A stretch of 64,000 bases of DNA from an uncultured bacterium (GTDB lineage Bacteria > Verrucomicrobiota > Verrucomicrobiia > Verrucomicrobiales > DEV007), in the NCBI GenBank assembly GCA_963977015.1, contig CAXBMO010000019.1, forward strand, positions 32,001 to 96,000, written 5' to 3'. A program made the position numbers and the translations under genes. The notes beneath the pieces were generated by a model, which did not search any database, was not told where the DNA came from, and saw nothing but the letters and a program-made list of their open reading frames with translations. Below are positions 1 to 64,000 of this stretch, piece after piece (positions within the stretch are counted from its first letter, which is position 1; each line of letters begins with the position of its first letter).

Positions 1-154
1 GAAGTTTGTCTGGGACATGTATCAGAATGGGGACACCCAAAGCACCGCCCAGATCATCGTCGCCGTCTTCTTTATTGGAGGCATCGGGTTTCTGCTCGAC
101 CGGATCATGTTGGTCTTTCAGCGGATGGTCACTTTTGAAGAGCAAAACGTTTAA
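1..154 (+). CDS. nrtB: Nitrate ABC transporter permease, C-terminal end (partial, runs off the window)
   Basis: Frame from base 2 reads [50 protein letters not shown]. This is a typical NrtB/TauC last TM helix (GxxLD), directly upstream of two ABC ATPases. Confidence 0.8.
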
Positions 155-164
155 CGCACGAATC

Positions 165-1064
165 ATGGCCTTTATTGAATTCAACAATGTGAGCGTCGGT
201 TTCGGCTCGGGCACCGCCCGGACCGAGGTGCTCAAAGACGTCAACCTCTCCGTCGAAGAAGGGGAGTTTATCGCGATCCTCGGATTTTCCGGGAGTGGCA
301 AGACGACCTTCATGAATCTCATCGCGGGACTGTTGAAGCCCGACTCCGGTGAAGTTCTGGTCGAAAGAAAAGCTGTCGATGGACCAAGCCCGGAACGTGG
401 ACTGGTGTTTCAGAACTACTCCCTGCTTCCGTGGCTGAATGTCTACAACAACGTGGGTCTCGCGGTCGACCAGATTTTTGGGGATGAATCAGAGGCCGAA
501 AAGCGGGAAAGGATTCTCAAGTCCATCGACCGGGTGAACCTGAGCAATGCCCTGCATAAGAAGCCGGGAGAGCTTTCCGGAGGAATGCGGCAGCGGAACT
601 CGGTTGCCCGGACGCTTTCTGCCTCTCCCCGGATTCTCCTGCTGGATGAGCCGTTGAGTGCGCTGGATGCCTTGACCAGAAGTGTGATTCAGGATCAGAT
701 CCTTGAGATTTGGAAGCAGGAAGGGCAAACCGTTATCCTCATCACCAACGATGTCGATGAGGGGATCTACATGGCGGATCGGGTCATTCCGATGACGGTG
801 GGCCCGGCGGCCACGTTGGGACCGGAAACGGAGGTCAACGCCTCCCGTCCGAGGGACCGGCGAGCCATCACGATCGAGCCGGAGTTCATCAAGATGCGCA
901 ACGCGGTCATCAACTTTTTATTGGAAGAGAAGAAGGCGGAACTGGGTCGTGAGCCAGTCAAGCCGGTGTCGCTGCCCAACATCAGGCCGCTGGATATCAG
1001 TCGCTCCCGGCCGAGCAAGTATCTCGGCCTTCGTCCCAAGAAAAAGAAGGTTCTAGCCAGCTAA
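165..1064 (+). CDS. nrtC: Nitrate ABC transporter ATP-binding subunit
   Basis: Walker A GFSGSGKT, Q-loop FQNYSLLPW, signature LSGGMRQR, Walker B LLLDEP. ATG at 165 chosen because the upstream part of the ORF overlaps the permease. Confidence 0.88.
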   Translation: MAFIEFNNVSVGFGSGTARTEVLKDVNLSVEEGEFIAILGFSGSGKTTFMNLIAGLLKPDSGEVLVERKAVDGPSPERGLVFQNYSLLPWLNVYNNVGLAVDQIFGDESEAEKRERILKSIDRVNLSNALHKKPGELSGGMRQRNSVARTLSASPRILLLDEPLSALDALTRSVIQDQILEIWKQEGQTVILITNDVDEGIYMADRVIPMTVGPAATLGPETEVNASRPRDRRAITIEPEFIKMRNAVINFLLEEKKAELGREPVKPVSLPNIRPLDISRSRPSKYLGLRPKKKKVLAS

Positions 1065-1070
1065 ATTATT

Positions 1071-1865
1071 ATGTCCTACTTCGAAACTATCAGCCTGGGG
1101 AAGACCTACAAGACACCCAACGGAGACGCCGTGATCGTTCGGGATTTTAATCTCAAGATCCGCAAAGGTGAGTTCGTTTGTGTCATTGGACACTCCGGGT
1201 GCGGAAAATCGACCGTGCTTTCAATGGTCGCGGGTCTGAACGAGATCACCGATGGATCGGTCATTCTGGACGGTCACGAGATTGAAGGCGCGGCACCGGA
1301 TCGCGGGGTGGTCTTTCAGTCGCCATGCCTGCTTCCCTGGATGACGGCCTGGGACAATGTCAGGCTCGGTGTCGAGCAGGTCTACTATCATGCGACGGCA
1401 AAGGAGCGGAATCAGATCATCGAGTATTACCTCACCGTCGTTGGTCTCGGCAAGTCGATGCACAAACGCCCCAGCGAACTCTCCAGCGGGATGCGCCAAC
1501 GGGTTGGTCTCGCCCGTGCCTTTGCCCTTTCACCCAAGATGCTCCTTCTGGATGAGCCGTTTGGGATGCTGGACAAGCTCACCAAGTTCGAGCTGCAACA
1601 GGTGTTGCTCGATCTCTGGAACCGGGAGCGCCTCACCGCCATGATGATTACGCATGACGTGGATGAAGCCATCTACCTGGCGGATCGCATCGTGATGATG
1701 ACGGAAGGTCCGGCGGCGACGATTGGCAAAGTGGTGGAGATCAAATTCGACCGCCCTCGCGATCGCAAGGAGATCATGGAAACGGACCAATACTATGTCT
1801 ATCGCGACGAGATCATCCGTTTCCTGGAAGGGGATGGTCATGAGGGAACGGTAAAGGCGGCTTAA
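1071..1865 (+). CDS. nrtD: Nitrate ABC transporter ATP-binding subunit
   Basis: [33 protein letters not shown]; nitrate operon context. Confidence 0.9.
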
Positions 1866-1885
1866 CACTTTAAGAACATCGGACG

Positions 1886-3628
1886 ATGAGCCAATCTCCA
1901 ATCTTACCAGAATCAGCACCGTTCACCCCTGAGCAGCGGACCTGGCTCAATGGGTACTTGGCGGCACTCTATGCAACGCCGGCGACTCCCGAGGCGGTCG
2001 CGCCTTCCGGCCCTCCGATTACCATTTTCTGGGGCAGCCAGTCAGGAAATGCGGAAGGCCTTGCCGAAGCGTTTGGGGAACAACTTCAGGGGCGAGGATT
2101 CAAGCCTTCCGTCCTCAGTATGGAAGACTTTTCGTCCGTGGACCTCACGTCCCTGGAGCACCTGTTGGTGATTTCCAGCACCTGGGGCGAGGGAGATCCT
2201 CCGGACAACGCGGTCGAGTTTTGGGAGTATCTTTCCTCGGACGAAGTGCCTCAGCTTCCGAACCTGAAGTTTTCCGTGTTGGGGCTCGGGGATACCAACT
2301 ATCTGGACTTTTGCGCGATGGGAAAACTGTTTGATGCGCGTCTGGAGGCGCTGGGAGCGAACCGCTTCGCTCAGCGAGGGGATTGTGACGTCGATTTTGA
2401 AGAATCGGCGGAAGCCTGGTTCAGTGGAGTTCTCGCGAACCTGGGCAACGTGGAAACCGCGAGCCCGACTCCAACGGAAGCCGGCAACGTGGCGGTCGCG
2501 GAATCCTGGTCCAAGAATCAACCGTTTCCAGCCCGGCTAACCCGAAACCTCGCTCTCAACGGCCCGGCGTCAGCAAGGGATACGCGTCATTTTGAGATCG
2601 CGTTGGGCGATTCCGGCCTGGAATACGAAGTGGGGGATGTCCTCGGAGTTTTTGCGAAGAATTGTCCCGAGTTGGTTCAAGACCTGTTGGCGGTTCTGGG
2701 GTTGGATGGGGACGACGAGGTGCCGGATCCTGACGGGAACTCCGTTTCGCTGCGCCTGGCCCTTCAGGACCACTATTCGATCACGACGCCTGCGCGAAAG
2801 TTTCTCACCGCGTTCGCCACGCGCACGAAGAGCGACAAGCTCGCGGGGCTCCTGCAGCCCGAAGCCAAGCAGGAACTGGCTGACTATCTGTGGGGCCGGG
2901 AGATGATCGATCTTCTCCAGGAATTTCCCGATCACGGTTTTACGGCCTCGGAGTTTGTGGCCGTGCTCGGGAAGCTGACGCCGCGACTCTATTCCATCGC
3001 GTCGAGTCCGAAGGCGCATCCCGGTGAGGTGCATCTGACGGTTGCGCGGGTTGCCTACGAAAGCCACGGCCGCGCCCGAAAGGGAGTCGCATCGACCTGG
3101 CTGTCGGATCGCGTCGCTCCGGAAGACGAAGTGCCGGTCTTCTTCCAGGTTGCAAAGCATTTCAAGCTTCCGTCGGACCCGGCAACCGATGTGATCATGG
3201 TGGGACCCGGAACCGGGATTGCTCCCTTTCGCGCCTTTCTCGAGGAACGGCAGGCGATCGACGCGCCCGGAAAAAACTGGCTCTTCTTTGGGAACCCCCA
3301 TCGCGAGACGGATTTTCTCTATGAGGATCAGCTTTCGGAGATGAGCAAGGAGGGCGTGCTGAATCGCCTGGATACGGCCTGGTCACGTGATCAGGCTGAG
3401 AAGATCTACGTTCAGGATTTGATGCAGCAGAATGCGGCCTTGCTTTGGGAGTGGATCGAGGGAGGTGCGCATTTCTATGTCTGTGGGGATGCGAAACGGA
3501 TGGCCAAGGATGTCGATGCGGCTCTTCATGCCGCTATCGCAGTGCAGGGCGGTCACGGGGAGGAAGGTGCCGCAGAATACGTTTCCAGGATGAAGAAGGA
3601 AAAACGCTATCAACGTGACGTCTACTAA
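1886..3628 (+). CDS. CysJ-like diflavin (FMN/FAD) NADPH reductase, sulfite reductase flavoprotein-alpha family
   Basis: Flavodoxin motifs GSQSGNAE and STWGEGDPP; FAD motif RLYSIAS; NADPH motifs GPGTGIAPF and YVCGD; C-terminal RYQRDVY. Confidence 0.9.
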   Translation: MSQSPILPESAPFTPEQRTWLNGYLAALYATPATPEAVAPSGPPITIFWGSQSGNAEGLAEAFGEQLQGRGFKPSVLSMEDFSSVDLTSLEHLLVISSTWGEGDPPDNAVEFWEYLSSDEVPQLPNLKFSVLGLGDTNYLDFCAMGKLFDARLEALGANRFAQRGDCDVDFEESAEAWFSGVLANLGNVETASPTPTEAGNVAVAESWSKNQPFPARLTRNLALNGPASARDTRHFEIALGDSGLEYEVGDVLGVFAKNCPELVQDLLAVLGLDGDDEVPDPDGNSVSLRLALQDHYSITTPARKFLTAFATRTKSDKLAGLLQPEAKQELADYLWGREMIDLLQEFPDHGFTASEFVAVLGKLTPRLYSIASSPKAHPGEVHLTVARVAYESHGRARKGVASTWLSDRVAPEDEVPVFFQVAKHFKLPSDPATDVIMVGPGTGIAPFRAFLEERQAIDAPGKNWLFFGNPHRETDFLYEDQLSEMSKEGVLNRLDTAWSRDQAEKIYVQDLMQQNAALLWEWIEGGAHFYVCGDAKRMAKDVDAALHAAIAVQGGHGEEGAAEYVSRMKKEKRYQRDVY

Positions 3629-3629
3629 C

Positions 3630-5408
3630 ATGAATATAGTTCCGAATACGATCAATGGAAAAGCCATCACGCTCGAACAAGAGAGCTACCTCGGTGGCTT
3701 CTTTCAAGGGCTGAACAACCGCGGGATGACCTTTGCCGATGCGGAGCCCGAAGCCGGGCCACAACCTCAGGCCAAGAAGGAAAAGCTGACGGCGGAAGAG
3801 AAGATCAAGCGGGAGCTTGACCCCTTTGATGCGCTGGAAGAATTGCGTCGCAAGGCCAAGGACAACACCGAGCCGGCCAAGGAAGACATCTTTCGATTCA
3901 AATGGAATGGTCTGTTCTGGTTGGCGCCCGTTCACCAGGGCTACATGTGCCGGTTGCGCATTCCCGGCGGCGTGGTGAGTTCCTCCCAAGTTCGCGAATT
4001 GGCATCGATCGCCGATGATATCGCCTGGGGCTATCTTCAGATCACGACCCGCAACAATTTCCAGGTTCGGGTCATCCAACCGAAGGATACGCCCGAACTT
4101 CTCCGGCGAATCCAGGATTGCGGCCTGCACTCTCGCGGTTCGGGCGCGGACAACCTGCGCAATTTCACGGCAACCCCAACTTCGGGCTACGATCCCTATG
4201 AATTGGTGGATGTGATGCCGTTGATCAAGGATCTCGCGCATTATATTATCAACCAATCGGAGTTCTACGATCTCCCGAGAAAATTCAACATTTCTTATGA
4301 TAGTGGGGGGCTTGTCGGGGTGGCGGAAGATACCAATGATATCGGCCTGCGCGCGATTCGGATCAAGGAACCGCCGGAGGGTCACCCGATGCATCAGAAA
4401 CTGAAGGCTGGAGTCTATTTCCAGATTTTCCTGGGGGGAGTCACCGGTCATCAGGAGTTTGCCGAAGACAGTGGGGCGTTGTGTCGTCCGGAGGATGCCA
4501 CAGAGGTGGTTAGTGCGCTGACCCGGGTCTATCTCCGGAATGGAGATCGCAGCAGTCGGGGCAAGTCCCGCCTCATCTATCTGTTGAAGAACTGGGGATT
4601 TGAGAAGTTTCTCGATGAAACGGAGAAGCTCCTCAACGGCACGATGCTGCGTGGTGACTTAAAGGATCTCATTGAACCCCGGGAGGTGCCGTCGGTTCCT
4701 CATCCTCACATTGGGGCGCTTCCCCAGAAGCAGGACGGGCTCAGCTGGCTGGGTGTCTATATTCCGGTCGGCATGTTGCAGAGCGATGAAGCTCGGGCAA
4801 TCGCCGACGTCGCGGAAGAATTCGGGACTGGCGAGATGCGCCTGACGATTTTCCAGAATCTGATGATCCCCAATATTCCGACCGAGAAACTGGAGGCGGC
4901 GAAGGCCCGGTTGGCGGAAGCGGGGCTCGGTTGCGAAGCCAGTTATATCCGCGGAGGCGTTGCCGCTTGCACCGGAAATCGATACTGCAAGTTTGCCAGC
5001 TCGGACACGAAAGGCAATGCGATCGGATTGGTCGAGCACCTCGAGAGCCGGTTGACGCTCGATCAGCCGCTGAATATTCACGTCACCGGGTGCCCGCATT
5101 CCTGTGCCCAACATTATATCGGCGATATCGGTCTCCTCGCTTGCAAAGTCAAAGTCGAGGGCCAGCCGGATCCCGTCGAAGGTTATCATGTCTTCGTCGG
5201 GGGCGGTTTTGGCGCCGAGAAGAAGCGGCTTGGGCGACAGCTTTTCAAGAGCGTTCCCGCCGGCCCGGTCCTCAATCAAAAGATCGAGGCCCTGCTTCGT
5301 GGGTATTTGGAACAACGGGAGTCCAACGAGTCGTTCCTCGAATTCACGACCCGGCATGAGATCGAGGCGCTGGAAGCGCTGACGTTGGGTCAACCCAGTG
5401 CGGTATGA
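3630..5408 (+). CDS. nirA: Siroheme nitrite reductase (NirA family)
   Basis: RLRIPGG and ITTRNNFQ; siroheme/4Fe-4S ligands ACTGNRYC and TGCPHSC; nitrate operon context. ATG at 3630 lies just after the flavoprotein stop. Confidence 0.9.
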   Translation: MNIVPNTINGKAITLEQESYLGGFFQGLNNRGMTFADAEPEAGPQPQAKKEKLTAEEKIKRELDPFDALEELRRKAKDNTEPAKEDIFRFKWNGLFWLAPVHQGYMCRLRIPGGVVSSSQVRELASIADDIAWGYLQITTRNNFQVRVIQPKDTPELLRRIQDCGLHSRGSGADNLRNFTATPTSGYDPYELVDVMPLIKDLAHYIINQSEFYDLPRKFNISYDSGGLVGVAEDTNDIGLRAIRIKEPPEGHPMHQKLKAGVYFQIFLGGVTGHQEFAEDSGALCRPEDATEVVSALTRVYLRNGDRSSRGKSRLIYLLKNWGFEKFLDETEKLLNGTMLRGDLKDLIEPREVPSVPHPHIGALPQKQDGLSWLGVYIPVGMLQSDEARAIADVAEEFGTGEMRLTIFQNLMIPNIPTEKLEAAKARLAEAGLGCEASYIRGGVAACTGNRYCKFASSDTKGNAIGLVEHLESRLTLDQPLNIHVTGCPHSCAQHYIGDIGLLACKVKVEGQPDPVEGYHVFVGGGFGAEKKRLGRQLFKSVPAGPVLNQKIEALLRGYLEQRESNESFLEFTTRHEIEALEALTLGQPSAV

Positions 5409-6895
5409 ACCAGGCCGCTCCGACACTGATTGATGAGCTGATTGAGCAGCAGCATCGTCTGACTGCTGTGGAGCGATTTTCTCAGCGTCACGAAGCCGCC
5501 GAAACGCCGGTTCAATCGCGCTACTACCAGGATCTGATTCCGCTCAGCAAGCCCGGCGTGGGCGAGCAGTATGCCTTTGAAGTCGATCTTGACGGGTGCA
5601 GCGGTTGCAAGGCCTGCGTCAGTGCCTGTCATAGCCTGAACGGGTTGGACGAGGGAGAGTCCTGGCGAGATGTCGGGTCGCTGTTGGCGAAAGAGGTTGC
5701 AGCCCCCACTCAGCAGACGGTGACCACCGCCTGTCATCATTGCGTGGATCCGGCCTGCGCCAACGGATGTCCCACGATGGCGTATCATAAGGATCCGGAC
5801 ACGGGGATTGTGCGCCATCTCGACGACCAATGCATCGGGTGTCGCTATTGCGAACTGAAATGCCCTTACGAAGTCCCCAAGTTCAACGAGCGGCTCGGAA
5901 TCGTGCGCAAGTGCGACATGTGTCAGTCGCGCCTGGCGGTGGGGGAGGCGCCGGCCTGCGTTCAGGCTTGTCCGAACGAGGCGATTCGCATTCGGGTCGT
6001 GTCGAAGGACGAGGTTGCGAAGGAGGCCGTTCCGACTTCCCGCCTGTTGCCCGGAACCGTCACCTCCGACTATACCCAGCCGACAACCCGCTACCGGAAC
6101 CTCCGAAACGAAACGACTTCCTCTCCTTCCGATGAACGGACGATTCATCCGGCTCATGGACATTTTCCATTGGTTTGGATGCTGGTCCTGACTCAGATTG
6201 GCGCGGGCATGACCGTTGGTGATGTTCTGACGCGTTCGCTTCAGGCGGGAGCCGGAGTGTCGTGGTCGTCTCTGGCCCTCGCGGTGGTTATCTCCTTTGC
6301 CGGCCTTGCGGGGAGCGTGCTTCACCTGGGGCGTCCGCTTCAAGCCTGGCGCGCCTTTCTCGGGTGGCGAACGTCATGGCTCAGTCGCGAAATTTTGGTC
6401 TTTGGCGGATGGTCCTCCGCCTTGATGCTCTATCTTGCGGCCGTCCTGTTCGGCAAATGGCCTCTGCTGACCCTGGGGATTGGTGGTGGCGCGGCCGTCG
6501 CCGGAGTTCTCGGCATTTTTACCTCCGTGATGGTCTACGCAGATACGAGAAGGAAGTTTTGGGCACTGCCGCTGACCTTGTTTCGTTTCTACGCGACCGC
6601 GCTGGCTGCGGGGCTTCTGGTCTCTCCGTTGCCGTATCTCGCGCTGGTGGCAATCGCGGGCCTGTTGGCGTATGACGGCGCGATCTATTTCGGAGCGTTC
6701 CCAAATTTTGAGAACCAGCGCCATCTCATGCAGGGGGTGCTGAAGAAAGTGACGATCGCTCGTCTGGCGCTTGGGGTAACCGCAATGCTGTTCATTGGAA
6801 TGCCGTTGCTGGCCTTGGGAGTGTTTCTCGTTTCGGAATTGGCCGGACGATCGTTGTTTTTCAGAGCTGTTGACGAACCCGGGATGCCAGGATGA
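5405..6895 (+). CDS. DmsB-like 4x[4Fe-4S] domain fused to a DmsC/NrfD-like membrane anchor
   Basis: Cys groups [35 protein letters not shown] and CDMC..CVQAC, followed by multiple TM helices with HLGRP and SWLSREI. ATGA overlaps with both neighbours. Confidence 0.88.
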
Positions 6896-9093
6896 GAGCC
6901 AAACAATTCATAGAAGAAAAGATTCGCGCGTTCGACGGTCCGCTCACCGAGGAACTGCTGCGGGATCCGGGAAAATTCGGGCTGGGGCAACTTCCTCGCA
7001 CGATGGAGCCCGATGCGACCACGTCGGTTGTCTGTGGCTATTGTTCGACCGGTTGCTCGCTCAACGTTCATTTGAAAGACGGGCAAGCCATCAACCTCTC
7101 TCCGGATCCTGACTACCCGGTCAACCTCGGAATGGCCTGTCCGAAAGGTTGGGAATCCCTCACGCCACTCGCCGCCGATGACCGAGGAACGAGTCCGCTC
7201 TATCGCGCTTCGTCGGATGATGCCCTGGAGCCGATCGAGTGGAAAGACGCGGCGCAGACGTTCTGCGACCGGATGCGCACGGTGCAGCGTGAGCATGGAC
7301 CGGAATCGATTGCCTTCCTCAGTACGGGCCAGATCTGCACCGAGGAAATGGCCCTGCTCGGGGCGTTCGCGAAGTTCGAAATGGGGATGATCCATGGCGA
7401 TGGCAATACCCGGCAGTGCATGGCGACGGCAGTCACCGCCTACAAGGAATCGTTCGGTTTCGATGCGCCACCGTTCAGCTACCAGGATTTCGAGGAATCG
7501 GATGTCATTGTCTTGATCGGCTCGAATCTCTGCATCGCGCATCCCATTCTGTGGCAACGCGTTCTTCGCAACGAGAACAACCCGGAGATCATCGTGATTG
7601 ATCCGCGCAAGACGGAAACGGCGATGCAGGCAACGCAACATGTCGCGCTACGCCCAAAGTCAGATCTCACGTTTCTTTACGGGATCGCTCAACTCCTGGT
7701 GGAGAACGATTGGCTGGACTCGGATTTCATTGAAGCCCACACCTCCGGGTTTGAGGATTTCAAAGAGCACATCGCTTCGTTTACGGCGGAACGGGTTTCG
7801 CAGGAGAGCGATGTTCCCTTGTCCGAACTGAAAGGCTTGGCGCAGAAAATTGGCGAAGGGAAGCGTGTTTCTCTCTGGTGGACCATGGGCGTGAATCAAA
7901 GCTACGAGGCGACGCGAACGGCACAGGCCATCATCAATATCGCCCTGATGACGGGCAATATCGGGAAGCCCGGCACTGGGGCGAATTCGATCACGGGTCA
8001 GTGCAACGCGATGGGATCCCGACTCTTCAGCAACACCACCAGTTTGTTGGGGGGGCATGATTTCCTGAACGCCCAGCATCGAGAGAAGGTGGCCGAGGTT
8101 CTCGAAATCGATCCGGCGAAAATTCCGGATCAGCGAAGTTGGGCCTACGATCAGATTGTCGACGGAATCGAAACGGGCAAGATCAAAGCGCTCTGGATTG
8201 TGGCGACGAATGGGGCTCACTCCTGGGCCCATCAGAATCGATTCCGGAAGCTTCTCTCGAAGTTGGATTTTCTCGTCGTCCAGGACATCTACCCAACCAC
8301 CGAGACCGCCGAGCTGGCGGATTTGTTTCTCCCGGCCGCGGGTTGGGGAGAGAAGGACGGGACGCTGATCAACTCCGAACGCCGAATCGGTCTCGTCAAG
8401 CGAGTCAGCCGTTCGCCCGGAGAGGCGCTCGCGGATTTCTCGATCTTCCGGTATCTGGCGTCGACCTGGGGAGCGGGTCCCTGGTTGGCAAAGTGGAAGA
8501 CGCCGGAAGATGCGTTTCAGATTCTCAAGAAACTAAGCAAGGATCAGCCCTGTGATATTCGCGGAATCAAGGATTACCGCGAAATCGACGAAGCCGGTGG
8601 CATCCAATGGCCCTTGGCGGAATCCTCCTCATCCATCGAAACGCATCGTCACCTCTTTGCGGATGGAACGTTTTATACCGACGATGGGAGGGCACGGTTT
8701 ATCTATGACGATCCGCAACCCAATCCCGAGCCGCCTGACGAAGCTTATCCCTTCTGTTTGCTGACCGGAAGGGGGAGTTCCGCGCAGTGGCATACCGAAT
8801 CCAGAACCGGCAAATCGGAGATTCTCAAAAAGCTGCACCCGAAAGAGAGTTATGCGGAAATCAATCCCGACGACGCCCGTGCCCTGGGCATCAAATCTGC
8901 GGATCGTATTACGGTCATTTCTCGGCGGGGGAGTCTGGAGCTGAAGGCGCTCGTCACCGCAACCGTGAAGGCCGGACAAGTCTTTATTCCGATGCACAAT
9001 CCCAAGGTGAATCGCCTGACGTTATCGTCGTTCGACCCGGTCTCGCGTCAGCCCAACTACAAGGCGTGCGGCGTGAAGATCGCGAAATGTTAG
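6892..9093 (+). CDS. nasA: Assimilatory nitrate reductase, Mo-bis-MGD catalytic subunit (NasA/NarB-like)
   Basis: N-terminal CGYCSTGC...CPKG [4Fe-4S]; NTRQCMATA Mo-Cys motif; [17 protein letters not shown]-terminal [10 protein letters not shown]. Confidence 0.9.
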
Positions 9094-9096
9094 AAA

Positions 9097-10572
9097 TCAC
9101 TTTCTCAGCCTGCTCACGACGAGGCCCGTGAGGAAAATCGTCAACGTTCCGGTCACGATGGTGAGGTTGGAATGAAGAGCGGGCTTGAGATGGGCGGGAA
9201 CCCAGGATGAGCTGAGCCAGAAGATGACGATGACGCCGAGAATGACTCCGGTCACTGCGGCCGCGTTTCCGGCTTTCCTCACAATCAACCCGAGGAGAAA
9301 CAGGCCCAGCATTCCGCCGGCAAAAACCCCGGAGAGTTGCCACCAAATGTCGAGAATGTTCTTGGCGTTTCCGGTGAGCAGCAGCGCGGTTCCCGTTCCG
9401 ACGACTCCCCAAAAAACTGTCGCGCCGCGGAGCACCTTCATCGTCTCGCTCTCGCTGATGGCTTCGCCCCTGCGGACGAGGCGCTTCCAGATGTCTTTCA
9501 AGGTGATGGTCGCGGAGCTGTTCAAGCTGGTGTCGATCGTGCTCATGGCTGCGGCAGCGAGCGCGGCGAGGATGAGACCACCCACGCCCGGCGGAAGGTG
9601 GTTCGTCATGAAGTGGGGAAGAATCGAGTCCTCGAACTTCCGGTTTCCCGCCATTTCCTGAATCGCGGCGACTTCCTCGGGCATGGATTGATAGAAGCTG
9701 AAGAGCAGGGAGCCGATCAGGAAAAAGAGCAGCGAGACGGGCACGTAAAGCATCGCCCCAACCCAGAGCGAACGTTTCGCGGCGGCTTCCGACGAGGCGG
9801 CGTGATAGCGTTGGATGTAGTTTTGATCGATCCCGAAATTGGTCAGGTTGATGAAGAGACCGTAAAGCAGGACGACCCACACGGTCGAATTGGCGACGTC
9901 GAACAACGACCAACTACCCAGCGAAAATTTGTCGGCCTCGGTCGCGAGGCGAATCGCTTCCCCGGCACCGCCCGGATGTTCGAAGAGCAGAATCGCAACG
10001 ACGAGAACCGCGCCCAACGTCAGCACCACACTTTGAATCGCGTCCGTCCAGATCACGGCCTCGATGCCGCCGATGAGGGTGTAGGCGGTGACGAGAACTC
10101 CGGCGATCAAAATGATGGTGACGAGATTCCAGCCGGTGACCTGCTGAAGCCCGATCGCCACGCCGAGCATGATCGTGGCGCTTCGCGCGACCTGGGTGAG
10201 GAGGTAGCAGATCACCGCATAAATCCGCGCCCACGTTCCGAACCGGTGTTCAAGATGCTCGTAAGCCGAGATTTCTCCGGTGTCCCGGTAAAACTTCACG
10301 AACCATCGCGTCGCAATGAGAATGGCGATCGGAATCGATAGGGAAAAGACGAAGGCGTTCCAGTTTCCGGCATAGGCCTTGCCGGGGACACCGATGAAGG
10401 TGTTCGACGAAAGATAGGTGCCGAACAAGCTCAGCCCGATCACCCAGCCCGGGAGCCGGCCTCCCGCCTTCATGAACCCTTCCGAGGTCCTGCTGCGCCG
10501 GGCAAACCAGAAACCGACGCCGACAACGAGCGCGATGTAGAGAACGAGAACAATGAGGTCGAGGGGTTGCAT
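9097..10572 (-). CDS. Sodium:solute symporter (SSS family, SiaT-like)
   Basis: Many TM helices; GGIEAVIWTD, DQNYIQRY, AAAMSTIDTSLNS. Confidence 0.88.
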   Translation of the reverse strand: MQPLDLIVLVLYIALVVGVGFWFARRSRTSEGFMKAGGRLPGWVIGLSLFGTYLSSNTFIGVPGKAYAGNWNAFVFSLSIPIAILIATRWFVKFYRDTGEISAYEHLEHRFGTWARIYAVICYLLTQVARSATIMLGVAIGLQQVTGWNLVTIILIAGVLVTAYTLIGGIEAVIWTDAIQSVVLTLGAVLVVAILLFEHPGGAGEAIRLATEADKFSLGSWSLFDVANSTVWVVLLYGLFINLTNFGIDQNYIQRYHAASSEAAAKRSLWVGAMLYVPVSLLFFLIGSLLFSFYQSMPEEVAAIQEMAGNRKFEDSILPHFMTNHLPPGVGGLILAALAAAAMSTIDTSLNSSATITLKDIWKRLVRRGEAISESETMKVLRGATVFWGVVGTGTALLLTGNAKNILDIWWQLSGVFAGGMLGLFLLGLIVRKAGNAAAVTGVILGVIVIFWLSSSWVPAHLKPALHSNLTIVTGTLTIFLTGLVVSRLRK

Positions 10573-10622
10573 AACGAGTTCGGTGTCCGTCGATGGCTGG
10601 CAGAGCGATCGTCGAGCCTGGC

Positions 10623-13559
10623 TTATTCCGCGACGTCAAACGTGGCGATTGGGGCTTCCTCCAGCTTGCTCGGATCGATCACGACATGGCGAACCTTGGT
10701 TCGATTCCACGTGTAGGTCATGTGGACGAGGCCGTCGCGGGTCTGGATCATGGCAGGATAGGAGAACTCTCCGCTCTCGGCTTTCTCAACCACCGCTGCG
10801 GCTTTCCAGTCCTTGCCGTCGCTGCTGATGGCGAGATTGATGACGTTGCGTTTTCCCCAGCCTTCCTTGCGGTGGGCGCCCTGGTGATTGTAGAGCAGGA
10901 GATGCCGGCCATCGCTCAGGGTCAGGGCTTCAATTCCGGAGTTGTTGTTCGGCAGGGAAGTCTCCTCCATTTCGCTCCAAGTGTTTCCCTGGTCGGTGGA
11001 AAAGCATTGGATGATCTTCTCGTGCTTGGAGCGGAAGAGCGCCTGGATCGTGCCGTCCGGATGCGTCAGCAGGGTTGGCTGAATGACTTCGAAGGGCTGG
11101 GTCTCCGGCTCGACCCGCTTCCAGGATTTGCCGAGTTCGGGCCGTTCGATGTCCGTGAGATGCTCAAAGTGGAAACGCCAGAGGTTGTCGTATTCCGTCG
11201 ATGAAGGGCAGAGGATCGTTCCGTTGGCAAGAACCAGTGCCTTGGACCGGACCGGGCCATGCATCTGTTCGGGCAGGCGGACGCGATCGCGAAAGGATCG
11301 TCCCCGATCATAGCTGTAAAGCACTTCGCCCCACCATCCGCGCGGATCGGGGCCGGCTTTGAAAAAGAGCATGAGCGGCGCGTCGCCGGGCGGTTGGAAA
11401 AGCACGGGGTTCCAACAAGGGTAACGCAGATCCTTATGCTGAACGCCGTCCGCGACAAGCCGGGGTGAACTCCAGCCCGCCCCATCGTGATAGCTGGACC
11501 AAATCCCCACGTCGGGATGCTTCTCCTTGGTTCCTCCAAACCAGGCGGCAACCAGGCCGCGCGTGGTTTCGACGAGCGTTGAGGCATGGCACTGGGGAAA
11601 CGAAGCCTTGTTGTAGATGAATGCTTCGCTGACCAAACCGGCAAATCGCGGGGGAGTGGGTGCTTTGGCGGGGCGCGCTTTCAGGGCTTCGGCGGGGTAG
11701 GCGATGCAGTCGTTGTGATGGATGAAATACAGCCTGCCGTTTTCCGCTCCGACAAGCAAGTCAGGCTTCCCGTCCTGGTCGAAGTCGCAAGCCGTCGGGC
11801 TGGAGGTGTGACCCGCCACGTTGCGTTTGGCGAGGTTCCCGATCTTCTTCAGAACCACCTTGCCATCGCGATCCTCGCAATTGCGATACCAGGCCGCGTT
11901 CTCCGAATTGACGAGCACGTCGAGCCGTCCGTCGCCATCCCAATCGACCACGTCCAGCTTGTAGCGGCCACTGCGACCCGCAGTATGCTCGTTGAGACGA
12001 ATCGGCTGGTTGTCTTCGTCGACGAAGATCCGGGTTTCGGTCCGGGCGCGGCTTTGGCAGGTGAGATAACCCTCCTGATCGAGAATCACGAGATCGAGCT
12101 TGCCGTCTCCATCGAAGTCCGTCGCCAGGGGCGTGGTTCGCCACTGCGTCTGCAGGTTCTCGGCAAGCGTCTGCCACCAGTAAAACGCGGGTGGCGATTC
12201 CTCGGTCCAGAACGAAAGTGGTTGTTCGGTCAGGCCATCCTCGGTGTTGCGGAGCAGCTGAATCCTCGGCCAGATCGAGTTGTAGAGGATGTCGTCCCGC
12301 CCGTCCTCATCCCAATCCGCGACCGAGAGCGTGGTGTAACCCCACTTGGCTTCGGCCGGGCCCTGGATCGAGCCGTTTTCGCCCGCGAGAACGCGAAACT
12401 CTTTCCCGTCGACTTCGAGCAGTTTGGGAGCGCTCCATTTCGTGCCTTTCCCGTCGAGATTCTCGAAGACGCTGATGTTTCCCGCGGTGTTGCCACAAAC
12501 GATATCCTCGTCGCCGTCGCCATCCCAATCATGAGCGTAAGGGGTGGCCAGGGCGCCGAATTTGAGCGTGTCGGCTTCCTGTTGGAAGTAGACCGGTTGG
12601 AGAAATTGCGGAATCCCGCCGACCGACTTCCCAGTGTGCTCGACCAACGCGACGCGCCCGTCTTCGTCGCCCACGATCAGATCGAAGTCGCCATCCTGAT
12701 CCCAATCGATCGCGGTCGGCGTGATCATCTGGAGATGAAGCACGAGCGGTTCTCCGTCGGCGCCCTTCAGCTTGAGGCCCGAGGCGTAAACCGGCACTTC
12801 CCGTGTCCCGATGTTCTGGAAGTAGGTGAAGCCATCGAGAAATTCGCCACAAAGCAGGTCGAGGTCGCCATCGCCGTCAAAGTCGGCGAAGTTCGGGCAG
12901 GGCCAACCGAAAACGTCGATCGGCGATCCGCCCGCGGTGAGTTTGACCGGATTCCCGGAGTATTTCCCCTCGTCGTTTTCGATGAGATAGACCCAACCGT
13001 GCAACGGTCCGTTTTTCCAGCGCCCTTGGCCGTCATAGGCGTGATCCCATTCATAGTCGCTCCAGTCGCCGATCCCCACGATGAGATCCTGATCGCCGTC
13101 GTTTTCCCAATCGACATAGCGCCACATTCTCCCGCGCGTCTTGCCGCTGTGAAACCTCGGCCGATCGTAAACCTTCGTTGTCTTGTCGAGGTTTCCCGCT
13201 TTGAATTCCAGATACTCCAGGTTCTCCTTGAGCACTTTCGGTTCGCCATCCACGTAGCTAACCTGAACGTTGTGCCCGGTTTTTCCCAGGTGGGCGCCTG
13301 GTTTGAAGACCGGCATTTTCACGCTCGGATCCTGGGTAGGGTTCTCGAAGAAATAGAACCCGTTGGACGGTTTGTCGGGACAGGAGACCACGAGATCGAG
13401 ATCGCCGTCGTCATCGTAATCCATCGGCAAGGGCCACGCCCAGAGCCCGACGCCGAGATCAACCTTGAGGCCGGGATGATTGTAACGCAGGGGTTCGAGA
13501 TCCTGGCCAAGAACGGTGGCGGCCAGGAACGGAAGCAGAAAAAGAAGTCGGCGATTCAT
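10623..13559 (-). CDS. Secreted FG-GAP/VCBS-repeat protein fused to a C-terminal BNR (sialidase-fold) domain
   Basis: Signal peptide; many DxDxDGxxD repeats; C-terminal CHASTL, Asp-boxes SYDRGRSF, STDQGNTW, SSDGKDW, and FSYP. Confidence 0.82.
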   Translation of the reverse strand: MNRRLLFLLPFLAATVLGQDLEPLRYNHPGLKVDLGVGLWAWPLPMDYDDDGDLDLVVSCPDKPSNGFYFFENPTQDPSVKMPVFKPGAHLGKTGHNVQVSYVDGEPKVLKENLEYLEFKAGNLDKTTKVYDRPRFHSGKTRGRMWRYVDWENDGDQDLIVGIGDWSDYEWDHAYDGQGRWKNGPLHGWVYLIENDEGKYSGNPVKLTAGGSPIDVFGWPCPNFADFDGDGDLDLLCGEFLDGFTYFQNIGTREVPVYASGLKLKGADGEPLVLHLQMITPTAIDWDQDGDFDLIVGDEDGRVALVEHTGKSVGGIPQFLQPVYFQQEADTLKFGALATPYAHDWDGDGDEDIVCGNTAGNISVFENLDGKGTKWSAPKLLEVDGKEFRVLAGENGSIQGPAEAKWGYTTLSVADWDEDGRDDILYNSIWPRIQLLRNTEDGLTEQPLSFWTEESPPAFYWWQTLAENLQTQWRTTPLATDFDGDGKLDLVILDQEGYLTCQSRARTETRIFVDEDNQPIRLNEHTAGRSGRYKLDVVDWDGDGRLDVLVNSENAAWYRNCEDRDGKVVLKKIGNLAKRNVAGHTSSPTACDFDQDGKPDLLVGAENGRLYFIHHNDCIAYPAEALKARPAKAPTPPRFAGLVSEAFIYNKASFPQCHASTLVETTRGLVAAWFGGTKEKHPDVGIWSSYHDGAGWSSPRLVADGVQHKDLRYPCWNPVLFQPPGDAPLMLFFKAGPDPRGWWGEVLYSYDRGRSFRDRVRLPEQMHGPVRSKALVLANGTILCPSSTEYDNLWRFHFEHLTDIERPELGKSWKRVEPETQPFEVIQPTLLTHPDGTIQALFRSKHEKIIQCFSTDQGNTWSEMEETSLPNNNSGIEALTLSDGRHLLLYNHQGAHRKEGWGKRNVINLAISSDGKDWKAAAVVEKAESGEFSYPAMIQTRDGLVHMTYTWNRTKVRHVVIDPSKLEEAPIATFDVAE

Positions 13560-13567
13560 CGCGGGGT

Positions 13568-14479
13568 TCAGGAGTTTTTGGGGTTGGGTTTGAGATCGTT
13601 GAGGATCGCCTCGACGAGACGTCGCTCCGGGGTTTTGAAGCGGTGAAAAGGTTCTGCCATGAAGTCGTCGCAGATTTCAAGAATGGAAAGCGCGCATTTG
13701 GTCGCTTTGATGTGGCGGGACGCATATTTGCCGATGTCGTAGGCGCGTTGCCAGGAATCGATCACCGCCTGTCTCGCTGCGAGCGTGGCTTCATCACCGG
13801 ATTTCGCCGCCTCAAATGCTTCGACAAACAGGCTCGGGAACACGTTCGCGCCACCGTTGACACCTCCATCGCCGCCAAGCCGCACGGCATCGGCGAGAAG
13901 ATGTTCCGGCCCCATGAAGAACGTCCAATCCGGTCGCTGTTGTCGCAACGTAACCAATTCGCCGAAATACTCGAGGTCGCCGCTGCTATCCTTCACGCCG
14001 ACAATCTTCTCGTGCTCGGTCAGGGCTCGGAGCGTGTCGATCTCGAACCAGACCTTGGTCAGGGCGGGCATGTTGTAGAGCATGAGCGGGAGCGGCAATT
14101 CGGGAACGAGATGCTCCACGTATTCGCTCAACTCAGTCTGGCCGGCCGGGAAGTAGTAGGGCGTCGTCACGACAAGGGCGTCGGCGCCGCAATCTGCGGC
14201 GGTCTTCGCAAGCGCCACCGATTCGACAAACGCGGTGTCGGTGATTCCAACGAGAACGGGAATCCGGCCCGCGACTTGTGCGCAGACTCGCTTGATCAGC
14301 TCCCGTCGCAGCGCGTATCCCAGGCTGGGCGCTTCGCCGGTCGTCCCGAGAATGAAAATCCCGCCAACGCCGCCCCCGATCACGTGCTCTAGGAGGCGTT
14401 CCAGCCCCTCATGATCGAGGCTGTCCCGATCCGACAGGGGTGTAACGAGTGGGGGGATGATTCCGTGGAGTTTTTTCAT
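13568..14479 (-). CDS. DapA/NanA-family class I aldolase (dihydrodipicolinate synthase family)
   Basis: [19 protein letters not shown], Schiff-base lysine in GVKDSSG. Confidence 0.88.
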
Positions 14480-14537
14480 GGGGTTCGCAAATCGAATGGC
14501 GATCTTGAACGAAGAACGCGCTTGTTGCAGTCCTTAA

Positions 14538-15725
14538 TTGCGCCAAAGATGTCTTGTTTTGCGACAAGATCCCCCGAGCCAGCGTGTTGCCGTCCTCCTG
14601 AGCCAGGATCTGGGCTACTGTCGGCGCGTGCTTTCCGGAGTGCTCCGTTTTGCGGGAGAATCCCGCGACTGGCACTTTCGCGACGGTCCTCCCGACACCG
14701 AGCTTCTCCCCGCTTTGGCCAAGTGGCGCCCTCACGGAATCATCGTGCATCTCCACGATCGGCATTTGGCGGGCGGTCTCGCGCGTATTGGTTGTCCCGT
14801 CGTCAGCACGACCGACACGTTGACGTCGTTTGATCTTCCCCTCGTCGATGTCGACAACGTCGAGGTCGGGCGAGAAGCGGCGCGCTATCTGTTGCGGCGT
14901 GGATTCGGGGAGTTTGCTTACTTTGGAAGTAAGAATGCCAGGTTTTCCCGGCATCGCGAGCAGGGCTTTCGCGAGGTGCTCGCCGATTCCGGCTTTCCGG
15001 TTCATTCCCATCATGCGGAGTTTCTCCCCAAGCCACCCGGCGGCGATCCCTGGCGTTCGGTGGGGACTCGGGTTGATGAATGGCTCGCCACCTTGCCGAA
15101 ACCCATCGCCATTTTTTGCTCGAATGACTTGCCGGCCCGCCGCATTGCCGAGGCCTGCGAGCGTGGTGGGATCACCGTGCCGGATGAGATCGCCTTGCTC
15201 GGGGTCGACAACGATTCCTCAGAGTGTCGGCTGGCTTCCCCGCACCTTTCCAGCATCGATACCCCGGCTGAAGGGATTGGTTATGAGGCCGCGCGGATGC
15301 TCGCTGAACTGATGAATGGCGGCGCTCCATCGAAACGGCGCGTTTTCCTGCCGCCGCTCTATGTGGTGACGCGTTCGTCGACGGATCGTTGGGCCTGTTC
15401 CCATCCGGTCGTCGCCAAGGCGCTCGACTTCATTCGCGATCAAAGCGCCACCGGCATCGACGTGGATGCGGTCGCCAGTCACGCCGGAGTTTCCCGCCGC
15501 CAGTTGGAACGGCAATTCCGCCAGGAGCTGCATCGCTCCATCCTCACCGCGATTCACGAAGCCAAGGTCGCGCACGCTCGTGAACTGCTCGTCTCCACGG
15601 ACCTGCGCATGGCCGAGATCTCGGAACGCGCCGGATTCAGCTCCGCCAAACGTCTCCACGCCGTCTTTCACGCGCAGACCGGCTTCAGCCCGGCGGACTT
15701 TCGGCGACGCACTCACGCGAGGTGA
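14538..15725 (+). CDS. XylR-type transcriptional regulator (LacI-like sensor + AraC HTH)
   Basis: VDVDN, KPIAIFCSND, VPDEIALLGVDND; C-terminal AraC domain (SRRQLERQF, GFSS, SPADFRR); divergent from the aldolase operon. Start codon uncertain. Confidence 0.88.
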   Translation: MRQRCLVLRQDPPSQRVAVLLSQDLGYCRRVLSGVLRFAGESRDWHFRDGPPDTELLPALAKWRPHGIIVHLHDRHLAGGLARIGCPVVSTTDTLTSFDLPLVDVDNVEVGREAARYLLRRGFGEFAYFGSKNARFSRHREQGFREVLADSGFPVHSHHAEFLPKPPGGDPWRSVGTRVDEWLATLPKPIAIFCSNDLPARRIAEACERGGITVPDEIALLGVDNDSSECRLASPHLSSIDTPAEGIGYEAARMLAELMNGGAPSKRRVFLPPLYVVTRSSTDRWACSHPVVAKALDFIRDQSATGIDVDAVASHAGVSRRQLERQFRQELHRSILTAIHEAKVAHARELLVSTDLRMAEISERAGFSSAKRLHAVFHAQTGFSPADFRRRTHAR

Positions 15726-15739
15726 GCCTCGCTTCGCCG

Positions 15740-17011
15740 CTATTCGGAACCGAAGCAATAGAGATGCTCGACACCGCGCACAAGGAGTTTGCCGTTCACG
15801 GGAACCGGAGCCGCCGCCAACCGCTCACCCATCTCATTCTGGGAGAGCACCTCCATCGAGTCGTCGCTGATTTGCACGGTCGCGAGCACGCCGTCTTCCC
15901 GCGCACAGTAGAGAAGATCACCGGCGAGGATGGGTGACGAATAATACTTCGCCGCCGCCCTCGGGATGGCTCCGGTCCAGATGTCCTTGCCGGTCGTGGC
16001 TTCAATGCAGTGGATCTTGCCCCGATCAGTCAGCAAATACACTTTCCCGTCGCGCCCCACCGGAGTCGGGCAATCGGCGCCAACGTCTTCGCGTTCCCAA
16101 AGTCGACTCCCTTCCGTGATGTCCCCACTTCCGCCCATCTTCACGCCTGCGGTGAACTTCGTCCGCCCAAACGGGACGACCGCGATTCCCTCCGTAAACG
16201 CCGGCGAAGCGATCACGCGCCACATCGGTTTGTCGTCGGGGTTGAAGCCTCCGCAGGTCCAGATGATTTCTCCGTTCTCCGGATTGTGGCCCGTCAGGCG
16301 GTCCGCGCCCCAGACCACGATCGTCTCTTTGCCGTCGATCTCGGTGACGTAGGGAGTCGTGTAGGATTGTCCGGTCTCCTTCTGCACCTCATACGTGCGA
16401 TCGGCCTTCCAGACTTCGCTCCCATCTGCGGGATTCAGGGCAACCAGATAGGACTCGCCTTCCTGCATCACCGCGATGACGATGTTGCCACCGGCAAACA
16501 CCGGCGACGTTCCGAGATCCCACCACAGCGTGTCCTCGCCGTAACGTTCCTGCAGATTCGTCTTCCACTTCAGTTTTCCGTCGAGCGAAAACGAAGCCAC
16601 CGTGCCGCTCTTGTAATAGACGATCAGGTCCTCGCCATTGGTGATGGGGGAGGGGTTCGAGCCGCTACCGTTCTTGTGCTTTCCGGGACGCTCTTTCCCG
16701 AGTGTCTCCTGCCAGACTTGGTCGCCCTTCCAATTGTAAGCGGTGATTCCGTCTTCGCCGTTGATGCCGCTCGTCACGAAAATCTGGTCGCCCCACACAA
16801 TCGGGGTGCTGCTGCCCACGCCGGGCAACTTCACCTTCCACTGCACGTTCTTCTCCGGCGAAAACTCGGTTGGGTAGTCGCCGGGCGCCGCCAGACTCAG
16901 CCCGTCCGGGCCGCGCCACTGGGGCCAGTTGTCATTGGCGGAAGCATGCGAAAGGGGGAGTAAAATCCCCACAACAACTAGAATGGATTGGAATGGAAGC
17001 CTCGTGATCAT
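15740..17011 (-). CDS. PQQ-binding-like beta-propeller repeat protein (secreted)
   Basis: Signal peptide, NWPQWRGP, repeated SSP/GxxxW propeller motifs; a PVC-expanded family. Confidence 0.85.
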   Translation of the reverse strand: MITRLPFQSILVVVGILLPLSHASANDNWPQWRGPDGLSLAAPGDYPTEFSPEKNVQWKVKLPGVGSSTPIVWGDQIFVTSGINGEDGITAYNWKGDQVWQETLGKERPGKHKNGSGSNPSPITNGEDLIVYYKSGTVASFSLDGKLKWKTNLQERYGEDTLWWDLGTSPVFAGGNIVIAVMQEGESYLVALNPADGSEVWKADRTYEVQKETGQSYTTPYVTEIDGKETIVVWGADRLTGHNPENGEIIWTCGGFNPDDKPMWRVIASPAFTEGIAVVPFGRTKFTAGVKMGGSGDITEGSRLWEREDVGADCPTPVGRDGKVYLLTDRGKIHCIEATTGKDIWTGAIPRAAAKYYSSPILAGDLLYCAREDGVLATVQISDDSMEVLSQNEMGERLAAAPVPVNGKLLVRGVEHLYCFGSE

Positions 17012-17158
17012 TGCGCCATTCCGACAATCGCCATCGAATTCAGGTTCAAAAATGCCTGCGGAAGTGTGAGGAACCGCCGAAGCGCCCCGACTGCGGTTCC
17101 CTCCTCGCGGAAACTGATTGCGCGAGATGCCTGGAGCGGCAGGTTCTCAGTCCAATCC

Positions 17159-18574
17159 ATGAAACCCCACATTCTCGCCCTGATTCTCACCGTCAGCCTC
17201 GTGGTTGGCGGTTCGGCCTCCGCTGCCGAGAAACCCAACATCATCTACATCCTCGCTGACGATCTCGGGATCGGCGACGTCGGCTGCTACGGCCAGCAGC
17301 TCCTCAAAACGCCCCGCATCGATCAACTCGCCGCCGAGGGCATGCGCTTCACCGAGCACTACACCGGCTCCGCCATGTGCGCGCCCACCCGCAGCAGCCT
17401 CATGACCGGGCAACACACCGGACACACCCGCGTTCGCAAAAACGGACACGGCCCACTTTTCGATGAAGACGTCACCATCGCCGAGGTGCTCAAAACCGCA
17501 GGCTATCGCACCGGTGCCATCGGCAAATGGGGAATTGGCGAAGCCGACACCACCGGCGCGCCTTGGAAGCAGGGTTTCGATCTCTTTTTCGGCTATCTCA
17601 ACCAGAGCAGAGCTCACCACCACTACCCGTCCTACCTCTGGCGAAACGACGAAAAGGTCCTCTATCCCGAAAACCCGAAGAAACGCACCCACTACAGCCA
17701 CGACGAGTTTACCCGCGAAGCGATGGACTTCATTCGCGCGAGCCAGGACGAGCCTTTCTTCCTCTACCTGCCCTACACCCTCGTTCATGTTGATCTCGAT
17801 GTGCCTGACGAAGATCTCAAGCCGTGGATCGGCAGGATCGAGGAAACCAAGCCCTACGGCACTCCCGGCGGCCAGCACTACATCCATCAGGAAACTCCCC
17901 ATGCCGCTTTCGCCGGAATGGTGACCCGGCTCGACCGCGACATCGGCCGCATTGTCGACCTCGTTGATGAACTCGGGCTTGCCGAAAACACCCTCATCAT
18001 CTTCACTAGCGATAACGGACCCACCTCAGCCGGAGGTGCGGATCCGAGATTCTTCAATGGCAATGGCGACTATCGCGGCATCAAGTTTGAACTCTACGAT
18101 GGCGGCATTCGTTGTCCCATGATCGCGCGTTGGCCCGGCAAGATCGCCGAAGGAACCGAAACGGATCACCTTTCCGCCCACTGGGACGTCCTTCCCACCG
18201 TTGCCGAGCTCGCCGCCACCGCAACGCCGGACAAGATCGATGGCATCAGCTTTCTCCCCACTTTGCTCGGTAAAGAGCAGGCCCGGCAACACGACTACCT
18301 CTACTGGGAAACCAACGGGCGATCCGGCTGGCAAGCCCTCCGCAAAGGCAACTGGAAAGCGCACCTGCAATGGGTCGGCGCCCCGGACAAAACCACCTTC
18401 GAACTCTACAACCTCACCAACGACCTCGCCGAAGAAAAGGACATCTCCGCCGCCCACCCTGAAGTCTCCGAGGAATTGAAGCAACTCATGGCCGCCGCTC
18501 GTACCGTCCCCCAGGGCAATGCCGAAATCCTCGGATCTTCGCCCAAAAAGAAGAAGCCGAAAGCCGGCAAGTGA
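17159..18574 (+). CDS. Arylsulfatase-family sulfatase (Cys-type)
   Basis: Signal peptide, KPNIIYILADDLG, CAPTRSSLMTG, GKWG, FTSDNG. Confidence 0.92.
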   Translation: MKPHILALILTVSLVVGGSASAAEKPNIIYILADDLGIGDVGCYGQQLLKTPRIDQLAAEGMRFTEHYTGSAMCAPTRSSLMTGQHTGHTRVRKNGHGPLFDEDVTIAEVLKTAGYRTGAIGKWGIGEADTTGAPWKQGFDLFFGYLNQSRAHHHYPSYLWRNDEKVLYPENPKKRTHYSHDEFTREAMDFIRASQDEPFFLYLPYTLVHVDLDVPDEDLKPWIGRIEETKPYGTPGGQHYIHQETPHAAFAGMVTRLDRDIGRIVDLVDELGLAENTLIIFTSDNGPTSAGGADPRFFNGNGDYRGIKFELYDGGIRCPMIARWPGKIAEGTETDHLSAHWDVLPTVAELAATATPDKIDGISFLPTLLGKEQARQHDYLYWETNGRSGWQALRKGNWKAHLQWVGAPDKTTFELYNLTNDLAEEKDISAAHPEVSEELKQLMAAARTVPQGNAEILGSSPKKKKPKAGK

Positions 18575-18674
18575 CGCCAAATCAAGGAGGACCATCGACC
18601 GGCCATTTTGGCTCACCCACGTTTGGTCGATCCTCAATCACAGCAACGTTCGACAAAAACCCGAAGGCAGAAAA

Positions 18675-19205
18675 ATGAATCAGAATCCACAGATATTATC
18701 GCTTGTTATAGCTCTTGGACTTATTGGATGCGCAGATGATTCCCCGGAGGGGGCGAGCGACCCGAAGTCCGGGCCTCCCGTGGAAACGGTGACCCTGCAG
18801 TGCCGCCAGGGGGCGCTCACATCGTCATACTCCTTTGAGATGGGCAAGGCGACGTCCGGCCTGACCGATATCAACTTCTACTTCGATGGGGACGACTGTT
18901 CTGAGGGCGCATTGTTCGGCCGCAATGATACCACGGGCTACATATTTCCGGTCGGTCAAGGAACGTGGGACGAGCTCTCGTTGGACGATCTACCGCAGGA
19001 GAGTTCCGAATCGGTCATCGGCTTTCGACCCATGGCGAAGGACAAGGAAGGGCTTGCGTTCTGGGTGAAGACGAAGAGCGCCAGATTTGCGTTGGTTAGG
19101 ATCAAGAGTGTGCAACCAGCTGCCTTCCCTGATTTCGAATCGGGCAAAACGGCGCAAGTGGTCTTGGAATGGGCATGGGGACGTCCTGACAAAGGAACCG
19201 AATAG
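18675..19205 (+). CDS. Hypothetical lipoprotein
   Basis: Lipobox-like LGLIGC after a hydrophobic stretch; no family recognised. Confidence 0.6.
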   Translation: MNQNPQILSLVIALGLIGCADDSPEGASDPKSGPPVETVTLQCRQGALTSSYSFEMGKATSGLTDINFYFDGDDCSEGALFGRNDTTGYIFPVGQGTWDELSLDDLPQESSESVIGFRPMAKDKEGLAFWVKTKSARFALVRIKSVQPAAFPDFESGKTAQVVLEWAWGRPDKGTE

Positions 19206-19296
19206 AATACGCGGAGGCGAATCCCAAAGACAGCTTGGAGCGATCGATTGTGGAACGGACTCGTGCCTTCCCTTGCGGTTTCCTTTTTGGCGCTGG

Positions 19297-19902
19297 TTAG
19301 GAGGCGGATGCCAACCAATCCTTCAGCTTCGCCAAGGCCCGTCCCCGGTGGCTCATGCTGTTCTTAATCTCCGACGAGAGTTGGCCGAAGGTTTCGCAGT
19401 GGCCTTCGGGAATGAAGAGCGGGTCGTAACCAAAGCAGCCTTCGCCTTTTTCCTGATTCGCGAGGATGCCCTCGACGGCACCATCGAAGGTGGCGAGAAC
19501 CTGATTCTGGCTGGCGAGGGTGAGGACGCAACGAAAGCGGCCACTGCGCGCTTTTCCTTTGGCCCCGGTTTTGTCGAGTTCGACGAGGAGCTTTTTGCGG
19601 TTGGATTCGTTGGTCGCGTTTTCGCCGGAGTAGCGGGCGGAGTAGACGCCGGGCGCACCGTCCAGGGCATCGACTTCAAGCCCAGAGTCGTCGGCGATGA
19701 CGGTTGCTTCGGGCATGGCCTGGCTGGCGGCGAGGGCTTTGATGGCGGAATTTTCGTGGAAGGTGGTTCCGGTTTCCTCCGCGGGCTCAAGCTCGGGGAA
19801 GGCGGTCAGGTCCACGATTTCGTCGTAGAAGTCCGCAAGGATCTCGCGGAATTCCTCCGTTTTGTGGGTGTTGTGCGTGGCAACAATGAGCGTTTTGGAC
19901 AT
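19297..19902 (-). CDS. rdgB: Non-canonical purine NTP pyrophosphatase (RdgB/HAM1)
   Basis: ATHNTHK, ADDSGL, PGVYSARY, FGYDPLF, KNSMSHRGRA. Confidence 0.95.
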   Translation of the reverse strand: MSKTLIVATHNTHKTEEFREILADFYDEIVDLTAFPELEPAEETGTTFHENSAIKALAASQAMPEATVIADDSGLEVDALDGAPGVYSARYSGENATNESNRKKLLVELDKTGAKGKARSGRFRCVLTLASQNQVLATFDGAVEGILANQEKGEGCFGYDPLFIPEGHCETFGQLSSEIKNSMSHRGRALAKLKDWLASAS

Positions 19903-19929
19903 CGGCAGACCATGCTACATTCCTCCGAA

Positions 19930-22374
19930 ATGTCACACGGTCATCCCTTCGAACTCCTCTCTCCTGCCGGTAACTGGGATTGTGCCCGCGCGGCGGTGGC
20001 CAATGGCGCGGATGCGATCTATTTCGGGTTGCCGGCGTTCAATGCGCGGATTCGGGCGGACAACTTTACGGAGACGGATCTTCCGGAGCTGATGACGTTT
20101 CTGCACGAACGCGGCGTTCGCGGGTTTGTTGCGTTCAATACCCTCATTTTTACGGGCGAGTTGGAGGCGGCGGAGCGTCAATTGCGATTGATCCACGAGG
20201 CGGGCGTCGATGCGATCATTGTCCAGGATATCGGGTTGGCGAAGATGGCTCGGGCGATTTGTCCGGGCTTGGAGCTTCACGCCTCGACCCAGATGACAAT
20301 CACGTCGCCGGAGGCGTTGGAGTTTGTGAACGCGGCGTTCGAGTTGGATTGCGCGGTGATCGCGCGGGAGAATTCGCTGCGCGAGATGAAGTTGTTTCGC
20401 GCGGATGAAGCCGGGGCGGTGAAGCTGGAGACGTTCGTGCACGGGGCGCTGTGTGTGGCCTATTCCGGTCAATGCCTGACGAGCGAATCGCTCGGTCAAC
20501 GCAGCGCCAATCGTGGCGAATGCGCCCAGGCGTGCCGGATGCCGTATGACCTGATCGTCGATGGCGAGCAACGCGATCTGGGCGACAAGCGGTATTTGCT
20601 TTCGCCCCAGGATCTGGCGGGGATCGATGAGATTCCAGCTTTGATTGAGGCGGGGATCTCCAGTTTCAAAATCGAGGGGCGTCTCAAGACTCCCGAATAC
20701 GTGGCGGCGGTGACCCGCGTGTATCGGAAGGCGATTGATGCCGCCTTGAATGGGGAAGGGGAGCGGGCCAGTGAAGCTGATCGCTATGAATTGGAGATGG
20801 CGTTTTCGCGCGGGCTTCACAGCGGCTGGCTCAACGGGATCGACAACAAGAAGCTGGTTCATGCCCGGTTCGGGAAGAAGCGGGGCGCCTTTGTCGGGAC
20901 GATTTCGCAGGTGGGGCCGGATTGGGTCGAAGTGGAGCCTCAGGTTCCGGTGAAGAACGGCGATGGCGTGGTGTTTGATACCGGAGGCAACACGGACAAG
21001 GAGCAGGGTGGCCGAATTTATGGCGTCCATGGCAAGCGGCTCAGTTTCCAGCGGGAGAAGATTCGGTTTCAGGATCTGAAAGAGGGTGACCGGATTTGGA
21101 AAACGGATGATCCGGCCCTGAACGCGGAACTGCAGAAGTCGTGGAACGAATCGCGGCTCAAGCCTCAAAAGCAGATGTTGACCTGGGCGGTGGCTGGGCG
21201 GGCCGGGGATCCCTTGATCCTCACCGACTCAGGAACGGGAGCGAAGGTTGCTTCCTCGATTCCGCTGCAGGTCGCGGAACAACGGCCGCTGGCGGCCGAG
21301 TTTCTCCAGAAGCAGTTTGGCCGGCTCGGCAACACGGCTTACCAATTGGAGTCGCTGGATGTCGATCTGGAAGGCGAGGTGATGCTCCCGGTGAGCGAGC
21401 TGAACCGGATGCGGCGGGCGATGGTCGAGAAACTGGAGCAGGAGCCTGACGCGGCCAAACCGGCTCGTGTTTCGACGAACGTTTCCGTTGCGGAGTTGCT
21501 TCCCAAGCTTCCTGAGAACGACCGGGGTGCCGAACCGGTTCTTTATGTGTTGTGCCGCAATCAGGAGCAGGTTGATGCGGCGCTTTCCGCCAAGGTGGAA
21601 CGCATCTACGCCGACTTCGAGGATGTTCGGCGTTATCGCGACGTCGTGCGATCGGTTCGCGAGAGCGGTGTGAACTCGCGCATTTATCTGGCGACACCGC
21701 GCATCCAAAAAGCGGGCGAATCCGGCTTGTTCCGAGTCGTTGAAAAAGCGAAGCCGGACGGCGTTCTGGTTCGCAACCTGGGCGGAGTGCAGCACTTTCG
21801 CGAGCACGGCGAACTCGAGATGATCGGTGATTTTTCGCTCAACGTGGCCAACCCGATCAGCGCGGAATTTTTCCGGGGCCAGGGCTGTCGGAACCTGACG
21901 ATTTCCTACGATCTCAACATTGGCCAGGTGCTTGATCTCCTGGCGAAAGCGCCACCGGCCTGGTTCGAGATCACGCTGCATCAACACATGCCGATGTTTC
22001 ACATGGAGCACTGCGTGTTTTGCTCGTTCATCTCCGAAGGGACGGACGTCACCAATTGCGGGCGTCCCTGCGATACCCACGAAGTCGAGTTACGCGATCG
22101 CGTTGGTCAGCGCCATATTCTGAGCGCGGACGTGGGTTGCCGCAATACGCTCTACAATGGCCGGGCGCAAAGCGGCGCCCGATTCTTTGGGAACCTGCTC
22201 GATTCCGGGTTGAGACAGTATCGCGTGGAGTTGCTCAAGGAGAATCGCGAGGAGGCGGCCGCGACGATCACGGCCTATCAGGATCTCCTGAGAGGGAGTG
22301 AGGGCGGGACCCAACTCTGGGAACGCCTCCAAGTGGAGTCGAAGCTGGGAGTGGTCGAGGGAACGTTGGCCTGA
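19930..22374 (+). CDS. rlhA: U32-family protein with DUF3656; probable 23S rRNA 5-hydroxycytidine synthase
   Basis: ELLSPAG, HASTQM, ETFVHGALCVAYSGQC, NRGECAQACR, KIEGR; long (~810 aa) architecture. Confidence 0.85.
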   Translation: MSHGHPFELLSPAGNWDCARAAVANGADAIYFGLPAFNARIRADNFTETDLPELMTFLHERGVRGFVAFNTLIFTGELEAAERQLRLIHEAGVDAIIVQDIGLAKMARAICPGLELHASTQMTITSPEALEFVNAAFELDCAVIARENSLREMKLFRADEAGAVKLETFVHGALCVAYSGQCLTSESLGQRSANRGECAQACRMPYDLIVDGEQRDLGDKRYLLSPQDLAGIDEIPALIEAGISSFKIEGRLKTPEYVAAVTRVYRKAIDAALNGEGERASEADRYELEMAFSRGLHSGWLNGIDNKKLVHARFGKKRGAFVGTISQVGPDWVEVEPQVPVKNGDGVVFDTGGNTDKEQGGRIYGVHGKRLSFQREKIRFQDLKEGDRIWKTDDPALNAELQKSWNESRLKPQKQMLTWAVAGRAGDPLILTDSGTGAKVASSIPLQVAEQRPLAAEFLQKQFGRLGNTAYQLESLDVDLEGEVMLPVSELNRMRRAMVEKLEQEPDAAKPARVSTNVSVAELLPKLPENDRGAEPVLYVLCRNQEQVDAALSAKVERIYADFEDVRRYRDVVRSVRESGVNSRIYLATPRIQKAGESGLFRVVEKAKPDGVLVRNLGGVQHFREHGELEMIGDFSLNVANPISAEFFRGQGCRNLTISYDLNIGQVLDLLAKAPPAWFEITLHQHMPMFHMEHCVFCSFISEGTDVTNCGRPCDTHEVELRDRVGQRHILSADVGCRNTLYNGRAQSGARFFGNLLDSGLRQYRVELLKENREEAAATITAYQDLLRGSEGGTQLWERLQVESKLGVVEGTLA

Positions 22375-22385
22375 GCTGGTTGCGG

Positions 22386-22922
22386 TTAGGCGGCGCCACC
22401 GCGTTTCTTCTTTTTCGGAGCGTCCGTCACCCTTGCCTCCAGCAGTCCGCGATGAGCCTCGCCACCGATTTGATCCAGCACCCGCTGGTAGATTTTGCCC
22501 ATTTGCTCGGCTTCTTCTTCCGTGAGGTATTGAACGAAATTTTGTTCGATCAAGGGGCGGTAGGTTTTCCAGGCTTGATTGAGGGCCCGGCGGCCGGCTG
22601 CGCTCAGGCTGACCTGGAAGACTCTTCCATCGCTGCGGCTCTGCTTGCGCAATAGCAGGCCGCGTTCGGCCAGGCGGGCGGCGCGGCGGGACATTCCGCT
22701 TTTGCTGAGAAGCACCGCATCCGCCAGTTCCCCCATGGTCATGGTCTCATTCGTGGCCTCGTTGACGGTGAGAAGCACGTCGTAATCGCCGAAGGAGATG
22801 CAGCCCTCGGCCTGTAATCCTTCGTCAATCTTTTGGCAGGTCAAAGCATGGACGGTGAGGAACAGTCGCCATGCCACTTGCTGCGGCAGTTTGTCCGGAA
22901 AATTGGATGCTGGAGGATTCAT
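22386..22922 (-). CDS. MarR-family transcriptional regulator
   Basis: YDVLL, ELADAVLLSKSGMSR (HTH), DGR wing, LSAAG; start set at the ATG 22922. Confidence 0.88.
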   Translation of the reverse strand: MNPPASNFPDKLPQQVAWRLFLTVHALTCQKIDEGLQAEGCISFGDYDVLLTVNEATNETMTMGELADAVLLSKSGMSRRAARLAERGLLLRKQSRSDGRVFQVSLSAAGRRALNQAWKTYRPLIEQNFVQYLTEEEAEQMGKIYQRVLDQIGGEAHRGLLEARVTDAPKKKKRGGAA

Positions 22923-22972
22923 GAAGATGGGACAAGAACCCCGATCGGGGCTGTCTGCAAGTGCTGAGCAAA

Positions 22973-22990
22973 TAGTTGCACATGCAAATA
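22973..22990. promoter_or_regulatory. Candidate MarR operator (inverted repeat)
   Basis: TAGTTGCA-CA-TGCAAATA, a 7/8 inverted repeat in the divergent intergenic region between marR and the ABC operon. Confidence 0.6.
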
Positions 22991-23105
22991 AATGTCTGGG
23001 TTGGCATTGAAGATGCTCGATGGTTGAGGCGACTAGCAAGTCTTTTCCAATGTCCACGCCTTTTGCCAACTCTTCACCACTCACGCGTCATCGTGTGATT
23101 CTGTA

Positions 23106-23879
23106 ATGATTGATTTCGGAAGTTCCATCAACAGCGGATCTCGTCTCGGGTTAGGCGTAGCTGCGTGGGTCTGCTTTCTGGGAGGTTGGTACCTCCTGGC
23201 CACGTCCGGTTTGGCCAATGCCGCTCTCCTTCCGGATCCGCTTCAAGTGGGACGAGCGTGGTGCGAACTCTTTGCGGAGCGGGGGTTCCTTCATGACGTT
23301 GCACAGAGTGTAAAGCGGATCTTCCTGAGTTTTGGAATCGCGCTGTTGATCGCTCTTCCCCTTGGAATGTTGATGGGGGCGTTTGTCCCGGTGGAAGCAT
23401 TCTTGAATGCTCTCGTTTCTCCTTTTCGATATCTTCCGGCTCCGTCTTTTGTTCCGCTTCTACTGATGTGGTTGGGAACAGGGGATGGTCAAAAAGTGGC
23501 ACTTCTGGTGATTGGGGTGGTCTTTTTTTTGACAACGATGTTCATGGATAACACCCGGGCGGTGCGTCCGGAACTGATTGATTGTTCGCGAACGCTTGGT
23601 GCGAATCGATTGCGTGTTCTTACCCATGTAATACTTCCAGCCGCCCTACCCAGCTATGTAGATACGGCCAGGCAAATGCTGGCGGTGAGCTGGACCTATC
23701 TGGTGATCGCGGAAATCGTCGCCGCCAGCAACGGGATCGGAGCGATGATGATGCGGGCCAAACGCTTTGTTCAGGTAGACGACATCATGGCGGGCATCCT
23801 GACCATTGGAATTCTTGGGCTGCTGACCGATGCCGCGATTCGCTATCTCCATCGCCTGTTCTTTCGCTATCTCCACTAA
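23106..23879 (+). CDS. NitT/TauT-family ABC transporter permease
   Basis: LPDP, RYLPAP..PLLLMWLG, EAA-like loop SRTLGA, ILPAALP, LVIAE. Confidence 0.9.
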   Translation: MIDFGSSINSGSRLGLGVAAWVCFLGGWYLLATSGLANAALLPDPLQVGRAWCELFAERGFLHDVAQSVKRIFLSFGIALLIALPLGMLMGAFVPVEAFLNALVSPFRYLPAPSFVPLLLMWLGTGDGQKVALLVIGVVFFLTTMFMDNTRAVRPELIDCSRTLGANRLRVLTHVILPAALPSYVDTARQMLAVSWTYLVIAEIVAASNGIGAMMMRAKRFVQVDDIMAGILTIGILGLLTDAAIRYLHRLFFRYLH

Positions 23880-23906
23880 CTAAACATCAATACCACCACC
23901 AAACCT

Positions 23907-24983
23907 ATGACTACAATACATCGAAACCTGAGCGTCATTGCCGGCTGCTGCCTGCTCTTCTCTGGTTGCAGCAAACCTGAGGGCGGGGAGGCGGCTTCCA
24001 CGGAAGCCTCCGTGACGCCGCAAACCGTGAAAATCTCTCTCTTCTCCTGGCCGGGATACGCCTTCTGGTTCGTTGCGAAAGAGAAGAACCTCGTTCCGGA
24101 GTTGGATCTGGATCTTGTGATTATTGAGGATCCCTACGAGAGCTTTGCCCAGATGGCGGCCGGCCAGTTGGACGTGACCTCTTCCACCGTGGAATACGGC
24201 CCGATCGCAGCTGATCAGGATGTGCCCGTAAAGTTGGTGACCTACACCAACCCTTCTTATGGAACGGATAAGATCATCCTCGGCCCGGGAGTGACCAGTG
24301 CGGCAGATCTCAAGGGAAAGGAAGTTGCCGTTCTCGAAGGAGGCCTGACCCAGATCTATATGGGAATCTGGCTCGAGGAAAATGGCGTCAAATTTGACGA
24401 GGTAAAGTATAGCAACCTGATCATGGACGATGCGGTTGCAGCCATGGTCAGTGGCAAAGTGGCCGCTGGTGAGTTCTGGGAGCCTTTCGGCAGTAATGTA
24501 TTATCCAGTCTTCCCGGTTGCACGGTCGCGGCGACCTCAAAAGATCCGTATTATAAGAAAACCGCGCTCCTCGGAGACGGGATGTACATGAGTGGCTCTT
24601 TTTTGTCCGAGAAGCCGGAGCTCGCAAAGTTGACCTTGAAGGCTTACTTCAAAGCGGTTGAATTCTGGGAGGCCAACCCGGCCGAGGCCAATGCGATCAT
24701 GGCAAAAGGCCTGAACTTTCCGTTGGAAGACGTCGAAACCGTGATTGGAGCCTCCGGGGAGTCGAGCGACGGCGGAGTCTACGCATTCAACTATGAAGAA
24801 GCCGGCCAGTTCATGGGTGTCCTGGAAGGGGTGCCTCCCTTTGGCGGGAATGGCGAGATCAAGAATCATTGGAAGCTCACCAACGACTGGTGGGTGAAGT
24901 TCGGAGCGGTCGGGAAAGACTATCCGATGGAATCCGGCGTCGATCTGGCACCCTTCACGGCGCTTGCTGAAGAAGGCCTCTAA
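23907..24983 (+). CDS. NitT/TauT-family ABC substrate-binding lipoprotein
   Basis: Lipobox LFSGC; SWPGY, SYGTD, DLKGK, WEPF. Confidence 0.88.
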   Translation: MTTIHRNLSVIAGCCLLFSGCSKPEGGEAASTEASVTPQTVKISLFSWPGYAFWFVAKEKNLVPELDLDLVIIEDPYESFAQMAAGQLDVTSSTVEYGPIAADQDVPVKLVTYTNPSYGTDKIILGPGVTSAADLKGKEVAVLEGGLTQIYMGIWLEENGVKFDEVKYSNLIMDDAVAAMVSGKVAAGEFWEPFGSNVLSSLPGCTVAATSKDPYYKKTALLGDGMYMSGSFLSEKPELAKLTLKAYFKAVEFWEANPAEANAIMAKGLNFPLEDVETVIGASGESSDGGVYAFNYEEAGQFMGVLEGVPPFGGNGEIKNHWKLTNDWWVKFGAVGKDYPMESGVDLAPFTALAEEGL

Positions 24984-25029
24984 GGAAGACCCGCTCACCC
25001 CTTTTATAGTGCTTGTTTCATCCTTGCCC

Positions 25030-25761
25030 ATGCCCAAGCCCGCGGGCCCTGGCTGTCTCCGGTTTCCGGAGATGGTCAGGGTTCCGCAAGGGGAAGGCAT
25101 CATGGGCGCCGTTACGGAAGACAAGTTTGCAACCTCGGTGGAGCTTCCGCCGACACGAACCCATTTTTCGCGGGAGTTTGCGCTCAGCCGAACGCCGGTG
25201 ACCCAGGCGCAATGGAGCGAGGTGATGGGGGAGCTTCCGCGGGAGTGTCCTACTGGGGTTGATGCGACCTGCCCGGTTGTGGGAGTGTCCTTTGCCGATG
25301 TCATGATCTATCTGGAGAAACTTTCCCAGTTGCGTGGGGAGACCTACCGTCTTCCGAGCGAGGCTGAGTGGGAGTATGCCTGCCGCGCGGGTTCGGTCTC
25401 CATTTTTCCCTTTGGATCCAACATCAGCCTGGGTGATGCCAATTATCTGTATGATGAGCGGGGGACGGCCATCGGCTGCGGCGCCCTCACTCCAGTGATG
25501 ACGTATCCCGCGAACGCGTTTGGGTTCTGCGACCTGTTGGGAAACGTCTGTGAGTGGACCGCCGATCTGTGGCATCCGAGTCACGACGGCGCTTCTCCCA
25601 ACGGCGCGGCGCGGACCGGCGGAGCGAAAACGAATTGCCGGACCATCCGCGGCGGTGCGTGGGATCATCTTCCCCGGGTTCTGCGCGCTTCCTGGCGCGA
25701 TTGGGCTCCGGAAGAGGCCCGCTGGGACAATCTGGGCTTTCGCGTAGCCCATAACCTTTGA
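25030..25761 (+). CDS. FGE-sulfatase (SUMF1/EgtB C-terminal-like) domain protein, non-canonical
   Basis: PVTQAQW, RLPSEAEWEYACR, NAFGFCDLLGNVCEW, RGGAW, GFRV. The catalytic Cys pair after RGG is absent. Confidence 0.85.
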   Translation: MPKPAGPGCLRFPEMVRVPQGEGIMGAVTEDKFATSVELPPTRTHFSREFALSRTPVTQAQWSEVMGELPRECPTGVDATCPVVGVSFADVMIYLEKLSQLRGETYRLPSEAEWEYACRAGSVSIFPFGSNISLGDANYLYDERGTAIGCGALTPVMTYPANAFGFCDLLGNVCEWTADLWHPSHDGASPNGAARTGGAKTNCRTIRGGAWDHLPRVLRASWRDWAPEEARWDNLGFRVAHNL

Positions 25762-25768
25762 AGAACCA

Positions 25769-26641
25769 ATGAAACTCTCTCTTTTTAAAACACTCTGGGG
25801 ACATGAGTCCTCGCTTTCGGATGCGATCCAATGCTGCCACGATGCCGGCTTTCAAGGCATTGAAAGTCCCGCCCCGCGCGATGGGTCCGAGCGGAAGGCC
25901 TTCTTTGAGGCGCTGGAGGCTGCCGACCTGAAATGGATTGCGGAAGTCAGCACCTGCACCCTGGACGGGACCTACGTTCCGCAGCCTGGTCGCAGCGTTA
26001 CCGATCACCTGGATTCGCTTCGCGAGGGGGTGGAGCGGAGCCTCACTGGAACCCCACTTTTTATCAATACCATGGCTGGGTACGATGCGTGGAGCATTGC
26101 CGATGCCATTGCGTTTTATCAGGGGGTTGTGAAGCTGGAGGAGGAACTGGGAATCCCGATCTCTGCGGAGACGCATCGAGGTCGGTCCACTTACAGCCCG
26201 TGGATTACGCGGGACATTTTATTGGAGACACCGGACTTGCGACTCACCTGTGATTTCAGTCACTGGTGCGTGGTGAGCGAGCGCCTGATTCTCGACGAAG
26301 AACCAGAGATTCTCCAGCTTGCCGCGAAGCACGCGTATCACATTCAGCCGCGGATTGGGTATGGCCAGGGGCCCCAGGTTCCCGACCCCCGTGCTCCGGA
26401 ATATCAGGAAGCGCTCCAGGCTCACGAACGTTGGTGGACGGTGCTTTGGGAGGCGATGGCGGCTCGCGGGAGGCGGGAAATGACCATGACGCCTGAGTTT
26501 GGGCCGGATGGTTACCTTCAATGTGCACCGTTCACCAGGGTGCCTGTCGCCGACCTTTGGGACATCAACACCTGGGTCGGGCATCGCCAGTTGGAACGCT
26601 TTCAGAACCACTTTCAAAATCAAACCATCGTATCCTCATGA
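25769..26641 (+). CDS. Sugar phosphate isomerase/epimerase-like TIM-barrel protein
   Basis: FKTLWG start; putative metal ligands in ETHR, DFSHW, HIQPR and PEFGP. Confidence 0.8.
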   Translation: MKLSLFKTLWGHESSLSDAIQCCHDAGFQGIESPAPRDGSERKAFFEALEAADLKWIAEVSTCTLDGTYVPQPGRSVTDHLDSLREGVERSLTGTPLFINTMAGYDAWSIADAIAFYQGVVKLEEELGIPISAETHRGRSTYSPWITRDILLETPDLRLTCDFSHWCVVSERLILDEEPEILQLAAKHAYHIQPRIGYGQGPQVPDPRAPEYQEALQAHERWWTVLWEAMAARGRREMTMTPEFGPDGYLQCAPFTRVPVADLWDINTWVGHRQLERFQNHFQNQTIVSS

Positions 26642-27873
26642 CAACACTAACCGAACCATTACCTCCCGTCCAATCCACCAAGGACGAGTCCCTTTTCGCG
26701 GCGATTCTCGCTTCGGCGGAGAAACCGCGCGAAAAATCAACCAGCCTTCCCTCTGCGGCTTACCACGATCCTGAGTTCCTCAAGTTCGAGGAAGCTGAGA
26801 TATTCAGGAAAGAATGGATCTCACTCTGCCATGTTTCACAGGTGGCCAAGGCAGGCGATTTCGTTCGTGTCGATGTCGCCGGCGAACCGATGTTGGTCGT
26901 TCGCGGAAAAGACATGGAGATCAAGGTCCTGTCCCGCACCTGTCGTCACCGGGGCATGGAAATCATGCCTTCCGGGTTTGGGCATCCGAATGAAGGGAAC
27001 CAACGCGTCATCCTTTGCCCTTATCATCTCTGGAGTTATGATCTCAACGGCAAATTGGTTGGAGCTCCGGAAATGCAGGAGGCCGCGGAGTTCGACCGCA
27101 GCGAGGTCTGTCTCCACCAATATAGAAGCGAGGTTTGGGAAGGGTTTGTCTTTGTGACACTCTCCGACGACATTCCTCCCGTCGCCGAAAAGTATGCTCA
27201 ATTGAAGGACGACTTTGTCGGGAGATGGGACATGGGGGATGGAGAGTTGGTTTGGTCAGCTCATTGGGAATGCAATTTCAACTGGAAGATTCTTCTGGAG
27301 AACTTCATGGAGGCCTACCATCACCTCGGTGCCCACATGAAGACGCTGGAGCCGTTCCTGCCGGCCAAGGGATGCTGGACGGAGCCTTACGATCCGGAAT
27401 TCTCCTGCATGCATCTTCCGCTCAAGGACAGCATGATCGAGGAAATTCAAAAAACGAAAGACGCCGGCACTCCGTTTCCGGTCTTTCCGACCCTGGAACT
27501 GGATGACTACTGCAAGTGGTGGGTCTTCCTGGGGAACCCGAACTTCCTGCTCTTCTCCGCACCGGACCGGGTTTACTGGTATCGCCTGCTTCCCACCGGG
27601 CCGGAGACCTGCACGCTCATGACCACCATGATTGTGCCGAAGGCGGCCTTGGAAATGCCGGACTACGAAGCCGTGCTCGAGAAGGAAATCGCCGCGGGAA
27701 TCGAGTTTCACATGGAAGACATGGAAGTCTGCGCCGCCACCCAGCGCGGTGTCAAATCAACGGGCTTCACCCCGGGACGTCTCAGTCATTTGGAGCAACC
27801 CATCTGGCACTTTCAAAAATACCTGGCTGAGGTGATTCGGAAATCCTCAGTTGGTCAATCCCTTGCCCAGTAA
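26638..27873 (+). CDS. Rieske non-heme iron oxygenase alpha subunit (CntA/GbcA/choline monooxygenase-like)
   Basis: Rieske CRHRG...CPYHLW; mononuclear Fe [16 protein letters not shown] and ED; ATGA-coupled to the upstream gene. Confidence 0.9.
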
Positions 27874-27880
27874 CATCAAG

Positions 27881-29242
27881 ATGATATCCAATTCAAAAAT
27901 TCAGGCTCTCCAGGAGTCGCTCAAGGCGCAGGGCGTCAAGTACTGTGTCGGCGCCTATGTCGATATCCACGGAGTGCCGAAGGGGAAGTTCGTTCCGATC
28001 GATCACTTCCAGCATTTTGCCCACGGGTCCGAGCTTTACACCGGCTATGCGCTGGATGGCCTGGGACAGCGACCGAATGATGACGAGATTGCCTCCGTTC
28101 CTGACGTTGATTCAATCACGATCCTGCCGTGGAACAAGGAAGTCGCCTGGATGCCGGCGGACAACACGTTCAAAGGGGAGCCTTATCCCATCAATACGCG
28201 GGTTGCCTTGAAGAAGCAGTTGCAAGCCGCCGCCGACATGGGGTTTGGATTCAATCTGGGGATTGAGTGTGAAGTCTTTGTCGTCAAACAAAGGGAGGAT
28301 GGAAGTCTGGAGATCCCGAACGACGACGATGATCTGGAGAAGTCGTGTTATGATGTGAAACGCTTCCTCGACCGCTACACGTGGTTGGATAAGGTCTCGA
28401 CCACGATCAACGATCTGGGTTGGGGACTCTATTCCCTCGATCATGAAGATGCGAACTCGCAGTTCGAGTTCGACTTCAATTATGCAGATGCGTTGACGAT
28501 GTGTGATCGCTACATCTTCTTCCGTCTCATGGCCAAGCAGTATGCTGCCGAGGAAGGATTGCTCGCCACCTTCATGCCGAAGCCGTTCGCCGATAAAACG
28601 GGTTCGGGCGCGCATTTTAACATGTCCCTGTTCGACAAGGATACCGGGGAGAACCTTTTCAAGTGTGCCCCTGAAGCCGATCCGCGTGGATTGGGTTTGA
28701 CCGAGCTGGGCTACCAATTTATTGGCGGAATTCTCAAGCACGGCCGGGCGCTGTGCTGTGCTTATGCACCAACGGTAAATAGTTACAAACGACTGGTTCG
28801 TCGGGGCTTGATGTCCTACTACACATGGGCACCCGTGTTCAATAGTTACGGCAAGAACAACCGGACGAATGCGATGAGGGTGCCAATGGGTGGCGGTCGC
28901 GTTGAGTCCCGCAATGCCGACGCCTCCTGCAATCCCTACCTCGCGGCGACCCTTGCCCTCGCGGCGGGTCTGGAAGGAATTCGCGAAAACCTGGATCCCG
29001 GCGAGGCGATCGAGGACAACCTTTACGAACTCACTCCGGAGCAATTCGCAGAACGGGGAATCGAAGAATTACCAACCACGCTGAAGGAGGCGGTGGAAGC
29101 ATTCTCGGCTTCGCCCTTTGTGGAGGATGTGTTGGGTTCGGAACTCCGACAGGAATTCATCACTTATAAATCCGAGGAATGGCGTCAATACCACCAGCGA
29201 ATCAGTCAGTGGGAATATGAGCAGTATGCAAGGTTGTTTTGA
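27881..29242 (+). CDS. glnT: GlnT/GmaS-type glutamine synthetase-family ligase (gamma-glutamyl-amine ligase)
   Basis: [45 protein letters not shown]. Confidence 0.85.
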
Positions 29243-29297
29243 TGCAGCAGAGCGTGGATGCCAATGAACTCGATTTCTTTTACGTAGGTAAGGTTTC

Positions 29298-30287
29298 TTA
29301 GTCCGTGAGCACCGGCGCCAGATAGAGGTTGCGATAGGAAACCGCAGTGTGGTCACCCTGAATATAGATGGGGCCGGGCGCCGAGGGATCGGTATGGATG
29401 GCCCCGGCCGTCGGTCCCGGCACGGGCTGATTGTCGATCACGGTGACGCCGTTCAAAACGACGGTGACATGGCGATCCACCAGGGTAAGATCATAGGTTT
29501 GCCATTCACCTCCGGGTTTTCCGGCATTCGTCGATGGGGGAATCCTCCCAAAGATTGCCCCAACGCCCTGGAGGCCCTGCATCCGGCTGTCGCGATCCAC
29601 GACCTGAGCCTCATACATCCCCCGAAGATAGATGCCGCTGTTGCGCTGCGCGCCGACCAGGAATTCGACATGTAGCCAGAAATCCTCAAAAACCGCTTCG
29701 GTCTTCAGGTTCGCATGATCGCCTGTGGCGCTGAAGTCGGTTTTCGGGGTGCTGTTGACGAGCATGCCATCCTTGACGCTCCATCCGTTGATTTTGTCAG
29801 GCTCATGAGGGATCCAGCCGGTCAGGTCCCTGCCATTGAAGAGCGCAATGGGATGCCCAAATCGAACCTTGGAGAGGTCCGGTGCTTTGGTTGGCATGGG
29901 CGGAATCTTCGTGCCTGTAAACGCGACGTTCTCCGCGGTGCCATCAGGAAAGGTCTGCAAAATTGTCCCGTCGAGTTTTCCATCGACGATCCCAACGTCG
30001 ACCGTTTGCGTTGGCACGCCCTCCTTCTTCCGTTTCTTGAGCGCAAATTTGATCCGGCCATCAACGACTTCGACGTTTTCAAACGGACCGGCAGATCCAA
30101 CATACAATCGGAAGAACACGACCGGATTTCCTTCCTTTTCCTGAATGCTCATCCAACCGGGAACACCGGATTCAACCTCGAGCGACCAGTCCCCCCAAAG
30201 GCTCTCGGGAATCGATTGAGCATGCACCGAAGAGATGAAGAGCAGGAACAGGCAGGGCAGGAGTTTGCGATGGAGAGTCATGAACAT
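29298..30287 (-). CDS. DUF1080 (3-keto-disaccharide hydrolase-like) secreted protein
   Basis: Signal peptide; LFNGRDLTGW, NSGIYLRG, GEWQTY, QGDH, YRN. Confidence 0.85.
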   Translation of the reverse strand: MFMTLHRKLLPCLFLLFISSVHAQSIPESLWGDWSLEVESGVPGWMSIQEKEGNPVVFFRLYVGSAGPFENVEVVDGRIKFALKKRKKEGVPTQTVDVGIVDGKLDGTILQTFPDGTAENVAFTGTKIPPMPTKAPDLSKVRFGHPIALFNGRDLTGWIPHEPDKINGWSVKDGMLVNSTPKTDFSATGDHANLKTEAVFEDFWLHVEFLVGAQRNSGIYLRGMYEAQVVDRDSRMQGLQGVGAIFGRIPPSTNAGKPGGEWQTYDLTLVDRHVTVVLNGVTVIDNQPVPGPTAGAIHTDPSAPGPIYIQGDHTAVSYRNLYLAPVLTD

Positions 30288-30454
30288 GGGGTTGGGAAGT
30301 GAGCGTTAAAGGGGCCATCAAGGAGATGCCCGCCGCGTTTGAAATGCCAACGTTTTTCTGAGTGGGGATTCGAAAAATGACGGGGCGGTAATGAAAATAG
30401 AATCGATTTGAAGGAAACTGGGGTTTCATCTTTTTGACCAGCCGCAAATTCCCC

Positions 30455-31843
30455 ATGAAATGGTTCCCCCAACTCTTCCTCGCTCTGACCGTGTTCTCCA
30501 GTAGTGCACTCGGTCAGGATCAGCCCAACTTCCTGTTTCTGCTTTCCGACGACCAGGCCTGGAACGAACTCTCCTGCCAGATGCATCCGGAAATGCCGGA
30601 GTCGAAGAGCCAAATCGTGCAGACTCCAAACATCGCGAAACTGGCGAGCCAGGGGATGCGATTCAGCGCGGCATATTCACCGACATCCGTGTGTTCGCCC
30701 TCGCGCATCAGCCTGCAAACGGGGAAGAGTCCGGCCCAATGTGGTTGGACCAAGGCGGGGCCGGTGATGAGAGCTGGAGCCGGGTTCAAGCTCATTCCGC
30801 CGCCGAGCCGGAGCCACATCGAAGCTGGCGAAGTGACGATTGGCGAGCTGCTGCAATCCGCCGGCTATCGCACGGCACATTATGGCAAGTGGCATCTTGG
30901 GGGCGGCGGTCCCGGGAATCATGGTTACGACGAGAGCGATGGAGATACTGGAAACCGGGACGCAGCTCCACACGTCGAGCCCAATCCGGTCGATATCTTT
31001 GGGATGAGCAGTCGCGCTCAGGCGTTCATGGAGACGAGCCGGAACGCTGGCAAACCCTTCTTCATCCAGATGTCGTTTTACGCCCTGCATTATCCGCAGA
31101 ATGCGAGCAGGTCGCTGGTCGAGAAATATCAGGCCTTGAATCCGCGCGGTAGGGAAAGGGAGATTGGGCGTGCTGCGATTTCCGAAGATCTGGATCGTGG
31201 GGTGGGGGAGTTGATGGCCAAAATCGAGGAATTGGGGATCGGGGACCGCACCTACGTGATTTACATGTCGGACAATGGCAGCTCGACCGGCAACACGCTG
31301 AATGGCGGGAAAGGCGACGTTTGGGAAGGAGGGATCCGGGTGCCGCTGATGGTTCGGGGGCCCGGGATTGCGGCGAACTCATGGAATCATCAACGCGTCG
31401 TCGGTTACGACTTTTATCCCACGTTCTGCAAATTGGCCGGTGTGAAGCAAAAGCTGCCTTCGACGACCGAAGGAGGACTGATCGATCATCTCTTCCACGG
31501 AAGTTCCGAGCCTGTGAAACGTCCGCGCGAGGAACTGGTTTTCCATTTTCCGCACTACCAGGGCGATGCGCCTCACACCGCGTTGTTTCTTGGCGACTAC
31601 AAGTTGATCCGGTTCTACGAGGATCATTCGCTCCAACTCTACAACGTCAGTGAGGATATCGGAGAACGGAACAATTTGTTGAGCGAGAAGCCGGATTTGG
31701 CGGACCAGATGTTGGCACGGATGGATGCTTATCTGGAGGCGGTGAACGCGGGATTGCCAACGCCAAATCCGAACTATGATCCGGAGAATCCGCCCAATCT
31801 TCGAGAGGTGAACCGGGGCAAGAAGGGCGGAAAGAGAAAGTGA
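30455..31843 (+). CDS. Sulfatase (Cys-type)
   Basis: PNFLFLLSDD, CSPSRISLQTG, GKWHLG, SDNG, WEGGIRVP. Confidence 0.92.
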   Translation: MKWFPQLFLALTVFSSSALGQDQPNFLFLLSDDQAWNELSCQMHPEMPESKSQIVQTPNIAKLASQGMRFSAAYSPTSVCSPSRISLQTGKSPAQCGWTKAGPVMRAGAGFKLIPPPSRSHIEAGEVTIGELLQSAGYRTAHYGKWHLGGGGPGNHGYDESDGDTGNRDAAPHVEPNPVDIFGMSSRAQAFMETSRNAGKPFFIQMSFYALHYPQNASRSLVEKYQALNPRGREREIGRAAISEDLDRGVGELMAKIEELGIGDRTYVIYMSDNGSSTGNTLNGGKGDVWEGGIRVPLMVRGPGIAANSWNHQRVVGYDFYPTFCKLAGVKQKLPSTTEGGLIDHLFHGSSEPVKRPREELVFHFPHYQGDAPHTALFLGDYKLIRFYEDHSLQLYNVSEDIGERNNLLSEKPDLADQMLARMDAYLEAVNAGLPTPNPNYDPENPPNLREVNRGKKGGKRK

Positions 31844-31994
31844 AACGGACCGGAAGATTCCCGGTCTCACAGGTTATCCGATCCTCGAGGCGGAAGGCTA
31901 TCGCAGGACTCGCCAAACGGAGGTTTGTCAGGGGCGATCAAGGCAAGAAATCGCGCTTGCCATGGTCTGGAGCAGTCTGCAAGAGTTGCGGCCT

Positions 31995-33809
31995 ATGAGC
32001 AACCCGCGCCTGGCTTACCTTTTCAGCCGTTATCCCATTGTTTCCCAAACCTTTTGCGATAACGAGATTCTCGGGCTGGAGGAAGCTGGGTGGGACGTCG
32101 TGGTGGCCTCCCTGAATCCGCCGCTGGACGACTTTCGTCACGCCCGGTTGGATGCGTTGAAGGCGCCGGTCCTCTATCCACCGCCTCCCAATGTGTTGAA
32201 GCTGCTGGAGGAAGAGGCGCGTGCCGAGGGAACCTGGCCGCAGGAATTGATCGACCAACACGAACAGGCGTTTGGCGCGGATACCAAGCCGGATCAGCGC
32301 TGCCGAAACGCACTTCCGTTGGTTAGCCAGTTGCGGAGGGAGGGAATCGATCACGTCCACCTGCACTTCGCCAATCGAGCCACCCATTCCGCGTTGTTCT
32401 TGAAGGCCATGTCGGGCATTCCCTATTCGTTTACTCCCCAGGCCAAGGACTTCCTCGTCGATATCGAACCGAAGCTCCTGGAAGAACTCTGCCGTGAGGC
32501 GGAGTTCGTGGTTGCGCCCTGTGATTACGCCCAAAAGAAGCTGGCGGAGATGTGTCCGGATAGCGCGGACAAGATCGTGCGGATCTACAACGGGATCGAT
32601 CCGTCCGGCTATCGCCAAGCCCAACCGAAGGCGGGGCCGGACGTGGTGCGGATTGCGAGTTGCGGCCGGCTCATCGAGTTCAAGGGGTTTCATCACCTGA
32701 TTGCCGCAGTTGGCGAGGCGCGTTCCAATGGCGTTCGCGTGGAATTCGAGTTGCTCGGAGATGGCCCCTGGCGCGAACGGTTGGAGAACCAAACGGATGA
32801 GTTGGGTCTTCGCGACCGGGTCACCTTTCGCGGAACGGTAGGGCTCGACGAGATGAAGTCCACGTTCGAACGGATTGACGCCTTCGTCCTGGCCTGCATT
32901 TTCGACCAGGAAGGAGCGTCGGACATGTTTCCCACCGTCATCACCGAGGCGATGCTTTCCGGGCTCGCCGTGGTCAGCACTCCCATTGCCGGCGTGCCGG
33001 AGATGGTGATGGAAGGCAAAACCGGGATGTTGGTGGAACCCGGAGACGAAAAGGCGCTGGCCGACGCGCTGTGCCGATTCGCGAACGAGCCGGATCTGGC
33101 CATCAACATGGGCAAGGCCGGGCGCGAGCGGGCCGTCGAGGTCTTTTCACGGCAGACCACCCTGGCGCAGCTTCAGGATCGCCTGAAGGAAGCGAAAGCC
33201 CGGAGTTCGGCTCCATCGCCTCCTGCTGTTGCTGCCTTTTTTGAGCTGAAGGACGGAGACGGCGATCGCTTCAACGTCGAGCGGGCCGCGATGGCGGAAA
33301 TGTCGGGATCCCTCTGGGTGGCGGCGGGGCTGGCTTCCCCGAACGAGCTGAAAGCGATCGGAGATCTGGAAGCGCTGAATTGGTTGCCGGACGGAATGGT
33401 GCTGGAGATGGAGTGGCGGAGTCACAATGCCGAACGAACGCGGCTGGTTGAACTCCGCAGCGAACTCGGAACTTCGGTCGATGGGGAAACGTTTTTTTCA
33501 GCGGCGCGCCGGGCCTTGTGGTGGGCGGAGGATTTGCGTCGCCGTGGCGGAGCGAAATTGCTGTTTGCGGGGGACACCACGGAGTGTCTCGTCGTCTGGT
33601 TGACGAGCAGGATCACCGGAATTCCCTTCGTCGCCGCGCTGGAACGTGAATCCGCGTTCTCCAAAAACCTGAGAACCCGGATTTTCGAGGCGGCCAACGC
33701 GATTGCGCTTCAAAACCAGGAAGACCCCCTTTTGCGCTCCGCCCGCCGGGCGAAACCCGATGCTCGAATCAGCGCGTTGCGGAACTGGCTGCAATCCGTA
33801 TCAGGCTGA
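31995..33809 (+). CDS. Glycosyltransferase family 4 (WcaL-like) with C-terminal extension
   Basis: YLFSRYPIVSQTF, HLHFA, GRLIEFKG, FPTVITEAM, GVPEMV. Confidence 0.85.
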   Translation: MSNPRLAYLFSRYPIVSQTFCDNEILGLEEAGWDVVVASLNPPLDDFRHARLDALKAPVLYPPPPNVLKLLEEEARAEGTWPQELIDQHEQAFGADTKPDQRCRNALPLVSQLRREGIDHVHLHFANRATHSALFLKAMSGIPYSFTPQAKDFLVDIEPKLLEELCREAEFVVAPCDYAQKKLAEMCPDSADKIVRIYNGIDPSGYRQAQPKAGPDVVRIASCGRLIEFKGFHHLIAAVGEARSNGVRVEFELLGDGPWRERLENQTDELGLRDRVTFRGTVGLDEMKSTFERIDAFVLACIFDQEGASDMFPTVITEAMLSGLAVVSTPIAGVPEMVMEGKTGMLVEPGDEKALADALCRFANEPDLAINMGKAGRERAVEVFSRQTTLAQLQDRLKEAKARSSAPSPPAVAAFFELKDGDGDRFNVERAAMAEMSGSLWVAAGLASPNELKAIGDLEALNWLPDGMVLEMEWRSHNAERTRLVELRSELGTSVDGETFFSAARRALWWAEDLRRRGGAKLLFAGDTTECLVVWLTSRITGIPFVAALERESAFSKNLRTRIFEAANAIALQNQEDPLLRSARRAKPDARISALRNWLQSVSG

Positions 33810-34676
33810 CGCACCAATTTCCTGAACCAAGCGGCTCACGCCGTCCTCCAGCTCAACCTCGGGCTTCCAACCAGACGCCGCGGTGAATTTCGACGGGTCA
33901 AGGCGGTTCCTCGTCACATCCCAGGAAAGTTCCCCTTCCTTGGCGCGGACCTCGATCCGCCGGTTCGTGAGGTTTTCCACCAGGGCGATCATCTCGCTGA
34001 GACGGAGCGTCCGCCCGGAACAAACGTTGTAGATCCCGGAAATGCGTTGGTCGATCGTTGCCAACAAGGCGCGGGAAAGGTCGTCGATGTGGATGTAATC
34101 CTTCTCTGAATCCACGCCCCATTGCTCGAAAACGGTTCCCTCCAAGGCGGCCTGAATGATCCGGGGAATCACGCCCTGAGGCGGGCCTGCCGTGCCGGGA
34201 ACGCCGTAGACATTGGCCACCCGCAGAATCGCGGCCTGCTCATTGCGTTCCTGAATCAGGGTTTCCGCAGCGGCTTTTCCCCGGGCATACTCGCCGACCG
34301 GGTTGAGTTCGTCCGTTTCGATGCTGCCCGTTTCCCGCTCGGAATTGCCATAAACAGCGCCGGTGGAAACAAACAACAGGTGCGTCTGGGCTTCGGTTGC
34401 GCTCTTCGAGAGGCGATCGAGCAAGGGCAACTCGATCTCATGAACCTGGCGCGGATTTGCTTCGGCCGTGGTCGGGACAACGCCCCATGCAAGGTGCAGC
34501 ACCGCATCGAATCGGCCCATCACGCCCGGATCCGCCAGCGATTCCACCGAAATGGCGCCCAGCTCAGCGTCTGCAGTTCGGAGGCAGGGCTGAAGCGCGT
34601 TGTCGCGCCAACGCGGGTCCGCGCGAAGGGCGCGTCCGAGTCGGCCGTTGGCTCCAGTGATTGCGATCGATGCCAT
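33801..34676 (-). CDS. NAD-dependent epimerase/dehydratase
   Basis: TGANGRLG, STGAVYG, YARGK (YxxxK), NVYG, DYIHIDD. Confidence 0.88.
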   Translation of the reverse strand: MASIAITGANGRLGRALRADPRWRDNALQPCLRTADAELGAISVESLADPGVMGRFDAVLHLAWGVVPTTAEANPRQVHEIELPLLDRLSKSATEAQTHLLFVSTGAVYGNSERETGSIETDELNPVGEYARGKAAAETLIQERNEQAAILRVANVYGVPGTAGPPQGVIPRIIQAALEGTVFEQWGVDSEKDYIHIDDLSRALLATIDQRISGIYNVCSGRTLRLSEMIALVENLTNRRIEVRAKEGELSWDVTRNRLDPSKFTAASGWKPEVELEDGVSRLVQEIGASA

Positions 34677-34878
34677 TCCGGCCACGCTTAGGCGAAGGCG
34701 AATCGCGATTCAATGGAAATTCGCGTCTTGAGAAACCGCCAGGTCCATGCCGAACCCGAAACCGGCTCGAGGAAGCCACATCGATTAATGGATTGCGGCC
34801 GTATTCCGTGCGAATAATGGCGACAAACCCGCATTTCTTTCCAGAATGCATCGCCCCTCCGCCGGGCACTTCCCCCTG

Positions 34879-37221
34879 ATGAAGACGACACCGAGTTCAG
34901 AACCGACTGAGACCAATCCCGGAACGAGCCAACCAGAGATTCAAGTCGAGCCTCCCGAAACCCATACCGGCATCAAAGTCAAAGAGCCAAAAACCTACGC
35001 TGCTGGGGTTGAGGCAGTTACGTCGTCCTTCAAGCACGTTTTCGGCTTGGCGGGACTGACCCGGGGCGCTTCGGGCATGGCGAAACTCAACCAAAAAGGC
35101 GGGTTCGACTGCCCGTCCTGTGCGTGGCCGGATCCCGACGACGAGCGAGCCGGGACCGAATTTTGTGAGAATGGGGCGAAAGCGATGGCCTCGGAGATCA
35201 CGCGTCGAAAGGTTGATCCCAAATTTTTCGCGAAGCACTCCGTTCAGGAGCTCTCCGAGCAGTCCGACTACTGGATGGAGCAGCAGGGACGCATCACTGA
35301 TCCCGTGATTTTGCGGCCCGGAGCGACGCATTACGAGCCGATTGAATGGGACGAAGCGTTCCAGCTCGTTGCGGACGAATTGAATGCGTTGCCCGATCCG
35401 GACCGGGCGATTTTCTACACCTCGGGCCGAACCGTGAACGAGAGCGCCTTTCTCTACGGGCTCTTCGTGCGGATGTTCGGCACCAACAATCTTCCCGACT
35501 GCTCCAACATGTGTCACGAATCGAGTGGGGCAGCCCTGGGAGAGGCGATCGGAATCGGGAAAGGAACGGTCTCGCTCAAGGATATCGAGGAAGCGGATTG
35601 CCTCCTCGTGGTGGGGCAGAATCCGGGAACCAATCATCCGCGCATGCTTTCGGCTTTGCAGGCCACGGTGCGAAACGGCGGAGAAATCATCGCGGTGAAC
35701 CCGATGAAAGAGGCGGGGCTGGTTGGCTTTGCTCATCCTCAGGAAATCGCGGGGATGATGGGAGCGGCGACGCCCCTCAGTTCGACCTATCTGCGGGTCA
35801 AGGTGAACGGTGACCAGGCGCTGTTTCAGGGGCTCAGCAAAGCCTTGTTGGAATTGGAACGGAAACGCCCCGGCGAGATCGTCGATCACGAGTTCGTGGA
35901 AAACCATACCCAGGGGTTCGAGTCCTTCGTCAGCGGGATCGACGCGGTGGGTTGGGACGAGATCGTCGACATCTCCGGCATTCCGGAAGCCGAGATTCGT
36001 GACGCGGCAATGACGATTTTGCGCAAGGACCGCAAGTTCATCACCTGTTGGGCGATGGGGCTGACTCAGCATCGCAACGCGGTTTCCACAATCCGCGATG
36101 TCGTCAATCTGCACCTTCTGCTCGGTGCCGTCGGGCGTCCGGGAGCCGGGCTTTGTCCCGTGCGCGGACACAGCAACGTGCAGGGGGACCGCACCATGGG
36201 AATTTTCGAGAAAATGCCGGCTGAGTTTCACGATTCGATCGATCGCGTGTTCAACTTCCAATCGCCGCGCAAAGTCGGTTTCGACGTCGTCAACTCGATC
36301 CTCGCGATGCACCGTGAAGACGCTTCCGTCTTTTTCGCGATGGGCGGGAACTTCCTTCAAGCGACCCCGGACACCCAGTTCACGGCCGAGGCGCTGCAGA
36401 AGTGTTCCCTCACCGTTCAGGTTTCGACCAAGCTGAATCGCAGCCATGTCGTGACCGGTCGCACCGGGCTGATTCTGCCTTGCCTCGGGCGGAGCGAGTT
36501 GGATCTGGATGAATCCGGCGAACCCCAGTTCTCGACCGTCGAAAACTCGATGGGCGTGGTTCATCAAAGCCGGGGAACGCTGGAGCCGGTCTCCGAAAAT
36601 CTCCTCAGCGAGATTCGGATTGCGGCCCACCTCGCCGCCGCCACCCTGGGCGAACGCGCCACGATCGATTTCGTTTCGCTCTCGAAGGATTACAACCAAG
36701 TGCGTGACCTCATCGAGAAGACCATTCCCGAATTCGAGAACTTCAACCAACGCGTCAGCGAGCCCGGCGGTTTCTATCTCGACAACCCGGTGAAATCACG
36801 CGTCTTCAAAACCGCCTCCGGCAAAGCCGAATTCTCCACCGAGCCACTGACCACCGCCACGCTCGGCGAAGGGGAGTTGATGCTGATGACGGTCCGCAGT
36901 CACGACCAGTTCAACACCACGGTTTACGGACTTCATGATCGCTATCGCGGGATCAGCAATGAGCGACGCATCCTCTTCATGAATCCCGAAGACATGAAGG
37001 AGCGCAACATTCGTCCCCTCGCGGAAGTCAGCATTCGGAACGTTTCGGGCGGCCGCACCCGCGAAGTGCATCGCTTCCTCGCGATTCCCTACGAACTGCC
37101 AAAGCTGGCGGTCGCCGGCTATTTCCCCGAGCTCAATCCGCTAGTTCCCATCGATTCGACCGCCGATATCTCGAACACGCCGACATCCAAATCGATCCCG
37201 GTGACGGTTGAGCTTGGTTGA
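34879..37221 (+). CDS. FdhF/YdeP-family molybdopterin oxidoreductase
   Basis: GFDCPSCAWPD, EFCENGAKA, YTSGR, PDCSNMCHE, RGHSNVQGDRT, RSHDQFNTT. Confidence 0.92.
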   Translation: MKTTPSSEPTETNPGTSQPEIQVEPPETHTGIKVKEPKTYAAGVEAVTSSFKHVFGLAGLTRGASGMAKLNQKGGFDCPSCAWPDPDDERAGTEFCENGAKAMASEITRRKVDPKFFAKHSVQELSEQSDYWMEQQGRITDPVILRPGATHYEPIEWDEAFQLVADELNALPDPDRAIFYTSGRTVNESAFLYGLFVRMFGTNNLPDCSNMCHESSGAALGEAIGIGKGTVSLKDIEEADCLLVVGQNPGTNHPRMLSALQATVRNGGEIIAVNPMKEAGLVGFAHPQEIAGMMGAATPLSSTYLRVKVNGDQALFQGLSKALLELERKRPGEIVDHEFVENHTQGFESFVSGIDAVGWDEIVDISGIPEAEIRDAAMTILRKDRKFITCWAMGLTQHRNAVSTIRDVVNLHLLLGAVGRPGAGLCPVRGHSNVQGDRTMGIFEKMPAEFHDSIDRVFNFQSPRKVGFDVVNSILAMHREDASVFFAMGGNFLQATPDTQFTAEALQKCSLTVQVSTKLNRSHVVTGRTGLILPCLGRSELDLDESGEPQFSTVENSMGVVHQSRGTLEPVSENLLSEIRIAAHLAAATLGERATIDFVSLSKDYNQVRDLIEKTIPEFENFNQRVSEPGGFYLDNPVKSRVFKTASGKAEFSTEPLTTATLGEGELMLMTVRSHDQFNTTVYGLHDRYRGISNERRILFMNPEDMKERNIRPLAEVSIRNVSGGRTREVHRFLAIPYELPKLAVAGYFPELNPLVPIDSTADISNTPTSKSIPVTVELG

Positions 37222-37364
37222 TGCGTTAGACCAGGGTGCATTCGAAAAAGGGTGCTCCAGAACCTGTGGAGGCTTTCAAATCTGCTCTTAGTTAGAGCAG
37301 TTCGGAAAGTGAACCCGTCACCCATGAAAGAGGAATGGGCTCAGGATCGAGTAAGGATCCCCGC

Positions 37365-37570
37365 CAGTCCAACGGGCTGAGACATGCCAGCCCAGGGCAA
37401 GCGAGCCAGAGCGCCGCCCTGGGATCACCGAAGGGAAGAAACGGACCCTGAAAGGGGCCGACAACCGATATCCCGGCCCTCCAGGCTTCATGATATTTAT
37501 CGAACTCCACCCCGGCCGCCGGGCGTGCCGCCCTCTGGCCGGGGCTGACATATCTCAGCCCTTCAGGCTG
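37365..37570. mobile_element. REPIN/MITE-like element, copy 1
   Basis: About 33-bp imperfect terminal inverted repeats (CAGTCCAACGGGCTGAGACATGCCAGCCCAGGGC ... GCCGGGGCTGACATATCTCAGCCCTTCAGGCTG); internal hairpins CCCAGGGC..GCCCTGGG and CCCTGAAAGGG; no coding capacity. Confidence 0.7.
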
Positions 37571-37634
37571 GGCTCGGGCGGACCGCTCATGTCTCGGACG
37601 AACCCGGTTACGCAATCCCCAATCACCCCAGCCG

Positions 37635-38182
37635 CCTCAACCCTCGGCGTCGCGCTCGTAGCGCCGTTGCGAGACCATCACCCAAACCCCTCGCTCCATC
37701 GCCACCGCCCTTGATTCGTAATCGAATACGTCTCCCCCATTCCTCCCCTCTCCCCTCAACCCCCGCCGTCGCGCTCGTCGCGCTGTTGCGAGACCATCAC
37801 CACCCAAGCTCGAAGCGCCGTAGCGAGCTCCCCACAGAATCATGGAACCGGAAGCGTGCCACCCCCGCCAGCCCAACGGGCTGAGACATGCCAGCCCAGG
37901 GCAAGCGAGCAACGAGCGCCGCCCTGGGATCACCGAAGGGAAGAAACGGACCCTGAAAGGGCCCGACAACCGATGTCCCGGCCCTCCAGGCCTCATGATA
38001 TTTATCGAACTCCACCCCGGCCGCCGGGCGTGCCGCCCTCTGGCCGGGGCTGACATATCTCAGCCCTTCAGGCTGGGCCCGGGCGGACTGCTCACGCCTC
38101 AGACGCAAACCGGTTCGGCAATCCCCAATCACCCCAGCGCCCCCTCAACCCTCGCCGTCGCGCTCGTAGCGCCGTTGCGAGA
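37635..38182. repeat. Three copies of a 40-47 bp motif (37635-37681, 37754-37800, 38143-38182)
   Basis: Consensus CCTCAACCCTCGCCGTCGCGCTCGTAGCGCCGTTGCGAGA, with a GCGCT-cgt-AGCGC hairpin core. Confidence 0.85.
37869..38075. mobile_element. REPIN/MITE-like element, copy 2
   Basis: Same terminal inverted repeats and internal hairpins as copy 1. Confidence 0.7.
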
Positions 38183-38435
38183 GCAACTAGAAATCCCGCG
38201 CCAAGAAAAACTCCTCATCATATCAGAACCTCCTTGTCGAAGGCGGCAAAAACCCGTATTGCTAGTCCATTTGCGATCTCAGGGCGGCAGCCAAGTCTTG
38301 ACAATTCCCACAATCATCGTGAATCACCATGAACACCAAAGACAAGCGATCAATATTCCTTAATCATTTAAGTCCAATTTCATGATTTGGATATGAGCCC
38401 TTCAAGTGGAATAATATACTGTTCGCTCAGAAAAA

Positions 38436-38864
38436 ATGGATCCGCTCGTCTACCCGATCATCTTCCGATACGATGACATGACAGTGCCATCGGGGAACGA
38501 CTTTCCAAAGATTTGGCAGGTGAGATTTCGGGGGGAGCGAGAGTTTGACGCTATCGAGTCAATTCATCCCGCAGCTAGATTTCACTGGATCATCGACGGG
38601 AACGCCAACCTTTTGGAAATCTCTCTGGAATCGAAGTCGAGAGAATGGCTTCGACCATTTCGACATGTTTGGAGATGCGTGAGGGAACATTATTCCATCG
38701 AGGACGGGCGTGAGCTCACCATCGGCGAACTAAGGGGACTCATCGAAGGCACTCGACTCGATGAAGAGAAATCCCTGACACCGGCTTTGCAAGAGTTTCT
38801 CGATGGGCGGGATCTTGGCACCACTTTCACCAAGTCGATGTTCCGTGAGTTCATGCGTGAATAG
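38436..38864 (+). CDS. Hypothetical protein
   Basis: 142-aa ATG ORF after an AT-rich upstream region; protein-like composition; no family recognised. Confidence 0.55.
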   Translation: MDPLVYPIIFRYDDMTVPSGNDFPKIWQVRFRGEREFDAIESIHPAARFHWIIDGNANLLEISLESKSREWLRPFRHVWRCVREHYSIEDGRELTIGELRGLIEGTRLDEEKSLTPALQEFLDGRDLGTTFTKSMFREFMRE

Positions 38865-38936
38865 GCAAGAGCGAACAAGATTAGATGAGAAGGCAGAGCG
38901 CCTCGTCGCGGGACGAGGTTGATAGACTCTCTGCTG

Positions 38937-39065
38937 ATGAAAACGACACGGCCTACCATCTATCGGAAAGCGACCTTGGGGATTGACCTGGGCGATCGCA
39001 AACATGCCGTCTGTGCCCTCAACGCGAAGGGCGGTCAGCCGTCAGCGCTCGAAGCTGATATCTGA
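38937..39065 (+). pseudogene. IS110-family transposase N-terminal remnant
   Basis: Reads MKTTRPTIYRKATLGIDLGDRKHAVCALNAKG, then runs into repeat sequence and stops. GIDL..KH..C matches the first DEDD/RuvC-like strand of IS110 transposases. Confidence 0.7.
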
Positions 39066-39117
39066 CGGCTGTTACCTGACGGCTGTTACCTGACGGCTGT
39101 TACCTGACGGCTGTTAC
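39055..39117. repeat. Heptamer-phased tandem repeat containing (CTGACGGCTGTTAC)x4
   Basis: CTGATAT, then four exact 14-mers at 39062-39117; an inverted arm CGGTCAGCCGTCAG lies at 39032-39045. Confidence 0.92.
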
Positions 39118-39333
39118 CTCCCCAATAGCCACGATTTGCACCAGGATGTTCACCTTTTCTCAACCTGCCGGAACTTTTTGAACGAACAGCCTTCTTCGGA
39201 AGATTTTGCATCTTCCGCTACGGGCCTGAACGCTGTTGTCATGATGACGCGCCGGATCCATCCGAGGAACATCATCCTCGTCCCGGACAACCTCGTCACC
39301 CGATCAGGTGTGCGCTTAGTTTCGAGTGGTGCG

Positions 39334-40611
39334 CTACTCTCCGGATTCAATGCACCAGAGCGCTTCGTGGGTGCGGATGAAAAAGGCTCCCTGGGAGGGG
39401 GCGAGCGACGAGTTGGTTTGCTCTCCCAGCGTGTTTTCGGCGAGCACTTCCATGCCCTCGGGAGTGGCGTTGAGGACGATGGTGTCACCGGCCTGGCTCA
39501 GCGTGTAAATCTTGTCTCCGGCAAGAAGCAGTGAACCCCAGGACTTTCCGGAGAGCGGAAGTCGATCTTTCCAGACGGTTTCGCCGGTTTGAATGTTGTC
39601 ACAAAAGACGACTCCGCCGGAATTGTGATAGTAGTAGTGCCCTTCGTGAATCACGCCGGTGCCGATTCCTCCATTGTGGCGAACTTCCTGCCAAAGGCGA
39701 TGGCTTGCGGTGACATCGCCATCGCCGCCTACCCGGACACCGACCGAGTTTCCGTAGTATCCCCCCATCGCAACGACGACCCCGTCACTGTACATCGGCG
39801 ACGTGTAGACCAGCGGGTTCAACCCGGAGGCGGTCCAAAGCACTTCGCCGGTCTTGGGATTGAACCCCTTCATTTCCATGGGAAAACTCATCACGAGTTC
39901 ATCCCGCTTCGCGCCTTCGATCAAAATGGGGGTGCTGAAGGCTCCGATCACGCCTTCATCCGAGTTCCCCCGGAAGCCGTCCGTGCGTTCGCCCGGTTTC
40001 CAAGCCGGCTCCTTCCATTGCCAGACCGTTTCGCCGGACTTCTTGTCGAGGCCGTAGAGCACCGCGTTCTTCGCGGGACCGTGATAGTGGAGGACCAGGC
40101 CGCCGTAAATGAGGGGAGAACTGGAGTTTCCCCACGTGTGATCCAGGGCGCCGAGATCGCGATGCCAGAGCTGGTTTCCTTCCAGGTCATAGGCGACGAG
40201 CCCGGCTGAGCCATAGGAGGCGACCACCATTTCGCCATCCGTGGTGGGCGAGGCCGAGCAAAAGAGATTCGATCGGTGGGTCCGCTCCTGCTTTTCGTAA
40301 ACGAGCCCGTTCTTCCAGAGCAACTTCCCGGTTTCGCGATCGAAACAGTAAAGACCGCGCCATTTTTCCGCCGTGACGGGTTGGGTGACAAAAACGCGAT
40401 CTCCCAGAATGATCGGGGTCGAGTTCCCGCCTTCCGGAAGCTCGACACGCCATTTCACGTTCTTGTCGTTGCCCCATTCCAAGGGCAAATCGGTTTCCTG
40501 AGTAACGCCGGAACCGAGAAGATCACCGCGCCAACTGGGCCAGGCATCTGCGTGGCAAAGCGGGGAAACGGCGAAGAGGAGGGCGGGAAGGAGGACGTGA
40601 CAGGGGTTCAT
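39334..40611 (-). CDS. PQQ-binding-like beta-propeller repeat protein (secreted)
   Basis: Signal peptide, AWPSWRG, GNSTP, SASP, SSSP propeller repeats. Confidence 0.85.
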   Translation of the reverse strand: MNPCHVLLPALLFAVSPLCHADAWPSWRGDLLGSGVTQETDLPLEWGNDKNVKWRVELPEGGNSTPIILGDRVFVTQPVTAEKWRGLYCFDRETGKLLWKNGLVYEKQERTHRSNLFCSASPTTDGEMVVASYGSAGLVAYDLEGNQLWHRDLGALDHTWGNSSSPLIYGGLVLHYHGPAKNAVLYGLDKKSGETVWQWKEPAWKPGERTDGFRGNSDEGVIGAFSTPILIEGAKRDELVMSFPMEMKGFNPKTGEVLWTASGLNPLVYTSPMYSDGVVVAMGGYYGNSVGVRVGGDGDVTASHRLWQEVRHNGGIGTGVIHEGHYYYHNSGGVVFCDNIQTGETVWKDRLPLSGKSWGSLLLAGDKIYTLSQAGDTIVLNATPEGMEVLAENTLGEQTNSSLAPSQGAFFIRTHEALWCIESGE

Positions 40612-40708
40612 GCTCCAATGGACAAACGAAGGGGTGAACTTGCTCAAATCGCACGTGATGATTCCTGGTTTTCATGGCTGAAACCCGGTTGGACGGCGCG
40701 TCTGCCGC

Positions 40709-41638
40709 GTGGTAGAGACGCCGGTGCCCTTTTACCTGCTCCTGCCCCTTGGAAGCGCCATGATGTATGCCCTGAGCACGCTCTTCCTGAAGCGTGGCTT
40801 GAAGGAGGGAGCGCGGCTGCGCCAGGCCGTCCACGTCACCAACATCGCGGTCGGGATCGTGGTATGCCCGCTCTACTTTTTTCAGAAGGATCCGGTCGCC
40901 TGGCATCTCCTGTGGCAGCCGGTCAGCATGTCGCTGGTTTTCTATGCGGCGGGATGGATGACGGTTTGGGCGATGCGTCAGGGGGATGTTTCGCTCGTCA
41001 CTCCGGTCATGGGGACGAAGGTTGTGTTTGTGGCTTTGGGGGCAGCGCTCTTGCTGGATGAGCAACTGCCCATGCTCCTTATCGTTGCGGTGGTGCTGAC
41101 GGCGGCTGGCATCTTCGTGCTCGGCATCCCCGATCTCGCGAAAAGCCATGCCAAATTCGGCCCCGCGACCCTGCTCGCCATGCTTAGTGTGTCGATGTTC
41201 GCAGCCTGCGACCTGATGGTGAAGCAGTGGGCCATTCCATTCGGCAAACACGCCTTCATCGCGATCGCCTCGAATGGAGTCGGGATCATTTCGATCCTGG
41301 ACATCGCCCTGAGCCGCCTGCCGTTCCGGGAGACCTATCCCCCGACGACGAAAGAGACGCGGTTCTGGATCTGGAGCAGCGCAGTGCTCATTGCCTTGCA
41401 GGCCATGGTCGTTGGCGTCGTCCTGGCAGCCACCGGGGACGCCACAGGGGTGAACGTCGTCTATGCGTCGCGCGGATTGTGGGCGATTCTGCTCGTTTGG
41501 ATCGTTGGCCATCATTTTGCGAATCACGAACGCCACGACGCGGGCAAGTTCTACATCTGGCGGGTCGTCGGAGCCGCGATGTTGACGCTGGCAGTCATTC
41601 TCGCGGTGGTCGCGCGCTCGTCGGGGAGTCCGCAATGA
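40709..41638 (+). CDS. DMT/EamA-family transporter
   Basis: About 10 TM helices in two repeats; GDVSLVTPV. Start codon uncertain. Confidence 0.8.
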   Translation: MVETPVPFYLLLPLGSAMMYALSTLFLKRGLKEGARLRQAVHVTNIAVGIVVCPLYFFQKDPVAWHLLWQPVSMSLVFYAAGWMTVWAMRQGDVSLVTPVMGTKVVFVALGAALLLDEQLPMLLIVAVVLTAAGIFVLGIPDLAKSHAKFGPATLLAMLSVSMFAACDLMVKQWAIPFGKHAFIAIASNGVGIISILDIALSRLPFRETYPPTTKETRFWIWSSAVLIALQAMVVGVVLAATGDATGVNVVYASRGLWAILLVWIVGHHFANHERHDAGKFYIWRVVGAAMLTLAVILAVVARSSGSPQ

Positions 41639-41743
41639 GCGTCCCGGCATCGGTGCCCACGCTGGAGATGGTGGTCGGGTGAACGCGCCACCGTCGAGGA
41701 GATGATCGCGAAGTGGGCGAGGCGTAGCACAGCCTTCACTCCC

Positions 41744-41803
41744 GTATTCCGGAGATTTCTCCGGAATTTGGTCGGTCGGTTTCCGGAGAAATCTCTGGAA
41801 TAC
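41744..41803. repeat. Inverted REP-like doublet
   Basis: GTATTCCGGAGATTTCTCCGGAA, a 14-nt spacer, then TTCCGGAGAAATCTCTGGAATAC (22/23 inverted match); each arm is itself palindromic; lies between convergent genes. Confidence 0.85.
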
Positions 41804-41842
41804 CATCAAGCGATCAGATTTGTGCCCTTTTTCAACATTCTG

Positions 41843-42259
41843 CTAGGAAGTGTTCCTCGCGGCCGGCAACTCCTCGACGGTTAACTCAGCGCATCCGGTT
41901 TCCGGATCGAGCTTTCTCGTGAATTCCCATTCCGGAAGGATGCCGAGAACAATCTCCGCAGTGGTGTTGATGATGGCTCCCTCCTTCAGGTGTCCTCCCT
42001 TCGCCATTCCGTGGTGGTCGCTGACCAAAATATGGAGATGCGACCCGTCCCGGGAAAGGGTCCCCCCAAGCGAGATGATTTCGAAGGGGCCTTCCAAAAT
42101 CTCCGCCGTCTCCGCCTCGGCAAACCGGATCGCCGCCGTCCTGAGGCTCCCAATTCCGGTGACGACGCACGCCGCCGGCCACTTTCGGTTCTCTATCAGG
42201 CCATCCAGCTCCCGCTTCAAATCCTGTCCCGGGGTGAGTCTCAGGCAATGGGTTTGCAT
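41843..42259 (-). CDS. DUF296 (PPC domain) protein
   Basis: RLTPGQDL, GIGSL, EIISLGGT, HLH, GGHL, TTAEI. Confidence 0.88.
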   Translation of the reverse strand: MQTHCLRLTPGQDLKRELDGLIENRKWPAACVVTGIGSLRTAAIRFAEAETAEILEGPFEIISLGGTLSRDGSHLHILVSDHHGMAKGGHLKEGAIINTTAEIVLGILPEWEFTRKLDPETGCAELTVEELPAARNTS

Positions 42260-42293
42260 CGTTGGTGTTGGGTTTCCAGGGTTGTGCCTGCGT

Positions 42294-43265
42294 TCAATGG
42301 GAAAAGTGTTCGCAGGCAAGTTGGGCCACCTCGTCGGCGCAACCCCACGCGACGGTATATCCGCCGCCGCCATGGCCGTAGTTGTGGATCACCGGCTGAT
42401 CGGTGGAGGGCAGCTCCAGTTCCAAACGAACCTCCGGACGGCCCGGACGAAGCCCCACCGCCACGCCGAGTTGCTCACTCTGCGCAAGTTGGGGAACGAG
42501 CTTGCGGCAACGCTCAAGAATCGCCTGTGTGTCGCTTTCGGAAGGTTCCCGGCTCCAGTCTCCCTCCTGCGCGGTCCCTCCCAGAACCACGTCATTCTTC
42601 CGGGGAAGAATCAACGTGAACTCATCCTCTTTCTGGTAGAGCCGCGTCGATTCCCTCAGGTCTTTGGGGAGGGAAACCCGCACCACCTGGCCGCGAATGG
42701 GAAACACCTCGGGGTCCTTCGCAAAATGGCGCGCCCAGACTCCCGTGCAATTCACCACCAGGTCGAACTCAGGAAACAAATCCGTTGGGTTGTCGATCTC
42801 CTGAACCTGAATTTGCGCCCCGTTGCGAACCACCTCGTCCCGGAGATAGGGCATGAACACCGGCACATCAATGACCGGAAGCGTCACCAGAAACGCCTCG
42901 TGACAAGGAACTCCGTAGTCGGCCCCGTTCACTTCCTCCCATTCATCAACGAGGGTTCGCGCGTACGCGCTGTCATCGGGATCGAGGCAAAACCGGAAAT
43001 GCCTCTCAAAATGAATCCCGGATTCCGGAAGTGTCTGGAGACGCGCATACTCGTCGTAGGTGGTCTTGGCCCACTTCGCCACGCGCTCCTCGGGGTAGGC
43101 CTTGTGCGGCCACCAATAGGCTCCGGCGGAGAGCGATGTGGTTTCGGTAAACTCCTCCTTCGAAAAAATCTTCACGGAGAAGCCGCGCTTCAGCAATCGA
43201 TGCGCACAAGTCAGTCCCATGACCCCTTGTCCAACGATGGCAACGTTCTTTCGGTCGGTGATCAT
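42294..43265 (-). CDS. dao: D-amino acid oxidase (DAO-family FAD oxidoreductase)
   Basis: GQGVMG, VNCTG, PIRGQ, VGLRPGR, HNYGHGGGG. Confidence 0.82.
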   Translation of the reverse strand: MITDRKNVAIVGQGVMGLTCAHRLLKRGFSVKIFSKEEFTETTSLSAGAYWWPHKAYPEERVAKWAKTTYDEYARLQTLPESGIHFERHFRFCLDPDDSAYARTLVDEWEEVNGADYGVPCHEAFLVTLPVIDVPVFMPYLRDEVVRNGAQIQVQEIDNPTDLFPEFDLVVNCTGVWARHFAKDPEVFPIRGQVVRVSLPKDLRESTRLYQKEDEFTLILPRKNDVVLGGTAQEGDWSREPSESDTQAILERCRKLVPQLAQSEQLGVAVGLRPGRPEVRLELELPSTDQPVIHNYGHGGGGYTVAWGCADEVAQLACEHFSH

Positions 43266-43368
43266 TGAAATACTCTGGCGTGATGCCTCAAACTAAACTC
43301 GTCGTCGGCGCAGGGTTAGGCGATCGGAGGCGATGTTCCTTACGTTCATTCGGAGAGCCAATCCGAGT

Positions 43369-43932
43369 TTAATCCTTCGCCCCACCCGGATCTCCATTCC
43401 AGTAGGTTTTCACCATTCGTGCCACGCGAAGCGGATCCGCTCCAGCAAGTGGAATCTCATTGTGCTCAACCGTGTTGTAGCCGAAACGTCGGTAAAGTGG
43501 CTCACCAACCAGGGTGGCTGAAATCTCCCCGCGCCGGAAGCCCGCGGCAAGGATCGCATCCTCGCATGCCTTCATGATACGGCTGCCAATTCTTTGCCTC
43601 GCGAAATCAGGATCCACAAAAAAGGCCCTGATCCGCGCCGCTTCAGTTTCAGGGTCCAGACGCCGGGGAGCAGTTCCGGTAACCTGACGCCCTCCGAAAA
43701 GAGCCTTGCGGAAGCTCCAACCGCCACATCCGACGATGTTGCCCATTTCTTCGACCACGAAATAGGTCGCATCCTGAATCATCTGTTCATCGACTCCGAA
43801 GACGGGACCAATCGCCGCCCGGATCTGTGATTCGGAATAGCAACCCTTGTGCAGGGTCGTCACCGATCTCACCAGCAACTCGTGAAGGGATTCCTGGTCG
43901 GCGGGAGTCGCGATTCGTATCGTCCAGTTCAT
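43369..43932 (-). CDS. GNAT-family N-acetyltransferase
   Basis: GCGGWS, IRAFFVDPDFARQRIG, ATLVGEPLYRRFGY. Confidence 0.85.
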   Translation of the reverse strand: MNWTIRIATPADQESLHELLVRSVTTLHKGCYSESQIRAAIGPVFGVDEQMIQDATYFVVEEMGNIVGCGGWSFRKALFGGRQVTGTAPRRLDPETEAARIRAFFVDPDFARQRIGSRIMKACEDAILAAGFRRGEISATLVGEPLYRRFGYNTVEHNEIPLAGADPLRVARMVKTYWNGDPGGAKD

Positions 43933-44007
43933 GACAGGAGAGTGTCCGTTAGGCAATGGTAGCCGAACCCAAAGTGGCGGAGTCCATCGACAAAGGCAAA
44001 TGTGGAG

Positions 44008-44343
44008 TCAGCTCTCCATCGAGATGGCCTCCACCGCACCGTCTTCATCAAAGGAAACGCAGAGAACGTAGTTCGTCACCTCTCCCGGAAGGGTGAAATC
44101 AAGACTGTCCAGGTCCTCCTCTTCGTCAAAGTCAGACTGCAGGACCAGCGCATCAAGAATCTGCTCCGGTGCCGGCTTTGCCGTTTGAAGATGCTTCTCC
44201 CAATACGGCGCCGCGAGTTCCTCAAGATGATGAGAGACGAAAAGCGTGGCGCCAAACTCATCGTCCGCAGTTCCGTATGCGGCTTTGATGGCTTTTAGCG
44301 CTGCGTTCGTTCGGGTCTGGATTTCGGCGTTGTCAGGGGGCAT
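44008..44343 (-). CDS. Small acidic protein, DUF2004-like
   Basis: DFTLP..TNYVLCVSFD...ISMES C-terminus; the start could alternatively be 44364. Confidence 0.65.
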   Translation of the reverse strand: MPPDNAEIQTRTNAALKAIKAAYGTADDEFGATLFVSHHLEELAAPYWEKHLQTAKPAPEQILDALVLQSDFDEEEDLDSLDFTLPGEVTNYVLCVSFDEDGAVEAISMES

Positions 44344-44365
44344 TGGGCCGGAAATTTTTCCCACC

Positions 44366-44989
44366 TTATCGCTTCCCGCCTTTTACGAGAAGCCAAATTG
44401 CGAGTGACATCTCTCCGAAAATGCTCGGGACAGCAACGAGCGCCAGGAAGACAGAGGCGTAGTTGTCGTAGTTGGGCAGCGCAAAATGTGCCGCGGTGTC
44501 CGCCATATACATCACCCCAGCCAATGCCAGAAAGACGGTGATGAACTTGGGTCTACCAATGATGTTCCCCAATAGAAGAAGATGAATCCCAAAAAAGAAG
44601 AGGCCGATCAGCCAGATGTTATTGAACGTCGCAACGTGATTCAGGACCTCCTCACCAGTCTCCGAAGTCAACACGGGCGGGAGTGAGAAAACCGCCACCC
44701 CCATGATCGCCGCATGCATCATTCGAAACAGCATGCTTAGAAGCGAGAGAGAATCGTCCTTGTACAATTCGTAAAGAGCCCACGCCACCACCACATCAAA
44801 AACCACCGTGATCAGGAAGGCCAGGATGCCGGCTCGCACCTGGAGGTGATCTTGCTGGATCGTCGCCAGAGGGGCGTTGAGCAGGGATTCCAGCACGAAA
44901 AAGTTGGCGAAAATCGCCGCAAAGAAAATGATGAGATAGCTCACTCCCGCGATCACGGAAAGCGTTCTCGGTTCGAAGGTCCTACTCAT
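44366..44989 (-). CDS. DUF4386-like membrane protein
   Basis: About 6-7 TM helices; DVVVAWALY, GLFFFGIHL, GEMSLAIWLLVKG. Confidence 0.75.
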   Translation of the reverse strand: MSRTFEPRTLSVIAGVSYLIIFFAAIFANFFVLESLLNAPLATIQQDHLQVRAGILAFLITVVFDVVVAWALYELYKDDSLSLLSMLFRMMHAAIMGVAVFSLPPVLTSETGEEVLNHVATFNNIWLIGLFFFGIHLLLLGNIIGRPKFITVFLALAGVMYMADTAAHFALPNYDNYASVFLALVAVPSIFGEMSLAIWLLVKGGKR

Positions 44990-45477
44990 GATCGGGGTCG
45001 TTGATTGGTTGTATGGATCGTCTTTTTCCCATCGTAATCAGCAAACAACTGCTCATGCGATGCCTGGGAAAACGTGTCCTTCCGGTGAGGATATTGCGCG
45101 ATCCAGTCGATCAACATCGCCAGATTCGCATCCTGTTCCTCCCTGGATGGATATTTGTGGGGTTCCCAGGGACGATTTCTCGCATTGTCGATGCAATCTT
45201 CAACTGGCAAATTCAGGAAGATGATCTCGGTGGAACAGGGAATCACCACGGCCAAGAGATCGGAATAGCATCCCTCAATCACCCAACCATCAGAAGACTC
45301 CATGAAGGATTCAATCGCCCGCGTTGACTCTTCGATCGACCGTCGCACCGGAGGCGAAACGGGTTGCCAGGCAATCGTATCCAGATCGAAGTGCGCCAAC
45401 CCTTCGGAGTCAGAAAGCTGCTTTGCCAAGGTGGATTTGCCCGACCCGGAATTCCCGAAAATAACTACTTTTTTCAC
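44986..45477 (-). CDS. Adenylate/shikimate kinase-like P-loop protein (FlaR/topology-modulation-like)
   Basis: GNSGSGKST, DLD, WVIEGCY, RPWEPHKY. GTG start assumed. Confidence 0.8.
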   Translation of the reverse strand: MKKVVIFGNSGSGKSTLAKQLSDSEGLAHFDLDTIAWQPVSPPVRRSIEESTRAIESFMESSDGWVIEGCYSDLLAVVIPCSTEIIFLNLPVEDCIDNARNRPWEPHKYPSREEQDANLAMLIDWIAQYPHRKDTFSQASHEQLFADYDGKKTIHTTNQRPRS

Positions 45478-45617
45478 GCGTGCGCCCAGCATGGGGGCGA
45501 GGTGGAAGCGGTTCAAGTGCCCGGTGTGAAAAAGGAATGCGTCCAGAGTTGGAGGCTGCCAGACAGCCTAAGCCATCTCCTTGCTGTACAAGCCTGCAAC
45601 GCCTTGCAAATGCCCAT

Positions 45618-46289
45618 TCAACTCTCCATTCCCGTCCCATCCGGACCGTAAAGATATTCCATGTCGGGCTTCTCCGTCGCAAAGAAATGGACCCAGATGT
45701 AGGCGTGACTGAATGCGGCAACGGTCAGCCCGGTAGCGGAGTTGAGACCCACCGCGATCGCCCAGAACAGAAGAAACACAGCGACGTACATCCCATGGCT
45801 GGTGAAACGAAAAATCCCCTTCCTCACCAGCGGCATCCTGCGGTAGCGAGCCTCGAAATGATCGGCCCCGCTCGCGCGAACCATGCCGAAGTCGCGTAGG
45901 ACGCTGTGCATCGCGTAGAACCCCACCGCGACGAGCAACAGTGTGATGAGGATTCGCGGAGGAGCCGGTAGGCCGAGGCTGCCCCGGTCCAACCACGCCA
46001 ACATGAACAAGGAAACAAATCGACCGGCAAAGAGAACGAAAAACAGCCCGACATAAACTCGAAACCCGATGGAGTGACTGATCGCTGAATCCCGGAGCTC
46101 CAGGCGCCACGTCAACCACACATACACCTGGTGCACGACGGGGAACGCAATGGCAATCCAGAAAGCTGCGGGAAAGGGGGCGCCGAGAGATCGCCAAGCG
46201 ATCCCAACCAAGCCGAGCAGGATCACCAAACCAGCAAGGTGGAGCAACTGGCCAACCCAGATTCCTGGAACTGTTTTTGTTTTCGGCAT
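45618..46289 (-). CDS. PEMT/ICMT-like membrane methyltransferase
   Basis: TM helices; GADHF, LVRKGIFRF..HGMY, TEKPDM. Confidence 0.72.
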   Translation of the reverse strand: MPKTKTVPGIWVGQLLHLAGLVILLGLVGIAWRSLGAPFPAAFWIAIAFPVVHQVYVWLTWRLELRDSAISHSIGFRVYVGLFFVLFAGRFVSLFMLAWLDRGSLGLPAPPRILITLLLVAVGFYAMHSVLRDFGMVRASGADHFEARYRRMPLVRKGIFRFTSHGMYVAVFLLFWAIAVGLNSATGLTVAAFSHAYIWVHFFATEKPDMEYLYGPDGTGMES

Positions 46290-46454
46290 TGCGCTTGCAG
46301 CAAACGAGCTTGTTCTCCCTTGGTTCCTCCAAGAACTTTCCATCGAGCGACCAATTTAGGACTTCGAAGGTTGGCTCGATGCCGCAACAAGCCACGCTGA
46401 TTGGGTGGAGCTTTCGTCGGGTTGATTATTCTGAGGTTTGATGTCCCTTGCGGC

Positions 46455-48095
46455 ATGAAATCCCTTACTCTTGCCATTTGGACGTTCGTCCTGGCCCTGT
46501 CGTCCGCGGTTGCCGATCGCCCGAACATCGTTTTTATCTTTTCCGACGATCACGCGACCCAGGCGATCAGTGCTTACGGGGGAAGGCTTGCGGAAGTCGT
46601 GCCGACGCCGAATCTGGACCGGATCGCCGAAGAGGGGATGCGTTTTACCCGGTGCATGGTGACCAACTCGATTTGCGGGCCAAGCCGCGCCACGATCCTA
46701 ACCGGAAAATACAGCCACAAAAACGGCTTCTTCATGAATGAGGCGACCCGGTTCGACGGGAGCCAGCAAACCTTTCCCAAACTGCTCCAAAAGGCGGGTT
46801 ACGAGACGGCGATCATCGGCAAGTGGCATCTTGCGAGCGATCCAACCGGGTTCGATCACTGGGAGATTCTTCCGGGGCAGGGGAGTTACTACAATCCGGA
46901 TTTCCTGACCGAGAAGGGAAAGCATCGGGAAACGGGATATTGCAGTGAGATCCTGACCGAGAAAGCCAAGCGGTGGCTCTCCGAGCAACGGGATTCGCAG
47001 AAGCCGTTCATGTTGATGTTGCAGCACAAGGCTCCACATCGCGCATGGGATCCGGCGCCCAAGTATCTAACGCTGTTCGATGATGTGACGATGCCGGAGC
47101 CGGACACGTTGTTTGATGATTATGAAGGTCGTGGAACGGCGGCGTTGAATCAGGATATGTCGATCGAGAAGACGATGACGTTGGGGCGTGACTTGAAGGT
47201 GAAGGAAAAGGATCCGACGGGCGACTTCGTCAGGCGCGGCTACGGTCGGCTCAACGAAGCGCAGGCAGCGCTTTGGGACGCGGCTTATCAGCCAAAAAAT
47301 GATGCGTTTCTCGCCGCCAACCTCAGTGGCAGGGAGTTGGTCCGTTGGAAGTATCAGCGTTATCTCAAGGATTACCTGCGGTGCGTGAAGTCGGTGGATG
47401 ACAGCGTGGGAGAGATTCAGGCTTACCTCAAAGAGAATGGCTTGTCCGATAATACAGTGTTCATTTATTCAAGTGATCAGGGCTTCTATCTGGGGGAGCA
47501 CGGATGGTTTGATAAGCGGTTTATGTATGATGAGTCTTATCGCACTCCGCTGCTCGTGAGTTGGCCCGGGAAGATCCGGCCGGGAAGCGTGAATGGCGAT
47601 TTGGTGTCCAATCTCGATTTCGCGGAGACCTTCCTGGAAATCGCAGGGGCGGAGATTCCCGCTGATATGCAGGGAGCCAGTCTCGTTCCGATCCTGAAGG
47701 GGACGACGCCATCTGATTGGCGCAAGTCCCACTACTATCATTACTACGAATATCCCGGCTGGCACATGGTACAGCGGCACGAAGGCGTCTACGATGGTCG
47801 TTACAAGTTGATGAACTTTTACGATGTCAAGGAGATGGAGCTCTACGACCTGGAGTCCGATCCGAAAGAGATGACCAATCAATTCAACAACCCGGAGTAT
47901 GCCGCGATCGTAAAGCGGCTGGAAGGAGAGTTGGCTGAGCTTCGGCGTCAGTATGAAGTTCCGGAGAATCAGCTCAAGGATCTTACGAATGTGGACATGC
48001 ATTACCATTCCAAATCGATTCTCGAACGAGGGCTGGCCCGGAAGAAAGCGGCGGAAGAAGCCGCCGCAAAGCGAAAAGGCGAAAGCCCGAAGTAG
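46455..48095 (+). CDS. Sulfatase (N-acetylglucosamine-6-sulfatase-like)
   Basis: [54 protein letters not shown]. Confidence 0.92.
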
Positions 48096-48234
48096 AGGCC
48101 AACGTGTTTCGGACGAATGAGAGGTGTTCTGATCTTCGCCAGTTGCTAGCATAGCGTTGCGTTGTCTGCGTCGAAAGGCTTGGAAACGTTTCACAAGAAC
48201 CTGCGATGGGGCCGGGAATGTGCTTTGATGAGGC

Positions 48235-48948
48235 ATGAAGTTCTTTCTTCCTTTCACGTTTGTTCTTGGTGTCACGGCTGTGCTTCTGGCGCAGGTCCCT
48301 GTTCAACCTCCCGTTGAGGAGAGTGTTAGGCCCGGGATCAATGAGAAGTTTCTCGATCCCGATTTGAAGGTGGCGGAGTGGCTCAAGCGCTTTGAGGTGG
48401 AAAGCCGGGAAGTGTTTCATGCCCGGGACAAGATTCTCGAAGCCTGCCGGTTGGAGAAAGGGATGGTGGTCGCGGATGTGGGGGCTGGGACCGGGCTTTA
48501 CACTCGCCTGTTTTCCGAAACCGTTGGCGAAACTGGCTGGGTTTATGCGGTGGAGATCAACCCGCGTTGGCTCGAACACATTCGGGAGCGGGCCAGGCAG
48601 GAAGGCCACATGAACATCACGACCGCCCTGGCGCCGCAGGATTCCGTGATGTTGCCGCCCAACTCGGTCGATCGTGTCTTCATCTGCGACACCTATCACC
48701 ACTTCGAATTTCCCCGTCGAACCATGGCTTCGATTGCAAAGGCGTTGAGGCCGGGGGGCGAGATGGTGGTCATCGATTTTGAGCGGATTGAAGGCGTCTC
48801 GAGCGAGTGGGTCATGGGGCATGTGCGGGCCGGCAAGGAGGTCTTTCGTCAGGAGATTGAGGAGTCTGGGTTGGAGTTTCTGGAGGAGGTCATAATCGAA
48901 GAACTGAAAGAGAATTACTTTCTTCGATTTCAGAAACCCAACGCGTAA
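48235..48948 (+). CDS. Class I SAM-dependent methyltransferase with signal peptide
   Basis: VADVGAGTG, YAVEI, DTYHH; hydrophobic N-terminus. Confidence 0.85.
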   Translation: MKFFLPFTFVLGVTAVLLAQVPVQPPVEESVRPGINEKFLDPDLKVAEWLKRFEVESREVFHARDKILEACRLEKGMVVADVGAGTGLYTRLFSETVGETGWVYAVEINPRWLEHIRERARQEGHMNITTALAPQDSVMLPPNSVDRVFICDTYHHFEFPRRTMASIAKALRPGGEMVVIDFERIEGVSSEWVMGHVRAGKEVFRQEIEESGLEFLEEVIIEELKENYFLRFQKPNA

Positions 48949-48990
48949 AACGGGCTGCCCTTCAGGTCACATTCGAGTTAGGATAGAACG

Positions 48991-50364
48991 ATGCTGATGA
49001 AACCCCTCTTCGTTCGTTCCGCCGTCCCATTCCTTTTGCTGTCGGCCATCGTTCACGCGGACGAATCCCCGCCGAACATCGTTCTGATTGTTGCCGATGA
49101 TCTGGGTTATGCCGATCTGGGATGTTACGGCAGTGAGATCAATCGCACGCCTCATATCGATGCCTTGGCGAAGACCGGTGTGCGCTTTACCGATTTCCAT
49201 TCCTCGGGTCCGATGTGTACGCCGACGCGGGTCTCGATTCTGACGGGTCTCTATCAGCAGCGATTTGGTCCGCAATTCGATGCCGCGCTCTCCGGCCAGC
49301 GCCATCGCGATCAGGGATTGCCGGTCGATGCGAGAACGATGGCTGAGGTTTTGCAGGAGCGGAACTATGCCACGGCATGTTTCGGCAAGTGGCATCTTGG
49401 CTATCAACCGCCTTTTCTGCCATTGAATCAGGGGTTCGAGGAGTTTCGCGGGTTGGTCTCAGGGGATGGCGATTTCCACACTCGCATTGACCGCGGGGGG
49501 CGGGAGGATTGGTGGAACGGCGAGGAGATTGCGATGGAGCCCGGCTACACCACCGAACTGCTGACGCGATACAGCATCGATTTCATCGAGCGAAACAAGA
49601 GCGGTGAACGACCGTTCTTTCTCTACCTGCCTCATCTGGCGATTCACTTTCCCTGGCAAGGCCCGCAAGACCCACCGCATCGCCGGAAGGGAACCGAATA
49701 CTTCGATGACAAGTGGGGCCTGATTCCGGATCGCGCGAACGTCGCTCCGCATGTCAAAGCCATGGTGGAAGCGCTTGATCAAAGCGTGGGCGAGATCGTC
49801 GCGGCCCTCGAAGCGAATGGCCTTCGTGAAAGCACGTTGCTCGTGTTCACCTCGGACAACGGCGGCTACACCCGTTACGGGAAAGACTTTCGCAACATCT
49901 CCAGCAACGCCCCATTTCGCGGGCAGAAAGGTCAACTTTACGAAGGTGGTCACCGGGTTCCGCTCATTGTTTCCTGGCCGGGTAAGATTGCGGAAGCCGA
50001 GTCGGATGCGTTGACGTTTTCGGCCGACTTCTTTCCGACCTTCGCCAGCCTGTCCGGAGCGGGCGCGGGCGAGATTGCGGGTCTCGACGGAGTGAGTTTG
50101 CTCCCCTTGCTGATTGATGGGGCGCCCTTGCCTGAGCGCACGTTGTTTTGGCGGATGGGCCGGAACGGTGCCGTTCGCGAAGGTCCGTGGAAGTTGTGCC
50201 TCAATGGGAATTCCAGCCCGGAGTTGTATCGGCTCGACCGGGATCCGGGCGAAGGTGTGAATCTGGCGGAGGCTCAATCAGCGAAGGTCGATGCCCTGCA
50301 TTCGGCCTGGAAAACCTGGAACCAGGATGTCAATCGTTCCGCGGAAACGTGGGAGAAAAAGTAG
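48991..50364 (+). CDS. Sulfatase (Cys-type)
   Basis: PNIVLIVADDLG, CTPTRVSILTG, GKWHLG, SDNG. Confidence 0.92.
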   Translation: MLMKPLFVRSAVPFLLLSAIVHADESPPNIVLIVADDLGYADLGCYGSEINRTPHIDALAKTGVRFTDFHSSGPMCTPTRVSILTGLYQQRFGPQFDAALSGQRHRDQGLPVDARTMAEVLQERNYATACFGKWHLGYQPPFLPLNQGFEEFRGLVSGDGDFHTRIDRGGREDWWNGEEIAMEPGYTTELLTRYSIDFIERNKSGERPFFLYLPHLAIHFPWQGPQDPPHRRKGTEYFDDKWGLIPDRANVAPHVKAMVEALDQSVGEIVAALEANGLRESTLLVFTSDNGGYTRYGKDFRNISSNAPFRGQKGQLYEGGHRVPLIVSWPGKIAEAESDALTFSADFFPTFASLSGAGAGEIAGLDGVSLLPLLIDGAPLPERTLFWRMGRNGAVREGPWKLCLNGNSSPELYRLDRDPGEGVNLAEAQSAKVDALHSAWKTWNQDVNRSAETWEKK

Positions 50365-50380
50365 AGTTAGCGCAATCATC

Positions 50381-51766
50381 ATGAACAACGTCACCAGTCT
50401 TTTTCGCATCGGGTTAGTAACCTTGATGCTGGGTTTTTCTGCGCAAGCAACGGATGGGAGGCCGCCCAATATCATTCTGATTCTTGCCGATGATCTCGGT
50501 TATGGCGACCTCGGTTGCTACGGGCAGGAGTTGATCGCGACGCCCGGGATCGACCGGCTCGCCCAACAAGGGGTGCGGTTTACCCAGGCGTATGCGGGCG
50601 GACCGGTTTGTGCCTCATCACGCAGTGCGTTGATGAGTGGACTTCACAATGGCCACGCCGCCGCTCGGGATAACGTTCCGCATTATTCCACCTATCTGGA
50701 GGATGACGACATCACGGTTGCGGAGATTCTCCGCGAGGCTGGATACCGGACGGGTGGGGTGGGGAAATGGTCGCTCGGAGATGCCGGAACTGTCGGGCGT
50801 GCGACGAATCAGGGATTCGATTCCTGGTTCGGCTATTTGAATCAGGATCATGCCCATTACTATTATCCGGAGTATCTCGACGATGACGAAGGTCGCCTCG
50901 CACTGACCGGGAACACGGAGTCGCGCGAGCATTACAGCCACGATCTACTTACCGAGCGCGCCTTGGCGTTCATCGAATCTGAAACCGAGCAGCCCTTCTT
51001 TTTCTACGCCGCCTACACCGTTCCCCACTTCGCGGCGAAGGCCGAAGATCCGGATGGATTCACGGTTCCTTCGTTGGATCCGTATGCCGACCGGGACTGG
51101 GAGCAACGCTCGAAAAAATATGCAGCCATGGTGCATCGGTTGGACCGCGACGTGGGACGAATCGTGGACCTGGTCGACGAGCTTGGCCTTGGCGAGAACA
51201 CGCTCATCATCTTCACAAGCGACAACGGAGGCCACAAGGTCAACGGGAAGCGGTTTCGGTCCAGTGGTCCGTTGCGGGGATTCAAACGCGACCTCACCGA
51301 AGGCGGAATTCGGGTCCCATTCATTGCGCGCTGGCCGGGAAAAATTCCGGCAAACCGGACCAGTTCGGAAATCATTGCCTTTCAAGACATGTTACCAACC
51401 TTCGCCGAGCTTGCGGGAGTGCCGGTGGAGCAAAAAATCGACGGAATCTCAGTGGTGGAGGCGCTCTACGGCGAAACGCTGACCAATCCACACGACTGGC
51501 TCTATTGGGATTACGGCCACAACCGGGCCCGCTATGATCAGGCGGTTCGGCTCGGAAGCTGGAAGGGAATTCGCCATGGCCAGAATGGTCCGATTCAACT
51601 CTACAACCTGGATCGCGATCTCGGCGAAACGTTTGATCTCTCGTCGGATCATCCTGACATCATCGCCAAAATGGCAACCATCATGAAGAACGCCGTGACG
51701 CCGGATCCGCGCTACGAGATTGGAACGCGGTATCGCGGCCAGGCGATCTGGAAGCCAGGTTTTTAG
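50381..51766 (+). CDS. Arylsulfatase-family sulfatase (Cys-type)
   Basis: PNIILILADDLG, CASSRSALMSG, GKW, SDNG. Confidence 0.92.
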   Translation: MNNVTSLFRIGLVTLMLGFSAQATDGRPPNIILILADDLGYGDLGCYGQELIATPGIDRLAQQGVRFTQAYAGGPVCASSRSALMSGLHNGHAAARDNVPHYSTYLEDDDITVAEILREAGYRTGGVGKWSLGDAGTVGRATNQGFDSWFGYLNQDHAHYYYPEYLDDDEGRLALTGNTESREHYSHDLLTERALAFIESETEQPFFFYAAYTVPHFAAKAEDPDGFTVPSLDPYADRDWEQRSKKYAAMVHRLDRDVGRIVDLVDELGLGENTLIIFTSDNGGHKVNGKRFRSSGPLRGFKRDLTEGGIRVPFIARWPGKIPANRTSSEIIAFQDMLPTFAELAGVPVEQKIDGISVVEALYGETLTNPHDWLYWDYGHNRARYDQAVRLGSWKGIRHGQNGPIQLYNLDRDLGETFDLSSDHPDIIAKMATIMKNAVTPDPRYEIGTRYRGQAIWKPGF

Positions 51767-51768
51767 AT

Positions 51769-52575
51769 TTATTCCAACGGCGCCACCGTCGTTTCCTCAT
51801 TGGCCAACCCGGGGGGCAGCTCCATGATGCGGACTTTCCGAAAATGGATCTCCGCGCCCTCGGATTCGAGGCAAAGATAGCCTTTGCGAAACGACGACTC
51901 GCGAATCCCGTTCACAAACTTGCCGTTCACCGAAAGCTTCACCGTTCCATCGACCGCGACCACCACGTAGCGATTCCATTTGCCCTTGGGCAGGCAACGA
52001 TTCTCCCAGGATTTGCTGCGACTTCCGCGGGGGTTGTCCGGGATCGCCTTCATCCCGCCCGCTCCGAACAACTCGCCATGAACGTAGGCGATCGGCCGTG
52101 GAACTCCCTTCACGGCATGGATGAAGGGCCACTCCAGCTCCAGCATTTGCACTTCCATGCCAAGCGGAAGGCGATTTCCTTCCGGGCGAGCGTCGCTCCA
52201 TAGAAACACGCCGGAATTTCCGCCGGCTTCCATGTGGCGCCATTCCACGATGAGGATGAAATTCTCATACATCCGGTCCGAGCGCATCACGCCGATGGGA
52301 TGCCCCGTGCAGACGAGCAGTCCCTCATCGTTGACCGACCATGTCTCGGGAGACGTGTTGACATCAATCCAGCCGCTGAGGTCTTTGCCGTTGAAGAGAT
52401 CGACAAATCCCGGGTCGGGCCGTGTTTCCTCGAAGCTTGGAATCTCAACGGTTGGCAGCGCGTTCGTCGGCGGTTCCTCCGGACGAGGTGCGGCTTCTTG
52501 AGCGAGCAGCGGCGCGTTCGACAACGCGACGAAGAGAAGGGTGAGGGTGGTTGAAAGGGTGGAGGTTGGGATCAT
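51769..52575 (-). CDS. DUF1080 secreted protein
   Basis: [31 protein letters not shown]. Confidence 0.85.
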
Positions 52576-52790
52576 GGTGAGAGATGCGGAATGGGACAGG
52601 ATCAACCGGCATTGGCGCGAACACAATGACGTTTCGGCGTTCACCTACCCCGTTGAGTTTCTAGGAAATGCGTATTATTAAGATTTGCTAAATAAATGTT
52701 GCATCCCGCGAAATTCCATGGCTCAATGGGCGTTCTGTCAGTCCGCTCTTCATCTCGATTGAGCGGGGTCAAATTCAATTGGATTGCGAC

Positions 52791-53324
52791 ATGGCCTTCC
52801 TGATTCTCGAAAGTCCCAGCGGTGAAAGGAACTACTTCACGATTCGTGAAGAGAAGACTTCGTTGGGTCGTGACGCACGCAACCACATTGTCATCGAGAG
52901 CGAATACGTCTCGGCGTTTCATGCGGAGTTCCGATCGTTGCCGGACGGAACCATGGAGATTGTGGATCTCGATTCCCACAACGGAACCGAGGTGAACGAT
53001 GAGCGGATAGAGGAGCAGGTTGTGTTGAGGAACGGCGACGCATTGGGGTTTGGGCTGGTTCAGGGCTGTTTTTACGAAGCGCTGGAAACGCCTGAAGCCG
53101 GGGATGGTGATGACGGTGATTCCCGCCTCGACGAAGCGTTTCTCCCCCGTGCGAATCGCGCCGATTGGGAGGCGAGCGAGACTCCGGTCGTGATGCGCGG
53201 TCGAGAGTCGATGGAGGAATTGTCAGGAGTCGTCCTGGCCTTCGAGGAATTTGACTATGCCACCGGGAATTTGCAGGAACGATCCCCCGGTCTCCTCAAA
53301 CCCGACGAAACGACGTCCAATTAG
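52791..53324 (+). CDS. FHA-domain protein with acidic tail
   Basis: LGR, VSAFHA, DLDSHNGT, LRNGD. Confidence 0.82.
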   Translation: MAFLILESPSGERNYFTIREEKTSLGRDARNHIVIESEYVSAFHAEFRSLPDGTMEIVDLDSHNGTEVNDERIEEQVVLRNGDALGFGLVQGCFYEALETPEAGDGDDGDSRLDEAFLPRANRADWEASETPVVMRGRESMEELSGVVLAFEEFDYATGNLQERSPGLLKPDETTSN

Positions 53325-54361
53325 GCCTCCTTGGCCGGTGAGGGCTCCGGTTTCGCGTCCATCTTGTGAATTCGGAGATGTCCATCAAAGTGTGCCGTCG
53401 CGAGGTGCAGCCCATCGGGCGACAGGGCCAGATCCCGGGCGTCGCTGGGAAGTTTGACGCGGTGAAAATCCTCCAACTCGCCCGGCTTCCAAAACAGCAA
53501 CCAGCCTCCGTTGCCGCCAACGCATCCGATGGTGGTGCCGTCGGGATGCAGGGCCACACCCCATCCCACGCCGCGAAGTTTTCCCTTGGAAAGGTGCTCG
53601 ACGAGTGCTTCGCCCTTTTCCCAATCGAAAACGACGACCGACGGATTGCCGATCCCGGCAAAGGCGTTGCTCACTGCGGTGATCCCACTGGCGGCCAGCT
53701 TCCTGCCGTCCGGGCTGAACGTCATCCCGCGAAATCCGCCGATAAAGGCGAGGAAGGTCTTGTCGAACTTGATGAGCGACTCTGCCTGCCAGGTTCGAAC
53801 CTGCGTTCCGGTTTCGATTTCCCAATCAAAGAGGTTGGCCTTCAGGTCGCCGCTGATGATTCGTTTGCCGTCCGGATGAAACGCCAGGTTGTAGATGTGG
53901 GATTCGTGTCCTGACAGTTCGCGAATCAACTTGCCGTCGGCGACGTTCCAGAGCTTCACCTTGAGATCATTTCCGGCTGAAGCGACGATGGTGCCGTCCG
54001 GGTTGGCAGCGACGGCTCGAATCCAGCCATCGTGAGCCTCGATCGTCCGCGTTGGCGTCAGCGCGTTCGCATCGACCGGAGCGAAAACGAGTCGTCCATC
54101 GTAACCGCCCGTGACCACGATTTTGCCGCCATCGGCAAAGGCGATTCCCCGCACCCACGCATTGACGTCCAATGCCGTTTTCGAGCCGTCGGCAAGGTTC
54201 CATCGCCACACTTTGTAATCCTGGGCTCCGGCAAAGACCTGCTTTCCCGAGGGATCAAAGCGACAGCTGATGAGCGGACTCTCATGCTTGAAGTCGTGCG
54301 CGAGGTGAGTTTGGGAGACGTCCATGGACAAAGATCGATGAGGGGTTTGAGGCTTCAGCAA
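53321..54361 (-). CDS. WD40-repeat protein
   Basis: AHDGWIR, GHESHIY, VKLWN, FDWE repeats; the start may be 54325. Confidence 0.85.
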   Translation of the reverse strand: MLKPQTPHRSLSMDVSQTHLAHDFKHESPLISCRFDPSGKQVFAGAQDYKVWRWNLADGSKTALDVNAWVRGIAFADGGKIVVTGGYDGRLVFAPVDANALTPTRTIEAHDGWIRAVAANPDGTIVASAGNDLKVKLWNVADGKLIRELSGHESHIYNLAFHPDGKRIISGDLKANLFDWEIETGTQVRTWQAESLIKFDKTFLAFIGGFRGMTFSPDGRKLAASGITAVSNAFAGIGNPSVVVFDWEKGEALVEHLSKGKLRGVGWGVALHPDGTTIGCVGGNGGWLLFWKPGELEDFHRVKLPSDARDLALSPDGLHLATAHFDGHLRIHKMDAKPEPSPAKEA

Positions 54362-54519
54362 ACGTGAGACCCATCCCTATTCACCGTGGTTTGCCCTCGC
54401 GTCCTTCACCTTAATTTGCGCTCGTTGGCCCCGAGGAACCCCGCGCTTGTCGTGGATGGCGAAAGGAAATGCGGACGGTGCCCGTGTTGAGAGAGGCTCC
54501 AAACCCCCAAGCCACCCTC

Positions 54520-57198
54520 ATGTTCATTCGTTTTTGCCGGAGAAGGAATTGTCAAGTTTGGCGATGGCCAGTCCTCGCGCTGATGTTGGCGACGTCGCAA
54601 GCCGCCGAACCTCTCCACGTTCAGATCGATCGCGCGGTCGCTGCCGGAAACGTGACGCCGGTCGCGGAGTTGGCGGGTGACACCGAGTTCCTGCGCCGCA
54701 TTTATCTCGATCTCACCGGTTGCATTCCGACCGCGGAAAAGGTGCGGACTTTCGCCAAGGATCCCGATCCTGACAAGCGTGCCAAACTGGCTGACGAACT
54801 CCTCCAAAGTCGCGAGTTCGCCCGTCACATGGCGTTGACGTTCGATATCTGGCTGATGGAACGTCGCCGGGACGCCCACGTCAAGACCCCGGAATGGCGC
54901 GCCTATCTCACCGAGGCCTTTGCCGGGAACAAGCCCTACAACCGGCTCGTCGCCGAGATTCTCGCAGCCGATGGAACGGATGGAAAGAACCGCGCCGCAT
55001 CCCGGTTTTACCTCGATCGATTGGGCGAGCCAAACCAGATCACGCGCGACGTTGGCCGGATTCTGTTTGGTCAGGACCTGCAGTGCGCCCAGTGTCACGA
55101 TCACCCCACCATCACCGATTATCTGCAGCGCGATTACTACGGCCTGTTCGCGTTTTTCAATCGGACCTACCTCTTTCAGCCTGACAGAAAGCAGCCCGCG
55201 GTGTTGGCGGAAAAGGCAGAGGGCGCGGCGGATTACAAATCGGTGTTCACCAGTGCGCCGGGCGAAATGCGGCCCCGTTTGCTGGGAAGCGTTGAGATCG
55301 AGGAACCGAGTTTCGCGCCGGGCGAGGAGTATCTCGTCAAGCCCGACAAGAAGGATAAGAAGCTCAAACCCGTTCCCAAATACAGCCGCCGCGAGCGCAT
55401 TGCGAAACTGGCGACGGACGGGAACAATGCCGCGTTCAATCGGAATATCGTGAACCGGCTCTGGGCGCACATGATGGGACGCGGGATGGTCGAGCCCTTT
55501 GATTTTCATCACGCGGCCAACCCGCCCGCGCATCCGGAACTGCTGGATCTACTCGCCGCTGAGTTTGCCGGGATGAAGTTCGATATCCCGGCGTTTCTTG
55601 CCGAACTGGCGAAAACGCGAACCTATCAACGCACCTTCGAACTACCGCAAACGTTGGCGGAGCAAGGCCGACAGCTCGAGCCGAAGCTCGCCGAATTCCA
55701 GGCTGAAGCAGACCTTCAACAGAAAGCCATGGCCAGGGCAATCGCGGATCTCGATTCCGCGAAGGAAGCCTGGGAGTTTGCCAAGATCGATCTCGAACCG
55801 CTCCGGGCGGAACTCAAAAAGGCGGAAGCCGCTCGCAACGCGGCGGTCGAGCCGATGAAGAAGGCGCAGTCGGAATTTGAGCCGCTCAAACCTGGCTACG
55901 AAGCGGTCCAGAAAGTGATTCAACTGCTCGAAGGCGTGGAGCTCGGCTCGGCGGGCGTGGAAACGCTGGCCGGCAATCTGAAGAAGCGGATCGCCGAGGC
56001 GCAGGCGATGGAGAAGAAGCTGCGTCCACCCTATGAGGCAAAGCAGAAGGCTTTCCTCACGGCGAGCGATAAACTGACCAAGCTCTCGGCGACCGTTGCC
56101 GAGAAGCAGAAGTTGGTGGATGTCGAACAGCCGAAAGTTGAGGAAACCAAGCGCGTCATGGAAGCGGCGCTGGCCCAATACCAAACCGCAAAATCCGCGT
56201 CCCGTCTTGCCAGCAGCCGCCTGGAAACCGCCAACGAGTTGGTCGAACTGGCGCAAACCGCGATCGCCGCGAAAGAGGCTCGCCAAGCCGCCGACGCTCT
56301 TGCAACCCAACTTGGCCAGCTGCAGGCGACCTCGGAATCCGCTCAACGTCTCTCCCTGAACCTGACGGAGTCCGCCAGCCACGCCGCGTCCGCCCACGAG
56401 CAACTCGGCGAGGATTCGGAACTGGGTCAAGCGGTCGCGACCCTCCAATCGCGGAGCGAGACCGCGCGTTCGCAGGCCGATGCAGCGGTCGCGCGACTCA
56501 ACAGTCATCTCGCGAAAAGCAAGGCGGCCACGGCCAAGGCCAACGAGTTGGAGGAGCAGTTGGCGGTGTCTCTCGATACGCTGACCGAACGCCAAACCAG
56601 CACCTTTGCCATCGGTGCGTTCGCCCCGCTTTCGCCGGAGCAACTTTGCATGAGCACGCTTCGTGCCACCGGTTATCTGGATCGGCTGATCAGTGGCGGG
56701 AATGCCGCGTTCGACAAGAAGCTCGCCGCGCAAACGGCCGCGAAAGACAAAAAGCCCGATCCCAAGGCCAAGAAGGAAGAGAAACCGGCCAAGCCGTTGG
56801 CTGAAGCCGATCGCCAGACAGAGGTCGAGGCGTATCTGGATACCCAACTCGCCGGATCCTTCAACAAGTTCGTCGCCCTCTTCGGTGGACAGGCCGGGCA
56901 GCCGCAGGGGGATTTCTACGCGACGGCCGACCAGGCACTGTTTTTCGAAAACGACGGGTTGGTTCGTTCGTGGCTCAGCCCCAACTCGACAAGTCTGACC
57001 GCTCGGCTCATCAAGCTCGAAACCCCTGCCGAAATCGCTGAGGAACTCTACCTCAGCGTTCTCACGCGGTTCCCGGCCAAGGAAGAAGTCGTCGCCGTCG
57101 AACAGTACCTCGCGGGTCGCGGAGAAGACAAAACCAACGCCGTTCAGGAACTCGCCTGGGCCCTACTTTCCTCCACTGAATTCCGGTTCAAACACTGA
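54520..57198 (+). CDS. DUF1549/DUF1553 (PSD1/PSCyt) protein with long coiled-coil insertion
   Basis: FLRRIYLDLTG, CAQCHDHP, VNRLW..GRGMV, HPELL, LSPEQL, LYLSVLTRFP, WALLSSTEF. Start uncertain (54469-54583). Confidence 0.85.
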   Translation: MFIRFCRRRNCQVWRWPVLALMLATSQAAEPLHVQIDRAVAAGNVTPVAELAGDTEFLRRIYLDLTGCIPTAEKVRTFAKDPDPDKRAKLADELLQSREFARHMALTFDIWLMERRRDAHVKTPEWRAYLTEAFAGNKPYNRLVAEILAADGTDGKNRAASRFYLDRLGEPNQITRDVGRILFGQDLQCAQCHDHPTITDYLQRDYYGLFAFFNRTYLFQPDRKQPAVLAEKAEGAADYKSVFTSAPGEMRPRLLGSVEIEEPSFAPGEEYLVKPDKKDKKLKPVPKYSRRERIAKLATDGNNAAFNRNIVNRLWAHMMGRGMVEPFDFHHAANPPAHPELLDLLAAEFAGMKFDIPAFLAELAKTRTYQRTFELPQTLAEQGRQLEPKLAEFQAEADLQQKAMARAIADLDSAKEAWEFAKIDLEPLRAELKKAEAARNAAVEPMKKAQSEFEPLKPGYEAVQKVIQLLEGVELGSAGVETLAGNLKKRIAEAQAMEKKLRPPYEAKQKAFLTASDKLTKLSATVAEKQKLVDVEQPKVEETKRVMEAALAQYQTAKSASRLASSRLETANELVELAQTAIAAKEARQAADALATQLGQLQATSESAQRLSLNLTESASHAASAHEQLGEDSELGQAVATLQSRSETARSQADAAVARLNSHLAKSKAATAKANELEEQLAVSLDTLTERQTSTFAIGAFAPLSPEQLCMSTLRATGYLDRLISGGNAAFDKKLAAQTAAKDKKPDPKAKKEEKPAKPLAEADRQTEVEAYLDTQLAGSFNKFVALFGGQAGQPQGDFYATADQALFFENDGLVRSWLSPNSTSLTARLIKLETPAEIAEELYLSVLTRFPAKEEVVAVEQYLAGRGEDKTNAVQELAWALLSSTEFRFKH

Positions 57199-57213
57199 AA
57201 CCAAACGCCTGAT

Positions 57214-58461
57214 ATGCTCACCAACCTCACTCCGCGCCGCAGTGTCCTTCGCGCCACCACCCTTGGCAGCCTCGGCGCGCTCGTCCAACCAGGAATCGCG
57301 GCGGATCTCGCCAGCCAGCAGAAACGCATGCTCGTCATCCGGATGAAGGGCGGCCTCAGCCAATTGGAAAGCTGGGACCCGAAACCCGGCACCGTGAATG
57401 GTGGTCCCTTTCGTGCCATCCCCACCTCCGTCCCGGGAACCCACATCTGTGAATTGCTTCCGCATACCGCAAAACAGATGCATCACCTCACGTTGGTTCG
57501 CGGGATCAATTCCCACAACAGCTCCCACAGCAAAGGCACCTACATGATGCTCACGGGGCGTCATGAGATGCCGGGTGCCTCCTATCCTGAGATCGGTGCG
57601 GTCGTCGCCAAATCGTTGGACAGTGAAAGCGTTACCCTGCCCGGTCATATCAAGATCGCCGCCAATGGCAGTGGTGCCCGCAGTGCGGACTCCGCCTATC
57701 TCGGTCCGAAATATGCCAGCATGGCAGTCGGAGGCGACAAGCCGCTTGCGAACGGCGCCCCCCATGAAAGCCTCAAGCCTGAAGTCGCCGAGCTTCGTGC
57801 AGACTTCCGCAACATGGCGAATTCGCGCTTTGCCCTTCGCCGTCGTACGGCGGAGACCGACGCCTACGTGCAAAGCTTCGAGCAAGCCCAGGAACTGATG
57901 CGGCAAAGGGATGTCTTCGATCTCTCCAAGGAATCCGAGAAGGATCGCGAACGTTACGGCGAACACGACTTTGGCCGCCACTGCCTCCTCGCCCGCCGCA
58001 TGTTGGAGGGCGGCGTCACGTCGGTTCAGGTGAGCCATTCCAACTACGACACCCACAACGAGAACTTCAACTTCCACATCGAGCAGCTTGGCGAATTTGA
58101 CAACACCTTCGCCACGCTTGTCTCGGATCTTTACGATCGCGGCATGCTCGACAGCACCCTGATCGTCGTCTTATCGGAGTTTGGACGCACCCCAAAGATC
58201 AACGCCCGCTACGGTCGCGATCATTGGGGAACCGCCTGGTCCATCGCGCTCGGCGGATGCGGGATCGCGCCTGGCGGAGTGTTTGGCGCGACCAACAAGG
58301 AAGGCACGGAGGTCGTCGATGGAGAAGTCGACGCCGGTCACCTGTTTCACACCTATTTGCGTGCGCTCGGAATTCGCTCCACTTCCAGCTTCCAGATTGG
58401 TGGCCGCAAATTCCCGATCGCCGATCCCGCCTTTGAGCCGATTCGCGAGATTCTGGCGTAG
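57214..58461 (+). CDS. DUF1501 protein
   Basis: Twin-Arg-like N-terminus; GGLSQLESWDPKP, LLARR, YDTH, SEFGRTP, GRDHW. Confidence 0.9.
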   Translation: MLTNLTPRRSVLRATTLGSLGALVQPGIAADLASQQKRMLVIRMKGGLSQLESWDPKPGTVNGGPFRAIPTSVPGTHICELLPHTAKQMHHLTLVRGINSHNSSHSKGTYMMLTGRHEMPGASYPEIGAVVAKSLDSESVTLPGHIKIAANGSGARSADSAYLGPKYASMAVGGDKPLANGAPHESLKPEVAELRADFRNMANSRFALRRRTAETDAYVQSFEQAQELMRQRDVFDLSKESEKDRERYGEHDFGRHCLLARRMLEGGVTSVQVSHSNYDTHNENFNFHIEQLGEFDNTFATLVSDLYDRGMLDSTLIVVLSEFGRTPKINARYGRDHWGTAWSIALGGCGIAPGGVFGATNKEGTEVVDGEVDAGHLFHTYLRALGIRSTSSFQIGGRKFPIADPAFEPIREILA

Positions 58462-58481
58462 CGGTTGCAAACAAACCCTCT

Positions 58482-60668
58482 TCAATTCGCGGCACCGGCC
58501 AATTCCGGAAACTTCGGCCAGGTTCCTGGAACGGCGAACGGCTGCCCGGTTTCGACCGCGCCCATGTCCGGGGCCTCCCCGTGAAATCCGTCGTTGAAAT
58601 TCGGCAATCTCGCGCCGGCGTCGTGACCGGGCGTTCCCGCTTTCAACCCGGGCGGCCTACCTTCGGCGGCATCCTCGTAGACCGGAACTGCCTCAATGCC
58701 GTGAGCCTCATTTCCCTCGCGATAAGTGAGTTTCCCGAAAATCAGGTCGAAGTCGAAATCGTTCGTTTCATAGCCGAGCGGATCGCGAATCGCGGAATCC
58801 TTCATGCTGCGGCAGTGGAGAATATTGTTGCGCGTCACCAGGTTCTGTTGGCGCTTTTTGCTTCCGGTGCAGATGATTCCGGAACGGCACCCGGCCAGCT
58901 CCTTTCGTCCCGGCCAGGGCGTGGGTTGGTAGATCGTGTTGTGGTAGATGTACATGCGCCCCTTCGTCATTTCGCGGGATTCGTTGCCTAACTTGAGAAG
59001 TCCGCCACCCTTCGTGCCGGCCCAGTCGTTTGTCGGGCCCGTCCGCGAACGCAGCGCGATGTTGCGCCACATGTAAACCGGTCCCAGCGAGGTCGTCGCG
59101 CCAGCCAGCGACATCATGCAGACGTCCGTGCAATTGTTCCAAATCCGAACATTCATGTTCGCCCCCTCGCACTCGAATCCATCGTCGCGACAATGGGAGA
59201 CGAAGTTTCCGTAGATGTCGCTGTCCCGGTTCGGAAACCCGGCAAAGCTGAAGTTCGCGAACTCGCCCATGCCGTCGTTGAACATGTGCTCCATGTCGGA
59301 GCGGATCCGGTTGTGGCGAATGACGTAGCGTCCCTTGCCTTTGCGCAGGGTGATTCCTTGGGCGCCCATGGGATGTGAAGTCTTGCGGCCGTCGGGCAAG
59401 GTGCGTTCCTCGTTCCACGAATTGCTGTGACTGCGGGGATGATGAAGGTCGCAGTGCTGAACCACGATGTGCTCGAGCGCTGGATTGTTGCCGTAAACGG
59501 CCGAATGCCCATTCGCACCAAACCCGTCCTTGTCGATCCCGCCCCAACCGCTGATGTCGCAGTGCTCGATCACAACGTGATGGACGCTGCGCAACTCGAT
59601 TCCGTGGTTCGCCGCGTTCTTCAATTCCAGTCCTCGAATCATCACGTAAGGAGCATTCACCCGCACGTTTGCATCGTGCTTACCTTGCGCGTCACCAATC
59701 GACGACTTCCCCTCTGCCGGTGCATAGACCACGTAGCCTTCTTCCGCCGAACCACCTTCGTCGATCTCCAGGGTCTCTTCCCACTGTTCCGGAAGCGTAA
59801 CCACCTTCTTGACCTTGAATGCCTCGTCCCAGGTTCGCGCGGTCAGCGTTTTCTCCGTGTTCGTCTTCTCCACCACCAACCGGATTTCGTAGTCCGTTCC
59901 CGGCTCGAGATGCACCAGGCTGCCGCGGTATTCCTGGCTGTTTTGCGGCCGCCCCTTGTGAGCGTTGGGGTCGAACCAAAGAGCATGCCCTTCCTTCCAA
60001 TCCGCTGCACCTGCGGGACGATAAAAAACCTGGCAGGGATGATCCTTGCTGCCGTCATTCGGTTTCCAGTAGAGCCCGATCGACTCAAACGTGGCCACCG
60101 CGAACGGCTCGTGCAGGGCTTCGCGCGGCAAACCGGTTGCGTCCACCAACTCCATTCCGGAGAACCAGAGTTTCTGCCCGAGCTGTTTTTCACCCTGACT
60201 CCAACGGCACAGGATGATGACATTGTCCGCCTCACCACTGTCGAAAAACGTCTCCACCCGCTTCCACTCCGGGCCACTTCGCGGGGTATCAATGCGCTCC
60301 AACTCCTCGCGCCCCTTGCGGCGCTTCACTTGAACGAAAGCCGTTCCTTTCCCCGTGCTCCGCAGCCAGGTGCTGATCCGGTATCGCGTGTGCGGCTTCA
60401 CTTTCACGGTCTGCCCGATCTCGCCGGAGCGACCCTTCATATCGGTCGTATTCTCAACGCGGAGGCTCCCCTGCGCGTCAGCTGGCTTTTCTACCGTGTC
60501 GATCGCGACCGTCTGTTTTTTCTGCCCATCGTTCCAGCCAACCGGCTTCCCATTTTCCGCCGACGTAAAATCCGGGTTTTTAAGAAGGTTTGGCAGGGAT
60601 TCAGCAGCCCGGGATGAGGCGATGGCGAGGATGAAGACAACTGGGAGGAGAAGGGGGCGAAGGGTCAT
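58482..60668 (-). CDS. Secreted CBM-like + right-handed beta-helix (pectin lyase-like fold) protein
   Basis: Signal peptide; NLLKNPDF CBM4/9-like start; beta-helix repeats (DDGFECEG, YHNT, TRNNI); APDMGAVE tail. Confidence 0.7.
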   Translation of the reverse strand: MTLRPLLLPVVFILAIASSRAAESLPNLLKNPDFTSAENGKPVGWNDGQKKQTVAIDTVEKPADAQGSLRVENTTDMKGRSGEIGQTVKVKPHTRYRISTWLRSTGKGTAFVQVKRRKGREELERIDTPRSGPEWKRVETFFDSGEADNVIILCRWSQGEKQLGQKLWFSGMELVDATGLPREALHEPFAVATFESIGLYWKPNDGSKDHPCQVFYRPAGAADWKEGHALWFDPNAHKGRPQNSQEYRGSLVHLEPGTDYEIRLVVEKTNTEKTLTARTWDEAFKVKKVVTLPEQWEETLEIDEGGSAEEGYVVYAPAEGKSSIGDAQGKHDANVRVNAPYVMIRGLELKNAANHGIELRSVHHVVIEHCDISGWGGIDKDGFGANGHSAVYGNNPALEHIVVQHCDLHHPRSHSNSWNEERTLPDGRKTSHPMGAQGITLRKGKGRYVIRHNRIRSDMEHMFNDGMGEFANFSFAGFPNRDSDIYGNFVSHCRDDGFECEGANMNVRIWNNCTDVCMMSLAGATTSLGPVYMWRNIALRSRTGPTNDWAGTKGGGLLKLGNESREMTKGRMYIYHNTIYQPTPWPGRKELAGCRSGIICTGSKKRQQNLVTRNNILHCRSMKDSAIRDPLGYETNDFDFDLIFGKLTYREGNEAHGIEAVPVYEDAAEGRPPGLKAGTPGHDAGARLPNFNDGFHGEAPDMGAVETGQPFAVPGTWPKFPELAGAAN

Positions 60669-60760
60669 GGAGTTTGGTGGAACCAACACGGGTTTGGGAA
60701 GTTTACAATCCTGCAGGATCCAAAATCAAAATGGAAGCACTTCCCGCGACTTGGCGCGCT

Positions 60761-63193
60761 TTAGCGCAGGGTCAGATTCCGGCTGCCCTGCTTGAAGGTC
60801 ACGCGGAACCCATGGAGGCGCGGTAAGGCCCAGGCCGGAGGTTCCTTCAACTTTCGGGCCTTTTGATTGAGCGGCTCCAACTGCACGGTCCGGGACTCGG
60901 GCAACACGGTGCACGAATAGGTCCCGCCCTCATGGCTCCACACTCGCGGGAACGCCTCCAAAATTGGATCCGCGACCCATTTCGGGATTCCAGTTTCGGC
61001 TTCCAGGTTCGGGAGAAGATCGCTCGTATCGACAAGCGCCAGATCCGCGGCCGTTTCGACCCCGAGCGTCGCGAGCCGTTGAGCGAGCCAGGCCGTTTCG
61101 TCATCTGGGATCGTCCCTCCCGGAGTTTGGTAGTCGGAGAGCTCCTTGCCTCGCCAATTTGCCAACAGTCGCCAGGCGTGCAGCGCCTCGCGGACGGCGT
61201 CACCAGCTCCTTTGAAGAGTCGATTCTCAAGGACAAAGCCCGCAACCGCTTGATGGAGATCGCTCCCGTTCAGTTCAACTTCGCCACTCGAAAGCGTCAC
61301 GCCAGCGAGTTGAGCATTCCGAGACGCCAGAATCTTGATTCGACCTCGCGACTTCTTTTCGAGAGAGAAGTCCGCGAGTTTCGATTCTCCGAGCCCGGCC
61401 GCTGCCAGGGTTTCAAGTTCGGTCGGCAGCACCATTCGGCCGATCCCAAAGACGCCGTTCGACACGGAGAGCCATTCGGTTTCGAGAATGACGGCGGCGT
61501 TCGATTTCCAGGCTTCGGTCGCGCGATCGACCGGTTCGAACGGATACACCTTCACTTCGATGCTGCCATTCGCCCACGGCACGGATCGCCCGGTTTGCTT
61601 GCTCGCCCTCGGTCGTTTGACGAACCCCGCCGCAGGGAGCCGCGTCAGAATGTACTCGGCGAGCCCTTTGCTCGACTCACCCTTCGCGCCAATGAGCTCA
61701 CGCAGTTGACGGCTGATGGATCGCGCTTCCTCGAGACGTCGGCGGCTGAGTTGATGAACAGTCGCGTCTCCCTTTTGAAGCAACGTCAGGTTCGTCGCGA
61801 CTTCATCCTTCACGCCCTGCAGCAGCTCTGCCCTCGCGTCCTCGGCGGCTTCTCTCGCGGCGGGGCGCAGCTCGTTGAGGTTGCGCAGAAATGAACCCCG
61901 ACTCTGGAGGATCGCGACGAGGTCGCAGAGGGTTGCGTCAATCGCCGGCGGCGCGCCGACGAGCAACGCCGCCTCATCAGCGGATACGGGAAGTTGGACC
62001 AGCTTCCTACCTCGGTCGGTCAGGCCGCCTCCATCGATCGCGGAGAGCGATTGGAGGCGTTGAAGCGCGCGTTCCACGGCGAAGTCAGGCGGCGGGGTGA
62101 TCCAGGTGGCATCCTTCAAGGCGGCGCCCGCGAGGCCGAGTTCAGCCGCCTGAAGCAGCAAGTCATCGAGCTCGACGCGTTCGATCTCCGGCCGCGGATG
62201 GGGCTCCGGGCGATAGCTTGCCGACCAGAGCCGAATGCACACTCCAGCGGCAACGCGGCCCGCCCGCCCGGCCCGTTGTTGCATGGACGCATCGGAGATC
62301 GGCACCGTCGCGAGCATCGTTCGCCCGGCGCGATGGAGCCGGGTTTTCGCCAAGCCGCTGTCGATCACCACCCGGACTCCGGGCAGGGTGATCGAGGTCT
62401 CCGCGACATTGGTGGAAAGGTAGACCCGGCGACGTTTGGAACTCTGGAAGACCCGGCGCATCGCCTCCGGAGACTGCGACCCATGCACGATGAGAATTTC
62501 TTCCTCGCGGCGCCCGAGCGCTGACTCGACGGCTCGAATCTCCTTCAGGCCCGGGAGGAACACGAGAACGTCTCCAGCGTGGTCCTGCAACGCTTGAACG
62601 ACGGCGCTGGCGACACGCCCTCCGATCTCGTGAGTGCTCGGTTCGCTCGAGCCCGGATCGTAGGCAAGGTCGACGGGAAACGTCCGCCCGGTCGCGTGCA
62701 GAGTCGATGCGCCAAGCGTGGCCGCGGCCGACTCGGCATCGATGGTTGCTGAAGTCAGAATGAGCGGAACGTCCTGAAGTCGTGACAGGCTGGCCGCCGC
62801 CGCGACCACCAGATCCATCTGCCAGGAGCGCTCGTGAAACTCATCGACGACGATCGCGCCCGGGGTTGACGATCCAGCGAGCATGCGGAGCGCGACGCCG
62901 GGCGTGCAAAACAGCACCCGGGTGTCCTGACTGGAACGATCGGAGAACCGCACCCGGCTTCCGAAGTAACCTCCGACCTGCTCGCCGCGTTGGGAGGCGA
63001 GGAACTCTGCGAGCGCGTTGCAGGCGACGCGTCGAGGCTCGACCACGAGGATCAGGCCCTCGAATCGTTCGGCGAGCCAAACGGGAACCCGCGTCGATTT
63101 CCCGGCACCGGTTTCAGCGGTGAGCACGAGCCGTCTCGATCCGTCCAAAGCCCGTTCGAACGCTTCCCGGATTTGATCGATGGGCAGGGTCAT
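60761..63193 (-). CDS. hrpB: HrpB-like DEAH-box ATP-dependent RNA helicase
   Basis: AETGAGKST, EPRRVA, DEFHER, TSAT, VFLPG, STNVAETSIT, QRAGRAGR; atypical C-terminus. Confidence 0.75.
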   Translation of the reverse strand: MTLPIDQIREAFERALDGSRRLVLTAETGAGKSTRVPVWLAERFEGLILVVEPRRVACNALAEFLASQRGEQVGGYFGSRVRFSDRSSQDTRVLFCTPGVALRMLAGSSTPGAIVVDEFHERSWQMDLVVAAAASLSRLQDVPLILTSATIDAESAAATLGASTLHATGRTFPVDLAYDPGSSEPSTHEIGGRVASAVVQALQDHAGDVLVFLPGLKEIRAVESALGRREEEILIVHGSQSPEAMRRVFQSSKRRRVYLSTNVAETSITLPGVRVVIDSGLAKTRLHRAGRTMLATVPISDASMQQRAGRAGRVAAGVCIRLWSASYRPEPHPRPEIERVELDDLLLQAAELGLAGAALKDATWITPPPDFAVERALQRLQSLSAIDGGGLTDRGRKLVQLPVSADEAALLVGAPPAIDATLCDLVAILQSRGSFLRNLNELRPAAREAAEDARAELLQGVKDEVATNLTLLQKGDATVHQLSRRRLEEARSISRQLRELIGAKGESSKGLAEYILTRLPAAGFVKRPRASKQTGRSVPWANGSIEVKVYPFEPVDRATEAWKSNAAVILETEWLSVSNGVFGIGRMVLPTELETLAAAGLGESKLADFSLEKKSRGRIKILASRNAQLAGVTLSSGEVELNGSDLHQAVAGFVLENRLFKGAGDAVREALHAWRLLANWRGKELSDYQTPGGTIPDDETAWLAQRLATLGVETAADLALVDTSDLLPNLEAETGIPKWVADPILEAFPRVWSHEGGTYSCTVLPESRTVQLEPLNQKARKLKEPPAWALPRLHGFRVTFKQGSRNLTLR

Positions 63194-63437
63194 CGGTCGC
63201 CCCGGTTGAACGATCGCCGATGGATTGATGCCGTCGTGCCGACGCTGTTCCAGGTTTTTCGGGCCATGGCCGAAGTATATCGAAGATCCGCCATTGCGCC
63301 ACGCCCGAGATTGCGAATGCCACGAGCTCTCGCGCTTGTGGTCTCAACGCATCAATCGGGCATTCAGCCCGCAGTCCGCAAGTTCCGCGAGCCTCTTCCC
63401 GATGAAAGATCGGTGTCGTTGATTCCAGAACAGCGTC

Positions 63438-63635
63438 CTAGCCCAACGCCGTGTCAGACACGAGGCTGGACGCGCCAATCAGCGAGTTGGGCATGAAATC
63501 GTCAATGGGGATGGGCTGTTGGCCACGAGCGAGCATGGCGTAAAGATAGATGACGAAAGCCAATGCCAGCAACACGATGAGGAACAGTCTGAAAGTGCGT
63601 TCGTTGAGATGATAGGATGGAAGGGTAAAGTTCAT
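63438..63635 (-). CDS. Small single-TM hypothetical protein
   Basis: 65-aa ATG ORF with one strong hydrophobic helix and an AT-rich upstream region. Confidence 0.4.
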   Translation of the reverse strand: MNFTLPSYHLNERTFRLFLIVLLALAFVIYLYAMLARGQQPIPIDDFMPNSLIGASSLVSDTALG

Positions 63636-63747
63636 GAGGAACGTTAGGTTAATGCTACGGAAAATATAAGGCAGCTATCCTCCTTTTTCCACCCAAACAC
63701 GTCTGTTTTCGGAGCAAATTTCGGGGCCGAGGGCACGCGACGCCCAG

Positions 63748-64000
63748 CTACTCGGCCAACGCCACCTGCACTTCACCATCCTGCACCCGGGTTTTGTAAC
63801 ATTGCACGTCTTCCACTGCGGGTGGGCTGAGCACGCCTCCGGTTTTGATCGAGAAACAGGCCCCGTGCCAGGGACATTCCACTTCGTCGCCTTCGATCAG
63901 TCCTTCGCTCAAGGGGCCCCCGGAATGCGGGCAGGTGTCGTCGATGGCAAAGAACTCGCCGTCGACGTTGAAAATTGCGATGGTTCGACCTTCGAGTTCG
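63748..64000 (-). CDS. Rieske [2Fe-2S] ferredoxin (partial, 5' end outside the window)
   Basis: Not in the ORF track. Reads ELEGRTIAIFNVDGEFFAIDDTCPHSGGPLSEG...VECPWHG...VALAE*, with CxH..CxxH ligands. Confidence 0.9.
   Translation of the reverse strand, partial: ELEGRTIAIFNVDGEFFAIDDTCPHSGGPLSEGLIEGDEVECPWHGACFSIKTGGVLSPPAVEDVQCYKTRVQDGEVQVALAE

Follow-up and report, generated by a model that had tools for sequence, protein, structure and literature searches.

The operon described here is of marine verrucomicrobial origin and lies within a stretch of 64,000 nucleotides, the whole of which is referred to as the window. A MarR gene on the minus strand faces six closely packed genes on the plus strand that encode, in this order, a TauC-like permease, an NMT1/SsuA-like binding protein, a PvdO-like FGE-fold protein, a TIM barrel, a Rieske oxygenase and a GS-like ligase. 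With the likely start codons, the permease gene and its successors are separated by 27, 46 and 7 bp, a 4-bp ATGA overlap and 7 bp, in agreement with the initial annotation, which had described six co-oriented genes with gaps of at most about 46 bp and one ATGA overlap. The reading frame of the MarR-family regulator (22386–22922; Pfam MarR_2 2.4e-10, MarR 1.1e-7) is open as far as 23084 (22386–23084), and its likely start yields a protein of 178 residues, compared with 173–175 in relatives. A palindromic operator-like site, ATAGTTGCACATGCAAATAA, is located at 22972–22991. The sequence TTGCACATGCAA at 22976–22987, which occurs once in the window where 0.03 occurrences would be expected, forms part of this conserved 20-bp site, for which the family consensus is TTATTTGC-N4-GCAAATAA. 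With two or fewer mismatches allowed, the operator core was found in 28 of 32 MarR–permease intergenic regions of relatives, compared with 35 of 640 random segments matched for length, and a divergent MarR gene is present no more than 4.2 kb upstream of the TIM gene in 34 of 60 related loci. Both the divergent regulator and the palindrome that had been noted earlier are thus confirmed, and the palindrome is conserved in relatives.

The permease (23106–23879; PF00528, 1.4e-19) is of the NitT/TauT type and matches the NCBIfam families SaoP, TauC and SsuC, in each case under the cut-off. The substrate-binding protein (23907–24983; PF09084, 3.4e-14) belongs to the NMT1/SsuA family and has a lipobox-like N-terminus by visual inspection. 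It also scores below the cut-offs of TIGR01728 (2.9e-28) and TIGR03427 (1.4e-10), the latter representing the binding protein associated with urea carboxylase. An ABC importer had been annotated at this position; permease and binding protein are borne out by Pfam, whereas no ABC ATPase is encoded in the cluster. An orthologous ATPase is found instead on a second contig, C1 (C1:103726–104622), and is 72% identical to the ATPases of relatives.

The third gene (likely ATG at 25030, 25030–25761, in a frame that opens at 24964) encodes an FGE-fold protein (PF03781, 2.5e-45) that matches FGE structures at about 3e-29. Its best solved relative is PvdO (PDB code 5hha), aligned over the full length at 1.4e-47, and PvdO is also its top NCBIfam match, below cut-off. 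The segment that follows the RGG(A/G)W motif, DHLPRVLRASWRDWAP, which we take to be where FGE carries its catalytic cysteine pair, contains no cysteine in any of 16 sequences; PvdO presumably lacks these cysteines as well. Two other cysteines, C118 and C174, are nearly invariant. No signal peptide is visible by eye, and the protein is predicted to be cytoplasmic.

The fourth gene (25769–26641) encodes a divergent TIM barrel for which we propose a role as a hemiaminal lyase. The protein has no Pfam match of its own, while PF01261 was found in its homologues. The predicted model, with a mean pLDDT of 84.3, contains eight β-α units, and a Foldseek search returned ketose 3-epimerases, AsbF and IolE with TM-scores of 0.55 to 0.63 and identities of at most 17%. 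Residues E134, D162, H165, H191 and E243 are invariant. Fold and conserved acidic and histidine residues are those expected of a xylose-isomerase-like TIM barrel (PF01261), and the invariant side chains may well bind a metal.

The Rieske non-haem iron oxygenase alpha subunit (26638–27873) retains C102, H104, C127 and H130, the [2Fe-2S] ligands of the CxH...CxxH pattern, in 15 of 15 sequences (PF00355, 1.1e-18). Also invariant are H228, H233 and D361 of the 2-His-1-carboxylate iron site (PF00848, 5e-30), which we take to be the mononuclear iron ligands from the motif pattern. NCBIfam and PDB matches place the protein nearest to the N-dealkylating Stc2/CntA/GbcA group, in line with the initial annotation, with E-values of only 5e-36 to 2e-28 (PDB code 3vca, 5e-36; CntA, 1.7e-28). 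Only the N-terminal half aligns with Stc2, and the curated matches all fall far below their thresholds (151 bits for GbcA, where the cut-off is 670). No beta-subunit gene is seen among the open reading frames of the cluster, and Pfam and NCBIfam profiles detect no reductase or ferredoxin domain in its seven proteins. A flavodoxin-like FMN reductase is encoded in a paralogous cluster on C1. Small Rieske-type reading frames are present elsewhere in the genome.

The last gene (likely ATG at 27881, 27881–29242, in a frame that opens at 27851) encodes a GS-like glutamate–amine ligase of the GmaS/GlnT type (TIGR03105, 624 bits). The closest solved structures are a glutamate–methylamine ligase (PDB code 9qur, 2.1e-112) and RhGmaS (PDB code 7cql, 3.3e-91). 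Thr64 occupies the position of Asp50' of glutamine synthetase and Trp326 that of the Glu flap, as in 47 of 47 relatives, and because of these two substitutions the ligase is, judged by its residues, not an ammonia-dependent glutamine synthetase; together with the GmaS-like best match, this disposes of the ordinary ammonia-specific enzyme that the initial annotation had considered. A 750-residue frame with a GS domain on contig C4 could be the housekeeping glutamine synthetase. The counterparts of RhGmaS K30', Y147, D177, E179, E186, R312 and R317 are all kept, D177, E186 and R312 being conserved in the HMMER alignment to 7cql, and the catalytic aspartate and glutamate of GmaS are found in 47 of 47 verrucomicrobial sequences; catalytic roles for D177, E186 and R312 are given in PMC7948447. 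Five of the seven residues of the methylamine pocket (Y147, Q175, D177, E179, E186, N188, K30') are preserved, with Q175 replaced by Ser and N188 by Asp in all 47; the ligase is not a canonical GmaS. GmaS works with an N-methylglutamate synthase (MgsABC) and dehydrogenase. A search of the genome (95% complete) for MgsB (PF01493) gave a single match, a 1531-residue frame about as long as the large subunit of glutamate synthase, and the earlier statement that mgs genes are missing from the window thus extends to the genome as far as this search goes.

To assess conservation of the neighbourhood, 80 related loci were compared, the individual counts referring to 72, 71, 63, 60, 52 or 51 of them. 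The TIM gene has the FGE gene directly upstream in 70 of 72 loci and is followed by the Rieske gene in 62 of 71, and the genes do form a conserved unit. In 38 of 51 loci a GS-like gene is found upstream at a distance of no more than 10 kb; its position directly behind the Rieske gene is particular to this genome and was seen in 0 of 63 related loci. In relatives it is transcribed in a separate unit, together with another importer and a creatininase gene. The unit of the relatives is placed between this importer–GS–creatininase cassette and genes for guanidine carboxylase. Upstream, within 10 kb, genes for a creatininase-family protein and for an ABC ATPase are likewise each present in 38 of 51 loci; within 10 kb downstream, UAAP genes are found in 32 of 52, urea/guanidine carboxylase in 30 of 52 and allophanate hydrolase in 28 of 52.

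The guanidine carboxylase genes of the present genome are on C1, outside the window cluster. The paralogous cluster on C1 comprises a second binding protein (SBP2), permease, creatininase, GS2, Rieske2, an SDR, FGE2, a deacetylase, TIM2, a NikR-like protein, UAAP1/2, carboxylase and allophanate hydrolase. Among 201 genomes of the order Verrucomicrobiales, UAAP1 is present in 35 of 35 GS-positive and in 26 of 29 TIM-positive genomes. TIM and GS genes occur together in 25; the four TIM-positive genomes that lack GS carry only paralogues of 34–42% identity, with no cluster families nearby. The oxygenase module is not an obligatory companion of the GS-like gene: ten of the 35 genomes that carry GS gave no match to TIM.

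Proteobacterial homologues of the TIM barrel offer a further link to guanidine. In the methylguanidine demethylation system described in PMC12508155, the 2-oxoglutarate enzyme MgdH hydroxylates methylguanidine to a stable hemiaminal that requires a lyase, MgdL, whose gene sits beside that of MgdH and for which D49 and R51 were published (V. boliviensis). On a Paraburkholderia (P. sprentiae) plasmid, a MarR gene on the opposite strand is followed by a TIM gene and a 2-oxoglutarate/Fe dioxygenase gene, the TIM homologue thereby holding the position beside the dioxygenase that MgdL holds beside MgdH. Directly after the dioxygenase come a Guanidine-I riboswitch, UAAP1, UAAP2, a Guanidine-II riboswitch, uca and atzF. 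Of the 77 residues that are invariant in the verrucomicrobial family, the plasmid TIM protein, 48% identical to that of the window, has 69, polar core included, and a riboswitch-controlled P. sprentiae binding protein is 27% identical to the one of the operon. Related dioxygenases from Acinetobacter (48% identical to the plasmid dioxygenase) and Novosphingobium (52%) are followed not by a TIM barrel but by a Pfam-less protein of 293–295 residues with a D-x-R motif, which from position, size and motif we take to be the MgdL family, its motif being offset by 8 residues from the published D49/R51. This protein and the TIM barrel show no homology (hhalign probability 0.1%). In Kozakia and Klebsiella no carboxylase genes lie near the TIM–dioxygenase pair. 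More distant TIM homologues (31–37% identical) are paired with PhyH-type dioxygenases in sugar-type contexts, and a single function for the whole family is therefore not required. Neither the C1 region nor any of the 80 related loci gave a match to two MgdH-like dioxygenase queries, nor was such an enzyme seen in the window cluster, and the presumed MgdL protein matched nothing in the whole genome or in the loci and the C1 region.

The embedding in guanidine islands, the co-occurrence of GS with UAAP1 and the pairing of TIM with MgdH-like dioxygenases make N-substituted guanidines the likely substrate class in our analysis, ahead of generic N-alkyl amines or betaines. The operon is probably a conserved add-on to a guanidine nitrogen-scavenging system that dealkylates guanidine-type compounds with an undescribed enzyme set. 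We consider the chances evenly balanced that it is a MarR-controlled accessory module of guanidine nitrogen scavenging in Verrucomicrobiales, and put at about the same level the more specific proposal that Rieske enzyme and TIM barrel are an analogue of MgdH/MgdL acting on an imported alkylguanidine. Binding protein and permease would import an N-alkylated guanidine, methylguanidine being the simplest candidate, with an ATPase borrowed from the C1 cluster. The Rieske monooxygenase would hydroxylate the carbon on the guanidine nitrogen; Stc2, GbcA and CntA perform the same N-alkyl hydroxylation chemistry on N-alkyl ammonium compounds. The metal-dependent TIM barrel, as a non-homologous stand-in for MgdL, would then split the stable hemiaminal into guanidine and an aldehyde (formaldehyde in the case of a methyl group). 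Guanidine would enter the established pathway of guanidine carboxylase, CgdAB (UAAP1/2) and allophanate hydrolase, whose genes are directly downstream in most relatives and on C1 here. The GS-like ligase, which normally travels with a creatininase-fold hydrolase, may use ATP to γ-glutamylate a nitrogen compound of the pathway, be it an amine or of guanidine type, and the PvdO-like protein would accompany the Rieske version of the module. The model gains support from the intact cluster and iron ligands of the Rieske enzyme and from a GFA-family (formaldehyde-activating) gene in 24 of 51 upstream flanks of relatives. That it leaves ligase and FGE-fold protein without a role in spite of their tight linkage counts against it, as do the lack of a Rieske reductase gene in the window cluster, the location of this genome's guanidine carboxylase genes on another contig, the TIM–dioxygenase pairs of Kozakia and Klebsiella and the sugar-type contexts of the more distant TIM homologues. 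Relative to the original proposal, in which an N-alkyl amine is oxidatively cleaved and/or glutamylated, the unit, the Rieske enzyme and the ligase class stand, while the context favours guanidines. The accompanying claim that no pathway with this gene set had been described holds for the literature searched, but the partly analogous MgdH/MgdL system was published in October 2025 (PMC12508155).

An order of events in which glutamylation comes first appears to us unlikely, though the least so of the alternatives. From methylamine or another alkylamine, either imported or released, the ligase would form a γ-glutamyl-alkylamide, the Rieske enzyme would hydroxylate the N-alkyl carbon of this amide, and the TIM barrel would split the stable carbinolamide into glutamine and aldehyde, a route by which the amine nitrogen would be assimilated without the N-methylglutamate pathway. 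Glutamylated amines are oxidised in the aniline (AtdA1/TdnQ) and isopropylamine (IpuC) pathways, and the GS gene directly adjoins the rest of the operon in the window and accompanies an orthologous TIM in each of the 25 genomes that have one. Also in line with this order are the retained catalytic residues of GmaS, the failure to find MgsB other than the frame of glutamate-synthase size, and the GFA-family gene in the loci of relatives. In one planctomycete, the TIM gene is located between GS and creatininase genes, which fits a ligase-tied role of the TIM barrel equally well. However, TIM homologues stand beside MgdH-like dioxygenases and guanidine operons that lack a neighbouring GS gene, the relatives have GS in another transcription unit that includes a separate importer and creatininase, and GS occurs without TIM as noted above. 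The ligase pocket moreover departs from the methylamine-specific one at two positions throughout, and the presence of an importer in the operon points to a substrate of the oxygenase module that comes from outside the cell.

Still less probable is the demethylation by the Rieske enzyme of an N-methylated osmolyte or quaternary amine of the betaine, carnitine or stachydrine type, with capture of the methylamine by GmaS and no relation to guanidine. Among solved or curated Rieske proteins Stc2, CntA and GbcA are indeed the closest, and a glutamate–methylamine ligase is the nearest solved GS relative, but the low curated scores and half-length Stc2 alignment, the NitT/TauT (SsuA/uca) type of the binding protein, the failure to find MgsB and the strong link to the guanidine carboxylase pathway, in neighbourhoods and genomes alike, oppose it. 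A sulfonate/sulfatase unit, in which an SsuA/TauC-type importer is combined with an FGE for maturation of a sulfatase whose gene lies 1.2 kb downstream (30434–31843), is suggested by the SsuA, TauC and SaoP/SaoX family matches and the FGE-sulfatase Pfam domain, but is highly improbable given a cysteine-free, PvdO-like FGE-fold protein that lacks a visible signal peptide and has the TIM and Rieske genes as its conserved partners, a sulfatase gene lying past a convergent gene, and sulfatase-like matches in only 6 of 82 loci (80 related and 2 own) at 24–30% identity.

Several known systems resemble parts of the proposed module. With PvdO of pyoverdine maturation the third protein shares the FGE fold, but the genomic context is entirely different, and C118, C174 and the absence of a visible signal peptide are its own. 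The alpha-only monooxygenases Stc2, GbcA and CntA, the best sequence relatives of the Rieske enzyme, have the same Rieske and iron ligands; the context here is guanidine-related rather than that of betaine or carnitine, and no cognate reductase gene is adjacent. GmaS (RhGmaS 7cql; 9qur) has in common with the ligase the catalytic residues, a Trp for the flap glutamate and no Asp at the Asp50' position, whereas the usual partner of the ligase is a creatininase-fold hydrolase within guanidine carboxylase islands, and no MgsB was found in the genome. The MgdH/MgdL system differs in its 2-oxoglutarate dioxygenase, where a Rieske enzyme is found here, in a partner whose presumed family has no detectable homology to the TIM barrel, in having neither the FGE-fold protein nor the GS-like ligase that are added here, and in control by riboswitches instead of MarR and a NikR-like protein. 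Both nevertheless combine an oxygenase and a dedicated second enzyme with a NitT/TauT-type importer. Adjoining guanidine carboxylase genes, as in the MgdH/MgdL system, are seen in the relatives (UAAP genes downstream in 32 of 52 loci) but not in the window, since in this genome they are on C1. The proposed logic would also be the same, namely hydroxylation of the N-alkyl carbon, splitting of the hemiaminal and delivery of guanidine to the carboxylase.

The MarR gene, on the minus strand, and the operon diverging from it occupy 22386-29242 of the window. The operon consists of six plus-strand genes, as the initial annotation had described. The permease (BPD_transp_1) is of the TauC/SsuC/SaoP kind, the binding protein belongs to the NMT1/SsuA family and the third product has the FGE-sulfatase fold, each according to Pfam and NCBIfam; the Rieske alpha subunit matches PF00355 and PF00848 (Pfam). 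The GS-like protein (27881-29242) scores 624 bits against a cut-off of 470 for TIGR03105 ('type III glutamate-ammonia ligase', GlnT), and the 290-aa TIM-barrel protein (25769-26641) has no match in Pfam or NCBIfam. When gene starts were picked to fit the lengths in relatives, intergenic gaps of 27, 46 and 7 bp, an ATGA overlap and a last gap of 7 bp were obtained, in agreement with the tight packing first described. The proposed ABC importer holds in part: permease and binding protein are present in the cluster but an ATPase is not, and the nearest ATPase of the right kind is encoded outside it, on contig C1 of the same genome. Two ABC ATPase genes 21 kb upstream (186-1865), whose products share 39-41% identity with the ATPase of the guanidine-type importer, serve another transporter.

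The operator-like palindrome noted earlier is well supported. In a pattern search its core, TTGCACATGCAA (22976-22987), had a single match in the window where 0.03 would be expected, and the whole site is a 20-bp palindrome with the consensus TTATTTGC-N4-GCAAATAA and arms of 5 bases. With up to two mismatches allowed, 28 of the 32 intergenic regions between MarR and permease genes in relatives contain the core, compared with 35 of 640 control segments. A promoter and terminator scan gave counts not above those of shuffled sequences, and an Rfam scan of 19000-32000 returned no match. The operon is followed by a convergent gene for a 3-keto-disaccharide hydrolase (DUF1080) and by a sulfatase gene (29298-31843), which are not conserved with it: the hydrolase gene and the upstream flanking gene match in none of the related loci, and the sulfatase gene matches weakly in six of 82 loci scanned.

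For the comparison with relatives, 80 loci around TIM homologues were collected, with one genome per species, and neighbours were counted by tblastn. Homologues with names come from Verrucomicrobiales (Akkermansiaceae, Luteolibacter, Haloferula), and cultured strains with the cluster include Luteolibacter algae KCTC 22040 and Luteolibacter sp. AS25 (L037 and L024); the best-matching sequencing runs are labelled marine metagenomes, which is a hint at habitat only. The neighbourhood proves to be conserved, with the FGE-fold gene directly 5' of TIM in 70 of 72 loci with sufficient flank and the Rieske gene directly 3' in 62 of 71 (either side, 55/59). Of 62 related loci, 41 encode both binding protein and permease, and a divergent MarR gene occurs in 34 of 60. 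A GS gene immediately after Rieske was seen in none of 63 related loci. Relatives instead encode the GS ortholog (75-85% identical) in an upstream unit comprising a second-type binding protein (SBP2), a second permease, an ATPase, GS and a creatininase-family protein; for each of the GS, creatininase-family and ATPase genes, 38 of 51 loci have a copy no more than 10 kb upstream. The ligase gene has moved into the operon in the genome analysed here. Searches of a plasmid collection with the GS-like and Rieske proteins returned only distant relatives (up to 41% and 34% identical, respectively) in unrelated contexts. Two short contigs, from a Pirellulaceae MAG (L041) and a Bifidobacteriaceae MAG (L074), carry genes that share 53-79% identity with TIM, Rieske and FGE of Verrucomicrobiales and are probably binning errors.

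Our understanding of bacterial guanidine metabolism dates only from 2017, and genes of this metabolism are frequent neighbours of the cluster. In relatives, the region 3' of the Rieske gene encodes a NikR-like regulator (29/52 loci), the DUF1989 proteins UAAP1/UAAP2 (32/52), urea carboxylase (TIGR02712; 30/52) and allophanate hydrolase (28/52), a set that corresponds to the guanidine carboxylase pathway (Gca, CgdAB and AtzF) in the excerpted text of PMC12508155. In the window's own genome this pathway is located on C1, within a paralogous super-cluster at approximately 96000-116200 (loci L092 and L093). One strand encodes SBP2, a permease, a creatininase-family protein, a second ligase (GS2, 46% identical), a CMD-family protein, an FMN reductase, Rieske2 (46%), an SDR, FGE2, a polysaccharide-deacetylase-like protein, TIM2 (50%), a NikR-like protein, UAAP1/2, urea/guanidine carboxylase and allophanate hydrolase; an ABC ATPase and an Ahr-like aldehyde reductase are on the other. 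The NikR-like protein of relatives, which combines RHH and NikR_C domains, sits before the UAAP genes in those 29 loci. No guanidine riboswitch was detected with Rfam in five verrucomicrobial loci (L092, L093, L037, L008 and L012), and the NikR-like protein may be the guanidine sensor of Verrucomicrobiales.

The association extends beyond physical linkage. In five genomes in which the FGE-TIM-Rieske locus stands on its own, UAAP genes and a GS ortholog of 78-85% identity were found elsewhere in every case. Of 201 genomes sampled from the order, 29 matched the TIM family, 35 had a GS-like gene and 53 had UAAP1; TIM and GS occur together in 25, and UAAP1 is present in 26 of the 29 TIM-positive and all 35 GS-positive genomes, counts that are descriptive and not statistics because related genomes are not independent. 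The four TIM-positive, GS-negative genomes (G007, G020, G117 and G158) contain proteins of 34-42% identity with no cluster families nearby, and these weak matches were set aside as paralogues after inspection of their context. Ten genomes have the GS-like gene and no TIM match; the two inspected show a GS-creatininase-SBP2 arrangement, in one case adjoining NikR-UAAP-carboxylase. A planctomycete locus (L131) is arranged as Rieske (27% identical); SBP2-unknown-GS (56%); TIM (48%)-creatininase-MBL-DinB-permease-ATPase, a DinB-family protein taking the place held by the FGE-fold protein in Verrucomicrobiales.

The AlphaFold model of the TIM protein is an eight-fold β/α barrel (mean pLDDT 84.3, pTM 0.86). 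Foldseek matched it to xylose-isomerase-like barrels, namely ketose 3-epimerases, AsbF, IolE and the C-glycoside deglycosidase DgpB-C, with TM-scores of 0.55-0.63 and identities of at most 17%, and a profile search of PDB sequences returned AsbF only (E = 0.017). The protein is therefore a divergent member of the xylose-isomerase-like fold. Sixteen residues are present in all eight sequences compared (E32, H80, D106, E134, H136, R137, D162, H165, E171, H191, R195, Q203, E211, W223, E243 and Y249).

The best TIM homologues in the plasmid collection adjoin oxygenases. On Paraburkholderia sprentiae plasmid pl2WSM5005 (L094), a minus-strand MarR gene is followed by TIM (48% identical)-2OG/Fe dioxygenase-UAAP1-UAAP2-uca-atzF-ABC. 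Of the 77 positions that never vary among the verrucomicrobial TIM proteins, 69 are unchanged in the P. sprentiae protein. In this plasmid region (11254-15988 of the locus), Rfam detects two Guanidine-I riboswitches, one preceding UAAP1 and the other the binding-protein gene, and a Guanidine-II riboswitch that precedes uca. TIM-dioxygenase pairs also occur in Kozakia and Klebsiella, in other contexts, and more distant homologues (31-37% identical) lie near PhyH-type dioxygenases in Bacillus, Runella and Spirosoma.

The first methylguanidine-demethylating enzymes were published in October 2025. According to the excerpted text of that report (Sinn et al. 2025, PMC12508155), the carboxylase operon of V. 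boliviensis encodes MgdH, a 2OG/Fe dioxygenase whose hydroxylation of methylguanidine yields N-(hydroxymethyl)guanidine. The half-life of this product exceeds 1 h, and it is converted to guanidine and formaldehyde by MgdL (UniProt A0A265DXW6), a 'hypothetical protein' whose catalytic residues are D49 and R51. Homologues of the P. sprentiae dioxygenase in Acinetobacter sp. NCu2D-2 (48% identical) and Novosphingobium (52%) are followed by a 293-295-aa protein that is assigned to no Pfam family and in which D57-x-R59 is conserved; the genes around the Acinetobacter pair encode an ABC importer, an SMR exporter and allophanate hydrolase. From its position, size and D-x-R motif we infer that this protein belongs to the MgdL family; a homologue search with it returned Acinetobacter proteins only and confirmed no link to the V. 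boliviensis protein. It showed no homology to the TIM protein (hhalign probability 0.1%) and had no match in the whole genome of the window; the 80 related loci and the region on C1 contained neither this protein nor an MgdH-like dioxygenase. Comparison of neighbours thus indicates that the second gene beside homologous dioxygenases encodes either an MgdL-like protein or a TIM barrel, which makes the P. sprentiae locus a TIM-for-MgdL variant of the published system, and that the TIM barrel of Verrucomicrobiales is paired with a Rieske oxygenase instead.

The closest solved relatives of this Rieske protein are Stc2 (3vca, 5e-36), 4qup, 3n0q and CntA, and its best curated NCBIfam family is GbcA, far under the cut-off. 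Its cluster ligands (C102, H104, C127 and H130) and iron ligands (H228, H233 and D361) are invariant in 15 sequences. Enzymes of the Stc2/GbcA/CntA type hydroxylate carbon attached to a cationic nitrogen, which is the chemistry that the proposed module would require. The cluster in the window contains no reductase gene. Small Rieske-domain ORFs are found at 63793-64000 on the minus strand (about 117 aa, running past the end of the window) and on contig C3, and either could be a ferredoxin-type electron carrier. The best solved relative of the FGE-fold protein is PvdO, over its full length (1.4e-47). None of 16 sequences has a cysteine in the segment that holds the cysteine pair of FGE; C118 and C174, elsewhere in the protein, are nearly invariant. 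Modules with a Rieske oxygenase include the FGE-fold gene, whereas those with a dioxygenase lack it. A predicted complex with the Rieske protein gave a score that was unspecific relative to the control.

Best among solved relatives of the GS-like protein are the glutamate-methylamine ligase 9qur (2.1e-112) and RhGmaS (7cql, 3.3e-91), compared with 1e-70 for true glutamine synthetases. We mapped its residues by alignment onto those named in the excerpted text of PMC7948447. It keeps the counterparts of K30', Y147, D177, E179, E186, R312 and R317 (RhGmaS numbering), and has Trp at the position of the GS flap glutamate and Thr at that of GS Asp50', which favours a glutamylating ligase, as first suggested, over an ordinary ammonia-specific glutamine synthetase. 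In each of the 47 verrucomicrobial sequences, which include both paralogue types, Ser replaces Q175 and Asp replaces N188. We therefore classify the protein as a GmaS-type glutamate-amine ligase whose altered pocket is predicted from these substitutions to be more acidic and roomier. A separate 750-aa frame in the genome has a GS domain. As far as a search for MgsB shows, the absence of mgs genes, previously noted for the window, extends to the genome, in which it found only a 1531-aa frame of glutamate-synthase size; the ligase works outside the N-methylglutamate pathway.

In the best-supported reading, permease, binding protein, Rieske oxygenase and TIM barrel would form a MarR-controlled module for alkylguanidine uptake and oxidative N-dealkylation. 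By the gene neighbourhood, the chemistry known for these families and the precedent set by MgdH/MgdL, an alkylguanidine would be taken up and N-dealkylated by the Rieske and TIM proteins, and the guanidine produced would pass to the carboxylase pathway. In 24 of 51 upstream flanks, MarR and the creatininase-family gene have a GFA-family gene (PF04828, 1.2e-23) between them, for example at 4437-4853 of L018 (138 aa, glutathione-dependent formaldehyde-activating enzyme family). This gene, which is absent from the cluster in the window, fits formaldehyde release, in a family that is functionally broad. The main rival has the ligase act first, the Rieske and TIM proteins then acting on a gamma-glutamyl amide. 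A further scheme, which we regard as rather improbable, has the ligase, given its larger pocket with added acidity, glutamylate guanidine or an alkylguanidine. The creatininase-fold metallohydrolase that is its usual companion would then cleave the acylguanidine at the amidine carbon to give glutamine and urea, so that one guanidine nitrogen would enter glutamine directly at the cost of ATP and the remainder would follow the urea carboxylase and allophanate hydrolase route; Rieske, TIM and FGE-fold proteins would constitute a previously undescribed three-protein dealkylase preparing substituted guanidines. Betaine catabolism and a sulfonate substrate both fit the genomic context poorly.

The earlier remark that no described pathway with this gene set is known still stands for the literature outside subscription journals, where no description was found of a Rieske oxygenase, TIM barrel or FGE-fold protein in guanidine metabolism, or of the pair of GS-like ligase and creatininase-fold protein; a term search of the reviews checked returned no mention of any of them. 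The GmaS-like ligase and the creatininase-fold hydrolase, both uncharacterised, regularly travel with the guanidine carboxylase pathway. If the dealkylation module is confirmed, three large superfamilies gain new enzyme functions, and a wider range of organic nitrogen is to be expected for these bacteria in the sea and in lakes. The comparison suggests that an order abundant in aquatic habitats and soil carries out demethylation of the methylguanidine type with Rieske, TIM and FGE-fold proteins, which would amount to a double non-orthologous displacement of oxygenase and lyase: where the MgdH/MgdL system has a 2OG dioxygenase and a lyase, Verrucomicrobiales have a Rieske oxygenase and a TIM barrel.
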